DNA from: Candidatus Bathyarchaeota archaeon
GTDB lineage: Archaea > Thermoproteota > Bathyarchaeia > Bathyarchaeales > Bathycorpusculaceae
Direction: 5' to 3'
Assembly: GCA_963832745.1 (NCBI GenBank)
Contig: CAWHVC010000002.1
Location: 96,001 to 160,000, forward strand
Length of the DNA stretch: 64,000 nucleotides
Under the pieces are notes generated by a model. The model was given only the letters and a program-made list of their open reading frames with translations. It was not told the origin of the DNA and did no database searches. Both the position numbers and the translations under genes were made by a program. The first letter of the stretch is position 1. Each line of letters opens with the position of its first letter. Shown here one piece after another: positions 1 to 64,000 of the stretch.

Positions 1-652
1 CTCTAATGCCTGCCAAAAAGTCATTGAGTGCCTGTTCTTTCAGCGCTTTACATCGGGCCTTTCCGATAGTTTGTTCCATAAAAGGATAGTTTTTCTGTTT
101 AATGCAGGCATCAGCGTCTATGATTCTTCGATTGCTTTGAACGATTGCTTTAAGGTTTTCTGCTTGATTTGTAAACTCTTTCTGCAATAGATCTTCGTAG
201 AGGCTTGCAAGTTTTTCGTTGCATTGCCAGAGTTCTTCCCTCCAGTTTCTTGTCCATTTGATTTTTAGATTGCCTTTGACTTTTTGCGAAAGCTCGTATA
301 TCAGACGGGTTTTACCGGTTCCTTGCAGCCCCTCAATCATTGTTAAGCTTTTGTCGGCAGTTTCTGTCTTGAAGACAATCGAGTGATAAAGCGGCGTTTC
401 TAAAAATTTGTCTGTGGTTCCTACGGACTCGCCGACGTTAGATATTGCCCATCCGTAGATTTGTTTGAGGTTATCAGGTGTGCTTAGTGTCGGTATACTT
501 CCGGAAATTGCATATCTATTATTCACTGTGCTGGTGTCCTCGTTTGCCATGGGTTGAGCTTTTTCCTGCAAAACCTCGATTTTACAATCTTTTGGCTCAT
601 TTGAGCTTTCGTTTTGTTGGGGTTGAGATTTATTTTCTAAATTTTCAGACAT
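1..652 (-). CDS. P-loop NTPase, partial (runs off window start; not in ORF track)
   Basis: Manual translation from ATG at 652 (MSENLENK...) stays open to base 1 and contains Walker A MIEGLQGTGKTRL (~340-302). Confidence 0.75.
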   Translation of the reverse strand, partial: MSENLENKSQPQQNESSNEPKDCKIEVLQEKAQPMANEDTSTVNNRYAISGSIPTLSTPDNLKQIYGWAISNVGESVGTTDKFLETPLYHSIVFKTETADKSLTMIEGLQGTGKTRLIYELSQKVKGNLKIKWTRNWREELWQCNEKLASLYEDLLQKEFTNQAENLKAIVQSNRRIIDADACIKQKNYPFMEQTIGKARCKALKEQALNDFLAGIR

Positions 653-791
653 ATTTTATACCTCAGATTTTCTTATGAATGAAGGAAAATCGGAATAGTT
701 TTTAATACTCTACGAAAGCCCCAATCCACCAATTTCTATGGAAAATTTAATAATTTGGAGAGCCTGAGCCACTAATCAGGAGAGAGATAAA

Positions 792-1462
792 TTGCCGTTT
801 AGCGATGAGCAGAAAATTGCTTATATTCAGGAAATCCTGAAGATTTGGTCTAATCGCGTTGACGAAAAACTGTCATTCACAACAATAATCAAGGAAGCTG
901 AAAAGAAGGGAATGAAAAAGGATGCGTTGATGGATTACCTTAAAATATTGATGGGCGAAAAGGAGCTTTTTGGGGCAAAAAAGAAGGTTATTGAAAGAAT
1001 CAAAGTAGACGGAAAAAAGCCTATTTACAGGATAGCCTCCATTGATCTTTATTATGGTATTTTGGGAATTAGTAAAATTCAATGGGCGCCTCCCGAAGAA
1101 TATTTGCCGCTTTGTTACAAGGTTGGGGATGTTGTGGCTAAGGGTTTCAATGAGACCATTGAACTCCTTGGGGAAGATCAAACATTTCAGAAATCACAAA
1201 AACTGGAAAGGCTTAACAATTCAACACTTCGATTTATGGATACTCTTAAAGAAATTTATCTTGCGATTTTTTTGCTGATGCAACCTCGACTGATAAGTCA
1301 TTTAGATTGTTATGGCAAAATGTTACCGAAGTATTAAATGCTTACATGGAGTTATGGGTTTTAACGCAAGGCTTTGGGTGTCAAGACAGAATGGGCAAAC
1401 GTCTGGATGATCTAAAAGCAAAATTGATTGAGTATCTGCCGGGTGATATTGATGGTTATTAA
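792..1462 (+). CDS. Hypothetical protein, possible N-terminal winged helix; probable frameshift near 1270
   Basis: ORF 792-1337. An alternative frame from the T-run near 1270 stays open to TAA at 1460-1462. Confidence 0.45.
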
Positions 1463-1583
1463 AACATAGATGCTATGTTTATCTAATTACAAAGCGCATT
1501 ACATGGCACTCGGTAGCCCTTGGTGCTCGAACTCGTGAATAAATTTTCTATAAACTATTGAGTATTTTTGTAAAGTTAGAAAG

Positions 1584-1760
1584 TTAGTGTTTTTCAAGTT
1601 GTTTGCCGTGAATGGTTACCTTGATTTCGGTTTGGGTTTCGATGGCATAGATGCATCCGCAGTCGGGCATTTGAACTGAACGATTCTTAGGTTCCCAGAA
1701 TCCTCGAGCCCGCAGATACTTGGAGTTCATTGAGGCGCATTCGGGGCAAGTCATTCCCAT
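1584..1760 (-). CDS. Small zinc-ribbon-like protein (58 aa)
   Basis: MGMTCPECAS...PDCGC; start overlaps the stop of the SWIM gene. Confidence 0.45.
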   Translation of the reverse strand: MGMTCPECASMNSKYLRARGFWEPKNRSVQMPDCGCIYAIETQTEIKVTIHGKQLEKH

Positions 1761-2014
1761 AGCCCCAACTTGTATCTTGATGTCAGGCGTTGCTCGTCAA
1801 GATAGTTTAAAACAGCCCAAATATGCTTGCACTGGGTATGGTGAAATCGGTAGTCTGGGCAGTCGCATTCCCAACTTTGCCCGGCTTTGATCACGGAATA
1901 CCCTGATTTGCCGGTTTGGGACTTGACGAAAAAGCTGCTCGGATTGATTTGTTCTATGTCTTCCGAGGAGATTTTGTCGCCCTTCTGTTTTCGGCTCAAT
2001 ATTTGGGTTGCCAT
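1751..2014 (-). CDS. SWIM zinc-finger protein
   Basis: WECDCPDY...CKHIWAV matches the SWIM CxC...CxH motif. Confidence 0.8.
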   Translation of the reverse strand: MATQILSRKQKGDKISSEDIEQINPSSFFVKSQTGKSGYSVIKAGQSWECDCPDYRFHHTQCKHIWAVLNYLDEQRLTSRYKLGLWE

Positions 2015-2017
2015 ACG

Positions 2018-2082
2018 TTTCTACCTACAAATTCAATGCAAGTCACCGTATATTAGCTATTCTGCATATGTGTAGGTAGAAA
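2018..2082. promoter_or_regulatory. Perfect 12-bp inverted repeat flanking the putative SWIM gene promoter
   Basis: TTTCTACCTACA (2018-2029) and TGTAGGTAGAAA (2071-2082). Confidence 0.5.
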
Positions 2083-2493
2083 TAAATAAGCCTAGAAACA
2101 TAAATGTAAGCGGAGAACCAGATGCCGCTAAAGTCCAAAACATCAATAGCCCGGCCCAAATCAAAGAGCCTAAGGGCAACCATACCTGAAGGAATAGTCG
2201 AATTTTTAAAATTACAACCCAGCGATACACTCGAATGGACAATGGAAACCGCTCAAGGAGAACGCGTCGCAACAGTCAAAAAAGCGAAAAATTAAGGTTT
2301 TTTCGAAAATTCGTTCACCAAAAATTCAACTTGACAGAAATGTTAGTCCCAAACTCCGGAGCTGGCTTGGGCACGCGGTCGCTTGAAAAAATTGCCGGAA
2401 AAATTGGGCTAAACTGAGTCATTGATTCAATGATTGGGCACCGCTCTATCTTAGGTTTCATCGTCTTTATGAAATCTTAACATTAGCACGTGG

Positions 2494-3498
2494 TTACATC
2501 GTTTTTATTGTTCCAGTCTTCATATAGAAATCAAAATAATCCTTAATCATTTTGTGCCTGCTTTCAATTGATGACCTACTGACTGCGGCTTGAATAATTA
2601 ACGATTGAAAATCAAGTATTTCCCGATATTCATGATCGTATTCCAAGCCCTTTGCCGTTTGGTAGTTAAGGGTATCCACAAAAAGTATGTAGAAATCGGT
2701 GAATTTAGAAAGAAGGTCAATATCTTTTTTCATCCGCAATTCTTCAAAGAACAGGTAACATGAAACTATGACTGCTCTGTTTTTTAGCCTAGTTAGTCGC
2801 TCTCCAAAGAGTTTGTTTAAATCGTCTAAAGTCTCTTTGATTTGTGTAACTTGCTTTTGGTGATAGGATAAGTCTTTGAAGTTCTCAAAGAAAGGAGCTA
2901 GCTCTTCGTACCTACCGCCATAAAAGATGCCATTTATCGCCCGATAAAACGAATTAATGCAAATAGTGGCAAACACCGTTTCCTTGGCAAACCTTCTATT
3001 CGGGATTCTTACTTTTATGAAGAACGGATGGTTTTTTCCAATGTCAAATACGAAATCATGGAGTTGCCCTTTTATTGCATTCAATTTTTCGCCTACATTA
3101 AGAGGAGCGCCCAATTGTAGCCTTAAGAAGAGTAATCTTAATTCCTCTTCGGTAGCTTGTGTGATTATAGCTAAAGTAAATTCATAGTTGCTGATGATTT
3201 CCCTCTCTTTTAGCGATAGATGGTCCCAATCTCGTCTGTCAGGAAGCGTAAGGTATCCATCAAAAAACTCAAACAACGACTCAATTCTCTGTCTGCCATC
3301 TATCACATCGTACTGATTATTTTTTGACTTGAATAAGTAAATTTTAGGGATGTCCAGTCCCTTTAGCATCGAATCGATTAGTAACTGTCTTTTCGCTTGG
3401 TTCCAGACAGTTGGCTCTCTTTGATAGTCAGGATATTGTATTAGAGACCGCTTCTGATAGAGCATTTCTGCTGACCAAGACTCAATAATTCGATTCAT
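2494..3498 (-). CDS. DUF262 (ParB/Srx-like, GmrS-type) domain protein
   Basis: PDYQR...W...LLIDSML.G..IP.IY...VIDGRQR motifs. Confidence 0.85.
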   Translation of the reverse strand: MNRIIESWSAEMLYQKRSLIQYPDYQREPTVWNQAKRQLLIDSMLKGLDIPKIYLFKSKNNQYDVIDGRQRIESLFEFFDGYLTLPDRRDWDHLSLKEREIISNYEFTLAIITQATEEELRLLFLRLQLGAPLNVGEKLNAIKGQLHDFVFDIGKNHPFFIKVRIPNRRFAKETVFATICINSFYRAINGIFYGGRYEELAPFFENFKDLSYHQKQVTQIKETLDDLNKLFGERLTRLKNRAVIVSCYLFFEELRMKKDIDLLSKFTDFYILFVDTLNYQTAKGLEYDHEYREILDFQSLIIQAAVSRSSIESRHKMIKDYFDFYMKTGTIKTM

Positions 3499-4513
3499 TA
3501 GTTTTCTTCTCCCATTATTTTGTTAATATATTTCAATCTTTCAGTACATCGACCATTTTCCCTGAGGTAAGAAATCTTGCTCTTTAGCCAGCTTTCAAAG
3601 GGATTTTGGGTTCCATAACGTGCAATATCTTTGCAACCTTCCAATTCATTGAGGACTCTAACATTTTTCAGAAAACGGGTTCTGCCTCTTATTTCGAGAC
3701 CACCGTCTTGTGTGTTAATTAATTCGATTTGGTAGGCTTTACCGCTTTTTAATTGAGTGTTGAAAAGCAATGACATCAGACCCCAATCATTTTGGCTAAG
3801 CTTGCAACCAACTATTCTAAGGACATCACAATCTAGAATTTCAAAAGCTTTTCCCCATAGAGTATTAAAGGGATAGGAGTCTCTCACCTTTCCGATGCTA
3901 GGCGGCAACCATAACATATCGGTCTGCGTAACAGTCATAGCTTGCTCCTCGTCTATTGACACAAATGGAAAGCCTCTTTTCCAATTGAATGAGCCATGTA
4001 GTTTTATGAGGGGAATACTGTTAAAGTCTAATGTGTAATGGTGGCTTTCGCATCTGCACTTCATTACGTAGTTCACTCCATTATAGATTTCATTAAAGGC
4101 ATGGTCCAATAAGCTATCATAATTTAGAGAAATGGCGCCAACTATTCTTCGTTTTCACGAATGGATTTATGCATTTGAAGAAGTGCCATTTCAAGGGTGG
4201 GTTCTATCTGGGTATCATCTTTAACCAGATTTGCTTCAACAGTTTCACAAAAAAGAGATCTAAGAGTTTCTGCAGCTATATCATATTTCCGGGTTCTCAA
4301 AGTTTCAAGAAGGCTAATGTAATGCTCAATATCTATCTCAGACGACTCCGAAACATCTCTAAAGATTTCCTTTGTTGTCTTAAGCTTCTTAGCTTTCTTC
4401 ATTACTGCTTCTGAAATTTGAACAAGTGACAAAGGCTTCTCGAGACCATTAACGCTTGCCTCAGCCATAGTAGCCCCGGCGCCAAACAAATAAACTACTT
4501 TGATAGGGGGCAT
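3498..4513 (-). CDS. SIR2-like (SIR2_2) NADase domain protein; single frameshift near 4145
   Basis: VVYLFGAGA at the N-terminus, ISLNYDSLLD in the gap between the two ORFs (read in the downstream frame), and LIKLHGS. Confidence 0.8.
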
Positions 4514-4650
4514 AGCGTATTATCTCTCCATGTAATTGGAACACCTTTGAAATAACTGACTTATTATTCTTGTGATAGAACAATAAAAGTCATCGAATCG
4601 GTTATTTGTTTGCTTCTACGGTAAATCGCGCTAACCATACAAGCAAAAAG

Positions 4651-5133
4651 TTACCAAGTTCCAGCTCTATCAGACCCATATATGCCACTTCTGCGCTTAG
4701 CTTTCATCGATTCAAGCAATATTTTTTGATAGTAACATTTGGGGCAAATTCCATTATTTCCATCATAGTAAGTATTAGTTATTGGATTTCCGCAATTCAT
4801 ACAAAATATGATATTTTCCACGATTGGTGTCTCTTTCTCTGGCACTTCGTTTTGGTCAATTTCATTAGAAACTGAACTGTTTTCAAGCGGCGTGGGAGCG
4901 AATATCTCTGTAATTCTCTCACGACCAGTGTCTTTTATCAACCGTTTTTCAACAAACAAGTTTGCAGGTATAAGATTCTCATGTTTGAGGTGTTCAATAA
5001 TTTTTTTTACCCGTGCTATTGGTAGATTGGTGCCAGCAGCAATTTGATTGATTTTAAATTCTGGATTATTTTTTAAACAAATGTATACTCTTCCGCAGTC
5101 CTCGAAATCTTGAACTGTAATTTGGGGTGCCAA
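4651..5133 (-). CDS. Hypothetical protein with HTH-like N-terminus and C-terminal zinc ribbon
   Basis: CMNCG...CPKC; HTH-like INQIAAGTNLPIARVKKII. Confidence 0.5.
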   Translation of the reverse strand: MAPQITVQDFEDCGRVYICLKNNPEFKINQIAAGTNLPIARVKKIIEHLKHENLIPANLFVEKRLIKDTGRERITEIFAPTPLENSSVSNEIDQNEVPEKETPIVENIIFCMNCGNPITNTYYDGNNGICPKCYYQKILLESMKAKRRSGIYGSDRAGTW

Positions 5134-5324
5134 CCCTTAAACAACCTTCTATTTGATTGTTATTATTTTTATTTATAAACTTATAAAACTATGCAATATT
5201 GTGTTATTTTATATAGTAATTATGAACAGTAATTGTGATTTGATATGTATTAGTGCCAAATTTTTCTTTAACGAAAGATTCATCTATGATGAAATACAAC
5301 TAACAAAAAGCAAGGGGTTATTAC

Positions 5325-6257
5325 ACGCAAGTACTGGACTTATTTAGCGGTGGTGGTGGGTTCGCTCGAGGTTTCAGCTACGAAGGGTTCAGTGTACTAG
5401 GCGTAGATTGCTCTGAATATGCTGGCAAAACTTTTGAATTAAACAGACTAGGCTGTTTTCGTTTAGCAGATCTATCAACGGAATTAATCGAAGGCAAGTT
5501 TGATGTAATTACGGGTGGTCCTCCATGTAAACCTTGGTCAGTTGTTAATACAACTAATGCCTTACCGCTCATCGAGATTTTGTTCTTGTTTCGCGTTATT
5601 TCAAGCATATAGAAAAAAATTGTCCAAAAATATTCATGCTTGAAAACGTTCCATTACTTGCCAAAGAGCCGATTATAGATCAGTATATTTCCGTTTTACG
5701 AAAAAATTTCGGTTATTCCATTCAAAGTAGAATAATTAGGTATAGTGATTACGGCGCTCCAACAAAAAGGCGAAGATTTCTACTTTTTGGTTCTAGGACG
5801 GTGAAGCAGATGACTTTTTTGATGAATTAAAAAAAAGAAAGCGTAAGCCTTCGACTGTAAAAGATGTCATTTGGCCTCTAAGAAATAGGCTACAAAACGA
5901 CTTACCTAATCACATATGGCCGAATTTAAAAACTATTGATAAATATTTGTATAAATATAAAACAGGCAAATTTGGCTGGTAAGATATCAAATTGGGACGA
6001 GCCAGCGCCATCTTTTGGCAATGTTATGAAAACGTATATTCTTCACCCCGATGCATTTTCGGGTGGAGAGAAGCGGGTTATTTCCGTTAAAGAAGCTTCT
6101 TTAATCATGGGCTTTGACAATAGTTTCCAGTTTCCAGATGATAAATTATTTGGGCATAAAATATCAAATGGTTGTCGATTCAGTCAGTCCTGTTTTTTCG
6201 AGAATAGCCGCTGAGATAATTAAAACTGACTTTTTAAGGGGGGCCAGTCATGATTAA
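5325..6257 (+). pseudogene. DNA (cytosine-5)-methyltransferase, DrmMII-like; at least four frameshifts and ACG at the expected start
   Basis: Motifs occur in order across frames: VLDLFSGGGGF (I), GGPPCKPWS (IV), MLENV (VI), YGAPTKRRR (VIII), RVISVKEA..IMGF (IX), YQMVVDSVSP (X). Confidence 0.85.
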
Positions 6258-6923
6258 AGGCGTCTCCATTTTTACAGAGCGACTCGTTTTTTGGTGGTCC
6301 AGAAATAAACGTCATTTCCCTTGGCGAGAAACAAATAACGCTTATGATATTCTTGTAGCTGAAATTTTACTTCATCGCACCAAAGCATCTCAGGTTGCAA
6401 AGTTATATCCTGAATTTTTGTGTGCTTTCCCAACTCCGCTGTCTTTGGCCGAGGGAGCACCCGATAACATTAAAAAAATACTTAACCCTTTAGGACTGCA
6501 TTGGCGTACCAAGCTAATTCATTGTATGGGTAAGGAAATTATAGAAAATTTAATGGAAGAATTCCTGAAGAAAAAAGTTTGTTGATGTCGCTTCCAGGCG
6601 TCAGCGATTATATTTCTTCGGCAGTTATGTGCTTTGCATATAATTACAATGTACCCCTTCTTGACACAAACACTGTACTAGTCATAGGACGTTTTCTCGA
6701 GATTAAAACAAATGACGGATCACGGCGAAGTAATCAATTTAGAAGGGCTTACTTGCAATTATATGATCAAACTAAGGCTACACCTAGGGAGTTCGCCTTT
6801 GCAATAATAGATTTTGCAGCACTTGTATGTTTACCCAAGAATCCATTATGCGACAAATGTGTAGTTGGCAGTATCTGCATGTACAAATCAAATATTGATA
6901 ATAAGAAAGAGGCGCTATTATGA
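6250..6923 (+). CDS. mig: Mig-type T:G mismatch DNA glycosylase (HhH-GPD, 4Fe-4S); one frameshift near 6548
   Basis: FPWR, EILLHRT (Mig EILLRRT; MutY EVMLQQT), LPGVSDY, and C-x6-C-x2-C-x5-C. No MutT-like C-terminal domain. Confidence 0.75.
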
Positions 6924-9900
6924 GAGAAAAACTTGTCACAGAACTCGTAAAAGAAGTGCTTGGTCCACGAACAAATGACATTAGAGAAAAAATGGTTCTC
7001 AGTCCTGTTACAGAGTTTATTACTGGTGTTCTTGCTCCACAAGGCGCTCGTGAGATTCCAACGATTGATGATGACTTAGAAATTCCTGTTGAGGATACAC
7101 AAAATTATGAAGGCGAAACCGCAGACTCTGATGTCGATGCATTGCCTGTCTTTCAGCCAGCATTATATCCTAAGAGTAAACCATCTACCATAGGTTTATC
7201 TTTTGTTATAAGACACAATGGAGAACCAAGAATTGATGTTTGTTTAACTTGGGCAAGATATAAGGGAATAATTAATAAAAACGGTAAAGTTTCGGAGTGG
7301 CGAAGGGAACCAAAATTCTTTGTCCAGTCGATTCAACTATTAAAAACGACTGTTATTTTTATTGACACATTAGGCAGAATATGTGATAAAAACAATGCTG
7401 AAATATCTCTTCATATAGTCACGAATCCTCTCAGTAACGATACACGCTTAGTGCATCTTTATTTTGTTAATGAGTTACCGAATCCGCCTTCTGAGTCAGA
7501 AATAACTTCGGAAGATTGTATTTTTCAGCCACAAATACGTGTATGTAAAGGAAATACAGAACTAACGCAAGGGATAAGGAAAAAACCGGCTGGATCAGAG
7601 GAAAAAACTTTAGATTTTCTGTACAGAAATAGACCAATCCTATCTAGGGGGCATTTATGCTCAGCAGTTTGGAGAGATATTGATCCGCAAACGCCTAAAA
7701 AATGTAAATTAACATATCCCGAGTGTGCTGGAGAAATCCCATTTTTCTGGATTGATGGACCAATTCTTACAGAATATGGCTTGTCTGAAAAACAGAAACA
7801 TTTCTCAGAATGTGATGTTAGGACAGAGTTTATTCCCTTATATGCATTGGCAAATCCTGATCTCGAATGGCCAAAGGAGTTCAAGCGCGTCCCTGAACTT
7901 AAGGCATCTGCACTTTCGGAGACATGGAATATTGGCGAATTACAGTCTGCCTTCTATCCTATAATTCAAGAACTACAACAATGGATAGACGAATTAGAAC
8001 AAAAATCAAAGGATTATCTCGAAGATGATAAAGCATTAGCTATAGATTTGATCGCCGAATGTAAAGCCGCCAATAGTCGTATAGCGGATGGTATTGCGCT
8101 ATTATGTAACAATGAAGAAGCTCGATTAGCATTCTGTTTTGCAAACAAGGCAATAGCGCTCCAAGCAACGTGGGGGAAAAAGAAAGAATTCGTTTGGCGT
8201 CCATTTCAAATAGCCTTTATTTTAATGACAATCGAGTCTATATTCAACTCAAAATCCAAGCATAGATCTACCTGTGATGTACTCTGGGTTCCTACTGGTA
8301 CAGGAAAAACAGAAGCTTATTTAGCGCTTATCGCTTTTGCTATCGCTTTAAGAAGAAGAAATGCGTTGCTTAATTCAAACCAAGAATTAACCGGCGCTGG
8401 AGTATCAGTTATTACACGTTATACTCTACGATTGCTGACAATTCAGCAATTTAGAAGAACTCTATCTATGATTACTGCCTGCGAATACCTTCGAGTACAT
8501 AATTTAGGTGCAAGATCATCGGTGGGTTGGAGACCAATTAATTCTGCTAAAAAAGGCGATTTTATCTGGGGTTCAACTCCCTTTTCATGTGGATTATGGG
8601 TAGGCGGTAGTGTTTCTCCAAACAGGTTATCAGATCTTTACATACGTAAAACAAATCAGTATATCAGTGGAGCATTAAGCATATTGAAGGGGAACAGGGG
8701 TGAGGGAGAACCAGCGCAAGTACTTACCTGCCCTGCCTGCGGCGAAATCCTTGCAGTACCAGAAATGGGCCTCTCAACTGGCAATCATCAAATCCACCTT
8801 ATAATAAAACATGAAAAAGGCGATATACGCCTAATCATTCCAGCTCTTTCGGATAAATCCTTTGGCAATGCAAAAATTGTAGGTCCGCCTAGGGTTTTTG
8901 AACTTGAATCACAATCATACTACACATTAACCCTTACCTTAGCTGTCACAGGGTCGTTCAGCACTAAGGACTTAGATGCTTTTTGGGAAAAAATTTTAAC
9001 TATAATTGAGAAAAATGGTGTTAAACTTGAACTCGCCCCTATTAAGGCGTCTAGGAATGGATATTTTGAGAAAAAAACCGAAGGCTCAAAAAAGGGGTAT
9101 GATTTTGAAATATTTTGCCCTAGTCCTTCTTGTGAGTTAAACAGGATTTGGGTAGGTGGTCTACCCGCTGGTTCAATTGCAGACAATAGTCCAAGAAATT
9201 TTGCTCCGCATCCAGATGGTCATACAATTCCTTGTTTCCCTGATGGCAATAGACTCGTAGACATTCAAATGCCGTTTAGAAAAGCCGGTAACCTTCACAT
9301 TTCAAATCGAATACCGATACCCGCGCTAACAGTGGAAGAGCAAGTTTTTAGCAAATTACCTTCTGTTGTTGTAGCTACAGTTGATAAGTTTGCCCGCCCT
9401 CCATTTAATCCTCAAGCTGCAGGATTTTTTGGAAATGTGGACGCTCATAACAGTGTTCATGGATATTTTAGGAAAACGACATGGTTATCTTCGCAGGCTA
9501 AAACTCAAAAGTTAATCTATCAACTTTCTCCGCCTAACCTCATCGTGCAAGATGAGTTACACTTGATTGAAGGTCCTTTGGGAAGTTTAGTTGGCTTGTA
9601 TGAAACGGCAATAGATTTTCTTTCCAGTGAAACAAATAAAAATCCTGTCAAATATGTTGCTTCAACAGCCACTATCCGAAGTGCTCATGATCAAACTATG
9701 GCAATTTTCCACAGGAGCCTTCAACTATTTCCTCCACGAGGATTAGATGCAAGTAAACGATTTTTTATAACTGAGAAAGATACACATGTCTTAGATGATT
9801 CTTCGGCAGGTAGATTGTACCTTGGGATTTGTGCACCCGGAAGGGGACCTTTGACTCCTCTTGTGCGTATTTATAGCAGGCTATTATTCACAGTTGGGAC

Positions 9901-10837
9901 GTATACTTCTTGCCCATCAATAGACGATTTTTGGACGTTAACAGGATACTTTAACGCCATAAGAGAGCTAGGTGGTGCAAGGGCTTTGTATAGACAAGAC
10001 ATTCCTCAAAGAATTTATGCTATAGCGGAAAATGAGCGCCAACCACCTCGTAATTTAGATGACAGCAATGTAATTGAATTGTCTAGTAGAGGTAACTCGA
10101 ATGATCTTCCCGCAATTCTTCGAATTTTAGAACAAAGTTGCTATCCAAACGCTCCTGATGCATTATTCACTACCTCTATGTTTGGAACCGGCATTGATGT
10201 ATCGCGAATTGGTTTAATGATTGTAAATGGACAGCCAAAAACTACTTCCGCATATATACAATCTACAGGACGTGTTGGTCGCAAAAATGCTGCTCTTGTA
10301 GTAACATTTCTCAGAGCTTCAAGACCACGTGACCTTAACCATTATGAATTCTTTGAAGGGTATCATAGTCAACTTCATCGGTATGTTGAGCCCACGACTG
10401 TGTATCCGTTCTCTCCCGGTGCACTTGAAAGAGCCTTAGGCCCAGTTATGGTTTTCATCCTTAGAAATATGCGAACATGTGCTATTGAATGGAGTGATTC
10501 AGAAAGCGCTCATAAAATGGATACTGCACTAACCACTTGCATAGAAGTTAAAAGATTGCCGGATATATTTGAGACTAGAGCTCAAGGTCAACCGAAACAC
10601 CGTAAGCCTATGCCGACTATTGTTCAAAAACTCGCTCAATCAAGACTTGCATTATGGCAATCAATTGCGGTTATTACAAAACAAAATCTAAAGTACAGCG
10701 AATATAATCAGGTTGAAAAACACGTCGTTTTAGGTGATTATAGACATCTTCACTCTCTCAAAGAAGTAGTGTACAAAAATGCGCCACAATCTCTGCGAGA
10801 TATTGAAGAAACAACTGGATTCCAAACAAGGGGATAA
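6920..10837 (+). CDS. drmA: DISARM DrmA-like SF2 helicase
   Basis: PTGTGKTEAY, RYTLRLLTIQQF, QDELHLIEGPLGS, STATI, QSTGRVGR; 1305 aa, followed by DUF1998 and PLD genes. Confidence 0.9.
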   Translation: MREKLVTELVKEVLGPRTNDIREKMVLSPVTEFITGVLAPQGAREIPTIDDDLEIPVEDTQNYEGETADSDVDALPVFQPALYPKSKPSTIGLSFVIRHNGEPRIDVCLTWARYKGIINKNGKVSEWRREPKFFVQSIQLLKTTVIFIDTLGRICDKNNAEISLHIVTNPLSNDTRLVHLYFVNELPNPPSESEITSEDCIFQPQIRVCKGNTELTQGIRKKPAGSEEKTLDFLYRNRPILSRGHLCSAVWRDIDPQTPKKCKLTYPECAGEIPFFWIDGPILTEYGLSEKQKHFSECDVRTEFIPLYALANPDLEWPKEFKRVPELKASALSETWNIGELQSAFYPIIQELQQWIDELEQKSKDYLEDDKALAIDLIAECKAANSRIADGIALLCNNEEARLAFCFANKAIALQATWGKKKEFVWRPFQIAFILMTIESIFNSKSKHRSTCDVLWVPTGTGKTEAYLALIAFAIALRRRNALLNSNQELTGAGVSVITRYTLRLLTIQQFRRTLSMITACEYLRVHNLGARSSVGWRPINSAKKGDFIWGSTPFSCGLWVGGSVSPNRLSDLYIRKTNQYISGALSILKGNRGEGEPAQVLTCPACGEILAVPEMGLSTGNHQIHLIIKHEKGDIRLIIPALSDKSFGNAKIVGPPRVFELESQSYYTLTLTLAVTGSFSTKDLDAFWEKILTIIEKNGVKLELAPIKASRNGYFEKKTEGSKKGYDFEIFCPSPSCELNRIWVGGLPAGSIADNSPRNFAPHPDGHTIPCFPDGNRLVDIQMPFRKAGNLHISNRIPIPALTVEEQVFSKLPSVVVATVDKFARPPFNPQAAGFFGNVDAHNSVHGYFRKTTWLSSQAKTQKLIYQLSPPNLIVQDELHLIEGPLGSLVGLYETAIDFLSSETNKNPVKYVASTATIRSAHDQTMAIFHRSLQLFPPRGLDASKRFFITEKDTHVLDDSSAGRLYLGICAPGRGPLTPLVRIYSRLLFTVGTYTSCPSIDDFWTLTGYFNAIRELGGARALYRQDIPQRIYAIAENERQPPRNLDDSNVIELSSRGNSNDLPAILRILEQSCYPNAPDALFTTSMFGTGIDVSRIGLMIVNGQPKTTSAYIQSTGRVGRKNAALVVTFLRASRPRDLNHYEFFEGYHSQLHRYVEPTTVYPFSPGALERALGPVMVFILRNMRTCAIEWSDSESAHKMDTALTTCIEVKRLPDIFETRAQGQPKHRKPMPTIVQKLAQSRLALWQSIAVITKQNLKYSEYNQVEKHVVLGDYRHLHSLKEVVYKNAPQSLRDIEETTGFQTRG

Positions 10838-10839
10838 AT

Positions 10840-12660
10840 ATGGTACAACAAATTCGTGGATCTCAATTCATAGTAACCTACGGGCCCGGATCAATAATTG
10901 AAGGAATAGAGGGCCCAAGGGTAATTCCTAGATCAGATATTGCACTATTTTCAAATTCACTTGTGCCGAAAAATTTTGCATTATCTGATCAAAGAATGTC
11001 AAAAGGTCTATTAGACGGCGCGAATATTTATCGACTGCCTTCTAATGCTGAACTCGGTAAACAAGATTCGATGCCTATTTACCATACAAAAGCTTTTCCA
11101 ACATGGAGACTTTGTCTTAATATTAATAACCATGCAGGACCTTTTTACATTTTACATCAAACTTTCAGCTGCCCTGTCTGTGCAGGCTTAAAGGATAATT
11201 CGCATTTTAGTAACCGTGGATCTGAACCTATACGGTTTGTTAGAGCCTGCTCGGCTGGTCACATGGATGAGGTTGATTGGGCGTATCTTGCACATGGAGG
11301 CGACAAAAGCTGTAGTAACCATAAGGTGTTTAATTGGTATGGCGGGGGAGGTTCTCTTTCCAAGGTTATAATTGAATGTCCCGAATGTAAAAGAAAATCT
11401 ATTACTCTTGGTAGAGCTTACGGGCAGGACTGGTATTGCTCGGGGCGTTATCCAGAGCGCGAACAGCTTGGAGACCGAGTTCAACCACCGTTTGACTGCA
11501 ACCGCAAAGCAAGAATTGTTCAAAGACAGGCATCTAATCTTCGAATACCTGAATTAAAAACGCTCTTTGCTATTTATCCACTTCATACAAAACTGCATGA
11601 ACATTTACAGGCTGATCCAATTTATTGGAATTTGATAAATAAAATTCCATCTGAAGCTGAATTTAGGCAATTGTTAAAAAACCTTGAGATTAAAGGTGCC
11701 GTTAAAAAGCAAGTAATCACTGAAATTCTTAACTGCCCTTGGCAAGAAATTCGGACCGCTATTGATGATATCCTTAGAGATATTCCCAGCTCATATCACG
11801 AACTTATAAAAGAGGAGTTTCAATCTTTAAATGAGGGATCTGTAAAAGGAATCCCGCCAATCAGGGGACCGACACCAAAGTCACCTGTACTCATTGAAAT
11901 TAATCCCAAGTTAGTTAATCCCTGTCATGGTCCGAATAATACCTCTTTTAGAATCACGCCTGTACTTACCCTTACAACAGTAACTGTGCAAACGGGGTAT
12001 CGCCGTGAGGTTTATACTAAGAGCTTGCCCACCCGAGGTTTAGCAGAACTTGTAGATATTTCATTCCCTGACCCCTTCGACGATAGTAAGAAATGGTATC
12101 CTGGTGTTCAATATCTTGGTGAAGGCATTTTTATAACATTAGAAAACGCAAAGACATTCATATCAAATAGCAATGCTGTAAAAGCTTGGATGAATGCCTC
12201 CGATAATAATTCATTATATCCAGATCACGTATTTAGAGACCAACTGTTTAAAGAAGAACTACACCCGGGCTTTGTTTGGTGGCATACTCTTAGCCATCTT
12301 CTCATCAGAGAAATTGCGTCAGAAGCTGGATATTCATCTTCAGCAATCAGAGAAAGAATCTATCTCGAAAACACAGACATGGCCTGCGGCGGAGGTATAC
12401 TACTTTACGCAACACAACCCGGTAGCGAAGGAACACTTGGTGGTTTAACAGCACTTGTTCCTCATTTTCAAGAAATGCTTGACAATGCATTTAACCAGCT
12501 TCAATCTTGCTCTTCTGACCCTTTATGTGTTCAGCATACTTTCAAACTCGGAGATTACAATGGTGCTGCTTGTTATGGCTGTTTGCTTTTATCGGAAACT
12601 TCATGCGCCCACCGTAACATGTGGCTAGACAGGAACATTATTTTGGAGAACTTGCCTTGA
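10840..12660 (+). CDS. drmB: DISARM DrmB-like DUF1998 protein
   Basis: IRGSQFIVTYGPGS, HTLSHLLI...GYSSSAIRERIY, CSSDPLC, GAACYGCLLLSETSC. Confidence 0.9.
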   Translation: MVQQIRGSQFIVTYGPGSIIEGIEGPRVIPRSDIALFSNSLVPKNFALSDQRMSKGLLDGANIYRLPSNAELGKQDSMPIYHTKAFPTWRLCLNINNHAGPFYILHQTFSCPVCAGLKDNSHFSNRGSEPIRFVRACSAGHMDEVDWAYLAHGGDKSCSNHKVFNWYGGGGSLSKVIIECPECKRKSITLGRAYGQDWYCSGRYPEREQLGDRVQPPFDCNRKARIVQRQASNLRIPELKTLFAIYPLHTKLHEHLQADPIYWNLINKIPSEAEFRQLLKNLEIKGAVKKQVITEILNCPWQEIRTAIDDILRDIPSSYHELIKEEFQSLNEGSVKGIPPIRGPTPKSPVLIEINPKLVNPCHGPNNTSFRITPVLTLTTVTVQTGYRREVYTKSLPTRGLAELVDISFPDPFDDSKKWYPGVQYLGEGIFITLENAKTFISNSNAVKAWMNASDNNSLYPDHVFRDQLFKEELHPGFVWWHTLSHLLIREIASEAGYSSSAIRERIYLENTDMACGGGILLYATQPGSEGTLGGLTALVPHFQEMLDNAFNQLQSCSSDPLCVQHTFKLGDYNGAACYGCLLLSETSCAHRNMWLDRNIILENLP

Positions 12661-13133
12661 CAGAAGCTGAAATAATTGGAACTGGTGTTGAATTTCTTCG
12701 AACCGGAATAATGGGCATGGAACCCACCATTATATCCTTGATTACCGAAGCTACTACTGAAATTCAAATAATGGCTTACGTATTTACTGAAAGTGCGCTT
12801 CCGATACTTAATTTACTTGAAAAACAAGCTTCCAAAGGTATACTGATCACAATAATAGTTAACGATCTTAATTCGCAAAGACGAGTGATAGTATCAAAAC
12901 TAAATGAAATAACAAAATATCCAAAAGTCAAGATAGTTGATTTTGTTGATAAAAGAAAAAGGCAATTGCATGCGAAGGTTCTGGTTATCGATAGAATGAA
13001 AGCCTTAGTAGGTTCTGCTAATTTTACTTGGGGCGGTATGCTAACAAATTATGAGGTCGGGATAAAAGTGGAAGGAGAACTGGCTTGGAAGCTGGCTAAA
13101 CTTGTAGATTCATTAGCTTATCAAGATACATGA
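12621..13133 (+). CDS. drmC: DrmC-like phospholipase D-family nuclease (true start probably near 12657)
   Basis: LHAKVLVID...GSANFT HKD motif, directly after drmB. Confidence 0.85.
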   Translation: MARQEHYFGELALTEAEIIGTGVEFLRTGIMGMEPTIISLITEATTEIQIMAYVFTESALPILNLLEKQASKGILITIIVNDLNSQRRVIVSKLNEITKYPKVKIVDFVDKRKRQLHAKVLVIDRMKALVGSANFTWGGMLTNYEVGIKVEGELAWKLAKLVDSLAYQDT

Positions 13134-13203
13134 TTTCTTTAAATAGAATACAGATAACTTTTCCATTCTAAGCAACCTGACCGTTAGTGAGCAAATTGCT
13201 ACC

Positions 13204-13341
13204 TGCAAGGGTTTCAGAAGATTGGCGGGTAGAGAAAGAGACTGCTTGTTGTTATTTTGTATTGTTTTATATCTGATGATTAGCCAATTTACAGCAAACT
13301 TCTTTCTACTATACCTTATTTATTGAAGGCCTTTTACAAAC
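13204..13341. repeat. Dispersed intergenic element, copy 1
   Basis: Contains GAAAGAGACTGCTT, TCTGATGATTAG (13272-13283) and TTTATTGAAGGCCTT (13319-13333). Confidence 0.8.
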
Positions 13342-13388
13342 ATTAATTTTTTAACTTTACAATTGAGAAAACGGTAAATAGAGAATGC

Positions 13389-13970
13389 GTGAAACAGTTA
13401 ACCATGGTTAATATATTTGGGTATGGTGAGGATGCCTTAACCTTATGGCTGCTGAAAAATCAATCGGAAGTAATTCTTCAGCGATTCAATGATAAAACTG
13501 AGCTTTCTGATTGCCTCGCGTTTTATCGGCCGAGCTTTGGCAGAAGCGGTGGTCCCGGAAATGCTGAATTCGGTGAGTTCGATGCTATCTTGGCATCCAA
13601 AGAAAAAATCTACCTGATCGAGAGCAAGTGGGACAATCATCGACAGACTAGCGGGACTGAACTCTTTTTGCGACCTGAACAAATTGAGCGCCATGAGGTA
13701 TTCAGGTGGTATCTGTGTAATTGGAATAAATCTGACCAAACTGCATTCATCGAAGGAAAGAAGATAGCTCCGTCAGACAGTCTGCTATTTAGGAATCTCC
13801 AACATATCCTGAGCCATTTGGCCCAGTGCTGCCCGAACTCTGGAAACCTTGATCACATAAAGAATGTCTTGCTTTACTTCCATGGGTCTAAGTCAAGTCC
13901 GCCCCAAAAAGTCTCAGAAGGGTTCACAATTGTGCCTATAGAATACGAGGGTAATTATGTCGACCTGTGA
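13389..13970 (+). CDS. Putative PD-(D/E)xK nuclease
   Basis: GEFDAILASKEKIYLIESKW catalytic-like motif. Confidence 0.6.
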   Translation: MKQLTMVNIFGYGEDALTLWLLKNQSEVILQRFNDKTELSDCLAFYRPSFGRSGGPGNAEFGEFDAILASKEKIYLIESKWDNHRQTSGTELFLRPEQIERHEVFRWYLCNWNKSDQTAFIEGKKIAPSDSLLFRNLQHILSHLAQCCPNSGNLDHIKNVLLYFHGSKSSPPQKVSEGFTIVPIEYEGNYVDL

Positions 13971-14047
13971 AAAGTTGAAAAATCGGTGTTTCCCAAAAGA
14001 GATAAGACTGACAAGCAGGTTAGCATTTGAGGAGGTTATGGTGACGC

Positions 14048-14632
14048 GTGTGGAAATATGGAACCTTAACTAATGAAGAACAGCTTCGAGTGAGAATGAT
14101 TGTTGATATGAGCCTTGGTTGGTCTGCGATGATGCGTGTATTTGAGAAAGACTCAAAAACAACAATAAGCAAAAAAATAATGGCCGACTTTCTTGAGAGA
14201 ATTTTCAACTGCGAATCAAAGCTCGAGTTCGACAAGCTGCATAATGAGTTTTGTGAATGGGGAACAGCGAACATTAGGCAGACAAGATCCAAAGAAAAGG
14301 CAAGTTATGGGCAGATCGCAAAGACTCTGGATGTTCTCCTGAAAGTAGCAATTTATTATTGTCATCTGCCGGATTGTCAACGAAGCAAAGAACTCTGTGG
14401 CTTGGTCAATGCTGCTGTAGATAATGCGATGATGAAAGACCTTAGAAAGCAATTCAGCATCAAATCTTCAAGTTGGCCTGATTCCTTAAAAGACGTCGGC
14501 AAGGCAGATTACTTAAGAATCCAGAAGTCGGTTAAAGAGTCCATAAGATTGAGCCATAATGATTCAATCAGCTGTCCCGAATGGGATGATATTCACTGGC
14601 AAATGGCAAACAATAAGTCAAAAGGGCAATAG
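14048..14632 (+). CDS. Hypothetical protein
   Basis: 194-aa ORF with a good upstream RBS (GAGGAGG); motif SYGQIAKTLDVLLK...AAVD. Confidence 0.6.
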   Translation: MWKYGTLTNEEQLRVRMIVDMSLGWSAMMRVFEKDSKTTISKKIMADFLERIFNCESKLEFDKLHNEFCEWGTANIRQTRSKEKASYGQIAKTLDVLLKVAIYYCHLPDCQRSKELCGLVNAAVDNAMMKDLRKQFSIKSSSWPDSLKDVGKADYLRIQKSVKESIRLSHNDSISCPEWDDIHWQMANNKSKGQ

Positions 14633-14881
14633 AATAAAGTGCTTAAAAATCGACGATAAGTGGCTCAAGCTAATATTTGCACAAAGAAAGGGATGGGAAA
14701 TCAGACGTACACCAACAAACTTCAGGGCAAAATAGCCCTCGGAAACACCAAGACCAAGAATTATGAAGGCTATGCCACAATCATTGATTGCAAGGAAATC
14801 AGCGTCAATGACCTGAAAAGGTCTGGCGATAAGCACCAAGCCTCGTCGAAACCTTTATGCGGTAAATGGGGCAATAACTGA
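14633..14881 (+). pseudogene. ASCH (PUA-like) domain remnant
   Basis: IKCLKIDDKWLKLIFAQRKGWEIRRTPTNFR, then after a frameshift GKIALGNTKTKNYEGYATIIDC. Confidence 0.6.
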
Positions 14882-14885
14882 GGGC

Positions 14886-16122
14886 ATGCCGAAAAATAAG
14901 ATTGTGAATGTGCAGGCAATCAATCAGATAAATGATAATAAAAAACTGAATGCTAAACAAAAAAAGGTCATCATTGAAAATTTTGGTAAACCTTCAGATA
15001 CACCTGATGAATTTCTCAATTCTTTCTTCCCAGCCAGCCAAGAACAATTTCTTGAAGGATTTGGATTTTTTCCGTTTGCAGTAAAAGAAGACGCCCTATG
15101 CTTCCTGATAGATCTGCAACTTGCTGAAAGGATACATTCATTGCCTGTAGAGACACGCTACCGTAATTTAGCATTATCTTATTTGCAGCAATCGAAGAAA
15201 AGAGAAAATAAGTACGCCCTTGTTGGAAGAACCATAAGTAAATTATGGACCCAATCTTCTAAAAACCCCCGTATGTTAAAAAATTCTCCCAAGTTTGAGA
15301 AAGTATTGCAGAACATTCCCGATATGAAATACCGAGATCATTTTATTCACTCCCTCTATGTTTTTCTTATGGGTCACTACATAATAAACCGGCTAACTGA
15401 AAGCCATGATTTCAATTCTACCGATGTCAATTTAACCTGGATGCTCACGTCTACTTTTCATGACATTGCTTACCCAATCGAAAGGATACATCCCTTGCTT
15501 AATTCTGTTCTTGGATATTTTATGGGAACCAAAACTAAAAACTATATTGACATAAAAGCAATTTTGCCTGAGATTTACTACGATTTTATGAGACACATTT
15601 GTTCTTTTAACCAAAATCCGATTGTAAGAGCGCATTCTATTGACATTCGATCGTACGATTTGCCCTTATACAAGAGACTCAAACTTGAGTTAATCAAAAA
15701 AAATCACGGAGTACTCAGTGCACTAATTCTGGCGAATGATTTGGCAGTTAGACAAAGATTTCTCAATTATGGAGATGGTGAGAATTTCTTCAATATGCAT
15801 TTACCCGCTTGTCATGCTATTTGTTTACATGCAATAAAGGAAGAGAGAATAAATTTTGAGACACATCCATTTGCTTTCCTTTTGGTTTTATGTGATGAAC
15901 TTCAGGATTGGGGTAGACCATCTCAGCAGGAAGCTAGAAATAATATTTGTAAAAGATATTGAAGTAAAAAGCCAAGAAATCCCAGAAATTCATTTTACTA
16001 TTTATGCATCTCCGGGGAAGCGAGAAAATCTAATAAAAGTTTTATCGACGCGCCTTGTTACCTCATCAAAAATAAAGATTTTTATTAATGAAGTTGAAGG
16101 TAGTCAAATACTTTCTCTTTAA
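14886..16122 (+). CDS. HD-domain metal-dependent phosphohydrolase; probable frameshift near 15930
   Basis: RDHFIHS, FHDIAYP, NHGVLSA, AICLH, LCDELQDWGR. Overlapping ORF 15856-16122 supplies the likely C-terminus. Confidence 0.75.
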
Positions 16123-16492
16123 TATAGATTCTCAAGGCTCATATGAACATGTTTTCATACTTTCTTCAGTTGCCCACTCTGGCATTTGAAGCCATGATTT
16201 TTTCAAATAATATCAATTTTTTAATTTTATAGTTGCTACTAATGAGAGAGCTTTCTTTTTTTTCAATTTTTGTGCTCTTGAATCGGAAAGGTAATCCTTA
16301 AAGTAGGTGTTTACTATAAATAAAAAAAAGTTAAGTTATGGCAGCAAACATGCCCTCAAAGCGCCTTTTGTCAGAGCTTTCCCTTTTCAAGCTCAGTTAT
16401 TTCGGCTGGTTTCCGCGCCTGTCACCTGAAGGCTTGCCTGTCGTGCTTGGATAGTTTGGGGCCTTTACTTTTGCCCAAATCTTTCACTCTTG

Positions 16493-16750
16493 TTACAGTT
16501 CAAAAATGAATTGGTTGGTAGAACTATCTTTTTGAACGCTTGTCAATCTTAATTCTCGAACTAAACTAACACTATAAGCGTTCTGTAACTTTTGACCTCT
16601 GAGCACTTCACAAATCAAGGGCATTCTGCTCTTTAGTCTCATTCGATTGTGAACTTCACCTGATACTATGGTCAATTCTTTTGTTCCTGAAGCTTTCGCC
16701 GGCTTGAAATAGTTATTAAAGATGTATTGCCTTACTTCTTCGGCTGACAT
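16493..16750 (-). CDS. Small conserved hypothetical protein, possibly DNA-binding
   Basis: 85 aa with TIVSGEVHNRMRLKSRMPLICEVL; TATA-like sequence upstream. Confidence 0.6.
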   Translation of the reverse strand: MSAEEVRQYIFNNYFKPAKASGTKELTIVSGEVHNRMRLKSRMPLICEVLRGQKLQNAYSVSLVRELRLTSVQKDSSTNQFIFEL

Positions 16751-16830
16751 TGATAACCCTTGAGCCTCTATTCCAATGTTTAAGTATAAGTAATTTGGCT
16801 TAAGGAAATCTGCGCCTTAAGCTATAAGCT

Positions 16831-17823
16831 ATGATGCCTAATGGGATAAGCATTAAAAGCGATATAGCGATATCCAGCTTAGGGGATACCGCATTGGTAA
16901 ATTTGCTTATTCCATACCGCCCAATGATTAAACATAGAGATCCGTTACTTGGAGAGTTTACATACGGTGACAGTAATGCCCGAGCTCAAAAGCTAAAAAA
17001 GGATCTTCAAAAAGGTGATTACGTTTTCTTTCACACTACAATCAGAGGGTTGAGGTATATTACTGCTTATTACGTAATTGACAGAGTTCTTGATACTGCT
17101 GTAGCTGCTTCTAATCAGGACATCGCCAGTAAATACAAAAATCCTCACATCATAGAATACCTAAAAGGAAAACGGCGTGAGGAAGCTGATGTTGTTATTT
17201 TTGGGGATCCGATTCTATCGCAAGAACTAAAAAGACCTTTGCCGTTCACCCAAGAACTTGCAATGAAACTCTCGCTTGGAATTGAGTTTAAGAAAGAGTT
17301 TACAGAGAATCAATGTATTGGCTCTTCAACACGTTCATGGAGAGTTTTAGAGAAAAGTGATGTTAAAGTACTCAAGGAAGAAATCTTGAATATTAAAGAA
17401 ACTATTTCAAAGGATACTATCATATCAACTGATGAAGTAATGGAAATCTTGGAAGCAGACCTTGAAGGGTTTATCGTCAGCAATCCGCAAATATTAGGAA
17501 CCAAATTAAAACTTGAAAAAAAACAAGAGCCCACCCAAGATGGAAGAATTGACCTAGTTTACAAAGATGAAACTGATAATTTTGTCATAGTGGAACTTAA
17601 ACTCGGAAGTATCGGGACAGCCGCTTTAAACCAATTAAGAAGATATATTCATTGGTACAAAAATCAGACGCATAAAGAGGTTAGAGGCATTATCGTTTGC
17701 AAGGATATTATGCCAGCGTTCGAAGAAAATTATGGAAAGCTAACAGATATCAAAGTACTCTGCTATGGGTGGAAACTCGCTGTCTATCCGTATACCTTTA
17801 CACTACGCCGCAGTGAAGGCTGA
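16831..17823 (+). CDS. Nmad3-like domain fused to a NucS/EndoMS-type PD-(D/E)xK nuclease
   Basis: N-part HRDP...FTYGD...LQKGDYVFF; C-part LEADLE...GRIDLVYKD...IVELK...QLRRY. Confidence 0.7.
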   Translation: MMPNGISIKSDIAISSLGDTALVNLLIPYRPMIKHRDPLLGEFTYGDSNARAQKLKKDLQKGDYVFFHTTIRGLRYITAYYVIDRVLDTAVAASNQDIASKYKNPHIIEYLKGKRREEADVVIFGDPILSQELKRPLPFTQELAMKLSLGIEFKKEFTENQCIGSSTRSWRVLEKSDVKVLKEEILNIKETISKDTIISTDEVMEILEADLEGFIVSNPQILGTKLKLEKKQEPTQDGRIDLVYKDETDNFVIVELKLGSIGTAALNQLRRYIHWYKNQTHKEVRGIIVCKDIMPAFEENYGKLTDIKVLCYGWKLAVYPYTFTLRRSEG

Positions 17824-17937
17824 TAGTAAAGAATTGTGTGCGACCAAGCCAGCTTGTTCACTTTTTGCCAATTAGCAAGAAAGAGGAGACTGGCGAATTA
17901 TGCCTCGACACTTTTTCCGATTCCCACAATAAAAAAC

Positions 17938-18085
17938 GTTTGTAAGGCTTTCAATCGATTAACCGGTATAGAAAGAGACTGCTTATGATTATTTTATTTT
18001 GTTTTATATGTTCTGATGATTAGATAATTTACTGAAGACCTGCCTGCCTCCCTCTATACCCCCTCATTTATTGAAGGCCTTCAAC
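17938..18085. repeat. Dispersed intergenic element, copy 2 (best-preserved terminal inverted repeat)
   Basis: AAGGCTTTCAAT (17944-17955) and ATTGAAGGCCTT (18070-18081); internal GAAAGAGACTGCTT and TCTGATGATTAG. Confidence 0.8.
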
Positions 18086-18175
18086 TTGTTCTATGTCAAG
18101 GGATTTTCGAGGCAGTCATTAAGCGTAAACTCTATAAGATACTTAGTATTTTACAAAATCTATGGAGTTAAAAGT

Positions 18176-18478
18176 TTGGGGCGTACTATTGGTATTGATG
18201 ATAAGACTTACAAGGAATTGGTCAGGGTTACCGCTGAGTTAATGCAGAAATCAGGCGAGCAAGTCGCGCTCAGTGATGTCCTGCGACTCTCTGTATTTCT
18301 GCTTAAAGGGTGTCTCTCAAATTACCCAGAGCTTGAAAAGCAAATCCTGAACCAAATCAGCTTTGAGGACCAGCAACCATCAACAAAAGACTTACTTTCA
18401 AAAGATATAACGCCTGAGTGGTTTGGCAAAGACTTTCTGGACTGCATCTTTGGCGTGGGAGATGAAAGAGGTGCTTAA
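18176..18478 (+). CDS. Ribbon-helix-helix / antitoxin-like small regulator
   Basis: TTG start after GGAG; RTIGIDDKTYKEL...SDVLR pattern. Confidence 0.5.
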   Translation: MGRTIGIDDKTYKELVRVTAELMQKSGEQVALSDVLRLSVFLLKGCLSNYPELEKQILNQISFEDQQPSTKDLLSKDITPEWFGKDFLDCIFGVGDERGA

Positions 18479-18761
18479 TTTGGAGGACAAAACCAGAGCG
18501 CTTGAAAATAAATTAGACGACCTTCTATACGAGGCACGCAAACTAGAGGAAGGCGATGCAAAGAGGCTTATTGAGCAAGAGATCCGAGAAATATTCAATG
18601 TGCTGCAAAACTTTTATGCCGGCAATAATTGGCATCCTGTAAACTTCAAACAGGCTATGGAGGATCATTCGGAGCGTAAAATGACTATCAGTTGCATAGA
18701 GCTAACAATGAAACATGATATCGCCGGAAATGTTTTAGATTGGATGTCAAGAGGGAAATAA
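18423..18761 (+). CDS. Hypothetical protein (start probably 18462-18471)
   Basis: ORF tightly coupled to its neighbours. Confidence 0.5.
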   Translation: MAKTFWTASLAWEMKEVLNLEDKTRALENKLDDLLYEARKLEEGDAKRLIEQEIREIFNVLQNFYAGNNWHPVNFKQAMEDHSERKMTISCIELTMKHDIAGNVLDWMSRGK

Positions 18762-18762
18762 T

Positions 18763-19110
18763 GTGCCAAGCGCGTTTCAGACGGCTTATCAAAGCAAGAG
18801 TAAAATGCTGGAGGATGTGCGGCTTTTATTGGGGCTAAGCAGAGAGGAGTTGGTTTCAACTTTGACGTTGTTGGAGAAGGCGGACTATGGAAGTCTGCAG
18901 TTTGCTCGGGGGCGTACAGGAATTCGCTTTCAAAGCTTTCCATCAACGCATTCCGTTTACAGTGATGTTAGCGTGGAAATAGAGTCGGCGGGAGAGGGTG
19001 TTAAGCAGACAGTGGAATATCAGATTCCCCGATCAGTGCTTAAACTATTTAGAAGAGCGAAAAAAGACAAAGTGCAAGATGGCTTGAATAGCAAAGCGGT
19101 AAAAGTCTGA
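18763..19110 (+). CDS. Hypothetical protein
   Basis: ORF starts 1 nt after the previous stop. Confidence 0.45.
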   Translation: MPSAFQTAYQSKSKMLEDVRLLLGLSREELVSTLTLLEKADYGSLQFARGRTGIRFQSFPSTHSVYSDVSVEIESAGEGVKQTVEYQIPRSVLKLFRRAKKDKVQDGLNSKAVKV

Positions 19111-19189
19111 TACTGCTGGAGAGACAAATGTTACGAGTTTAATGGTTGAAAGATTATTTTGCCGCAATGTGGGCAGTTAATGATTCTTA

Positions 19190-19696
19190 CTATTCTATTA
19201 TTATTTTCCTGACAAGGCCTAAGAGTTCAAGTGTACAACCATAGTCCTGTGGTCGAGTAAACATGTTTTCTTGTGCAATTTCTTTTGTTCTCATTTCTTG
19301 ATATCTTGGAAGAAGGTGAAAATGGAAATGTTCGGTTGTGTTTGGCAATTTCTGCCCCCTTTTCCATTCTGAATTAATCTCCTTAGGTTCCCAGTGTTCG
19401 CACATAGTCATAACATATACTTTCTCGGCTTTTAGCGATTTTTTTAATTTTTTTGTTGTTTTAACTAAAATTTCCCCGAGACTTCTTGATTCTTCTTCAG
19501 TTAGCTCTGTAATGTCATTTGCATCTCTTTTTGAAATAATTAATGTATGTCCTGTAACTTTGGGATGCAAATCTAAGATTACAAAGAAATGCTCGTTTTC
19601 GCCAACCCAGCGATTCTCTCCTCCATTCCCTTCCCTGAATTTCTTCAGGTCTTTTGCCATATCACAAAATACACAAGATTCAGAATGCATTTGCAT
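19190..19696 (-). CDS. HIT family hydrolase
   Basis: CVFC, LDLHPKVTGHTLII and the HFHFHLLPR histidine triad. Confidence 0.9.
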   Translation of the reverse strand: MQMHSESCVFCDMAKDLKKFREGNGGENRWVGENEHFFVILDLHPKVTGHTLIISKRDANDITELTEEESRSLGEILVKTTKKLKKSLKAEKVYVMTMCEHWEPKEINSEWKRGQKLPNTTEHFHFHLLPRYQEMRTKEIAQENMFTRPQDYGCTLELLGLVRKIIIE

Positions 19697-19707
19697 CAAC
19701 ACTCTTG

Positions 19708-20133
19708 TTAAAATGAAGCCCCGCAATGAGGACATTTTTCTAATGTTTCGATATAAGTGTGTTTGCAGTAAGGACAACGAACTTTAACAATTACTTCTTT
19801 TTCTTTAATGATTTCTCGGATAGAAACAATGTTAGGCGATTGTTCAGACGTATTTGTTTTCGTTATAGCCAACTTTTGCCAAAATTCAGGTTCATACTCT
19901 TTTTTAAGCAAGTCTTTCCCCTTTCCATCCATATTTGAGTTGACAAGTTCAGCACCTACAAGTTCTCCCATGCTGTAGTGAAGGAACCATTTTGCTTGGC
20001 AGTTTTGGCACAATAAATTACTTTTACGAAATCCAAAAGATTTTTTCATCGAATTTTCTTTACCACAGAAAGGACACTTTTGGAAACTATTCTTTAATCT
20101 GGATTCGAATAACTCATCCTCAAGTCTACCCAT
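19708..20133 (-). CDS. Multi-zinc-ribbon protein
   Basis: CPFC, CQNC, CPYC, CPHC. Confidence 0.7.
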   Translation of the reverse strand: MGRLEDELFESRLKNSFQKCPFCGKENSMKKSFGFRKSNLLCQNCQAKWFLHYSMGELVGAELVNSNMDGKGKDLLKKEYEPEFWQKLAITKTNTSEQSPNIVSIREIIKEKEVIVKVRCPYCKHTYIETLEKCPHCGASF

Positions 20134-20446
20134 TTTCTAAATCGAGCCCACTCGCTTCTATGATAATTCTAGAATTCTAATAAGTTTTGCGAAACCGCTG
20201 ATATTGATAATTAAAACCTTTAGAACCAATTAGCTGTAAATACATTGTTTACCGATCTAAAGAGATGAGTGGTCAACTTTTCCTTGTTTAAAAATGAACG
20301 CTTGCGAGTGATGCCTCGACAGCTTTATGAGCTTGAATCGGAACATCTGCTCTTTTCAAATCCTTGCTCATGGATGACTAAAGAAGTCTTGTCTTGATTG
20401 GTGAATTTAAATTGTTAGCTAAAATGAGGTATACACGGTTGGGGCA

Positions 20447-20583
20447 AAGGTCTGTCGCCAGTTGCCCCCTATGGAATAAGAATGCTTCTAAATTTATATT
20501 ATTTTTTTTTATGTTCTGATGATTAGCTTATTTATTTAAAACCTATTCGTTTCCTAATATACCCCCAGTTTATTGAAGGCCTT
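20447..20583. repeat. Dispersed intergenic element, copy 3 (left part degenerate)
   Basis: TATGTTCTGATGATTAG (ends 20526), TATACCCCC and TTTATTGAAGGCCTT (20569-20583). Confidence 0.75.
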
Positions 20584-20681
20584 TATGCCCGAAATCAACG
20601 TACATCGTGCGGGCAATGCTTTCTTGTTAACACCACAAATTACTTATCTCTAAAATGTCATAAAGAGCCGTGTGATGGCTA

Positions 20682-21293
20682 ATGGTAAATTATCCTCCAT
20701 ATGTCGACGCTTATGGAAAATTAGAAACTCTTTTCGAGAAAATAAAAGAAGCTGAGGTTCCTGTGAAAGTTACAAACGATTTCTTGCAAACAAAACTCGG
20801 CTTGAAATCCACGAGTTATAGAGCGATGATTCCGCTCATGAAGAGATTGGGTTTTATTGACGAAGCTAACGTTCCGACAGAGGAATATAGACAATATCGA
20901 GATGACAGTCAGTCGGGAGCTATTATGGCTCAGCAGATCAAAGGAGCTTACAAGGATCTTTTTGCTGCTAATGAATATGCGTTTAAATTGAATAAAGACG
21001 ATGTAACAGCAAAACTCAACACAGTTTTAGGAACTCCGGCAAACGACCCAATTACGCCTAAAGTCGCTAGCACCTTTTTAGCCCTATGCGCTTTGGCTGA
21101 CTTTGAAGGGAAAGTTTCGTCACTGCCGAAAACTCGAGAGAATATTGGAAAACCTAATGAGGGCTTTTCACAAGTTGCACTCCCAAGGCTTGGACTCTCT
21201 TACACTATTAACTTGAATCTTCCGGCTACCACTGAAATTGAAGTTTTCAACGCTATTTTCAAGGCTCTTAAGGAGAATCTGCTTAGTGAATAA
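20682..21293 (+). CDS. DUF5343-like protein
   Basis: PY...G.L..LFEKIK.A..P.K.T.DFL...LG...LGFID...PT..Y, with C-terminal YTINLNLPATT...FNAIF. Confidence 0.7.
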   Translation: MVNYPPYVDAYGKLETLFEKIKEAEVPVKVTNDFLQTKLGLKSTSYRAMIPLMKRLGFIDEANVPTEEYRQYRDDSQSGAIMAQQIKGAYKDLFAANEYAFKLNKDDVTAKLNTVLGTPANDPITPKVASTFLALCALADFEGKVSSLPKTRENIGKPNEGFSQVALPRLGLSYTINLNLPATTEIEVFNAIFKALKENLLSE

Positions 21294-21888
21294 TGAAAGC
21301 CCTCGTGAGAAACAGCTACAAATTTTTGGCTTTAAGAATTTAGTTTTAGAAGGAGAGCTCGCCAAGTTAGAGCGGTCTGGGATTGAGATCGGTCACGTCG
21401 AGACTGTTAAAGAAAAGAATGAACTTGTTGATACTGATCTATTTGAAAGCGAAATTTTGCATAAAGCTAAAACGATGGCTGACTTCTACATCCTCTATTT
21501 TAGCTTGGAAAATAGTGTTCGAAAACTAATCACCGACGTTCTCAGCGAAAAGCATGGAGCTGATTGGTGGGAAAAACGGGTTCCTGACGGAGTAAAAACA
21601 AACGTAAAAAAATTGCAGAAAGAGGAACTGCAGACTGCCATGACGATCAGATCAGATGACAATTTGGCTTACACAAACTTTGGAGAACTTATCGACATTT
21701 TCTGTCACAATTGGGCTGATTTTACTGAAATTTTAAGAAGTCAAAAGGCTGTTCGAGATACTCTTTCCCAATTTAACAACATAAGAAATGTGATAGCGCA
21801 TAGCTGTGAACTCAGCGGCGATGAGATTCAAAGGTTCAAACTTGTGATTAAGGATTGGCAGCGAATCAGCAATAATAGCGAAGCCTAA
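21286..21888 (+). CDS. Swt1-like HEPN domain protein (putative RNase)
   Basis: YFSLENSVR...GADWW..RVP, YTNFGEL and the HEPN Rx4H motif RNVIAH; GTG start overlaps the upstream gene. Confidence 0.8.
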   Translation: MNNESPREKQLQIFGFKNLVLEGELAKLERSGIEIGHVETVKEKNELVDTDLFESEILHKAKTMADFYILYFSLENSVRKLITDVLSEKHGADWWEKRVPDGVKTNVKKLQKEELQTAMTIRSDDNLAYTNFGELIDIFCHNWADFTEILRSQKAVRDTLSQFNNIRNVIAHSCELSGDEIQRFKLVIKDWQRISNNSEA

Positions 21889-21998
21889 CGTTTCTAATTT
21901 GAGATCCGTCTCGCATCCTTTAAGAGCATCTTTTGAGAATCCTCGATTTTTTGATTTTTCAACAATGGATCGTATTTTGGTCTGGAATCGAGAATCGC

Positions 21999-22907
21999 TT
22001 AAGTCTTTTTGTCATTATCCATTTCTTCCAAGGCCTGCAAGGTCCGTTCCTTTAGCTCCTTTATTGCCGGGGAAAAGTAGTGTCTTACGAATATGCTTGG
22101 CGGGATTCTGCCACACAATAAATCGGCTTCTTGGGCTACGAGTCCGTGCCTGATCATGAAGGTGCCGTAATAGTCCCGCAGTTCGCTGGTTCGGGTTTTG
22201 ATTTTGCGTCTTTGCAATTTTTTGGTTATGGCTGCATAAGTTACCGGTTGGCTGCTCCCGATTTCGACGATAAGGCTTTCGGGTATTATGCTGATGAAGG
22301 CATTTTTTGTTCCGCGTAGAAATGTGCTTTTGTATCTGAAGTGCTCAAGGATCCCTGTTTCAGCGCTAAGGTACTCATGCAATCTTCCTTTATTTGACAG
22401 CTCGATTATCAGGTTGAAGCTTTCAATGCCCTCGCCGCATCGTAGCCCTGTCAGCTGTAAGAATTTCAACAGTAGATTCTCCTCTGGCGTCAAAATTGGC
22501 TTGACCTCGGCGAACCATTCATCCAAGTTGCTATTGGTGTTGCTGTAGATTCTAACAAAAGCGGCAAGCGCGTCTGGCTGTTCTGTTTGATTCCGTAGCT
22601 TTTCAGGGCAGCTTTGAATTGCTCGTAGCACCCGATGTATTTTGAGATTATGATCAGGCTTTTGATTGCTCCCGATCTAGTGGTTGATGGGACAGCATTG
22701 AGTTGCCCGATGTTGCCTGATTCGAGGATTTGGTAGTAGCGGTTGGCGTAGCACATTACTCTTTTTGCGGTGGTTTTTCTGTATTTGTTTTGGACGTAAT
22801 TTTTTGAATTCGGGCCAATTAAAGGCTTTAAAGCTCATTGGCTCAATGATTTGGGCGCCTTGGTAAGGTAATGGTCGCGGGTCCAAATCCCGCCGAAGGC
22901 TCCACAA
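21999..22907 (-). pseudogene. int: SSV1-type tyrosine integrase, Int(C) portion, with two frameshifts (~22800, ~22585)
   Basis: Three overlapping ORFs join into one protein with TGLRCGE, TKNAF, ELRDY, LLCGR and RHYF. Its N-terminus is the antisense of the tRNA half. Confidence 0.8.
22858..22904 (+). other. att site: 3' half of tRNA-Thr(GGT)
   Basis: CCTTGGTAAGG anticodon loop, T-arm GCGGG-TCCAAAT-CCCGC, ends GGCTCCA. No D-arm or 5' acceptor strand upstream. Confidence 0.8.
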
Positions 22908-22941
22908 TTGCCTTGGTTCTTAAAACAGTTTGATCTAAAGG

Positions 22942-23592
22942 TTATGCTTCCGATAGTATATGGTGGAGTAAGCGTTGTTCTGCTTTCCTTAAATGCTCCC
23001 CTAACGTTGAGTTTCCAATGTTAAGTTTCTCGGCAAGTTTCTCTGATTTTATTCTTCGTGGAAGGTCATAGTACCCAAGTTTGTAAGCTGCAATTAAGAC
23101 TTCTCTTTGTTTTTCAGTTAGCTTGCTAAGTGGGGAGTCGGGTGCAAAGTTTGCTTCGGTCAACGATACTACTTTATGTCGAATCCCTAAAGCAGTTATT
23201 TTATTGACCAGTTCGCCCACTTGTTGAGTGCTTCCAAGAAAGGAAATTCTTAGTTTTTCTCCGCGAATTTCAAGTGGAGGGAACAAATATCCCCTTAAGC
23301 CTAAATAATCTAGAATTGAGGATAAACTTGGTCCTCCTTTCAAGAAGACGATATAGGTTCTGCTTTTTTCTTTTTCAAGAAGTTGCGCTTCGGATAGTAA
23401 ACCTCCATCAAGTAAATCTTCGATTTTGGATGAGTCATATTTGAATTCTATTTTAGATATTACTGCGAATTGTTCAGGGTCTTGCCTTAAGAAATGTAGA
23501 AATTCTAATGATTTTATTTTTTGAAAGGACTGCATTTCTAATCCAAATTTTAAAAGCTCTTTTTCCGAGATTTCTAAAATTAAACGGCGCAT
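22942..23592 (-). CDS. HTH_10 (Bat-type) transcriptional regulator
   Basis: LTEKQREVL..AY.LGYYD.PR...LAEKL.I..ST..EHLRKAE. Confidence 0.9.
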   Translation of the reverse strand: MRRLILEISEKELLKFGLEMQSFQKIKSLEFLHFLRQDPEQFAVISKIEFKYDSSKIEDLLDGGLLSEAQLLEKEKSRTYIVFLKGGPSLSSILDYLGLRGYLFPPLEIRGEKLRISFLGSTQQVGELVNKITALGIRHKVVSLTEANFAPDSPLSKLTEKQREVLIAAYKLGYYDLPRRIKSEKLAEKLNIGNSTLGEHLRKAEQRLLHHILSEA

Positions 23593-23705
23593 AAAAGAGA
23601 CTTGTTGTCTTTTGATTTAATTCTTTCGTTAAGCCGTATCCATACGGTAGAATGTTAATCTGGTGGCAAGCCAATATGTGCCTCTACTTGGAGTTAGATG
23701 ACTAA

Positions 23706-26700
23706 TTGCATAACTCATTCTTCAATTCATATAACGTCTTCATCAGAAAGCATTTTCGGTCAGTTATTATAGCCTGGATTGTCATAGTGCTGCTTTCACT
23801 CATTCTTATTCCAAGCTTCTTTTCATCCGTTTCATATGATATCATGGGAAGTGTAGGCTCCCCCCCAAACAGTGAATCACAAACAGTATCAAACATACTA
23901 AAGAGTGAATTTCCCGAAATCAACAACGAAAGCTCAAACACTATAATTATTGTCGTTCAGGGTTCACCCGTTTTTTCTGACTCCTTAAAAGATACTGTAC
24001 TCAAATTGAATGGTACTCTTTCTAAAGATAAGGCAGTCATTAATTACACTGGCGAGTCAAGCCTTTACTCGATGGAAGCAAGCCTGCTTAACGAGTCCTT
24101 GCCTGACATAATTAATCAAACAGCAAATCTTCAATCAAACATAACCTCAATCAACTCGGGATTATATTCACTGCAGGATAACCTGTCTCTATTGAGCACA
24201 AACCTGTTTCAAATGCAAGATGGCATCAACCAAACAGCTCAGCTAGTTTATGGCATACCTGCAGCATACGTCGAAGTTTGGCAAGGCGTATCGCAGCAAC
24301 TCATTGCTTTTGGTGACACCAATCCCATTGATGCAAATAATCAAGCTAACGCTACCATGTTCAGCGTAACCTCTAATTTCGGAGGCAACGCCCAATCAAT
24401 CGGATACTATACTGCTTTCTTTAACGCTTGGAATGCCAGCTACCAAATGCTTCCAGAAAACACATCCCTCTCTGACCGTGAAGCTTACGCAGTAGGCCAA
24501 GCAGTTTCAGTTTTCCTGAATAATCCACAGCTTGATGCACAGACAAGTCAAATGCTGGGTCTTGTTGCTTCAGGCTTGACTGTTACAACTTGGAATCAAC
24601 TCAACGCAATAGAAAACTTGACGATTTCAACCATGACATCAAATATACCCTCAGAACTATCCTCGTCCCTCAAAACTTCAGCGAACAAACTTGTTAATGA
24701 ACTCTACAGCTTTGGGCCGTCACCTTCAAACACGACCCTTGGAAACTATGCAATCAGCCTCTTAGAAGCATAGCTCCTCAAACACTACAACGTCAGATAT
24801 TGGCTTTTCAATTTCAGAACTGATGAACTCTGCTTATCAGCTTGGTTCAATGCCAAGCGATGCTCAAACATGGGCTCTTGCTTGCAATTTCATTTCAAAC
24901 GCCACGCAGACGGCTTTTTCTGATTCTCCGCTCTTTTACGTAAACAGTACCTCTTTAAGCAATCTTCTTTCGAGTCTCCCACAAAACGCAAGCACTGCCG
25001 ACATAAACAATGCCATTGAAAACGAGGTAATAACTCAATCTTACCTGAATTACCCGTTCATTCCACAAAGCTCATTGACTAAGAATTTTGTAAATTCAAA
25101 TAATGATACAATGCTTATCTTTCTTAGTTTATCCTCTAGTCCAGATGCTGACACTATTGCTCAAGTAAAATCTGATGTACAAGACTCTGGATTACAGAAC
25201 TTTGGAGAGGTATACGTGACTGGTGGCTCTGTTTTATCTAACGATTTCCAGATTACGTTTATGCCTGCCCTTGAGATTACACTGTTACCCGGTGTTGCTG
25301 TTTCCCTTCTAATCGTTGGCTTATTGTTTTTAGCTCCTATAGCTGCTTTAATTCCGATATTGGTAGGCGGCTGCTCTATCGTTGTTTCTCTTGCATCAAT
25401 CTACCTTGGAATTGTAGAATTAGGTCATGGAAGCCTGACTTTTCTCACTCCAGTTTTAACAATACTTTTGATGCTAGGTCTTGCTGTAGACTATGCAGTT
25501 TTGCAGCTTAAACGCACAAAAGAGGAACGCCTCCAAGGAAAATCCATCGCAGAAAGTGTTGGTATCTCAATTAGATGGGCGGGGCAGGCAGTTCTAACCG
25601 CAGGCCTAACTGTAATAATCGCTTACATAATCATGGCAGTTGTTAACGTACCCATATTTAGCCAAGTCGGAACCGCCATAGCATTAGGGGTTATAATTTT
25701 ACTTGCAGCATCACTTACCTTGTTGCCTGCACTTGAGCTTGCCCTCGGTGACAAGATTTTCTGGCCAGGACTAAAAAAGCACTCAAAAACAAGCTCAAAT
25801 AAAAAGAACATTCTAAAAAGAGTGGCAGACGGCACACTCAAAAAGAAAGTGCCTATAGTGATTATACTTAGTGTGTTATCCCTAGGCGCCCTCTTTGTAA
25901 CGTTTAACACACCATTTACAAGTGACTTCCAAAAACTTATTCCAAACTTTTCCAGCAACCAAGGAGTAACTGTTATAGCAGACAACTTTGGAAGCGGAAC
26001 ACTATATCCAACCTACATCACTGTCACAATGCCTACGGCGATCACATATGGAGACAACCAGTTTAACCAGACGCTGCTAAACCAAATCGACCAAATAACG
26101 GCTGTAGCTGCAAGTTCAAATGGCGTTGATAGCGTTGTTAGTCTAACAAGACCATATGGTGATTCATTCAATTATTCAACTATCAAGAACATGTCCGAAC
26201 CTCTGCGTTTACAGTATGAAAGTGCAATGTTTACAATGATTGGAGAAGACAATAAGACCGTTTTAATCACCGTTGGGCTTTCAGACCCTGCTATGAGTGT
26301 GGCTGCCACTAACTCCTTAGTCGGAATGGAGAAAAACATCAACAATTTATCACTCATTAATGGCGTAGTAATTCATTTTGGAGGTCAAACGCAATCAACC
26401 TATGACAGCGATTCATTCATGGCTAACTTGCTTCCAGAAATTATTGTAATCCTCTCAGCGGCAGTGTATGTGATTCTCTTTTTCCAGCTTAGATCTGCGT
26501 TTACGCCTCTTCGTCTGATAATCACAATACTTTGCAGCGTAGTTTTGGCTTTGGCTATAGTTTCCCTCATATTCTACAGTGGATTTAACTTACCAATTCT
26601 TAATTATGCACCCTTATTCGCTGTAGTAACAATGCTAGGTGTCGGAATAGACTATGACATATTTTTCCTCACTAGGATACGCGAGGAAGTGCTAAACGGC

Positions 26701-27003
26701 AAAACAGACGATGAAGCAATAAAGTCAGCTATCGACAAAGTTTGGGTAACCATCTTTGGCCTTGGACTTGTGTTAGCTGCAGTTTTCGGTTCTCTGTTTT
26801 TAACCGGAATCGTGCTCATTCAAGAACTCAGCTTGGCCATTGCTGGAGCAGTCCTAATTGACGTCACAGTAGTCATACTATTCTTTGTACCTGCACTGAT
26901 GGGAATGGCCCAGAAATTCAACTGGTGGCCATATAAACTGTCCACTGCAAACAACAAAAAAACAATGCCGAGCAAAAATTTGGATAAAGAAACTGGTGAT
27001 TGA
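23706..27003 (+). CDS. MMPL/RND family transporter; frameshift near 24770
   Basis: GLAVDYA and GVGIDYDIFFLTRIREE motifs in two TM repeats; the two ORFs are in different frames. Confidence 0.85.
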
Positions 27004-27119
27004 CGAAATCACAAAAAACCCAGTTACTTATCTAAATTTATCCTTCCTTATTATTTTTTAGAAAAGTAGAAAAAACAAAAGCATAGACCCACCAAAAGCT
27101 CAACAAATTTTGGTTTGAT

Positions 27120-27356
27120 TTATGGAGCTTTCATGTTCGGTTGAGTCTTATTAGGTCTTGGTTCTGCTTCTCTTACTGCCCCAACTAATGCAACTACTGC
27201 ATAAACCGCGCCAGCTAATCCAATTGTAAAAAACAAAATTGTACCAATTATTTGAAGCAAATTCCAGTAAACCAGGTCCTCAAGAGGTATAGCTATCCAT
27301 GGCAAGATTGCGCCAAAAAATATTGCAATATAAATTGCTAAATAAAGTGCCGCCAA
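27120..27356 (-). CDS. Small membrane protein
   Basis: Two hydrophobic segments. Confidence 0.5.
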   Translation of the reverse strand: MAALYLAIYIAIFFGAILPWIAIPLEDLVYWNLLQIIGTILFFTIGLAGAVYAVVALVGAVREAEPRPNKTQPNMKAP

Positions 27357-27607
27357 CGTGATGCTGCCTATTCTTATTATTCACTTTCACCTTCCGATTT
27401 TTTAGTGAATGCACATTTAGAACACTGAATTTCTATACAGTTCAAGGAAATGACTTAATAAAAGAATTTTTACAAGACACAAATTGACAAAACCATCCCA
27501 TAGTACCCCCCTTAATTCTAAAAACCCCCGCAATTAAGCCTTAAACTGGTTTGCAATTTTAGAATAAAACATTTTTAAGCTCAAATGCTGCAAGTGGCTT
27601 GAGATCA

Positions 27608-28243
27608 ATGAAAACCAAAATCGACATTCAAACTTGGTCACGAAAAGAATATTGGGATTACTTCGGTAGCTGTGACGACCCTTTCTTTGGTATAGTTGCA
27701 AACGTGGACTGCACTGTTGCTTATGAGACCTGCAAACGGCTCGGTTACTCATTTTTTGTGTATTACATGTTTGAATCAATAAAGGCGTTTAATAATGTTG
27801 AAAATTTCCGGTACAGACTGATTGATGACGAGGTTTGGCTTTTTGACCATGTTCACGCAAGCACCACCATAGGCAGAGCTGACAACACTTTTGGTTTTGC
27901 ACTTTTCGAATACACAAAAGATTTCTCGGTCTTCCAAAAGCAGGCCCAAAAGGAAATCTCTGAAGTCCAAAAAACCCCTGGTCTAAGAGCAAACGATGGA
28001 GCCCGAATGCTTGACGTCATCCATTACACGACCATTCCATGGATTAGCTTCACCAGCCTCAAGCACGAAAAAAATATCAGCCGAAAAGAAAGCATCCCAA
28101 AAGTTGCATTCGGAAAATACTTTGAGCAAAACGGCAAAAAACTGATGCCTGTTTCTGTTAACGCCAACCACGGTTTAGTAGATGGGTACCATGTTGCCCG
28201 GTACTTGGAGCTTTTCCAAGCGGGTCTTAACAAAAAATTATAG
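27608..28243 (+). CDS. cat: CatA-like (chloramphenicol) O-acetyltransferase
   Basis: W.RKE...F, PWISFTS, P...FGKY and catalytic NHGLVDGYH. Confidence 0.85.
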   Translation: MKTKIDIQTWSRKEYWDYFGSCDDPFFGIVANVDCTVAYETCKRLGYSFFVYYMFESIKAFNNVENFRYRLIDDEVWLFDHVHASTTIGRADNTFGFALFEYTKDFSVFQKQAQKEISEVQKTPGLRANDGARMLDVIHYTTIPWISFTSLKHEKNISRKESIPKVAFGKYFEQNGKKLMPVSVNANHGLVDGYHVARYLELFQAGLNKKL

Positions 28244-28253
28244 TTTTCTTTTT

Positions 28254-29027
28254 TTAGTTTATGGCTGATAATGGTATCACGTAGGGTATGTTGTGGCTAT
28301 AGTTTATTTCTACTTGGACGTCATAGACTGCTTTGATGTTTTCAACGTTCAAGACGGATTGGGCTGTTCCGGCAGCGTATATTTTGCCTTGCTTTAGCAT
28401 GACGATTTTGTCGCAGAATCGTGCTGCAAGGTTCAAGTCGTGAATTGCCATCATGGCGGAAAGGTTCTCAGTTTTGACCAGTTGCCGTGTTAACTCCATA
28501 ACCTCTAATTGATGTTTAATGTCTAGGCTGCTTGTAGGCTCATCTAACAGCAAAACCTTTGCTTCTTGCGCTAATGCTCTTGCCATCAGAATTCTTTGCT
28601 GTTCACCACCGCTTAACTCATAAAAATTGCGCATTGCCAAATGTTCAATATCAAGCGCTTTGAGGGTGGACCAGACTTTTTCGGCGTCTTTTTCGCTGCT
28701 TTGCCATGTGACGTGTGGTCTTCTGCCCATCATGACGACTTCAAACACTGTTATTGTGTCTTGGTTGTAGGTGCTGCTTTGGGGTACGTATCCTATGTGG
28801 TTGGCGATTTGGGTTCGGCTGAGTTTTTTTATTTCTTGTTCGCCAAGTAAGATTGTGCCTTGTTTTGGTTCTAAGATTTTGTTTATGCATTTGATTAGGG
28901 TGGTTTTTCCTGAACCGTTTGGACCTATTAGGCCGAGGACTTCTGATTTGTTGAGTTGTAGGGATATGGCGTTGAGGTTTTTGGTGCTTTTGTAGCTGAA
29001 TGTGACTTGTTGTACTGCGATGTTCAT
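28254..29027 (-). CDS. FecE/BtuD-type ABC transporter ATPase
   Basis: GPNGSGKT, LSGGEQQR, LLLDEPT, HDLNLA. Confidence 0.95.
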   Translation of the reverse strand: MNIAVQQVTFSYKSTKNLNAISLQLNKSEVLGLIGPNGSGKTTLIKCINKILEPKQGTILLGEQEIKKLSRTQIANHIGYVPQSSTYNQDTITVFEVVMMGRRPHVTWQSSEKDAEKVWSTLKALDIEHLAMRNFYELSGGEQQRILMARALAQEAKVLLLDEPTSSLDIKHQLEVMELTRQLVKTENLSAMMAIHDLNLAARFCDKIVMLKQGKIYAAGTAQSVLNVENIKAVYDVQVEINYSHNIPYVIPLSAIN

Positions 29028-29066
29028 GTTGGTTCTGTTTATGTTGTGCTTGTTTGACGTATAAAG

Positions 29067-29131
29067 GTGTTACGTTTTAATAGTTTAGTAACACAACGTA
29101 TAAGTATTACTTTAATAAACAAAAGTAACAC
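29067..29131. promoter_or_regulatory. Two tandem NikR-like operators
   Basis: GTGTTAC-N14-GTAACAC (29067-29094) and GTATTAC-N14-GTAACAC (29104-29131) in the divergent promoter. Confidence 0.7.
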
Positions 29132-29144
29132 GTTTGTGATTTCA

Positions 29145-30683
29145 ATGAAAAAACAAATCATAATAGGCCTAACACTAATAATCATACTAATCGCTTCATT
29201 AGCCGTAGGCTACAGCCAAAACTGGTTCCAACCAACAGAAGACAACATCAACCCAACCCCCACCCCAACAGCAACCCCCACCCAAACCCCTCAAAACTCA
29301 GAAAACCCGCAAACCACAGAAACCCCAGAACCAACAAACACAGCCCAGCCAACAACAACCCCAACTCCAACACCCATACCCTCAACCATCGCTTCAATGG
29401 ATTTAGTGCTTGAAATATACGGAAACGCCAACATGGACGACAAAATAGACCAACAAGACGTAACCTACGTGAACAAAATAATCGCTGGTACAGCAACCTC
29501 AACAACTTTTGCTGACGCAAACCACGACGGCAAAGTCGACTCAAACGACATAACCCAAATAAACGCCATCATAAACGGCGACGCATCCCAAATTGTTCTG
29601 CTCGACGGTAACGGAAACCTGCTTACAGTACATCTTCCAGTTAACCGCATAATTGTCGAATACATCCAACAAGCTGAATTGGTTCGCATCCTTGAACTTG
29701 AAGACAAAGTCGTCGGCGTTGACTATTGTGTTGACAAACTAAAATCAATTTACTTCCCAGAGAATGCTGATAACATAGTCTCAGTAGGGCAAATGTACAC
29801 ACCAGATTACGAAACAGTTCTAAGCTTAAACCCTGATGTAGTGTTAACTTTCTCTAATGCACCCGCCTCTATAGCAGAAAAAGCCTCAAAACTCCCCGGC
29901 GTCGACGTGGTCTTCTTAGGTTTATACTATCCAAACGTTACTAACCCTGAAGATTCAGCGTTCCTGCAAGGAATTTTAAAAGCTGGCTACATCTTTGACC
30001 GTGTTGAACAAGCAACAGATTACGCAAACTGGCTACTCAACTTAACCAGCACCATCCGCGCCACAGCAAACACCCTAACAGAAAGCCAAAAACAAACCGT
30101 TCTATTGACAAACTACCCCTACAACCCCTCTTCAGCAATCAAAGCTTACATGACTACTGACACCTTAGGTCAAGTATGCATTCTTTCAGGCGGAGAAAAC
30201 ATTGCCTCATCCTTGCCATCTTACCTTAACTCTTCATCGGCAACTATTGATGCAGAGTGGATACTTGAACAAGACCCTGACTACATCTTCCTACATACAG
30301 TACGTTACACTTTCAGTGGAATAACCTATTCAGACCCCGCACAAGGACTAAACGTAAATGACATCACCAGCATGCAACAATGCCTGCAAGACTACATTTC
30401 ACAGTCAATGTTTGCCGACTTAACTGCAGTCAAAAACAACCACGTCTACATTATCGCAGGCGACTTCAGAAACAACGCGATGGGCGGCGTCTTAGGCGCA
30501 GTCTACTTGGCAAAGATTCTTTATCCTGACCAATTCAGCAGCTTAAACCCACAAGAAATACATCAAGAATACATAACCAATTACTTGCGCTTAGACTACA
30601 ACCTTGACAACAGCGGCGTCTTCCTTTACCCAGCATTAAACATCAACGGAGACGTTGTAGGAATCCCTAACGGAGCCACTTAA
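29145..30683 (+). CDS. ABC substrate-binding protein (class III) with P/T-rich linker and dockerin-like repeat
   Basis: Signal/anchor sequence, PTPT linker, GNANMDDKID/DANHDGKVD, then a periplasmic-binding fold (EWILEQDPD, AVKNNHVY). Confidence 0.85.
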   Translation: MKKQIIIGLTLIIILIASLAVGYSQNWFQPTEDNINPTPTPTATPTQTPQNSENPQTTETPEPTNTAQPTTTPTPTPIPSTIASMDLVLEIYGNANMDDKIDQQDVTYVNKIIAGTATSTTFADANHDGKVDSNDITQINAIINGDASQIVLLDGNGNLLTVHLPVNRIIVEYIQQAELVRILELEDKVVGVDYCVDKLKSIYFPENADNIVSVGQMYTPDYETVLSLNPDVVLTFSNAPASIAEKASKLPGVDVVFLGLYYPNVTNPEDSAFLQGILKAGYIFDRVEQATDYANWLLNLTSTIRATANTLTESQKQTVLLTNYPYNPSSAIKAYMTTDTLGQVCILSGGENIASSLPSYLNSSSATIDAEWILEQDPDYIFLHTVRYTFSGITYSDPAQGLNVNDITSMQQCLQDYISQSMFADLTAVKNNHVYIIAGDFRNNAMGGVLGAVYLAKILYPDQFSSLNPQEIHQEYITNYLRLDYNLDNSGVFLYPALNINGDVVGIPNGAT

Positions 30684-30750
30684 GAATGCCAAAAACATTC
30701 TCCTTTTTCCCTTTTTCAGACAAAAAATGAACTAACCAGTTGATTTTGAC

Positions 30751-31560
30751 ATGGTTAACGTAATAAACTGGGTTGAACTGCGCAAACTGATGCTGTCAAG
30801 CACTCATAGGCTTGAATGTACTAACGCAAGCTATTGGGATAAATGCGCAAGCAACTACAATGAAAACACCCAGCAGATGAACGAATTAACACATAACCAG
30901 TTAAGCCGCATACAACTGCAGCCACAAGACACTGTTCTAGAAGTTGGTGCAGGCAACGGACGATTAACAATACCGATGGCTCAACGTGTCAAGAGGGTTA
31001 CAGCTTTAGAGCCCTCAAAAAACATGCTCAACTTTTTAAAATCAAACGCTCAAACAGCAGCTGTCCACAACATAGGCTACATCAATAAGTCATTAGAAGA
31101 TTTAACCGGTGACGATAACGTGGGCTCTTTTGATGTTGTGGTTGCTTCCTTCTCGCTTTTTATGCTTGACATTGAGAAAGCTTTAGCGAAAATGGACTCT
31201 TTTGCTTCAAAAAGTGTTTACCTTTTCCTGTCTGCTTCACGATGGCTTGAAGATGCAGAACTGCAGAAACTGGTTCATCACGAGTCCACTTCACTTTGGG
31301 CAGATTATGTTTACATTTACAATGTTTTGTATGATTTAGAAATTACAGCAAACGTGGACATTTGGTCTCATACTTCCAAACAAGGGTATAACAGTTTAGA
31401 AGAAGCGGTTTCCCGTTTTACAGAAGTTTACAGTATATCCCCCACTAAAGAAGATTCTTTAAAATTATACCTTCAAAAAAATCTTGTGAAAGAGCACGGG
31501 AAATTTTGGTTCATTCGTAAAAGAAAGGCGGCTATGTTATGGTGGACAAAACCCCAATAA
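30751..31560 (+). CDS. Class I SAM-dependent methyltransferase
   Basis: VLEVGAGNG, ALEPS, FDVVVAS. Confidence 0.9.
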   Translation: MVNVINWVELRKLMLSSTHRLECTNASYWDKCASNYNENTQQMNELTHNQLSRIQLQPQDTVLEVGAGNGRLTIPMAQRVKRVTALEPSKNMLNFLKSNAQTAAVHNIGYINKSLEDLTGDDNVGSFDVVVASFSLFMLDIEKALAKMDSFASKSVYLFLSASRWLEDAELQKLVHHESTSLWADYVYIYNVLYDLEITANVDIWSHTSKQGYNSLEEAVSRFTEVYSISPTKEDSLKLYLQKNLVKEHGKFWFIRKRKAAMLWWTKPQ

Positions 31561-32642
31561 AACCCTCTCAGCAAACGAATTCTAGTGTAGCTGATGAGAA
31601 GAAAAAGTACCGCAAGCTAATGGCAAAAAGAGGCATTTTTATCGGGTTATGCGTTGTTTTACTTATTGTCATTGTCGGTTTATCTTTGGCTTTAGGGACT
31701 TCATCGCTTACTTTCACTGAAGCCTACTCTGCAATCTTTGCCAAGTTTTTTCCTAACTTGATAACCGTTAGTCCACTTGCTACTAAAGTAGTTTGGACAC
31801 TAAGACTTCCAAGAATACTATTAGGCCTTTTAGCGGGTGCAACTTTAGCCATGTCTGGATCAACCACCCAAGCGACTCTAAGAAACCCAATTGCGACCCC
31901 CTACACTTTAGGCGTTTCTGCAGCCGCAAGTTTTGGTGCAGCCATCGGTATAATTTTAGGCACTGGGTTTGGTGACGGAACCTTCCTTATTATCGGGAAC
32001 GCGTTTGTTTTTTCGCTGATTCCAGTTTGTGTAATTCTATTGCTTGTAAAACGTCGTGGTGCTTCACCAGAAACAATGATTCTGTCAGGCATAGCTATAA
32101 TGTACATTTTTGCTGCCTGCACCACAATACTACAGTATTTTGCAGAAGCAAACGCGGTTAGCGCCACGGTGTTTTGGACTGTTGGCGACTTATCAAGGGC
32201 AGCTTGGTGGCAACTGCCATACATTCTAAGCGCTTTAATCATCTGTTTTGCAATTAACTTAAAGTTGTCTTGGGACCTCAACATAATGAAGATGGGTGAT
32301 GATACCGCAAAAAGTTTAGGTGTAGAAGTAAACCGTGTTCGAATAATATCTATGGTAACTGCTTGTTTATCAACCGCGACAGTTGTTAGTTTCACTGGTG
32401 CAATCGGCTTCATTTGCCTTGTAGCACCACATATTTGTCGTGCAGTAATCGGAGGGGATGAACGTTATTTGCTTGTGGCTTCAGGTCTTTTTGGCGCAAT
32501 TCTGTTACTTATCGCTGACATCATAGCTAGACAATTACTTGCTCCAATAGTTCTGCCTGTAGGTGCTATAACAGCTTTCTTAGGTGGACCACTGCTGCTT
32601 TATCTGTTAATACGCAAAAAGCAGCAACTCTCAAGCAATTGA
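31539..32642 (+). CDS. FecCD/BtuC-type ABC permease
   Basis: LRLPR, RNPIATPYTLGVS, GAIGFICLVAPH. Confidence 0.95.
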   Translation: MVDKTPIKPSQQTNSSVADEKKKYRKLMAKRGIFIGLCVVLLIVIVGLSLALGTSSLTFTEAYSAIFAKFFPNLITVSPLATKVVWTLRLPRILLGLLAGATLAMSGSTTQATLRNPIATPYTLGVSAAASFGAAIGIILGTGFGDGTFLIIGNAFVFSLIPVCVILLLVKRRGASPETMILSGIAIMYIFAACTTILQYFAEANAVSATVFWTVGDLSRAAWWQLPYILSALIICFAINLKLSWDLNIMKMGDDTAKSLGVEVNRVRIISMVTACLSTATVVSFTGAIGFICLVAPHICRAVIGGDERYLLVASGLFGAILLLIADIIARQLLAPIVLPVGAITAFLGGPLLLYLLIRKKQQLSSN

Positions 32643-32719
32643 CTTTTTTCTTTATTTTTAATCGTTATTTTCACTTCATAACCTTTAGTATATACCACAA
32701 TCAGTATTCTGTATGAAAC

Positions 32720-33097
32720 TTGAGAAAGGGGTTTAGTATGCAACCAGTAGACTTTACTTACGTGGTCTTACCCTTAGGTGCCATCGTTGTTTTACTAGTA
32801 GCTACAGTGCTTCTTTCGGAATCACGAAAAGAAAGGCAAGATAAAAAAATTAAACGCGCAGTAGAAAAATTGAGCAAAGAAAAAGCCGAGAAACAGCAGG
32901 CTTTTAGAAGTCAACAGTCGGAACTTGATAAGCTGCATGAAACAAAAGCAATAGACAACGATACATACGAACGCTTAAGCACATTAATGCGAATGAACGA
33001 GAAAAACTTGGAAGATACAATGAACGCGTTAATCTTCGCAGAGAACCTTGGTAAAAAACCAAAAAAGATCAAAATGGTTCCGCAAATCAAAATTTAA
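32720..33097 (+). CDS. Hypothetical membrane-anchored protein
   Basis: N-terminal TM helix plus coiled coil. Confidence 0.55.
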   Translation: MRKGFSMQPVDFTYVVLPLGAIVVLLVATVLLSESRKERQDKKIKRAVEKLSKEKAEKQQAFRSQQSELDKLHETKAIDNDTYERLSTLMRMNEKNLEDTMNALIFAENLGKKPKKIKMVPQIKI

Positions 33098-33100
33098 TTT

Positions 33101-34183
33101 TTATTGATTTGCAGCTTTTGCCCAGACACGGCAGGTTCCTTCACTAGAAACCATGCATGCGCCTACAGGTTTTGCGGGTGTACAAGCTTTCATGAATAAG
33201 GGACATTGGTCAGGTTTGATTTTGCCGATGATTACGCGGTGGCACTGGCAACCCTGCAGAATATCTTTGCCTTCCGCTACGTGAACATTAAATTTGGCCC
33301 TTGCATCTAAACCGGCAAATTCGTCCTTGAGCAGCAAAGCCGAGTTTTCCAGTTTGCCTATTCCACGCCAACTACCCGCTGAAACCTTAAACGCACGGTC
33401 CATTAACTCCAACGCTTTAGGGTTACCCTCCGGCTTAACGACACGGGGGTACTCGTTTTCCAGTCGAGCTTTACCTTGGCTGATTTGCCGCATAAGCATG
33501 AAAATCGACATCAACACGTCATTAGGTTCAAACCCTCCCACAACCGTTGGCATCCTATACACTTTTGGGAACACTTCATAGGGTTTCAAACCAATAATAG
33601 CACTCACGTGACCCGGCGCAATGAAACCATCAATCTGTAAATCGTCCACGCCAAGCAGCAACTCCATAGCCGGCGGAATTAACCGGTGAGAAACCAAAAA
33701 ACTAAAATTTTCAGGCAGTTTTCCAAGCGCTTCAACCGCTGTTGACGGTGCAGTTGTTTCAAAACCAACCGCAAAGAACACAAACTGCTTATTAGCCTCC
33801 GCTTTAGCCATTTCGATAGCGTCAGAAACAGCGTACACAATTCGCACATCAGCCCCAACAGCTTTTGCTTCCAGAAGTGAAGATTCACTGCCCGGTACAC
33901 GCAGTACGTCACCGAAACATGTTATTACAATGCCTTTTTTGGCTAACTGGACTGCCTCATCAATTTCTGCTGCTGGCACAATGCAAACTGGGCAGCCAGG
34001 ACCCGCAATAACCTCAACCTGTACTGGCAAAAGACTGCGCAAGCCAAAATGTGTAATTGTCCACTCATGTGTGCCGCAGACATGGCAAAACTTCACTGGA
34101 CCCGTTTCAACAGCTAACGCTTTAATTTTTTCTGAAATACTTTTTGCAACTTGGGGGTCTCTAAACCCGTAATTTTCTTCCAT
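33101..34183 (-). CDS. hypD: Hydrogenase maturation protein HypD
   Basis: CGTH, GPGCPVC, GFETT, PGHVS, CMVSSEGTC. Confidence 0.97.
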   Translation of the reverse strand: MEENYGFRDPQVAKSISEKIKALAVETGPVKFCHVCGTHEWTITHFGLRSLLPVQVEVIAGPGCPVCIVPAAEIDEAVQLAKKGIVITCFGDVLRVPGSESSLLEAKAVGADVRIVYAVSDAIEMAKAEANKQFVFFAVGFETTAPSTAVEALGKLPENFSFLVSHRLIPPAMELLLGVDDLQIDGFIAPGHVSAIIGLKPYEVFPKVYRMPTVVGGFEPNDVLMSIFMLMRQISQGKARLENEYPRVVKPEGNPKALELMDRAFKVSAGSWRGIGKLENSALLLKDEFAGLDARAKFNVHVAEGKDILQGCQCHRVIIGKIKPDQCPLFMKACTPAKPVGACMVSSEGTCRVWAKAANQ

Positions 34184-34197
34184 AACCCTTCGCCAAC

Positions 34198-34422
34198 TTA
34201 TTGTTTGTCGGCTTCTAAAACTTCTTTCCAGATTCTCAGGGTTTCTTTTGCTTCTTTTTCTTCTACAACCTGAATAGCGTAACCAGCGTGAACAAGCACA
34301 TAGTTCCCTACTTTGGCGTCTACAAGAGAAATGTTCACGTCACGCAAGACGCCTTGACCAAAATCCACGTTGGCTCGGTTGCCTTCAACGCTCATGATAA
34401 GAGCGGGAATAGCTAAACACAT
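34198..34422 (-). CDS. hypC: Hydrogenase chaperone HypC
   Basis: MCLAIP, YVLVHAGYAI. Confidence 0.97.
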   Translation of the reverse strand: MCLAIPALIMSVEGNRANVDFGQGVLRDVNISLVDAKVGNYVLVHAGYAIQVVEEKEAKETLRIWKEVLEADKQ

Positions 34423-34472
34423 AAAGCATCAAACAAATAAAAACGCCACAACGGCGATAAAAACAGATTGGT

Positions 34473-36755
34473 CTAAAAACATGAAAATCCAGCAACAACA
34501 GCCTGACCAAAAGAAACTCCGCCATCGCCAGCTGGAACAGCTTCATGAACCACAAAACCTAAGTCAGCCGCTTCTACCACTTCTCGCATTAGCTGCGCCA
34601 AAATTTGGTTACAAGCAGCCCCGCCAGAGAAACCAACGGTTTTAACTCCTTCCGCTTTTGCTTCTTCGACGGCCAGTTCCGCTAACCCTCTGGCAAGATA
34701 AGCGTGCGCAGAATACGCCAAATCTTGTGTTGCCATTTTTGTCTTGTTTTCATAGATTGCGCCAAGCAAATTGGTTGTTTCTAAGACGCCGTTCTGAATG
34801 ATTGGCTTAAGGTTTAGCGTGTCATTGCCTTTTATCGCCCAAGATTCAAGCTTCATAGCTGCTTCACCCTCGTAGCTGCGCCTGTAACATACGCCTAAAA
34901 CCGCTGAGACTGCATCTAAAACTCGCCCGCAACTTGTGGTTTGGATAATTTCTGCGCCTTTTTCTAGTTGATTTAAAATCAGTTTTGCCTCTGTTTCCCC
35001 ATAAGGCAAATGCTCTTTGTTCTGCATTAGAAACTCTTCTATGTTTACGCCCGCTTTCTGCAGGATTCCTGCTGCAATCCGGGTTGGGTACCTGCTGGCT
35101 AAGTCTCCGCCCAGCAATGGTTGAGGCTCTAAATGCCCAAGACGCTTAAACTCCGTAGAATCAGTTTGACACAAAAGGATTTCGCCGCCCCACGCCATGC
35201 TATCAACACCGTAACCGTAACCGTCACAAACAACGCCCACAACTTCATCCAATCCGTGCTCTGCCATCAAAGCCGCAGCGTGAGCGTGATGATGCTGAAC
35301 TCTTACAAGCGGCAACCCCTTGGTTTCAGCCCACTCCTGAGCCAAAGCCGTTGTAGTGAATTTTGGATGTAAATCGCAAGCCAGCACCTCAGCTTTGCCG
35401 TTGATTAAATGTAGCAGGTGTTCTGTGGCTTGAGCGAGAAAACTGCGGGTTTCAACGTTTTCCACGTCGCCGATGTGTTGACTAATAAACGCTTTATCTT
35501 CCAGAAGAATGCAGGAAGTGTCATTTAGTTCGCCTCCAAAACCCACAGCACAACATTTGGCTTTCTTTTTTAGCCTGATTGGAGCGGGCGCGAAACCTCG
35601 ACTTCTCCTCAAAAACACTTGCCTGTTTCCGTGGACACGCATGACCGAGTCGTCACAGCGGTGAGCAATTCGGCGGTTATGAAACAAGAAATAATCCACA
35701 GTTTCGCCCAGTGTTCGTAGTGCTTCTATGTTGTCGTTGATGATTGGCTGGTTTGGCGGATTTGCGCTGGTCATCACAAAAGCTTGGTCGGATACGTGGT
35801 CGAAAAGCATGTAATGCAGTCCAGTGTAGGGCAACATGACACCCACATTGTGCAAGTGAGGCGCAACAAGCGGCGAAAGACTGTAATTTGAACTCTTGTT
35901 TAGCAGCACGATTGGACGCATTGGCGAAGTTAACAGTTCCTCCTCTTTCGTGGTAATTTCAGCGAACTGTATTGCGGCTTTAAGGCTGCGTGCCATAATC
36001 GCAAAAGGCTTCTCCCAACGATGCTTAGTCCCACGTAGTCTCCTCAACGGCTCCTCAAGCGTGACAGAGCATGCAATGTGAAAACCGCCATACCCCTTAA
36101 CAGCAAGCACTTTGCCCTGTGAAAGAAGTTTTCCAGCTTCCCGCACAGGATCCGAGGTTTTGACAAGTTCACCCATACTTGTAGTGAGGTAGGCTTGTGG
36201 TCCACACTTGGGGCAAGCAACGGTTTGTGCGTGGAAACGCCTGTTTGAAGGGTCTTCATATTCTTTTTGGCAGAAACTACACATGGGAAACTCACGCATG
36301 GTTGTGTTTTCTCGGTCGTAGGGTAGGCGTTCGATGATGGTGAAGCGTGGTCCGCAATCGGTGCAGGTGATAAAGAAGTAATCATGCCGAGGGTCTGCTG
36401 GGTTCCGAAGTTCTTTTAGGCACTGGTTGCAGATGGCGATGTCTGGTGGAATAATTGAGCCCGAAAGCTCTGCGGTTTGTGAGCTTTTGCAAATTGTAAA
36501 TTGCGTGTATTCTTCTTTGCCTGTTAGGATGGTTTTTGTAACGTGGTCAATTTTTGCTTGAGGCGGATTCTTAGCAACTAAATCTTGCATGAATTGTTCA
36601 ATGCTTCCTGTGTCGCCTTCCAAAAGCACTTCGACGCCGGCATCACCCATGTTGCGAACATAACCTGCCAAACCGTTTTTCACTGCTGAACGGTAAATGA
36701 ATGGGCGAAAACCTACACCTTGAACTATGCCTGTAATATTTAGTTTAACACGCAA
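34473..36755 (-). CDS. hypF: Carbamoyltransferase HypF
   Basis: GIVQGVGFRPF, zinc fingers, QHHHAH, DGGVSFGQ. Confidence 0.97.
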   Translation of the reverse strand: MRVKLNITGIVQGVGFRPFIYRSAVKNGLAGYVRNMGDAGVEVLLEGDTGSIEQFMQDLVAKNPPQAKIDHVTKTILTGKEEYTQFTICKSSQTAELSGSIIPPDIAICNQCLKELRNPADPRHDYFFITCTDCGPRFTIIERLPYDRENTTMREFPMCSFCQKEYEDPSNRRFHAQTVACPKCGPQAYLTTSMGELVKTSDPVREAGKLLSQGKVLAVKGYGGFHIACSVTLEEPLRRLRGTKHRWEKPFAIMARSLKAAIQFAEITTKEEELLTSPMRPIVLLNKSSNYSLSPLVAPHLHNVGVMLPYTGLHYMLFDHVSDQAFVMTSANPPNQPIINDNIEALRTLGETVDYFLFHNRRIAHRCDDSVMRVHGNRQVFLRRSRGFAPAPIRLKKKAKCCAVGFGGELNDTSCILLEDKAFISQHIGDVENVETRSFLAQATEHLLHLINGKAEVLACDLHPKFTTTALAQEWAETKGLPLVRVQHHHAHAAALMAEHGLDEVVGVVCDGYGYGVDSMAWGGEILLCQTDSTEFKRLGHLEPQPLLGGDLASRYPTRIAAGILQKAGVNIEEFLMQNKEHLPYGETEAKLILNQLEKGAEIIQTTSCGRVLDAVSAVLGVCYRRSYEGEAAMKLESWAIKGNDTLNLKPIIQNGVLETTNLLGAIYENKTKMATQDLAYSAHAYLARGLAELAVEEAKAEGVKTVGFSGGAACNQILAQLMREVVEAADLGFVVHEAVPAGDGGVSFGQAVVAGFSCF

Positions 36756-37116
36756 AGATAGAAGCCTTCGCCTAATTCAAACGGAGATTTTCTCTTATAC
36801 ATTTCGAAAAATATTACCTGAGTGTAAAACAAAAAAATCGTATCATGCATTGAGATATGTTTGATTTTAAATCAGATCGAAGGCAAAACGGATAAGCTTG
36901 CATTACAACTTAATAATGAAGGTGACAAAAAAATAAAAAATAAGACTAAAAACAAACCCAAAACTGAAAAGAAAGAAAATACAACCAAAAACAAAAGCAA
37001 AAAAGATTGGCAGCAAAGATAAAAAATGCAGATGAAAGAAGACAAAATATTCTCAAATTTTATAGGATTTAACCTGTTGGTTTAAGATACAAGGGCTAAA
37101 GATTAAATTGACGATC

Positions 37117-38742
37117 TTACGCCCGTCTTAGTTCCCGTCTTAGTACTTTTCCTGCGCTGCTAATTGGCAGTTCTGTTCTGAATTCAACTTCGCGAATGGC
37201 CTTATAGGATGCGACTTTGCCGTTAACAAAAGCTTCAATTTCTTTTGCAGAAACAACCGCGCCATCCTTGAGCACTATGTATGCTTTTGGGACTTCACCC
37301 ACAGCAGAATCCGTTTTGCCTACAACTGCACACAACTTCACTGCTGGATGCTCATACAACACGTCCTCAAGCTCCCTTGGGTAGACGCTGTAGTCTTTGT
37401 GTTTAATTAGGTCTTTTTTGCGGTCAGTAATGTAGAAGTAGCCGTCGGAATCCATGAAGGCAATGTCGCCAGTGAGTAGCCACCCGTCACGGAGAACCAT
37501 GGCAGTTTCGTCTGGTTTCTGCCAGTAACCCCGCATCACCTGTGGACCTTTAATAATCAATTCACCCCTCTCGCCAATAGCAAGCGCCTGTTGTCCTGTT
37601 TCTAAATCTACAATTCGTGCTTCTGTATCAGGCAGTGGTAGACCAATTGAGCCGACCTTGACAGTTTTCATAGACGTATCCACAGGCGTGCAATGGGTAA
37701 CTGGCGAAGCTTCGGTTAATCCGTAGCCTTCAGCAAGAAAGCCACCCGTAACCTCCATAAACCGTCTTTGAACGTGCGGCGGTAAAGGAGCAGCACCAGA
37801 AATACACACGCGAATTGACGTTAAATCGTGCTTTTCAAGTTCTGGATTTGCCAAGAGTATCGAGTACATAGTGGGGGAGCCACAATAAACCGTAACCTTG
37901 TGCCGTTCTATGGTTTGCAAAACTTTTGGTGGCTCAAACTTGGGCAACAGAACCATTTCTGCGCCAAGGCTAATCGGGGTAGTCATGCTGGTTGTCATGC
38001 CGTAAATATGAAACAGTGGTAAAGCGGCAAGAAACACGTCTTGGGCTGCGCCTTTTATCCATGAAGCAAAAGCCAACGCGTTTGAAACAAGATTTGTGTG
38101 AGTTAGCATGGCGCCTTTAGCGGTGCCGGTTGTGCCGCCCGTGTATTGTAGCGCCGCCAAATCCTCAGATGGGTTAATTTGAATATTGGGTTTATCTGCA
38201 GAAACACCACGTAGCTCTGAGAAGCCATCTTTATCTAAGTTGGTAACTAAAACGTGTTTTAGGCTGGTTTTTTCTTTAACATTTGCCACGATTGGATAGA
38301 GCGTGTCAAGGGTAACTATGATTTGTGCTCCTGAATCAACTAGTTGATGTTCTACTTCGCGTTCCCGATGCAATGGGCTAATCGCTGTTACAATTGCGCC
38401 TGCCTTAAGAGCACCAAAAAAGCCGATTACAAACTGGGGAATGTTGGGCAAGAAAAGCGCTACCCGGTCGCCTTTCTTAACTTCAAGCCCTAATAGCGCA
38501 TTAGCAAACTGATTTGACAGAGAATTCAATTGTGCGTAAGTAGTATTTTTTTCTCCATAAGACAGAGCAGTTTTTTCCCCGAAATTAACTGCGCTTGTTT
38601 CCAAGAGCCCTTGAAGAGGCATCCTTGAAACATCAACTTGTTTGGGTACATGTGCTGGATAGAAATTTAACCAAGGCATCTCTTTGTCTGTCAATTTACG
38701 CTCTTTTAGCATATTTGAGTGATTAACTAAAAACTTTTTCAC
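37117..38742 (-). CDS. Long-chain fatty acid-CoA ligase
   Basis: YTGGTTGTAKG, EGYGLTEASP, TGDIA, GKVLRR. Confidence 0.92.
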   Translation of the reverse strand: MKKFLVNHSNMLKERKLTDKEMPWLNFYPAHVPKQVDVSRMPLQGLLETSAVNFGEKTALSYGEKNTTYAQLNSLSNQFANALLGLEVKKGDRVALFLPNIPQFVIGFFGALKAGAIVTAISPLHREREVEHQLVDSGAQIIVTLDTLYPIVANVKEKTSLKHVLVTNLDKDGFSELRGVSADKPNIQINPSEDLAALQYTGGTTGTAKGAMLTHTNLVSNALAFASWIKGAAQDVFLAALPLFHIYGMTTSMTTPISLGAEMVLLPKFEPPKVLQTIERHKVTVYCGSPTMYSILLANPELEKHDLTSIRVCISGAAPLPPHVQRRFMEVTGGFLAEGYGLTEASPVTHCTPVDTSMKTVKVGSIGLPLPDTEARIVDLETGQQALAIGERGELIIKGPQVMRGYWQKPDETAMVLRDGWLLTGDIAFMDSDGYFYITDRKKDLIKHKDYSVYPRELEDVLYEHPAVKLCAVVGKTDSAVGEVPKAYIVLKDGAVVSAKEIEAFVNGKVASYKAIREVEFRTELPISSAGKVLRRELRRA

Positions 38743-38802
38743 TGTGGAAAATTTTTATTTCTATATACCGCTTGAATAATATAAGAAAAAGAAGGACAAA
38801 CT

Positions 38803-39291
38803 ATGGCAAGCTACCGAAAAGCAGCACTAGACGATTTAGCTGCAATAACTGAAATTTACAATGAAGCAATCCAAAACACCACCGCCACCTTTGACACCCA
38901 GCCAAAAACTCTTCGGGAACAACAAATTTGGTTTGCCAATCACCAGCCAAGACACCCTATTCTTGTAGCTGAACAAGATGGCTTTGTAGTAGGGTGGGCA
39001 TCACTTAGCAAATGGTCTGACCGCTGCGCATACAGCGACACCGCAGAAGCATCAATATACATAAGAAAAGAATACCGTGGAAAAGGCATAGGCGGGCAAC
39101 TGCTTGAACTGTTGCTTGTAGAGGGCAGAAGAATCAATTTGCATACGGTTATTGCTCGAATTGCAGGTGATAATCCAGTAAGTCTTACACTTTTTAAGTC
39201 CAAGGGCTTCAATGACGTAGGGGTCATGAAAGAGGTAGGCAGAAAATTCGGCAAACTTTTAGACGTATATTTAATGCAAAAAATTTATTGA
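38803..39291 (+). CDS. GNAT N-acetyltransferase (phosphinothricin/YncA type)
   Basis: IYNEAI..TTATF, RGKGIG, VGRKFG. Confidence 0.9.
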   Translation: MASYRKAALDDLAAITEIYNEAIQNTTATFDTQPKTLREQQIWFANHQPRHPILVAEQDGFVVGWASLSKWSDRCAYSDTAEASIYIRKEYRGKGIGGQLLELLLVEGRRINLHTVIARIAGDNPVSLTLFKSKGFNDVGVMKEVGRKFGKLLDVYLMQKIY

Positions 39292-39315
39292 AATAAAGAA
39301 AAAAACGGTAAGTAA

Positions 39316-39756
39316 TCAAGTTGAAGCGGCGTTTTCGGGCTCGATTACCACAGCGGTTCCAGTTGCCGAGAAAAGCATAATCCCGTTCTGGGTGCCCATG
39401 TCGGAGGTTTCAACATCCATGCCGATGATTGCGTTTGCTCCAAGAGCTAAGGCTCGGGCTTTAGCGCGTTCTATTGCTTCCCAACGTGCTTTCTCAACTT
39501 CAGAGGTGAAGGCTGTGACTTCTCCACCAACCATGGATTCCCATCCTGCTACGAATTGGCCAAAAATGCCTCTTGTCCGCGGGGTTAAGCCAGTGACTAA
39601 GCCGAGGACCTTTTTGATTTTGTAGCCTGCAATCGTTGGGGTAGTTACGATTAAGAATTGGTTGGTTTGTGTTATTTGAACGCCGCATTTTGAACAAAAG
39701 CTTGCGCCTTCAAAGTTAACGTTTCCGCATTTAGGGCAATTCATTATAGTTACCAT
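39316..39756 (-). CDS. YbjQ/UPF0145 family protein with zinc ribbon
   Basis: CPKCG...CSKCG, IVTTPTIAGYKI, GANAIIG, ATGTAV. Confidence 0.85.
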   Translation of the reverse strand: MVTIMNCPKCGNVNFEGASFCSKCGVQITQTNQFLIVTTPTIAGYKIKKVLGLVTGLTPRTRGIFGQFVAGWESMVGGEVTAFTSEVEKARWEAIERAKARALALGANAIIGMDVETSDMGTQNGIMLFSATGTAVVIEPENAAST

Positions 39757-39887
39757 TTCTTGTTAAGCGTTGGTAGCTTAAAAATAATCAGATTAACGCT
39801 TTCTCAAAGATGGCTGGTCAAAATTAAAAGCTCTTAAAGCGCTGAATAGATACCTGCAGTAAAGAGTCAAAATGTGAGTGGTCTAAA

Positions 39888-40352
39888 ATGAATTGTTTGT
39901 TAATTGTTTATTCGTATCATCATAATAACACCCTAAAAGTCGCTGAGGTATTCGCAAAGGCTCTTGACGGGAAAATCGTAAACCCACAACAGACCGACCC
40001 TGAACTGCCATGTGAATATGATTTAGTTGGTTTTGGCGCTGGGATAGATAGCGGAAAACACTACAAGCAGCTACTTGACTTCGCCGAAACGCTGCCACAA
40101 GCCGCTGGAAAGAGAGCGTTTATTTTCTCAACAAGCGGCGTTTCAAACCCCACTTACCAAGAAAAAATACATACCTGCCTCAGGGAAAAACTGCAAACAA
40201 AAGGCTACTTGATTGTTGGCGAGTTTAACTGTCATGGGTTCAACACTAACAGTTTCCTTAAACTGTTTGGAGGCATGAACAAAGGCAGACCAAACACGGA
40301 AGACTTGGCAGCCGCGGAAGAATTCGCAAAAAACCTAAAACAAACCTTTTAG
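39888..40352 (+). CDS. Flavodoxin family protein
   Basis: YSYHHNNT, FIFSTSG, GRPNTEDL. Confidence 0.85.
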   Translation: MNCLLIVYSYHHNNTLKVAEVFAKALDGKIVNPQQTDPELPCEYDLVGFGAGIDSGKHYKQLLDFAETLPQAAGKRAFIFSTSGVSNPTYQEKIHTCLREKLQTKGYLIVGEFNCHGFNTNSFLKLFGGMNKGRPNTEDLAAAEEFAKNLKQTF

Positions 40353-40516
40353 GCAACCAACTGCCTGCACGTATACTGCCCTTTTTTGATTTTTCACTTC
40401 TTTTCATGACTTCTGTTGACTCAGCCAGCAACCGATGCACATTTAATTTCAAAAAAGCAACCCAAAACAAACCCTAAAAAACCGCCTTATTTGCTGGAAA
40501 AACAAGAATAAAGAAT

Positions 40517-40624
40517 TGGTGCCGGGAACGGGATTCGAGCCCGTGACTTCTGGTTGTAGGCGCTTGGCCCTGTCAAACTCCAGATTATGAGTCTGGCGCC
40601 CTAGCCAGGCTAGGCTACCCCGGC
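40517..40624 (-). tRNA. tRNA-Met(CAT), elongator type, with a 30-nt intron at 45/46 (40548-40577)
   Basis: Acceptor stem GCCGGGG/TCCCGGC+ACCA and anticodon arm CCAGA-CTCATAA-TCTGG. Removing the intron restores variable loop AGGTC. Confidence 0.9.
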
Positions 40625-40816
40625 ACACTTGCCTATCCGTTTTTCTTTGCGGATGTCATGTTAGTTTGTATTCTTTCATTTAAACCTTAAGTTACAACAT
40701 CTGCCAATCGCTGTTTTACCTACAAGTAATATTATTGAAAACCCGCCCTTTTGCGATTAGTTTATTTTTCCCAAACACACGCTTATTCTAAGGCAAGTTA
40801 CAGAAGCGAATTTTCG

Positions 40817-41887
40817 ATGAAAACCGAAAACGAAAAAATAACAATGCTGCATGGCGCAGGCGGAACAGTCATGCACGATTTAGTAAAAAATCACATTGTC
40901 AAAAATTTTGGCGGCTTAGACCTGTTCGCTGAAGTGCCACTGGAAGCTATGGATGACGCTGCAGCAATCGGTGACATAGTTTTCAAAAGCGATTCACACG
41001 CGGTTAAACCCATCTTTTTCCCCGGTGGAGACATTGGGCGTCTATCTATTTCGGGTACAGTAAACGATATTTCAGCTTTAGGCGCCGAACCATACGCTTT
41101 AGCATCCGGCTTCATCTTAGAAGAAGGCTTGCCTATGGCTGATTTGGACAGGATACTGGTAAGCATGCGCCAAACCATGATTGAAGCGGGCGTAGGCATA
41201 GTTACAGGCGACACAAAAGTTGTAGAAAAAGGCAGTTTAGGCGGCTGCGTCATGAACGTTTCAGGCTTAGGCAGACGTTCAGAAGCGCTTGAAAGCAACT
41301 TAAAAACGGTAAAAAGGTGCAGACCAAACTTCTCTGCAAGATGGACTCTTGACTCAAGCCTTTCTGTGGGGGACAAAATTGTCCTTTTAGGAACCATCGG
41401 CGACCACGGGTTGGCGGTTCTTTCGGCACAGCAGGGCCTGACTTTTGGAAGCGAAATAAAATCTGACGTTAAACCATTAAACAAAGTAATACAACGGGTG
41501 CTCGGTGAAGTCGGCGGCGTCGTGACAATGAAAGACCCAACGCGCGGCGGCTTAGCTGACGCCTTAAGCGAATTTACCGAAAAATCAAAGATTGGCATCT
41601 TAATTCAAGAAGACAAAATTCCAATCAGAAAGGACGTTGTTGCCGCCTGCGAAATGCTTGGTTTAGACCCGCTTGAAGTTGGAAACGAAGGAAAAATGCT
41701 CTTTGGCGTGGTGCCCGAGAAAGTTGAGGAGGTTTTGGCGTTTCTTAAGCAAACCAGCGAGGGTAAAGATGCACAAATTATCGGTGAAGTCACAGACGCT
41801 TTTAAGGGCGTAGCTATGCAGACGGTTGTTGGTGGTAAACGTATCGTCGCTAGACCAATTGGTGACCCAGTGCCGAGAATCTGCTAA
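40817..41887 (+). CDS. hypE: Hydrogenase maturation protein HypE
   Basis: HGAGG, FFPGGDIG, GDTKVV, DPTRGG and C-terminal PRIC. Confidence 0.97.
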   Translation: MKTENEKITMLHGAGGTVMHDLVKNHIVKNFGGLDLFAEVPLEAMDDAAAIGDIVFKSDSHAVKPIFFPGGDIGRLSISGTVNDISALGAEPYALASGFILEEGLPMADLDRILVSMRQTMIEAGVGIVTGDTKVVEKGSLGGCVMNVSGLGRRSEALESNLKTVKRCRPNFSARWTLDSSLSVGDKIVLLGTIGDHGLAVLSAQQGLTFGSEIKSDVKPLNKVIQRVLGEVGGVVTMKDPTRGGLADALSEFTEKSKIGILIQEDKIPIRKDVVAACEMLGLDPLEVGNEGKMLFGVVPEKVEEVLAFLKQTSEGKDAQIIGEVTDAFKGVAMQTVVGGKRIVARPIGDPVPRIC

Positions 41888-41930
41888 AAAAAATTCCTTT
41901 TTATTTCCTTTTAAAAAAAGGAAAATTAGT

Positions 41931-42635
41931 TTATTTTTGGATTTTTTCCACTTTGCTTGGCGTAGCAATATAGACTATGTCGGTTAAGCCGACAAAGAAA
42001 CCGGTTTCAACAACACCTGGAATCATTTTAACTTTAACCAAAAGCTCTTGTGGATTCTGGATTAATCCAAAGTTGGCGTCAATTATTACGTTACCGTTGT
42101 CCGTAATGATTGGTCCAAGTTTGCCTTTTCCTTCACGAACAACTGGTATACCGCCTAACGCTGTAATACTGCTTTTTGCAAGTGAAAGCGCAAACGGCAA
42201 AACTTCGATTGGGACTGGCTGGTTGTTTTCGCCTAAAACTTTAACGCGTTTGCTTTCGTCAACGATTATAATGTTATATTTGCTGGCTGCGGCAACTATT
42301 TTTTCTCTTGCTAAGGCTGCACCCATGCCTTTTATGAGGTAAAGTTCAGGTGTAACTTGGTCGGCTCCATCAATCGTTACGTCAATTACTGGGTGTTCGT
42401 CAAGAGTAGTTATTTGGACACCATATTGAACTGCCAATTGGAACGCTTGATAAGATGACGGGATACCCATGATTTTCAAGTTTTCATTTTTTACTCGTTC
42501 GCCTAAAGCTTCTATGGCAAAAGCGACTGTGGTTCCGCTTCCTAACCCCACAATAGAGTTGTCTTTAACATGTTTAACTGCTTCAAGGGCAGCCTTCTTT
42601 TTTGCTTCCTGAATTAAATCTGCGTTAGTTTTCAA
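41931..42635 (-). CDS. rpiA: Ribose-5-phosphate isomerase A
   Basis: GLGSGTT, IDGADQ, REKIVA, PGVVETG. Confidence 0.95.
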   Translation of the reverse strand: MKTNADLIQEAKKKAALEAVKHVKDNSIVGLGSGTTVAFAIEALGERVKNENLKIMGIPSSYQAFQLAVQYGVQITTLDEHPVIDVTIDGADQVTPELYLIKGMGAALAREKIVAAASKYNIIIVDESKRVKVLGENNQPVPIEVLPFALSLAKSSITALGGIPVVREGKGKLGPIITDNGNVIIDANFGLIQNPQELLVKVKMIPGVVETGFFVGLTDIVYIATPSKVEKIQK

Positions 42636-43383
42636 TTTCCATCTGTCCTAACTTGTCTAGTACTTTTTCAACTTCACTTCTGATTGATTCTATACGTTTT
42701 TCAGCTTCAGTTTTGGCGTCTGGCTTTTCAACTACCGTTTTACGCTTCTTTTTAGGCTTCTCTTCACTGCTTGTTGGTGCTGATTCTTCCTCTTCTTCCT
42801 CATCATCTATCTCTATTTGGGTTGGTGCTGGAGTAGGTAGTTTTATTGGTATTTCTTTTATTGGTTTAATGTCGATTCTGCCGCGGAGTTCATCAACTTT
42901 TGAGGTTAACTCGCCGAAGCGTTCGCTAAAGAGTGACATTAAATCTTCTTGCATTCCTTCAAGTTCATGTAATGCAACGATGGTTTCGTCTTTAGCTATG
43001 GATTCTTTGATTGTTGACATACGGTTTTTGTAGGTTACTGCAAGTCTGTCGCGTTCTGTTTCGGTGATTTTGCCTTCTGCTTGAGCTTCATACAGCCGCC
43101 TAATAGAGTCACCAAGAATTTCGCGTTCTAAATCTAAAATGCGTAATTCATCTTTAGCGTTTGAGGCTGTGGTTGTTTGAATGCTTTTTGATATTCTGAA
43201 TGGTAGATTAGTTAATTCTAAATCTATGTTTTTAGGGTCTCTGCTTTTGATTTTTTCTTCTGGCTCTGGCTTTTTTTTGCCCCTAAGTCTCATTCCAAAA
43301 AGTACTGACATGGCTGCGGTTATAGCCAGTGTTACCGCTAGAATGATTATTATGATGATTGTTGGGTCATCGTACCAAGCCAT
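42625..43383 (-). CDS. Membrane-anchored coiled-coil protein
   Basis: N-terminal TM helix and acidic linker; overlaps the rpiA start. Confidence 0.7.
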   Translation of the reverse strand: MAWYDDPTIIIIIILAVTLAITAAMSVLFGMRLRGKKKPEPEEKIKSRDPKNIDLELTNLPFRISKSIQTTTASNAKDELRILDLEREILGDSIRRLYEAQAEGKITETERDRLAVTYKNRMSTIKESIAKDETIVALHELEGMQEDLMSLFSERFGELTSKVDELRGRIDIKPIKEIPIKLPTPAPTQIEIDDEEEEEESAPTSSEEKPKKKRKTVVEKPDAKTEAEKRIESIRSEVEKVLDKLGQMEIEN

Positions 43384-43789
43384 GCCGTGCTATCCTCTGT
43401 AATGTGATTGCATATGATGTATAAATAAATTAATATAATTAATCCCTAAGCTTACCGTTTAATATTTAAATGAACATTGAAAAACCTTATGTGCTTGTTT
43501 TAAAGGAAGATGCATCTTTGCTTGTTTTGTCCCTGTTTAATATGCTGGTTTAATTTTTTATTTAACTATCTTGTTGCTTGCAGAAACAGGGTTAGCTGAT
43601 TTTATAATGCCAATTGGCAGGTTGTTAACAATTAATAATTTTGTTTTAAAATAATTTGTTTTTACAAAAAAAGCGGTTAGCCGATATTTTACTTAACTCT
43701 TATAAGTATCTTCTTTTTTATTGTTTTTTATAGCGCTGGTAAGCGTCGACGTATAAAACGTTGAATTAGGTTTATGGAGCGTTTTTTTA

Positions 43790-44254
43790 TTGAAAACTCA
43801 TTTTTGGAAAGGTTTGTCTACGCCTGTTTTTTTAGCAATCATGACAATAATCTTGCTGGTATCAGTCTCTTCATTGGGTTTGCTTACAATTAACAAAACA
43901 ATCTCATCCACTGGAACAATCGTGGTGTCAACTCCTAACCTTGGCATTTTTTCAGACAGTCAGTGCACGCAGTCATTGACTATCTTCGATTGGGGGTCAA
44001 TTGCGCCTGACACGTCGGTTACTAAAACCATCTACATCAAAAATTCTGGAGATGTGCCCTTAACTTTGACTATGGCATCGAGTGGTTGGGACCCCGCTGC
44101 CGCCGCAAATTCGATGGGGTTGACTTGGAATAAGCAAAGTTCGACACTGGCTGTTGGGCAAACTACGTCTGCAGTTTTAACTTTGACTGTTGATTCTGAT
44201 ATTAGCGGTATATCGACTTTTAGCGTAGACATTATAGTGTCTGGTACAGGGTAG
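43790..44254 (+). CDS. Secreted / surface beta-sandwich protein
   Basis: Hydrophobic N-terminus and S/T-rich Ig-like pattern. Confidence 0.65.
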   Translation: MKTHFWKGLSTPVFLAIMTIILLVSVSSLGLLTINKTISSTGTIVVSTPNLGIFSDSQCTQSLTIFDWGSIAPDTSVTKTIYIKNSGDVPLTLTMASSGWDPAAAANSMGLTWNKQSSTLAVGQTTSAVLTLTVDSDISGISTFSVDIIVSGTG

Positions 44255-44444
44255 GCTTCCACTTTTTCTTCTTTATTTTCATTTATAAAAAAGCATGGGT
44301 TTTTTGTTAAATTTTGGCAAGAATTAATTGTATTCGATGTATTTCATTTAATTTTTGCTTGGTAAGTTAACTCGTTGCTTACAATAATTTAAATCCCTAA
44401 CTTTGCTTATAGTAGGTTAGCGATTTTTTAGGAGAAAAATTAAA

Positions 44445-46985
44445 TTGAAAAAAACATTTGCTTTTCTTTTCGTTTTAACCCTGTTAGTAGCATCGTTAAC
44501 ATTTGCAATATTAGAAAAACCAGTTTCGGCTCAATACTGGGATACAAGCGGTCAATACCATTCAACAATGGGTGGGCAAATTCCTGCTGGCGTAACTCCT
44601 GACACTATTGTTCCAACGCATGCATTCATTGCCGTTACACCTAATCCTATAGGTAAAGGGCAAACATTGCTGGTTAATGTTTGGACTACTCCTGGAACAG
44701 ACGTTAGCCGGTACCACACTGGTTACACCGTTACTATCACAAAGCCTGATGGTTCAACAGAAAACAAAACCATGAATTCTTACTACGCAGACTCCACATC
44801 CTACTTTACTTATGTACCAGAAACTACTGGAGACTACAAGTTTCAATTCACCTTTGCAGGTGACTATTATGCTGCAGGGAATTATACTATGAATCAAGGT
44901 GCCGTCTTCCTGATGGGGGGAGGTAGCCAAAACGTAAGCTTCACAAAATCCGCATGGTATGAACCCTCAACGAGTACAGTCACTACTGTAACAGTTCAAG
45001 AAGACCCTGTAATGTCCTGGCCGCCTTCTCAATTACCAAGTGATTACTGGACGAGACCCATTTCGCCTGAAAACCGTGAATGGTGGATCATCGCAGGTAA
45101 TTATCCTGGAATAGGTGAAGTAGGTGGTGGACCTTCTTGGCCAGCAGACACAAACACTTACGTTACTAGTTCTTACTCTTTTGTTCCTTATGCTTTAGGT
45201 CCTAACTCTGCTCACGTTGTTTGGAGAATGCCTGTGTCTGATGCAGGTCTTGTAGGGGGTATACATGGAACTGACTCCTATGTAGGCGGCGGCTTCGGTG
45301 TAGGTCCATCAGTCATTTACAATGGACGTGCATATCAACAAATATCCCAAGGTGGATCCAACAATATTTTAGAATGCTACGATATACGAACTGGTGCAGT
45401 ATATTGGCAGATTCCAAACCCGATTCCCTCCTCAAACCTCTTTGGCTTTGTCATGTCTGGCTCAATGTACCTATCTTACAGTGAAGGAACCGCAGAAGTA
45501 CCAGGTGGAACGGCTTCATCGATGAGTGCCGGAGCGACTCTTGTCTGCTTAGGTAACAACCTTGTCAAGATTGATCCATTCAGCGGTGCAGTAACATTAA
45601 ACGTTACAGGCATGTCAGGAACTTACTACGCAGACCCGTATGTTTTAAGTGTGCAAGCTCTTGGCTCTCCAATGGCTCCAACAGGATATCGCTTGCTAAA
45701 CTGGAGTATTACAGGTTCAACAACCAACTTTACAAACCGTGTTGTTAGTAACATTTCATGGCCAATAAGCAGTTTGCCTTCAACAACTGACTTCGAAGCT
45801 GGAGTAGCCGTTTCTATAAGCAGTATCCCTGACTCAGCCGTAGGACCCTACGGTGCCGTAGGAACAATGCTATCTGGATACAGCATAACCACAGGTCAAA
45901 TGCTTTGGAACATAACAGAATCTGGTACAGGATACAGTTTGGCTTGTGAATGTGCAGACCACGGAAAAGTAGCTCTCCTTATGACCACTGGAGTATGGAA
46001 AGCATGGGATATACAAACAGGTGCAGTAGCTTGGATAAGTGAACCAATGGCTAATCCATGGGGGCTATCAAGCTTTGGCGATTACGGACAACAATCAGCA
46101 TACGGTTTACTTTACAGAGAATCCTATGATGGTGTCTATGCGTTTAACTGGAGTAATGGCCAAATAGCTTGGCATTTCATGGCTCCATCAGTACCGTTTG
46201 AAACGCCCTACAGCGGCAACTACTCGTTTAACGGCGGCGGAATTGTTGCGGACGGAAAACTTTACACGTACAACACAGAACACACACCAAGCAACCCAAT
46301 TACAAGGGGCTGGAGACTTTTCTGTATTAACGCGACCTCCGGCGAAGGTATATGGAATATAACTGGACCAATGACTCCGATGGCGGTAGCAGACGGGTAT
46401 CTTGCAGCAAGCAACGGATATGATGGTTACATGTACGTGTTCGGTAAAGGCCAAAGCCAAACCACTGTATCAGTGCCCCAGACTCAAATTCCCACAGGAA
46501 CAAGCGTTATCATCTCAGGTTCAATCTTAGACCAATCACCTGGCAGTGCAGGTAAAGCATGTGTATCTAAAGATTCTATGACGGCATATATGGAGTACCT
46601 TTACATGCAGCATCCAATCGACGGTATCTATCATAACTTGACGATAACCGGCGTTCCAGTGTCAATAGATGCCGTTGATCCAAACAACAACACAATACAC
46701 ATCGGTGACACAACAAGCGATCTAAGCGGAACTTACAGTTTTGTTTGGATGCCAACAATGGATGGGACATACACAATAACTGCAACATTCATGGGTGACG
46801 AATCCTACGGAAGTTCATGGGCTGAAACAAGCGCTGTAGTAGTAGCTGGCTCAGGAACAACATCAACGCCGACACCAACCGCATTAACTTTGCCACCATA
46901 CGAATTATACACTATTGGTACAGGCATCGCAGTAATTATTGCAATCGCTATAGTAGGTTTACTAACACTTAGAAAGCGGCCTTAA
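44445..46985 (+). CDS. PQQ-like beta-propeller surface protein
   Basis: Signal peptide, repeated TG..LW/VW blade motifs, C-terminal TM helix with basic tail. Confidence 0.8.
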   Translation: MKKTFAFLFVLTLLVASLTFAILEKPVSAQYWDTSGQYHSTMGGQIPAGVTPDTIVPTHAFIAVTPNPIGKGQTLLVNVWTTPGTDVSRYHTGYTVTITKPDGSTENKTMNSYYADSTSYFTYVPETTGDYKFQFTFAGDYYAAGNYTMNQGAVFLMGGGSQNVSFTKSAWYEPSTSTVTTVTVQEDPVMSWPPSQLPSDYWTRPISPENREWWIIAGNYPGIGEVGGGPSWPADTNTYVTSSYSFVPYALGPNSAHVVWRMPVSDAGLVGGIHGTDSYVGGGFGVGPSVIYNGRAYQQISQGGSNNILECYDIRTGAVYWQIPNPIPSSNLFGFVMSGSMYLSYSEGTAEVPGGTASSMSAGATLVCLGNNLVKIDPFSGAVTLNVTGMSGTYYADPYVLSVQALGSPMAPTGYRLLNWSITGSTTNFTNRVVSNISWPISSLPSTTDFEAGVAVSISSIPDSAVGPYGAVGTMLSGYSITTGQMLWNITESGTGYSLACECADHGKVALLMTTGVWKAWDIQTGAVAWISEPMANPWGLSSFGDYGQQSAYGLLYRESYDGVYAFNWSNGQIAWHFMAPSVPFETPYSGNYSFNGGGIVADGKLYTYNTEHTPSNPITRGWRLFCINATSGEGIWNITGPMTPMAVADGYLAASNGYDGYMYVFGKGQSQTTVSVPQTQIPTGTSVIISGSILDQSPGSAGKACVSKDSMTAYMEYLYMQHPIDGIYHNLTITGVPVSIDAVDPNNNTIHIGDTTSDLSGTYSFVWMPTMDGTYTITATFMGDESYGSSWAETSAVVVAGSGTTSTPTPTALTLPPYELYTIGTGIAVIIAIAIVGLLTLRKRP

Positions 46986-47400
46986 AAACCGCATTTTTCC
47001 CTTTTCTTTTTATTTTTTTAGTTTAAGGGTTTTTTAACAAAAAAGGGCTAGCCTAAATGGTAACAAATATGCCACTTCACCTATGTATCCATGGATAATG
47101 GCTTGTTTTTGTGCAAAATTATGTTTCTGATGCCCTGCACGTCACTTTTTTGTTTTAAAGTGATTAATTATGCGGGGGCGAGGCAAGGTCGACTTTTGGG
47201 TCTATTTTGCGTTCGCGCTGGGCGTATTTGGAAAAACTATATTAGATTAATTGCACTCCAAAGTCTGACACACCTCACGCGTTCGAATTGATCCCGTCGC
47301 AGGGATGCTAAATGGCTCGATAAAAGTAAAATCTTACTTGTGATACGGAAAGCCATATAAATCGCTTTTACGTGTTTGTTTGCGCATCGGAGATATAGAA

Positions 47401-47877
47401 ATGCCAAAATGGGGATACTCCATCATTCAAGAAACCTTAAATCCGGAAAAAACAGCGAAAGCCAGCGGAAGAGAACTCAAGGTATCCCATAAAGCGGCAA
47501 GAGAAGTTTGCCGTGCTGTCAGGGGTATGATGCTTAGTAACGCAAAAGAATATTTGCGTGATGTCATCGTAATGAAAAAAGCTGTCCCCTACGCAAGATA
47601 CAAGAAGAAACTCGGCCACAGACGTGGTTTAGTCCGTACTTTTGCCGGAAGATACCCAATCAAAACATCCGAACAAATCCTCCGTGTTATCGAAGCAGCA
47701 GAAGCAAATGCTGAAAACAAAGGCTTAGACGTTGACCGCCTAAGAATCATTCACGCTGCTGCCTATCCAGGTATGAAACTCAAACGTTTCACTCCGCGAG
47801 CACACGGTAGAGCATCACCAAAATACGATACCACAACACACGTTGAAATCGTTTTAGACGAGAAACCGGGAGAATAG
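47401..47877 (+). CDS. rpl22: 50S ribosomal protein uL22
   Basis: AGRYP.K, PRAHGRA, HVEIVL. Confidence 0.95.
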   Translation: MPKWGYSIIQETLNPEKTAKASGRELKVSHKAAREVCRAVRGMMLSNAKEYLRDVIVMKKAVPYARYKKKLGHRRGLVRTFAGRYPIKTSEQILRVIEAAEANAENKGLDVDRLRIIHAAAYPGMKLKRFTPRAHGRASPKYDTTTHVEIVLDEKPGE

Positions 47878-47879
47878 GC

Positions 47880-48629
47880 ATGTCAATAGTTAAACGTTTT
47901 ATAACTGAAGCAATAAAAAGAACCGAAATTGACGAGTTCTTACAGAAAAAACTTGAACGCGCAGGATACGGTGGAGTAAACCTTTCAAAAACTCCGCTGG
48001 GAACCCACGTTGTTATCTACGCCATGAGACCAGGATTAGTTATTGGTCGAGGCGGAGAAACCATCAAAGAACTCGCAGCATCATTAGAAGAAAACTTTAA
48101 GCTTTCTAACCCACAAATCAGCGTCTCCGAAATTGAAGTTCCAGAATTTAACGCTCTAGTAGTTGCAAACCGTGTTTCATCTGCCTTGCAGCGAGGAGTT
48201 CACTTTAGACGCGCAGGTTTCTGGGCATTAAACCAAGTTATGGAAGCAGGCGCATTAGGCTGCGAAATTGTTATCAGCGGTAAACTTCGCACAGAACGCG
48301 CAAGATTCGAAAAATTCCGTGCAGGATACTTCCCAAGATGTGGAGAACCAGCACTAGTTTTCACCAAGAAAGCTGAAGCTCACGTCCAACTTAAACCCGG
48401 CATGATTGGTGTCCGCGTTAAAATTATGCCTCCAGACGCACAATTCCCAGACAAAATCAAAATAGCAGCAGCATTACCTCCTGAAGAAGAAAAAGAAATT
48501 GTTCCCCAAGCACCAGTAGCAGCTAAAGCACCCGAGCCAGCACCTGAGCCTGAACCAGCACCAGAAGAAACCGTTGTAGCTAAAGAAGTCGCTGACGAAG
48601 CACCCGAAACTGAGGAGGCAAAAGAGTAA
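47880..48629 (+). CDS. rps3: 30S ribosomal protein uS3
   Basis: RPGLVIGRGG, GCEIVISGKL. Confidence 0.97.
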   Translation: MSIVKRFITEAIKRTEIDEFLQKKLERAGYGGVNLSKTPLGTHVVIYAMRPGLVIGRGGETIKELAASLEENFKLSNPQISVSEIEVPEFNALVVANRVSSALQRGVHFRRAGFWALNQVMEAGALGCEIVISGKLRTERARFEKFRAGYFPRCGEPALVFTKKAEAHVQLKPGMIGVRVKIMPPDAQFPDKIKIAAALPPEEEKEIVPQAPVAAKAPEPAPEPEPAPEETVVAKEVADEAPETEEAKE

Positions 48630-48913
48630 TGCCTATAATGCGACTCCAAGAAATCATCAACATGTCCAGCATGGACAGAACAAAAAAACTTTCAGAATTA
48701 CGCACTGAACTTGCACGCATGCATACAATGATCAATGCGGGCGGCGCTGTTGAAAATCCAACACGCGTAAGAGAATTGCGTAAAACTATCGCTCAAATTC
48801 TCACTATTGAGAATGAGCAGAAACTTAACCTTAGGGCTCCAGCTCAAGTAAAAGAAGAAAAGAAAGCTGAAAAAAAGCCCAAGGTGACACAATCTAAGGA
48901 GAAACAGGATTAA
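48629..48913 (+). CDS. rpl29: 50S ribosomal protein uL29
   Basis: ENPTRVRELRKTIAQILT; operon position. Confidence 0.92.
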   Translation: MPIMRLQEIINMSSMDRTKKLSELRTELARMHTMINAGGAVENPTRVRELRKTIAQILTIENEQKLNLRAPAQVKEEKKAEKKPKVTQSKEKQD

Positions 48914-49194
48914 TGAAAATAACCCCAGACATCATCCGATACGAGTTTATCGGCACGGCAGCTCAAGTCGCCCAAAGTAACCATCCTGGTTACCTTGGAT
49001 TAAGCGGCAGAGTTATCGGGGAAACAAAAAATTCTTTCACTTTAGACAGTGAAGGCAAAACTAAAAGCGTAATTAAAGACTCAGCTGTTTTTAACTTCGC
49101 ATTCAATGATGGTACAATCGTTGAAATTGACGGTAAACTTTTGGTTGGAAGACCAGAGGATAGACTTAAAAAAAGCATTAAGAGGTTATGGTAA
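48913..49194 (+). CDS. rnp1: RNase P protein component 1 (Rpp29)
   Basis: G.VIGETKN, GRPEDRLKK. Confidence 0.92.
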   Translation: MKITPDIIRYEFIGTAAQVAQSNHPGYLGLSGRVIGETKNSFTLDSEGKTKSVIKDSAVFNFAFNDGTIVEIDGKLLVGRPEDRLKKSIKRLW

Positions 49195-49514
49195 TGTCTC
49201 TAACATTCAAGCAACCTAAAAAAACATGCGATGACCGCAATTGTCCATTCCACGGAGCACTGGCCATAAGAGGCCGTATTCTGGAAGGAGTAGTTGTTTC
49301 TGGAAAAATGGATAAAACAGTCATAGTTGACAGAGAATTTATGCAGTTCTCATCAAAGTTCTCAAGATACGAACGAAGACACGGTCATATTGCATCACAC
49401 AACCCACCTTGCATTGACGTTAAAGAAGGCGACCGCGTAAGAATTGCTGAATGCAGACCAATCAGCAAAACTGTATCTTTCGTAGTTGTTGAAAAATTAG
49501 GAGAGGAAAAGTAA
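49188..49514 (+). CDS. rps17: 30S ribosomal protein uS17
   Basis: [13 protein letters not shown]. Confidence 0.96.
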
Positions 49515-49515
49515 A

Positions 49516-49959
49516 ATGTGTGCAGCGAAGGCAAAGCAGAGAGCCCTTACAGCAAAAGGCATGCTTTCTCACGGACAAAAAGTTAGCAGAGGCTTACAAT
49601 CAGGTTCTGAACTCCGATGCACTGACAACACAGGCGCACGAGTTCTTCGATTAATTCAAGCAATGGGCTACAAAGGACGCCTGAGACGTTACCCATCCGC
49701 CACAGTAGGCGATAAAGTGACTGTTTCAGTACGTCAAGGCTCACCAGACATGCGTAAAAAGATCTTCCAAGCAGTCATTGTACGCCAAAGACGATCTTTC
49801 CGTAGAGTCGACGGCGTTTGGGTACAATTTGAAGATAACGCAGCAGTAATTATTACTCCTGAAGGTGAAATGAAAGGCTCCGAAATCAGGGGACCAGTTG
49901 CAAGAGAAGCTGCAGAAAGATGGCCAAGAATCGCCAGCGCCTCAAGCATAATTGTTTAA
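49516..49959 (+). CDS. rpl14: 50S ribosomal protein uL14
   Basis: [23 protein letters not shown]. Confidence 0.97.
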
Positions 49960-49975
49960 GGAGAGAAAAAGACAC

Positions 49976-50575
49976 ATGCAATTAAAAGTAAAGAATCCGG
50001 GCAAGCAACGTAAACGCCTTTACAACGCCCCTGCTCATATACGTCACAAGTTAATGGCTGCTCCACTTACAAAAGAGTTAGCCGCAAAGCAAGGAATAAA
50101 AACTCTGCCTGTGCGAAAAGGTGACACAGTTCACATTGCACGCGGAGACAACAAGGGATTTGAAGGTAAAGTTTCCCGCGTTGATCCTAGAATTTACCGT
50201 ATTTACATTGAAGGCTTAACACGTGAAAAAGTTGATGGCACCAACATTTTCCTTCCAGTGCATCCTTCCAAGGTTATGATTAAAAACCTTAATCTTGACG
50301 ATAAAAAACGTAAAACGATCATTGGAAGAAAGAAGCCACTTGAAAAAGAAGCTGCTCCAAAACCAACAAACATTCCTGTAACAACCGTTAAAGCAAAACC
50401 AGAGCCGAAAGTTCCAGTTGAAGAAGTCGAAGCACCCGCAAAGCCAGTAGTTGTAAAAGAAGCTCCAGAACCAAAAAAGGTAGCAGTCAAAAAGGCGCCA
50501 GCGGCAAAACAAGAAGCCGAATCTAAGCCTAGTGCTAAACCGAAAGCCCCTAAAAAAACTGAGGGAGGACAATAA
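49976..50575 (+). CDS. rpl24: 50S ribosomal protein uL24
   Basis: KQRK..YNAP.H, VRKGD.V, HPSKV. Confidence 0.95.
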   Translation: MQLKVKNPGKQRKRLYNAPAHIRHKLMAAPLTKELAAKQGIKTLPVRKGDTVHIARGDNKGFEGKVSRVDPRIYRIYIEGLTREKVDGTNIFLPVHPSKVMIKNLNLDDKKRKTIIGRKKPLEKEAAPKPTNIPVTTVKAKPEPKVPVEEVEAPAKPVVVKEAPEPKKVAVKKAPAAKQEAESKPSAKPKAPKKTEGGQ

Positions 50576-50577
50576 AA

Positions 50578-51345
50578 TTGGGTAGAAAAGGAAAAACAGC
50601 AAGGCTGAAACGTAAGCCAGCACCAAAATTCTGGCCTATTCACAGAAAAGAATCTCCATGGGTAGTTAAACCTGTATCTGGTCCACATTCACTTCAAAAA
50701 TGTTTACCAATGACACTTGTACTCCGTGACATGCTCGGAGTTGCAGATACCAGAAAAGAAGGAAAACTTATCCTGTCAGAAGGCACAGTTCAAGTAAACG
50801 GTATAGTCCGCAAAAAAGATGATTTCCCAGTTGGTTTAATGGATGTCATCTCAATGCCTGAATCAAATCAGTACTACCGCGTTGTGCCTTCACACAAAGG
50901 ATTAGTCCTGTTACCAATCAACAAAGAAGACGCAAAATACAGGCTCGTCCGTGTTGAAAATAAAACAACAACCTCGGTTGGTGTTCAAATTGCACTTCAC
51001 GACGGTACAAACATGTTAGTCAAAGTTGCAGACCCTAAAAACCCCGTTGAAGTAAAATACGAAACCTTCGACATCCTTAAAATAAACATTGCAGATGGTC
51101 AAGTAGCTGAAACACTCAAAACAAAAGAAGGTAACACTGCAGTAATCACCGGCGGTAAAAACATCGGTGTCCAAGGCAAAATTGTTGAAATAGAAAAAAC
51201 TGAAGCCAAGAAACGTCGACAAGCACTAGTCGTCATTGAAGATGATCAAGGTGCACGTTGCCAAACAATATTGGACTTCATCTTTTCTATTGGCAGCAAC
51301 GAGCAACAAGTAATAGCAGAACCGGAGGAAACCACAGTTGTCTGA
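50578..51345 (+). CDS. rps4e: 30S ribosomal protein eS4
   Basis: GPH, FPVGLMDVI, HDGTN, ITGGKN. Confidence 0.96.
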   Translation: MGRKGKTARLKRKPAPKFWPIHRKESPWVVKPVSGPHSLQKCLPMTLVLRDMLGVADTRKEGKLILSEGTVQVNGIVRKKDDFPVGLMDVISMPESNQYYRVVPSHKGLVLLPINKEDAKYRLVRVENKTTTSVGVQIALHDGTNMLVKVADPKNPVEVKYETFDILKINIADGQVAETLKTKEGNTAVITGGKNIGVQGKIVEIEKTEAKKRRQALVVIEDDQGARCQTILDFIFSIGSNEQQVIAEPEETTVV

Positions 51346-51877
51346 AGAAGCCCCAATTGAACAGTGGACTGAACACAAAATGATGCAACCACGAATAGAA
51401 AAAGTGGTTGTTAACCTCAACATCGGCAAGTCAGGCGAACCGCTTGAAAAAGCCACACGTGTACTCAGTGAAATTTCAGGTCAAACACCTTACAAAGCAA
51501 AAGCAAAGAAAAGCATCAGAGACTGGGGCATCAGACAAGGTGAACCAATCGCATGCGTTGTAACACTGCGCCGTGAAAAAGGATTGGACTTCCTAAAGAA
51601 GGTACTTCCAGTCGTGGATAATAAAATTGCAGAACGTTCATTCGACCAAGTTGGAAACTTTGCATTCGGCTTAAAAGAACACATTGACATACCCGGCGTT
51701 AAATATGACCCTGAAATCGGAATCTTCGGAATGGACATTTGCGTTTCAGTAAATCGTCCAGGTCAACGCATAAAGATTCGGCGAAAGCAAACAAAACGTA
51801 TCGGCAAAAAACACTTGCTTACACCTGAAGAGTCCATCGCGTACATTAGACAAACTTTAGGAGTCGAAATCGTTTAA
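51338..51877 (+). CDS. rpl5: 50S ribosomal protein uL5
   Basis: [27 protein letters not shown]. Confidence 0.97.
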
Positions 51878-51894
51878 ATTTAGAGTGTGAATGT

Positions 51895-52059
51895 ATGGGA
51901 AAACAGCAAACTAAAAAAGAACGAAAATACGGTAAAGGTTCACGACCATGCGTTAGATGCGGTGCTTATGGACCAGTTATCCGACGTTATGATTTATATT
52001 TATGTAGGCAATGTTTTAGAGAAGCAGCGCCGAAATTAGGATTCAAAAAATATGAGTAG
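51895..52059 (+). CDS. rps14: 30S ribosomal protein uS14 (zinc-binding type; not in ORF track)
   Basis: Manual translation MGKQ...[11 protein letters not shown]...[14 protein letters not shown], 54 aa. Confidence 0.95.
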
Positions 52060-52070
52060 GAGCTAGGGCA

Positions 52071-52454
52071 ATGGATACTTTAACAAATGGATTAATAACA
52101 ATCATAAACAATGAGATGCGCAATAAACGCGAGTGCATCATTAGCCCAGCCTCTAAACTGTTAGGCCGCGTTTTACGCATAATGCAGCTTAACGGTTACA
52201 TAGGTGAATTTGAATTCATCGATGATGGTCGCCTAGGCAAATTCAAAGTTCAACTACTAGGCAGAATTAACAAGTGTGGTGCAATTAAACCACGCTTCCC
52301 ATCCAAAGTCGGTGAATTCGAAGATTGGGAAAAGAAATTCCTTCCATCAAGAGACGTGGGGTTAATGGTTGTTTCAACCTCTAAAGGCGTTATTGCACAC
52401 AAGGATGCTGAACAAAAGAACGTAGGAGGAAGGCTGTTAGCCTTCGTGTACTAA
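52071..52454 (+). CDS. rps8: 30S ribosomal protein uS8
   Basis: GYIGEFEFIDDGR, GGRLLAFVY. Confidence 0.97.
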   Translation: MDTLTNGLITIINNEMRNKRECIISPASKLLGRVLRIMQLNGYIGEFEFIDDGRLGKFKVQLLGRINKCGAIKPRFPSKVGEFEDWEKKFLPSRDVGLMVVSTSKGVIAHKDAEQKNVGGRLLAFVY

Positions 52455-52464
52455 GGTGTTTTTT

Positions 52465-53010
52465 ATGCGGCTCCCAGAAATATCTAAAACCCTTCAGGTT
52501 CCTGAAGACGTGACCGTTACTCTACAGGGCAAAAAAGTTAGTGTAAAAGGCGCAAAAGGCTCCTTAATACGTGACTTCTATTTTGCTCCTATTTCAATTG
52601 ACGCTGAAGGCAAAAACGTTCGTGTTTCGGCAAAGTGGCCCCGCAAAAAGGAAGCTGCTCTTGTCGGCACAATCTACTCGCATATTCAGAACATGATAAC
52701 AGGCGTAACCAAAGGCTACTCTTACAAGCTAAAGATTGTGTTCTCTCACTTTCCAATATCTGTAAAGCTTGAAGGCAGAAGCATTCTGATTGAAAACTTT
52801 ACTGGCGAAAGAAGAGCACGACACATAAAAATCATCGGCGACGTTAAAGTCAAAATTGAAACAGACGACATCATTGTCTCAGGGATAAACCTGGAAGACG
52901 TAAGTCAAACAGCAGCCAACATTGAGCAAGCAACACGTGTCAGAGGTAAAGACCCGCGTGTTTTCCTTGACGGCTTATACGTTTACGAAAGAAATGAGGG
53001 TATGGCATAA
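52465..53010 (+). CDS. rpl6: 50S ribosomal protein uL6
   Basis: SHFPI, DPRVFLDGLYV. Confidence 0.97.
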   Translation: MRLPEISKTLQVPEDVTVTLQGKKVSVKGAKGSLIRDFYFAPISIDAEGKNVRVSAKWPRKKEAALVGTIYSHIQNMITGVTKGYSYKLKIVFSHFPISVKLEGRSILIENFTGERRARHIKIIGDVKVKIETDDIIVSGINLEDVSQTAANIEQATRVRGKDPRVFLDGLYVYERNEGMA

Positions 53011-53564
53011 TGACCGAAAAGAAACCACAACTGCAGCGCAAAGCACTCAGAACAAGGGCACGCGCACGAAACAAGAAACCCGCTTTCCTTAGACCAGAAA
53101 GCTGGCGAGACAGCAAATTCAGCGAGAGCTGGCGAAGACCACGCGGCTTAGACAATAAAGTCCGTCGAAAAATCAAAGGTTGGCCCGCAAGCCCCAGCAC
53201 TGGATACAAAGGTCCCAAAATTGCCCGTGGATTACATCCATCAGGCTACAGGGAAGTCATGATTTACAATGCTGAATCAGTCGCTGCCGTTGACCCTAAC
53301 ACTCAGGCTATCCGTATAGCTCATACAGTTGGCAACAAAAAACGTGCCTTAATAATCGCTGAAGCTGAAAAATTGCAAGTCAAAATCCTTAACGTTAACG
53401 TTGTTACGGAAGAGACAGAGGCTGAAGGCGAAGAAGAAGCTGAGGCTGAGGAACAGGAAGCAGAAAAGAAAACTGAGAAAGCAAAAGAAAAGAAGAAGAC
53501 CAAGAAGCCCAAAGCTAAAGAGGACAAATCAAAGGCCAAAAAGTCTAAGGAGAAGAAGAAATAA
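53010..53564 (+). CDS. rpl32e: 50S ribosomal protein eL32
   Basis: WRRPRGLDNK, RGLHPSG. Confidence 0.95.
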   Translation: MTEKKPQLQRKALRTRARARNKKPAFLRPESWRDSKFSESWRRPRGLDNKVRRKIKGWPASPSTGYKGPKIARGLHPSGYREVMIYNAESVAAVDPNTQAIRIAHTVGNKKRALIIAEAEKLQVKILNVNVVTEETEAEGEEEAEAEEQEAEKKTEKAKEKKKTKKPKAKEDKSKAKKSKEKKK

Positions 53565-54019
53565 TGACCAACCTATCCAGTCAAAGACGCCTTGCTTCAG
53601 CTATTCTTAAAACCGGTGAAAACCGTGTTTGGATAAATCCTGAACGCATTGATGATGTTGAAGGCGCCATTACACGTGAAGAAATCAAAAAGTTGATTCA
53701 CGAGAAAATAATCACTTCACTACCTGAAAAAGGTGTTAGTCGCTCAAGAGCAAAGACAATTCGCGAAAAGAAAAGCAAAGGTAGACGACAAGGTCCAGGC
53801 AGCTATACTGGTTCACCACAAGCTGGTATAACTAAGAAAGAAGCTTGGATGATTAAAATCCGTTCATTACGCCGCAAACTCCGCGAACTTAAAGCAAACC
53901 GAACAATTACTGAAGAAACATACACAGAATTCTACCGTATGGCTGGCAGTGGCCGCTTTGAATCTGTTGCTGACTTAGAGCGTTACTTGAAGGCAAAGGA
54001 TCTATGGAGGAAACGTTAA
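53564..54019 (+). CDS. rpl19e: 50S ribosomal protein eL19
   Basis: QRRLAS.IL..G..RVWI.P, GRRQGPGS. Confidence 0.96.
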   Translation: MTNLSSQRRLASAILKTGENRVWINPERIDDVEGAITREEIKKLIHEKIITSLPEKGVSRSRAKTIREKKSKGRRQGPGSYTGSPQAGITKKEAWMIKIRSLRRKLRELKANRTITEETYTEFYRMAGSGRFESVADLERYLKAKDLWRKR

Positions 54020-54020
54020 G

Positions 54021-54623
54021 ATGGCAAAAAATGCAAATTATCGTGTACCTTTAAGACGTAGACGCGAAGGTAAAACTGATTACCAAGCTCGTAAAGCTCT
54101 GGTTATTTCAGGTAGACCTCGTCTAGTTACAAGAGGTTCATTAAAGAACGCTACCGTGCAAATAATTCAAGCAAAACCAGCAGGCGACATCGTTTTAGCA
54201 GCTGCAAACAGCAAAGAGTTAAGCAAATTGTTCGGTTGGAAAGCTCCAACAGGCAACATTCCAGCCGCTTACTTAACTGGATTGCTTTGCGGTTTGAAAG
54301 CTAAAAAGAATGGCGTTGAAGAAGCAATCTTAGATGCAGGTCTTGTTTCCCCAACAAAGGGTGCAAGAATCTTTGCTATGTTAAGTGGTGTTGTTGATGC
54401 AGGTGTTAGTGTTCCTCACAGTGAAGCAAAAATAGTTAAGGAACGCATAAAGGGTGAACAAGTTGCAAAGTATGCAAAGAAACTTGGCGTTGGCTCTGAA
54501 GAGTACAACCAAAAGTTTTCAGCTTACATCGCAGCAGGTGTTGCCCCAGAAAAACTGCCTGAGCACTTCACAAAAGTTAAAGCCGGTATAGTTGCGTCAT
54601 TTAAAGGTGAGAAGAAAGAATGA
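54021..54623 (+). CDS. rpl18: 50S ribosomal protein uL18
   Basis: RRRREGKTDY, NIPAAYLTG. Confidence 0.97.
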   Translation: MAKNANYRVPLRRRREGKTDYQARKALVISGRPRLVTRGSLKNATVQIIQAKPAGDIVLAAANSKELSKLFGWKAPTGNIPAAYLTGLLCGLKAKKNGVEEAILDAGLVSPTKGARIFAMLSGVVDAGVSVPHSEAKIVKERIKGEQVAKYAKKLGVGSEEYNQKFSAYIAAGVAPEKLPEHFTKVKAGIVASFKGEKKE

Positions 54624-55273
54624 GTAGAGACAGAAGAGACCAAGATAGACGTACAGCAAATCTTGAAGAGTGGGTTCCAAAAACTCGTCTCGGCAGGATG
54701 ATTCAAGAAGGCAAGATTACCACAATGGACGACCTGTTCCTTAGCGGCATAAAGATTTCCGAGCCACAAATCGTTGACGCATTGCTTCCAGACATTCAGG
54801 AAGAAGTCATCAACGTTAACTTGGTTCAGAAGCAAACTGATGCAGGCGAAAAATCACGTTTCAAAGCAATCGTCGCTGTCGGCAACAGAGATGGCTACAT
54901 CGGTCTTGGCAACGGAAAAGCCGGTCAAGTCCGCAACGCCATCGAAAAAGCCGCAGCAAACGCACGCTTAAACATTGTTCCAGTGAAACGTGGCTGTGGA
55001 AGTTGGGAATGTAATTGTGGACAAACTCACAGCGTACCTTTCCAAGTTGAAGGTAAATGTGGTGGTGTCCGAGTTGAAATCATTCCAGGTCCAAGAGGTT
55101 TAGGTCTTGTTTCAAGTGAAGTCGCAAAAACAATCTTTGGCTTAGCAGGCGTAAAAGACCTTTGGATGAGAAGCTTTGGTTCAACAAGAACAGTTCCTTC
55201 ATATGCATGCGCAATCTTTGATGGTCTACGCAAAACGTACAATTTGATTACACAAGTCGATTGGGTGAAGTAA
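54620..55273 (+). CDS. rps5: 30S ribosomal protein uS5
   Basis: WVPKTRLG, QKQTDAG, RGCGSWE. Confidence 0.97.
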   Translation: MSRDRRDQDRRTANLEEWVPKTRLGRMIQEGKITTMDDLFLSGIKISEPQIVDALLPDIQEEVINVNLVQKQTDAGEKSRFKAIVAVGNRDGYIGLGNGKAGQVRNAIEKAAANARLNIVPVKRGCGSWECNCGQTHSVPFQVEGKCGGVRVEIIPGPRGLGLVSSEVAKTIFGLAGVKDLWMRSFGSTRTVPSYACAIFDGLRKTYNLITQVDWVK

Positions 55274-55274
55274 A

Positions 55275-55763
55275 ATGGCACAGCAAACAGAGCAATATAA
55301 ACCAGTAGCAGTAGTTCGCGTTCGCGGTACAGTCAGCGCGTTAAGAGAAGCACGGGAAACCCTTAAGCTGCTTCACTTAGAACACACTAACCATGCAATC
55401 TTAATTGATGATCGTCCATCCTACAAAGGTATGCTGCAAAGAGTAACAAGCTATGTCACATGGGGCGAAGTTACCAAAGAAACAGTTGTAGCAATGCTTG
55501 AAAAAAGAGCAAGACTTGCAGGCAACAAAAAACTGACAGCAGAATATCTTGAAAAACTTGACTTCAAAACGTTTGATGAATTAGCAGATGCAATAATGAC
55601 TGGCAAAGCAGAACATGGCAAACTACCATTCATGACTCCACTGTTCAAACTGCATCCGCCAACAAAAGGCTTTAAAGGAAAAGTCAAAAAATCCTTCAAA
55701 GCAGGCGGAGAAGCAGGTTACCGCGGCGAAGCAATCAACGAACTCGTAAAACGTATGATTTAA
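55275..55763 (+). CDS. rpl30: 50S ribosomal protein uL30
   Basis: VRVRG, YVTWGE, LHPP.KG, GYRGEAIN. Confidence 0.96.
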   Translation: MAQQTEQYKPVAVVRVRGTVSALREARETLKLLHLEHTNHAILIDDRPSYKGMLQRVTSYVTWGEVTKETVVAMLEKRARLAGNKKLTAEYLEKLDFKTFDELADAIMTGKAEHGKLPFMTPLFKLHPPTKGFKGKVKKSFKAGGEAGYRGEAINELVKRMI

Positions 55764-55766
55764 TCA

Positions 55767-55840
55767 TTAGGGTTAAACCCTAACCTTTGTTTATTTTTTG
55801 TTTTTGTTGTATATTTTTTGTGGCTTTTTTTGTTTTTCAT
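55767..55840 (+). terminator. Palindrome plus long T-rich tract ending the ribosomal protein operon
   Basis: TTAGGGTT-A-AACCCTAA (55767-55783) followed by oligo-T runs. Confidence 0.6.
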
Positions 55841-55951
55841 GGAGAAAAGCGGTATTTTAGTTGATATGCCTATAAGCAAGAGATATTATTTCATTAATAC
55901 TGGATGACTATTCCTAAAATGCAAATGTGGTTTCGCGAATAATTTGCTTTT

Positions 55952-56611
55952 ATGGATTTTCTGATGGTTTATTGGTGTATAGGTTTGAGAGCTAAAAGTC
56001 CAAGCATAATTGAGCATCTTGCGTTCCTTTCCGTTAAATATCACGTATTTCTCGCTGACCTCTTTGGAGCACTAGTTTCTGCTAGAAAAACTGGTGAATC
56101 TAACTGTAACGATTTAATGGTTGAATATAGAGGCAGCTTTAATGGTCAAGCAGTATTTTTGATAACAAAATCAGGCAAAGTAATAGTGCAGTTTAGGGTT
56201 GAAGAAGATTTTCTTTCAATAAAAAATGTGCCCTTTGACAGTTGGATGAATACCGATAAAGTGCGTAATCAAATAGCTAAAGAAACTTTGCTTTCAGGTT
56301 CCTTTTCAATTTCAGACTTGCGTCACGGAATGAAGAAAGTTTGTTTGGAAGCGAAAATTTTAGAAATTTCAAAGCCAGTGACGGTTCATACGCAGTACGG
56401 GAATAATGTTTCTTTGACTAACGCTTGGGTGGAAGATGTAACTGGAAAAGTCAAGCTTTGCCTTTGGGGTGACCAAGTAAACTCTGTAAGAGTTGGCGAT
56501 ACTATACACATTAAGAATGCATCAGTTTTTGTTTACAAGGGTGAACGGCAGCTTCGTTTAGGTAAAACAGGAACGCTTAATGTGCTTCCAACTTTGATGC
56601 CTAAAAATTAG
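55952..56611 (+). CDS. OB-fold ssDNA-binding (SSB/RPA-like) domain protein
   Basis: C-terminal ISDLR.GM..V...D.TG.VKL.LW...GDTI.I.NA....KGE.QL.LG. Confidence 0.75.
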   Translation: MDFLMVYWCIGLRAKSPSIIEHLAFLSVKYHVFLADLFGALVSARKTGESNCNDLMVEYRGSFNGQAVFLITKSGKVIVQFRVEEDFLSIKNVPFDSWMNTDKVRNQIAKETLLSGSFSISDLRHGMKKVCLEAKILEISKPVTVHTQYGNNVSLTNAWVEDVTGKVKLCLWGDQVNSVRVGDTIHIKNASVFVYKGERQLRLGKTGTLNVLPTLMPKN

Positions 56612-56753
56612 GTTTTCCAAATAACTTCACTTTTTCCTTAACAAAATTTTTTCAAGCAGCCCAGCTTTTAAACAGTGAAATTTGCCATTTTTTGACGGCA
56701 AGTCATTTTTTTCCAAAAAATTTTAATTATGAATTGCACTTGAAAAGGGCTAA

Positions 56754-57353
56754 ATGAGCTTCCGTAAATGGTTATCCGACAAAGTATCCACGCCTAAAGC
56801 CAAAATAGACTTAACTCTGGAGAAAAGCAAATTCTCTTTAGGCGAACAAATCCGTGGGCAAGCCAAAATCGTTTGTGACGAAGAAATTGACGTAACAGAA
56901 GTCTCCGTGCTTTTAACCTGTAATGAAAGCGTCAAGAAAACCCGAATCGTAAGCAGCCAATACGGCACACAGCAGTCCGATTACTGGGACAGCGGCGAAA
57001 TTTACCGTGTAAAATTCGTCTTCTTCGAAAATGCCCACGTACCTCAAGGTTTAAATCAAATTTACCCTTTTTCGTTAAATGTACCAACAGCCGCTAAAGA
57101 AACTTGCTACGGCATAGACCGCTATGTTAAATGGTATATGTCCTCAATTTTTGATGTTAAAGGCCGACCTGACGTTCACACTGACACTTACGAGGTGCTT
57201 ATAGAAAAACCCCAAGTTGTCTCCTCCCAACAGGCGCCTGTCATTAAAGAGGTAGTAAAAGAAATCGTACTCATACCCTGTGGTTACTGCGGTTCACTTA
57301 TGCCTCAAACAGCCATTTTTTGTCCCAACTGCGGCGCAAGAAGAAAAAACTAA
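56754..57353 (+). CDS. Arrestin/SpoOM-like fold protein with C-terminal zinc ribbon
   Basis: GEQIRG, YPFSLNVP, CGYCG...CPNCGA. Confidence 0.6.
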   Translation: MSFRKWLSDKVSTPKAKIDLTLEKSKFSLGEQIRGQAKIVCDEEIDVTEVSVLLTCNESVKKTRIVSSQYGTQQSDYWDSGEIYRVKFVFFENAHVPQGLNQIYPFSLNVPTAAKETCYGIDRYVKWYMSSIFDVKGRPDVHTDTYEVLIEKPQVVSSQQAPVIKEVVKEIVLIPCGYCGSLMPQTAIFCPNCGARRKN

Positions 57354-57400
57354 CTCAATAACACTAAAGGGGTAGGTGTTAATGGCGCAGTTTTATTTCT

Positions 57401-59782
57401 TTATTGTATGGACATGTGGATTCTGACCCATTCGTCGGGACTGATTTGCCGTTCCGTTTCTGCTCCCGTTTCAATTCTGACCCAACTTATTTTTCCGTTA
57501 AACTTGTTATTGCGGTCTTTGAAGTCATCCGAGAGTGGAGCTCCGATTTTGTCGCCTACCATACAGGTTGAATCAGCTGAAAAGATAATCGGCACAGTAT
57601 GCTCAAGTTTGCCCTGTGCCACCTTCTTGTTGTCTATGTAAAGTGTTGCCGTTCCGCCTTTTCCTGGGCCGCCGCCGTTATAGTTGAAATCCATGCGAAC
57701 CTCATGTTTTCCCGGTGGTATTTTGTCTGTGGCTTCAACTGAATAGTTTGCTAAGCCTAAAAAGTTATAGCAGTACTTGAGTTTTCCTTCCCAGAAATAG
57801 AGTGCCCACCCGCCAAAGTTGGCGCCCTGTGCGATAATGGTTCCTGATGCGCCTGAAGTGGGAACCTCAACTTCGGATAGTATGGAGTGTGACTTGTTTT
57901 TGATGTCTATAACTCCAGTTTCGTTAAGAACCATTCCTGGATACAAAAACTGTGTATTGCCTGTTACCATTTCTGGTCTGCCTGCCAATTTAGGGATAAA
58001 GCGTTCTATACCTCGGTCGTCCAACGGTAGGACGTTGTAACGTGTTGCTTCTATTAGCCATTGCCGTTGTAATTCGTGAAGTAAGTCTGGTCTCTGTTTT
58101 GATAGGTCATCGGATTGTGTCCAATCTTTTGTGGTGTCGTAAAGTTCCCAGTTGTCATCGTCGAAGGCCACGGTTTGTTGGCCTACAAGTTGCCATGGTG
58201 TGCGGTGTTTGGTTACTGCTGTCCATCCTTTGTAGTATATTCCTCGGTTGCCAAACATTTCAAAATATTGAACGTCATGACGGTCAGGTGCAGCAGATTC
58301 CTCGAAACTGTACATCATGCTGGTGCCTTCCATCTGCTTCTGTTCCACACCCTCCACAAACTCTGGTTCAGGAATGCCAGCGATTTCAAGAATGGTAGGT
58401 GCAATGTCGATTACGTGGTGGAACTGGTGCCGTAATTCGCCTTTTGCTTTGATTCCTTTTGGCCAATGAACGATTAAGCCGTTTCTGGTGCCTCCAAAAT
58501 GGGAAGCAACTTGCTTGGTCCACTGGTAAGGACAACACATCGCGTGCGCCCAACCGACCGCGTAATGGTTGTATGATGTTGGTCCACCGAGTTCATCAAG
58601 ATGCGCCATCAGGTACTGTGGGGTTTCCAAAGCCGCTGCACCGTTAAAGTTGGTCATTTCATTAAATGTGCCGTTCAGTGTGCCTTCTGCTGAAGCTCCG
58701 TTATCGCCAATAATGTAAAATACTAACGTGTCATCAAGAATGCCCAAGTCTTTTAACGAGTCAAGTAGTCTGCCAACGTGGTAATCGGTGAATTCTAAAA
58801 ATCCAGCGTAAACTTCCATTTCACGTCTAAGAACCGGCTTAAGATTTTCTGGCATCTCATCCCAAGCAGGAATCTCTTTGTGTCGTTTGGTGAGTTTTGC
58901 CTCTTTAGGAACCACTCCAATTTTTTTCTGCTGTTCAAAGGTGTGTTCTCGAAGTTTATCCCAGCCGTCATCGAATTTGCCCCTGTATTTGTCTGCCCAC
59001 TCTTTTGGAACATGATGAGGCGCATGGGTTGCTCCTGGGGCGAAGTAGACAAAGAATGGTTTTTCTGGGGCAATTGCTTTTTGGGTTCGAATCCAGTTAA
59101 TTGCTTGATCTGTCATGTCTACCAGAAAGTGATAATTTGGGTCATTGGGCAGGGTAACTCTTGCGCGGCCATCGTAAACTTCGGGGAACCACTGATTAGT
59201 TTCTCCCGCAACGAAACCGTAGAATTTTTCGAATCCCGAAAAGGTTGGCCAATGGTCAAAAGGTCCGACGGGTCCGGTTTCCCATAATGGCACTTCATGG
59301 CATTTTCCGAAATGAGCGGTTGAGTACCCGTTATACTTTAAAATTTTAGCTAAAGGGGCACAATAGTTAGGTCTAATCGAGTTATAGCCTGGCGCCGACG
59401 TGGCAATCTCTGTTATGCCTCCCATTCCTACCGTGTGATGGTTATGTCCCGTTAAAATGGCTGCCCGCGTTGGAGAACATAACGCTGTCGTGTGGAACCG
59501 AGTGTATTTTAAGCCGTCAGTACCAAGCGCTTCTGCAACTGGCGTATTGATTGGTCCACCAAAAGCGCTAGAAGCTCCAAAACCCACGTCATCAAGCAAA
59601 ACAAGAATAATATTGGGCGCGTTTTTAGGTGATTCAATGGCCTGTATGGGCGGAAACTTTGCGTCAACATTTTTTGCGTCATAAACGATTAAGCCCTTGT
59701 AAGGCTTGTCTGGCATGGGCAGGACAGTGCGTTGTGGACTATGCTTTTCGGGTGGTGACCTAAAATTTTCAGGCTGTGACAA
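57401..59782 (-). CDS. Arylsulfatase (formylglycine-dependent)
   Basis: LLDDVG, CSPTRAAILTG (CxPxR), GDNG. Confidence 0.95.
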   Translation of the reverse strand: MSQPENFRSPPEKHSPQRTVLPMPDKPYKGLIVYDAKNVDAKFPPIQAIESPKNAPNIILVLLDDVGFGASSAFGGPINTPVAEALGTDGLKYTRFHTTALCSPTRAAILTGHNHHTVGMGGITEIATSAPGYNSIRPNYCAPLAKILKYNGYSTAHFGKCHEVPLWETGPVGPFDHWPTFSGFEKFYGFVAGETNQWFPEVYDGRARVTLPNDPNYHFLVDMTDQAINWIRTQKAIAPEKPFFVYFAPGATHAPHHVPKEWADKYRGKFDDGWDKLREHTFEQQKKIGVVPKEAKLTKRHKEIPAWDEMPENLKPVLRREMEVYAGFLEFTDYHVGRLLDSLKDLGILDDTLVFYIIGDNGASAEGTLNGTFNEMTNFNGAAALETPQYLMAHLDELGGPTSYNHYAVGWAHAMCCPYQWTKQVASHFGGTRNGLIVHWPKGIKAKGELRHQFHHVIDIAPTILEIAGIPEPEFVEGVEQKQMEGTSMMYSFEESAAPDRHDVQYFEMFGNRGIYYKGWTAVTKHRTPWQLVGQQTVAFDDDNWELYDTTKDWTQSDDLSKQRPDLLHELQRQWLIEATRYNVLPLDDRGIERFIPKLAGRPEMVTGNTQFLYPGMVLNETGVIDIKNKSHSILSEVEVPTSGASGTIIAQGANFGGWALYFWEGKLKYCYNFLGLANYSVEATDKIPPGKHEVRMDFNYNGGGPGKGGTATLYIDNKKVAQGKLEHTVPIIFSADSTCMVGDKIGAPLSDDFKDRNNKFNGKISWVRIETGAETERQISPDEWVRIHMSIQ

Positions 59783-59897
59783 AAAAGTTCACCAACTAAG
59801 AGAGTTAAACCTTGAAGTTAAAAATATGTGATTTCACAAAGAAATAACAATTAATCTATAATTGTATTAGTAGCAGATTGACCTGTCCAGTTAGCGG

Positions 59898-60233
59898 TTA
59901 CTTTGATTTTTGCCTAAACCCAACCACGTTACCGTCAGTGTCCTTAACTTGTGCAATCAACAAGCCCCCGCCAACCTCCATAACGTCCTTGACAATTACG
60001 CCGCCAGTTTGGGTTATTGCTTGAAGGCATTCCTTAATGTCCTCAACATCCATGTACACAACAGGTCCTTCAGTGGCGCTTGGGTCTAAACCAACCTCTA
60101 AATCACCAACCCTAAAACCCACATAATAAGGACTTGCAACGTACGGTTCAACACCCAAAAACTTGCCAAAAAACACCTTAGCCTTCTCAACATCCTTAAC
60201 AGGATAAACTAAAAGCTTAACACTATTAGACAA
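59898..60233 (-). CDS. VOC/glyoxalase family protein
   Basis: YPVKDVEKAK.F, DTDGNVVG. Confidence 0.85.
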   Translation of the reverse strand: MSNSVKLLVYPVKDVEKAKVFFGKFLGVEPYVASPYYVGFRVGDLEVGLDPSATEGPVVYMDVEDIKECLQAITQTGGVIVKDVMEVGGGLLIAQVKDTDGNVVGFRQKSK

Positions 60234-60434
60234 ATCAAAAACCTCTAATAGAAAATTACTTCTGCGCTATAAAAATAAATTCAGAAAAATTTTGCAAAAA
60301 GAAAAATTGACAATCTTTTTACATATTTGATTTTAGTTAAGAATTCTTGACTACAATGAGTCAAAAAATGTTTACGAGAACTCTTATATGCTCTCGAAAA
60401 CCCTTTCACAATTGTATTGTTAAGGTTATGAAAA

Positions 60435-62114
60435 ATGGGGAACAAAAAAGCATCTCTTGTTCTATTCATGGCTTTCTTTATTGTGTTGGCTTTTTTCCCT
60501 ATTCACCTGTAGTGGAAGCGAATCCTACTTCGATGATGTACCCACTGCCCGAGCCTTCTTTTGTTATAAAGGCTGATGGAAGTATTGACCCCTTAACAGC
60601 ACCCATTCACAGGGACGGTAACGTCTACACTTTCACGGATAACATAGTTGGCTACACAGTTATTGTAGAAAGAGACAACATTGTACTTGACGGAGGCGGC
60701 TATTCTCTAAAAGGAAATGGCTTCACAAGCGTTGATGACCCATATGGTTCCAAAGATTTGAACATTGGATTATTTCTCATGAATCGGCAAGGGGTAACAG
60801 TAAGGAACATGAAAATCAGTGGGTTCCATGATGCTGTTTACCTTTTCAGTTACTTAGGTGGTTCTTCTAGCGAAAATCGCTTTGAGAGTAATCTGCTGTC
60901 AGACAATTATTATGGTATGTACTTGCTTTATTCTCAGTTTACCGTGCTTAGAAACAACCAGATGAAAAATAACACGCGCAACCTTTGCATTATCGACAAC
61001 ATTCAAATCAGACCTGAACCGCCCAACTTGTACCTAAATGACATTGATTCGTCAAACACAGTCGATGGAAAACCAGTAATCTACTGGGTAAATAAACATG
61101 GCGGAACCGTGCCTTCTAACGCTGGATATGTTGCCCTTATAAACTGTTCAGACATAACCATCGAAAACTTGGAGTTATCCCACAACGGACAAGGGATACT
61201 GTTGAGTTCCACGCCCAACCTGCAAATAACACAAAATCATATAACAAACACGGATTCAGGCATTTTCCTTCATAAATCTTCAAACGTTAATGTCACTGAA
61301 AACAAATTGGAAAGCAATGATGTCTGCATAAACGTTTACGAGTCTAATGCAACCCAAATATCATCAAACAGCCTGACAAGAAATAAAAGTGGCATTTCTT
61401 TAGTCGGCACACAGGATAACATCGTTTTTAGAAACAGTATTGTCGCTAACAATGGTGGGCGGTTTGTTTTTAAGTGTAGTTTCCAATTCCACAATTAAGG
61501 AAAATGACGTATCGGATAACAATGGAACTGGCATCGTCATATATGTTTCTTATAACAACACGGTCACTGCGAACACTATAACCGGCAACGTTGAAGACGG
61601 AATTGGCCTCTGGGAAGTGGATACAACAAACAATACAATCTCTGACAATTTAATAGCGAACAATGCCCGATTTGGGTTTCTAATCCGATATAGCTGCAGC
61701 AACAAAATCATTGGAAACCTGATTACAAAAAACAATGATTCCGCCATGCGGTTTGTAGAGGGTAGCGATAATTTAATTTACCACAATAGCTTCATCGAAA
61801 ATGCCAATAATAGCGCCCAAATATCTATTGTGTCAGCTTTTAATAATCCAGCATTCCCTAACATGTGGGATAACGGCGTCGAAGGCAACTATTGGAGCGA
61901 CTCCAAAGCCTCACCCTACATTATAACTGAAAACAATCACGATAATCACCCACTTCAAACAACCATCAATTTTGTTAATCCTGAAACACCTTCAAACTTA
62001 TTGAAAGAAGAAACTGTAGCGGCGTTAGATTTTCCTGAGATTGTACTTGCTTTAGTTGCTATAGCGGTAACTACAAGTATAATACTTCTGGCATTCTATA
62101 AGCGTAAACGTTAA
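60435..62114 (+). CDS. NosD/CASH right-handed beta-helix surface protein; frameshifts near 60495 and 61455
   Basis: Signal peptide in an alternative frame from ATG 60435, N-rich PbH1 repeats, WDNGVEGNYWSD, C-terminal TM helix plus KRKR. Confidence 0.8.
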
Positions 62115-62325
62115 AACCATTGTTCTGCCCGAACTGTGGTATAATAATAACGTACTTGCCACTTTTTTGTTGCCTAAGCCCAACCACGTTGCCGTTTGGG
62201 TCTTTAACTTTTGCAATAGCAGGCCCGCCAACATCTGTAAACTTCTTGGAAAATCTCGCGCCAGCTTTAGTTAATGCTTCCAGACTGCTTTTAATGTCAG
62301 TAACATCGGTGTAAGCAATAGGTTA
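62111..62325 (-). pseudogene. Truncated glyoxalase paralog (C-terminal half)
   Basis: PIAYTDVTDIKSSLEALTKAGA...DVGG..IAKVKDPNGNVVGLRQ aligns by eye to the 59898-60233 protein. Confidence 0.7.
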
Positions 62326-62601
62326 CACATTACCGTTCATTGGCTGTTTAAGAATTTGTTTCCAACATTTAGTACAGTACCTGTTTTGTATGGGGTTAGC
62401 AACCCAGTTTTGATTCTGTTAAGTAGTCCCTATTTCTAGTTGTATTGGAATGTGTAGTGGGTTTGTTGGTTGTTTTGGTACTTTATGAATGCACGGAAAC
62501 CGTTCTGGTTTATGCAGTCTTTGAATAGTTTACGACGCTGTTCAGGTGTCATGTTGGTGACGTTGTAGTGTTTGGTTTGTTGTTTCATATCTGTGCTCTT
62601 C

Positions 62602-62793
62602 TTATGCGGTTTCTTTTGGGTCAACGTATTGAGCAACTACTCGTGAACACCGTGGGCACTGTACATGGTACCCTTTGTTGTAGCTTATTCCGGCTGAGAG
62701 GAGTGCGTTTTGTTTGGGGGTTATGCGTCCGTATTTGCATTGCCATACTAAAAAGTGTTTTTTGGGTGTTTTGGAGGTTTTCAATTTTAACAC
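62602..62793 (-). CDS. Small zinc-ribbon-like protein
   Basis: WQCKY...VQCPRC; divergent from the RHH gene. Confidence 0.35.
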   Translation of the reverse strand: MLKLKTSKTPKKHFLVWQCKYGRITPKQNALLSAGISYNKGYHVQCPRCSRVVAQYVDPKETA

Positions 62794-62919
62794 TTGTTAA
62801 TTGTTTTGACTGTTTGTTAGATATAAAATTTACTTATAATTCCTTATAATAGAATATTAGTGCTTATTATTACAGATAAACCCTAAACTTAACGGGCACC
62901 ATAAGATAAACGGTTCCAA

Positions 62920-63078
62920 ATGGTCAAAATGAAATTAACGATAACAGTTGAGCCTGAACTAATCCACTGGATAGACGAGCAAGTTGAAAAGAAACATTTT
63001 GCCGACAGAAGCCACGCCGTTCAATACTCGCTCCACAAAGTAAAAGAGTTAATCGACAAAGGCGAAATCAAATTCTGA
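62920..63078 (+). CDS. CopG/ribbon-helix-helix protein (52 aa; not in ORF track)
   Basis: MVKMKLTITVEPELIHWIDEQVEKKHFADRSHAVQ. Confidence 0.75.
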   Translation: MVKMKLTITVEPELIHWIDEQVEKKHFADRSHAVQYSLHKVKELIDKGEIKF

Positions 63079-63335
63079 TTTTGCTCTTCTTTGATATTTT
63101 AACAATTTCTTAATCTCCTAACTTCCAAAATACGTTATTTCAGGCATTTTTAATGCTAATATTGTTTAAAGGGGTGCGTTTTGCTGCTGTTTTGGTTGTT
63201 GGAGCGTGATAACTGCCTTAAGCGGCTGAATGGGTCATGATAGTTGCCCGACCTGCATCATGTGGTTTAATGCCGTTAGTGCTTTACTCTGCAGTTCTAT
63301 GTTGAACACCAAAACCTATTTGCATCTATTTGGAG

Positions 63336-63437
63336 CCTATTAGAAATAGTGTGCAAAAACCTATAGAGGGTAGGTCAAAACCAGCACTTTTAGGCTCCTA
63401 TTAGAAGTTCTATGTAAAAACCTGTAGAGAGGTAGGT
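63336..63437. repeat. Imperfect ~40-bp direct repeat, two copies 61 bp apart
   Basis: CCTATTAGAA.....TG.AAAAACCT.TAGAG.(G)GTAGGT at 63336 and 63397. Confidence 0.65.
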
Positions 63438-64000
63438 TGCTAATATTGAAAAACCAAGTCGTTAGCATGTTGGAAACCAGTGTTTAATCTGTTGTGCTGC
63501 TTGCTTTATAGAATAACTTAAAAACAAAAATTACACATTAGTTTTGAGTTGATTGATTTGTCTTTAACGGAAGAGGAAACACAAAATATTCAAGCATCAA
63601 GTACTATTGAGCAGTTCGCTAAAATTTTTGTTAAAAATTATCCCTTGATTTTCAAAAACGGTTTTTACAATACAAAGATTTCTGCTGACGCTGACGGAAA
63701 ATTTCCTTATGAGGTGGTTCTGGAAATAAGACTTAAACAGTAAAACCCTAAAGGGGCAGATGCTATTGACTCAGAAACAGCAAAAAGCATGTTGAAACCC
63801 TTGTTTTAGCCTGTTTTAAGGTGTGCAAGCATGTTGAGGCTGCCTTTTTGTTTGATGAACCGGTTTTATGTTGCTCTTTTCTGCGTTGAATTTGCTCCTG
63901 TTGCGCAGGTGTTTTTTGCCCCTTGATGTGCGATACGTTTTATAATGTCGTTAGAGAAATGCGTTAGGTAAATTGGAGGGGGAAAAATGAGTGCAAAATG

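Follow-up and report, generated by a model that had tools for sequence, protein, structure and literature searches.

A co-oriented repeat at putative cassette junctions in tRNA-integrating islands and other variable regions of one Bathyarchaeia genus

A repeated DNA element of ~145 bp, herein called E, is found between small gene modules of a tRNA-Thr-integrated island in a Candidatus Bathyarchaeota archaeon and forms co-oriented arrays in its relatives. The reading favored here, to which about even weight is given, is that E is a cassette-junction element at which modules come, go, and shuffle, being integron-like in effect but not an integron. On the best reading, E arrays belong to tRNA-integrating islands and other variable regions of one Bathyarchaeia genus. 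E is a double-stranded DNA element, and its symmetric boxes are putative protein-binding sites. A preliminary description of this DNA had proposed a boundary of defense cassettes, integron-like but not of the attC type, with a MITE, a portable promoter, or a structured RNA as further options. The cassette boundary fits best, given the arrays, the varying genes, the independent flanks, and the placement relative to tRNA and integrase, whereas the specific link to defense did not hold. Positions given without a contig refer to the window, i.e., the whole stretch of 64,000 nucleotides that was analyzed.

The repeat and its three copies at tRNA-Thr

All three copies in the window are co-oriented, as had been noted; they lie on the + strand and are recovered by alignment, nhmmer, and cmsearch: E1 at 13202..13337 (75 bits in nhmmer; 67.9 bits and an E-value of 2.3e-19 in cmsearch), E2 at 17938..18085, and E3 at 20438..20588, with 13204 and 20439 as alternative starts of E1 and E3. 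They are ~145 nt in length with a mean column identity of 74%, E1 being the most diverged and lacking 3 nt before TCTGATGA in the alignment. A profile made from E1-E3 and run on the whole 3.02-Mb assembly returns these three copies only, in agreement with the earlier statement that the host part of the window holds none. Motifs said to be shared are indeed present. TCTGATGATTAG occurs exactly three times in the window against 0.29 expected (three were reached in 0 of 100 shuffles), and the three matches of TTTATTGAAGGCCTT in the window are all exact, although two mismatches were permitted. GAAAGAGACTGCTT is common to copies 1 and 2, and the ends of copy 2, AAGGCTTTCAAT and ATTGAAGGCCTT, form an inverted match at 11 of 12 positions. 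Two further motifs had been described upstream of copies 2 and 3; ATGCCTCGACA lies only there (17900 and 20311; 0.02 expected), whereas the 9-mer CCAATTAGC, present at 17868 and 20226, is not above chance (19 matches at one mismatch vs 17 expected).

E has two inverted arms of ~35 bp. In each of them lie a palindrome of the AAGGCCTT type, a tract of G or C, and an ATAG box, and a further AAGNCCTT-like site at the center brings the total to three AAGNCCTT-type palindromes per copy. The near-invariant core is TTTTATAT-GTTCTGATGATWAG. Of 173 copies, 148 have a TATA-like box, which adjoins a near-invariant 14-nt block; this block reads exactly TCTGATGATWAG in 94 of the 173. In E2, going from left to right, these parts are the left arm AAGGCTTTCAAT..GGTATAGA (17944-17975), the TATA-like TTTTATAT (18002-18009), the invariant block GTTCTGATGATTAG (18010-18023), the center GAAGACCT (18034-18041), and the right arm CTCTATACCCCC..ATTGAAGGCCTT (18052-18081). 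The arms match at 26 of 35 positions at the consensus level, with 70.8% of arm cells complementary; E thus has terminal inverted repeats, as MITEs do. Some copies (15 and 10 of 176 for the two sides) bear a further palindrome, GTACATTG, beyond the arms. Retention of core and boxes in 173 otherwise diverged copies points to selection.

The three copies all occupy the last 9.7 kb of the part of the window (1..22857) that belongs to a 25.3-kb element at tRNA-Thr (G000:C2:93537-118857, G000 being this 3.0-Mb genome). The full tRNA-Thr(GGT) gene (G000:C2:93460-93536) lies 2.5 kb ahead of the window start, and a perfect copy of its 3' part, attR (22858..22904, + strand, 100% over 47 nt), is located directly upstream of the integrase start codon. 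With a PF16795 tyrosine integrase and a 47-nt direct repeat at ends 25.3 kb apart, the island is a tRNA-integrating element. Its integrase gene (21999..22838, - strand) is convergent with the array and is a pseudogene with frame changes and one internal stop; compared with the intact protein of the relative G020, it is 67% identical and contains one TAG. PF16795 is the sole family it matches at E <= 0.01, unlike integrases of the IntI type (PF00589 plus an IntI-specific extra domain), and among the 120 listed of 153 integrase relatives, most carry a precomputed PF16795 assignment and none another family. With the E3 module in between, the integrase has lost its fusion to an E. A remnant of an integrase 3' end (18068..18112, - strand), identified by comparison with intact integrase ends, is fused to the right arm of E2. 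It reads ..RKSLDIEQVEGLQ and stop (~13 codons), with the stop codon inside the right arm; intact integrases of relatives end in ..KSLEEMDVKGLQ or ..LNALKGLQ before their stop, overlapping the terminal E. From the TATA box rightwards, E2 is 92-94% identical to the integrase-linked copy of the relative G028, compared with 42% in the left part.

Defense modules account for only part of the region. A DISARM-type module of DrmA, DrmB, and DrmC (6920..13133, + strand) ends with drmC 69 nt before E1, the other side of which is occupied by a four-gene module of unknown function. Between E3 and the integrase lies PDC-M34A/B, a candidate defense pair of DUF5343 and a Swt1-like HEPN protein (20682..21888, + strand). 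For the genes between the copies, PADLOC matches are absent or merely weak; the claim that E separates defense modules therefore stands upstream of copy 1 and downstream of copy 3 but not in between. The next + strand ORF starts 52 nt past copy 1 and 94 nt past copy 3, and a likely + strand gene start is found ~90 nt past copy 2. With three copies, the array is small; with a broken integrase, it is probably frozen.

Arrays in relatives

A profile scan of relatives, as suggested at the outset, revealed a genus-confined family with varying genes between the copies. E occurs in 68 of 120 genomes of one Bathyarchaeia genus, where the copy number reaches 52 per genome, and in 0 of 145 genomes from other genera in a sample of the class. 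From 71 sources, 208 copies were collected. A word taken from the host flank matched no metagenome contig. Neighboring copies less than 6 kb apart are co-oriented in 129 of 133 pairs and opposed in 4. The 85 gaps between copies measure 108-5496 nt, with a median of 797 and a 90th percentile of 3215 nt. In clustering co-oriented sites around cassettes at spacings under 4 kb, E arrays are like integrons. They hold unrelated small genes on both strands. The first ORF past E shares the strand of E in 39 cases and lies on the other strand in 37, with Pfam-supported genes also pointing both ways, and E arrays thus deviate from the mostly promoterless, array-directed ORFs of integron cassettes. Most cassettes encode nitroreductases, small regulators, Alba, DUFs, and similar proteins, which are not defense-specific; small winged-helix regulators (HTH_45) are frequent. 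Six half copies contain the right arm only, their start falling within model positions 96-108; each of them opens its array, and a tRNA gene or fragment adjoins four of them. In every segment of E, neighboring copies are no more similar than random pairs, and the arrays are therefore drawn from a common pool rather than made by local duplication. Copies scattered genome-wide with target-site duplications, or an invariant gene order among relatives, had been named as findings that would speak against a cassette array; both were looked for, and neither was found.

The order of tRNA-Thr, array on the tRNA strand, and convergent PF16795 integrase is seen in seven genomes (G000, G016, G028, G085, G099, G101, and G107), the integrase being only 42% identical in G101 and a fragment in G099. 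The tRNA 3' copy beyond the integrase was directly seen in G000, G016, and G028. In G009 and G016, where the last E was read directly next to the integrase, the integrase stop codon falls within the right arm of this E. Extra DNA lies between the integrase 3' remnant and the integrase gene in G000 (at E2), G020, and G112, and a remnant fused to an E is seen in G000 and G020; in the latter, the ~100-bp integrase 3' end is duplicated on both sides of a 676-bp insert. E is also present in every one of the 19 genomes whose integrase reaches 65% identity to the E-linked clade. At this identity, the integrase is absent from 49 of the 68 E-positive genomes, and 19 of 31 sources tested for it contain neither gene nor fragment. 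A Pfam scan of 18 of these 19 integrase-less sources showed no shared recombinase or transposase beside the arrays. The proven site of the integrase is the tRNA-Thr repeat, not E, and this, like the integrase-less sources, weighs against the favored reading.

The two sides of E assort independently. Among 5,671 pairs formed by 107 copies, 96 share the downstream flank only, 42 the upstream flank only, and 6 both, such that 138 of 144 flank-sharing pairs have just one side in common; the pairs behind these flank counts and the neighbor counts above do not represent independent events, and loci were picked for holding E. The identity of the left part is 0.72-0.76 with a shared upstream flank vs 0.60 in the background, and that of the right part 0.79-0.83 with a shared downstream flank vs 0.65-0.70. 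This flank-linked gain is modest, which counts against a cassette junction. Copies are mosaic. In two arrays of G016, a 100%-identical segment starts exactly at the center motif CC|TTCTTCC; at the right end, it stops ~25 nt short of the next E, and the other locus lacks an E at this place. A cassette common to G085 and G086 spans from center to center. In G101, the near-identity of one pair sets in ~20 nt beyond the right arm and continues until about position 68. Change-points are concentrated at 64-72 and at 100-110. Breakpoints lie at ~64-72, at 93-113, and outside E, with three pairs only (87-100% identity) recent enough for detailed reading, and no single crossover point was found among those examined. 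One precise junction would be expected of a dedicated site-specific recombinase, so breakpoints at several positions in or near E do not establish such a mechanism. A like pattern is expected from homologous recombination within the invariant block of 25 nt, which also weighs against the cassette-junction reading.

Proposed mechanism and alternatives

We infer that the arrays are built by recombination at E. An E-bearing module would recombine in Campbell fashion with a resident E, the crossover falling inside or beside the invariant core (model positions ~65-113), whereby genes between two copies would be added, removed, or swapped. Such a crossover would necessarily yield co-oriented, hybrid E copies, and the arrays would then lengthen within the island, flanked by its tRNA end on one side and its integrase end on the other. 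A role of the PF16795 integrase as the enzyme acting at E is doubtful and rated low, given that a very similar pattern could arise by host homologous recombination between the conserved cores. Equally tentative is the fuller proposal that E is a double-stranded, sequence-specific site at which this integrase, together with host bending proteins, captures, excises, and reorders cassettes within a small tRNA-Thr-integrating element. In the circular form of the element, the integrase would be divergent both from a half-site and from the cassette array, as in the layout of an integron. If this proposal were true, the system would be an archaeal counterpart of the integron that evolved independently, with an unrelated integrase and an unrelated, hairpin-less site that may bear a promoter. 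To our knowledge, the PF16795 family integrates whole elements only; action on E would add a second, cassette-level activity.

A portable promoter is rather unlikely. E would then be a repeated regulatory module only, i.e., a TATA promoter, possibly bidirectional, with palindromic operators for a shared regulator and set between accessory modules, and shuffling would be a by-product of homologous recombination between the copies. The TATA-like box with the near-invariant block beside it agrees with this, as do the three palindromes per copy together with the HTH_45 regulators common in cassettes. The right-hand unit of mosaic copies, moreover, starts ~25 nt downstream of the box, and archaeal transcription is expected to start ~25 nt downstream of a TATA box. 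However, the box is too far from the genes. Relative to start codons in this genome, the peak of TATA-like words is at 26-50 nt upstream and that of Shine-Dalgarno-like words at 11-15 nt upstream, whereas the box of E is at least ~120 nt away from the nearest downstream start (~75 nt remain to the end of E, and at least 46 nt follow) in 36 of 39 cases; the remaining three mechanical ORF starts are 0-19 nt from the end of E. At such a distance, each gene has space for a promoter of its own. Of the next genes, about half face away, and AAGGCCTT is no general operator word (20 occurrences in the genome, 3 of them inside E). A promoter also gives no account of co-orientation whatever the gene direction, of the half copies, or of the overlap with the integrase stop. 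The chances are lower for a non-autonomous, MITE-like transposable element, with cassettes being the genes between chance insertions in variable regions. Size, inverted terminal arms, and AT-rich center are those of such an element, as are the 1-52 copies per genome on many contigs, the restriction to one genus, and the outer palindrome of some copies. No target-site duplication is seen, though, the longest flank-shared word in 108 copies being equal to the permuted control, and the strict co-orientation of neighbors is not that of chance insertions. In silico, 0 of 178 empty sites were found in a low-power search of the fetched loci and the window's own genome, and a genus-wide search with the array region of the window gave no case of flanks joined without an E. 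The mosaic copies have internal breakpoints and are not whole-element units, the IS elements inside one array (L022) have unrelated ends, and no shared transposase is found near 18 arrays.

It is improbable that E copies are passive, now functionless scars of successive island integration or recombination at the integrase end, each island leaving its own integrase-proximal E. Integrase 3' remnants do lie by internal copies (E2 here, G020, G087, and G066), and E2, from its core to its right end, is similar to the integrase-linked subtype; but most array copies are without such a remnant, gaps of 108-400 nt are too small for whole islands, and scars would hardly retain an invariant core and boxes across 173 diverged copies. 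Least of all is E expected to work as a folded single strand, be it an attC-like DNA hairpin or a structured RNA, a reading that is largely refuted in this analysis. The pairing of the arms at the consensus level exceeds that in slid registers (31-54%), and E2 folds arm to arm (z -1.84). Yet there is no covariation (70.8% paired vs 70.6% after shuffling; score 0.153 vs 0.153), and the two arms switch between G and C boxes independently of each other (G-C 44, G-G 40, C-C 8, and C-G 7). Single-stranded DNA folding of eight copies gave z from -2.11 to +1.60 with a mean of about -0.4, and RNAalifold returned no consensus structure. An Rfam scan of 12500-21500 gave a best E-value of 2.5, all matches being far below gathering scores. 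The attC motifs R'' (RYYYAAC) and R' (GTTRRRY) occur singly in the terminal 35 nt of 2 and 2 of 173 copies and jointly in 0 of 173.

Comparison with known systems

E arrays resemble integrons, especially chromosomal super-integron arrays of VCR-type attC sites and CALINs (attC clusters lacking an integrase), those of archaea (Ghaly et al. 2022, PMC9668308) included, in their co-oriented repeats of ~60-150 bp with imperfect inverted ends, which part small, unrelated, and often uncharacterized genes. Further similarities are a tyrosine recombinase that ends some arrays while many have no integrase nearby, and cassettes common to several genomes in differing order. The differences are substantial. 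The E-linked integrase belongs to PF16795 ('archaeal phage integrase') and targets tRNA, unlike IntI; in the integrated form, it is convergent at the far end of the array, and no single crossover point was found. E has neither R''/R' motifs nor structural covariation, and its center is conserved, whereas that of attC is variable. In addition, the genes of E arrays lie on either strand, apparently with their own promoters.

In the Xer-dependent pdif modules of Acinetobacter plasmids and the IMEX arrays found at dif, stackable gene modules are bounded by XerC/XerD sites of 28 bp, whose orientation often alternates. E shares with both the discrete modules at repeated sites, mobile between replicons without an adjacent integrase of their own. 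In contrast to these sites, it is composite and ~145 bp long, and no dif-like 11-6-11 site was recognized in it. Correia elements of Neisseria show target duplications, random orientation, and genome-wide spread. Like these and other promoter-bearing MITEs, E is intergenic, of ~100-150 bp, with inverted ends and an AT-rich, promoter-like center, and is genus-specific, multicopy, and tied to variable regions; unlike Correia elements, it lacks the duplication, is co-oriented in arrays, and is mosaic.

The E-bearing island, with its tyrosine integrase and a 47-nt tRNA 3' repeat at both ends, is otherwise an ordinary tRNA-integrating element of the kind catalogued for Thaumarchaeota, where an intact integrase lies beside the attachment site (PMC6563490); it differs from the summary description of that catalogue by an internal array of a dedicated junction repeat. 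The integrons reported in archaea (Ghaly et al. 2022) are of bacterial type and come from other archaeal phyla, and the route by E cassettes would be distinct from them. Bathyarchaeia are abundant, uncultured archaea of sediment and soil whose genome change is poorly understood. A genus-wide cassette pool joined by one dedicated repeat would be a concrete, testable route to accessory and defense genes in archaea. On the practical side, assemblies break at E copies, E flags variable regions, and its profile can be used to find and catalogue cassettes.

The repeat, its anatomy and its setting in the window

The repeat E is about 145 nt long, and its three copies lie on the plus strand of the window at 13202–13337 (E1), 17938–18085 (E2) and 20438–20588 (E3), as placed by profile and alignment. 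The three stretches can be aligned with a mean column identity of 74% and share their blocks in one order, which agrees with the preliminary description of three related, co-oriented elements. TCTGATGATTAG occurs exactly three times in the 64 kb (0.29 expected), the claimed shared motif TTTATTGAAGGCCTT is likewise found three times, and the ends of copy 2 do form the 11/12 inverted match. Of the words said to be shared upstream of copies 2 and 3, ATGCCTCGACA lies at 17900 and 20311 (0.02 expected); CCAATTAGC is also present there, but is no rarer than chance. The absence of further copies from the host part extends to the whole 3.02-Mb, five-contig assembly, in which E1–E3 are the only matches, both to a profile made from these three and to an improved profile made from 26 copies.

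The anatomy of E was read from an alignment of 111 copies (A3) and one of 173 copies. The left arm, AAGGCCT-TTCGCGAATT-GGGCGG-TATAGA, is followed by an AT-rich stretch, a TATA-like box (148 of 173 copies) and a core with the near-invariant GTTCTGATGATWAG, TCTGATGATWAG being present without change in 94 of 173. After the core come a short variable tract (an A-run in 108 copies, a T-run in 43), the centre motif RAAGNCCTT and the right arm, CTCTAT-ACCCCC-AAATTTTGG-AAGGCCTT, whose consensus matches the inverted left arm at 26 of 35 positions. Three AAGNCCTT sites are present per E. The G/C box of the right arm is found in both orientations (ACCCCC/GGGGGT; 73 C-type, 69 G-type), and the G/C states of the arms are mutually independent (G-C 44, G-G 40, C-C 8, C-G 7). 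Two boxes of 6–7 nt flip exactly, namely ACCCCC/GGGGGT (model positions 112–125) and the A4/T4 tract after the core (95–101), and neither flips in step with the other arm. An outer palindrome, (CAAT)GTACATTG, lies about 14 nt outside the arms, on the left in 15 and on the right in 10 of 176 copies, far above chance for an 8-mer; examples are found in the fetched loci L022 (15939), L021 (12070), L034 (10251) and L143/L144. By their sequence, the symmetric, non-covarying arms look like protein-binding sites, as do the three palindromes and the conserved core. The right end of E, ..CCTTGGTA, resembles the tRNA crossover region CCTTGGTAAGG; because those positions are just 20–50% conserved, this is a weak lead only.

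The window begins 2.5 kb after a tRNA-Thr(GGT) gene (93460–93536 of contig C2 in the window's own genome, G000). A perfect 47-nt copy of the 3' part of this gene lies at 22858–22904, and immediately inside it, on the minus strand, is a PF16795 tyrosine integrase gene (21999–22838) broken by frame changes. The source names of this integrase's relatives place the organism in the archaeal class Bathyarchaeia. From these positions, window 1–22857 is the larger part of a 25.3-kb element at the tRNA gene, and all three copies of E lie within its final 9.7 kb. DISARM (DrmA/B/C) precedes E1. The interval from E1 to E2 contains four genes without family matches and a NucS-like nuclease, that from E2 to E3 five small genes, and a PDC-M34 pair (DUF5343 and HEPN) separates E3 from the integrase. 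A genus-wide nucleotide search gave few or no matches for these cassettes: the gene that follows E1 has counterparts of 70–77% identity in six other genomes, and none was found for the DISARM PLD gene or the PDC-M34 pair. Because the integrase is broken and the copies are only three, this array probably represents a frozen record.

Three further stretches of the island may be described. In its left part (2494–4109), an NsnA/type II restriction-like protein and a weak SIR2 match are defence-like, and no copy of E lies among these genes. Just upstream of drmA (6250–6923), an HhH-GPD/endonuclease III-like gene is divided between overlapping ORFs of 111 and 114 aa and is probably frameshifted. A stretch of about 200 nt between two listed ORFs (14634–14841) is not E. 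It is 73–83% conserved in five or more relatives within the genus (among them G103, G065, G098, G086 and G023) and, judged by eye, reads like a small protein-coding stretch without a listed start codon.

Distribution of E and its arrays

E is a genus-level feature. With E2 as BLAST query, 13 of 36 further genomes of the genus gave matches, against none of 24 genomes of other families in the order. R1, a sequence-only covariance model used for E counts, detects E in 68 of 120 genomes of the genus (GTDB providing one genome per species), and in a class-wide sample E was present only in two of six genomes of this genus and in none of 145 others. A maximum of 52 copies was counted in one genome, several contigs of which start or end within a copy; copy numbers and array lengths are underestimates, because E breaks short-read assemblies. 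Contigs C90, C95 and C122 of the relative G065 begin or end within a copy. In IMG/VR, a 16-nt core word gave 60 single hits, about the chance expectation by our own estimate, and none of these 60 contigs holds a true E by profile. A metagenome scan for same-species strains with a 27-nt host-flank word from beyond the 47-nt repeat gave no hits.

In 70 fetched loci, selected because they hold E, and the window, 208 copies were counted. Neighbouring copies less than 6 kb apart are co-oriented in 129 of 133 pairs, and the 85 gaps between copies in the first 31 sources measure 108–5496 nt, with a median of 797 nt.

Assortment of flanking modules and the position of joints

E fits best as a place where modules are joined, because copies are co-oriented regardless of gene direction, half copies stand at array starts, hybrid copies occur, and the modules on either side assort independently. 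Among 5,671 pairs of 107 copies, a flank (≥75% identity over ≥80 nt) is shared downstream only in 96, upstream only in 42 and on both sides in six, flank-sharing pairs not being independent events; by this measure of sequence identity the modules either side of E assort independently. The left part of E tracks the upstream flank and the right part the downstream flank. In no segment does the similarity of adjacent copies exceed that of random pairs; hence, the arrays are not the product of local duplication, but are put together from a genus-wide pool.

Only three pairs were close enough for a detailed reading of the joints. Two loci of G016 are 100% identical over 1 kb, starting at the centre motif, CC|TTCTTCC (model position ~106); upstream of this point the two copies resemble each other only at family level. 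On the right, the identity stops in one locus about 25 nt short of the next E, and at that place in the other no E is present. In G085/G086, the common cassette spans position ~113 of one E to ~108 of the next. In G101, a 526-bp segment of 98.5% identity begins about 20 nt beyond the right arm, at a (CAAT)GTACATTG box, and ends at ~68 of the next E. Over all pairs, change-points cluster at 64–72, mainly in the integrase-linked subtype, and at 100–110. The joints are thus concentrated in and around the invariant core, and not at one nucleotide. An E-bearing module would insert Campbell-fashion into a resident E, producing two co-oriented hybrid copies, and recombination between two copies would lose the intervening DNA. 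Homologous recombination within the 25-nt core would also fit the spread of the joints.

The other readings offered at the outset fared less well. A structured RNA, or a strand folded for recombination, leaves no signature in covariation, folding, RNAalifold or Rfam: arm pairing is 70.8% versus 70.6% in shuffles that keep column content (score 0.153 versus 0.153), the z-scores for single-stranded DNA folding, computed for eight copies, are spread around zero, RNAalifold on 29 copies gives no consensus structure for either strand, and the best Rfam match in 12500–21500 has an E value of 2.5. Hammerhead and C/D-box readings of CTGATGA were dropped because the partner motifs, inspected by eye in the alignments, are not conserved. 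In line with the initial proposal, E is not attC-type, since none of the 173 copies holds both attC core motifs and every attC and IntI test applied was negative. The archaeal integrons on record combine IntI-type integrases with true attC hairpins, and the available text of the study describing them makes no mention of Bathyarchaeia (PMC9668308); full-text literature searches did not turn up any such repeat or array from this class. Chromosomal integron arrays and CALINs come closest to the E arrays in effect, and an E array is at most a functional analogue of an integron, not a member. An ordinary MITE, the transposon-derived reading, is disfavoured by the strict co-orientation of copies; no target duplication was detected at the copies, none of 178 tested sites was empty (a test of low power), the genus-wide search with the window's array region gave no adjacency of flanks without E, and no partner transposase was found beside 18 integrase-less arrays or through the IS ends in L022. 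Nor does the variable tract behave as a duplicated target, with no excess identity between neighbours (0.472 versus 0.480).

The portable-promoter reading draws on the TATA-like box, which lies about 75 nt inside E. In this genome, TATA-like words peak 26–50 nt before start codons and Shine-Dalgarno-like words 11–15 nt before them, and in 36 of 39 cases at least 46 nt separate the end of E from the start of the next ORF on the same strand. The first ORF after E, with ORFs called mechanically, is on the same strand in 39 cases and on the opposite strand in 37. By distance and orientation, E is therefore not simply the promoter of the next gene. Orientation is family-specific among Pfam-supported cassette genes, in our reading always opposite to E for nitroreductase, the AsnC-type domain and DUF4177, and always the same way for DUF5752 and Alba. 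As a genome-wide operator word, AAGGCCTT has 20 copies, as expected. A promoter or operator role may exist alongside the junction role. The G-tract adjoining TTCC in E resembles an origin-recognition box; this was set aside because arrays of 7–8 copies in 5 kb are unlike replication origins.

Two DDE transposase genes (DUF772 and DDE_Tnp_1) lie inside or beside the array of L022 (4364–5374 and 12529–13977; G016, contig C4). One has 31-nt inverted ends, which are unrelated to the arms of E.

Arrays, tRNA genes and the integrase

A recurrent layout is found in seven genomes, in which tRNA-Thr is followed by an array of one to seven copies on the strand of the tRNA and then by a convergent PF16795 integrase; in G101 the integrase is only 42% identical, and in G099 it is a fragment. 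The tRNA 3' copy beyond the integrase is directly seen in G000, G016 and G028. Where the integrase abuts the last E (read in G009 and G016), its stop codon falls within the right arm (..KGLQ*). Six copies are halves that comprise just the right arm, with their start at model positions 96–108; each is the first element of its array, and four directly follow a tRNA gene or fragment. A circular form of the island would carry, in order, the integrase, a tRNA-like site, the half E, the cassettes and the last E, with the integrase divergent from the array.

Extra DNA parts a 3' remnant of the integrase from its gene in G000 (at E2, about 13 codons), G020 (about 100 bp) and G112, and in G000 and G020 the remnant is fused to E. 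In G020, about 100 bp of the integrase 3' end are present twice, once on each side of a 676-bp insert. The window's E2 bears the remnant ..KSLDIEQVEGLQ* and, from the core rightwards, is 92–94% identical to integrase-linked copies elsewhere; hence, the modules between E2 and the integrase were probably added at that end.

The PF16795 integrase is the obvious candidate for a dedicated enzyme acting at E. E is present in each of the 19 genomes that have a close homologue, which speaks for such a role, whereas 49 E-positive genomes without a homologue at 65% identity or more speak against it. Neither the integrase nor a fragment was found in 19 of 31 sources tested, and a Pfam scan of 18 of these 19 gave no common recombinase or transposase beside the arrays. 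At the tRNA-Thr(GGT) loci of G092, G096, G130 and G128, second copies of the tRNA 3' 43 nt lie 0.6–6.7 kb away, and the integrases enclosed in G092 and G096 are only 38–45% identical to the E-linked one; thus, this tRNA gene is a landing site for several integrase lineages. Arrays of E also start near tRNA-Cys (L025, 18581–18656) and tRNA-Ala (L034, 3312–3388); in L025 a right-arm-only half copy is located about 370 nt after the tRNA-Cys gene, and no integrase was seen in the fetched stretch.
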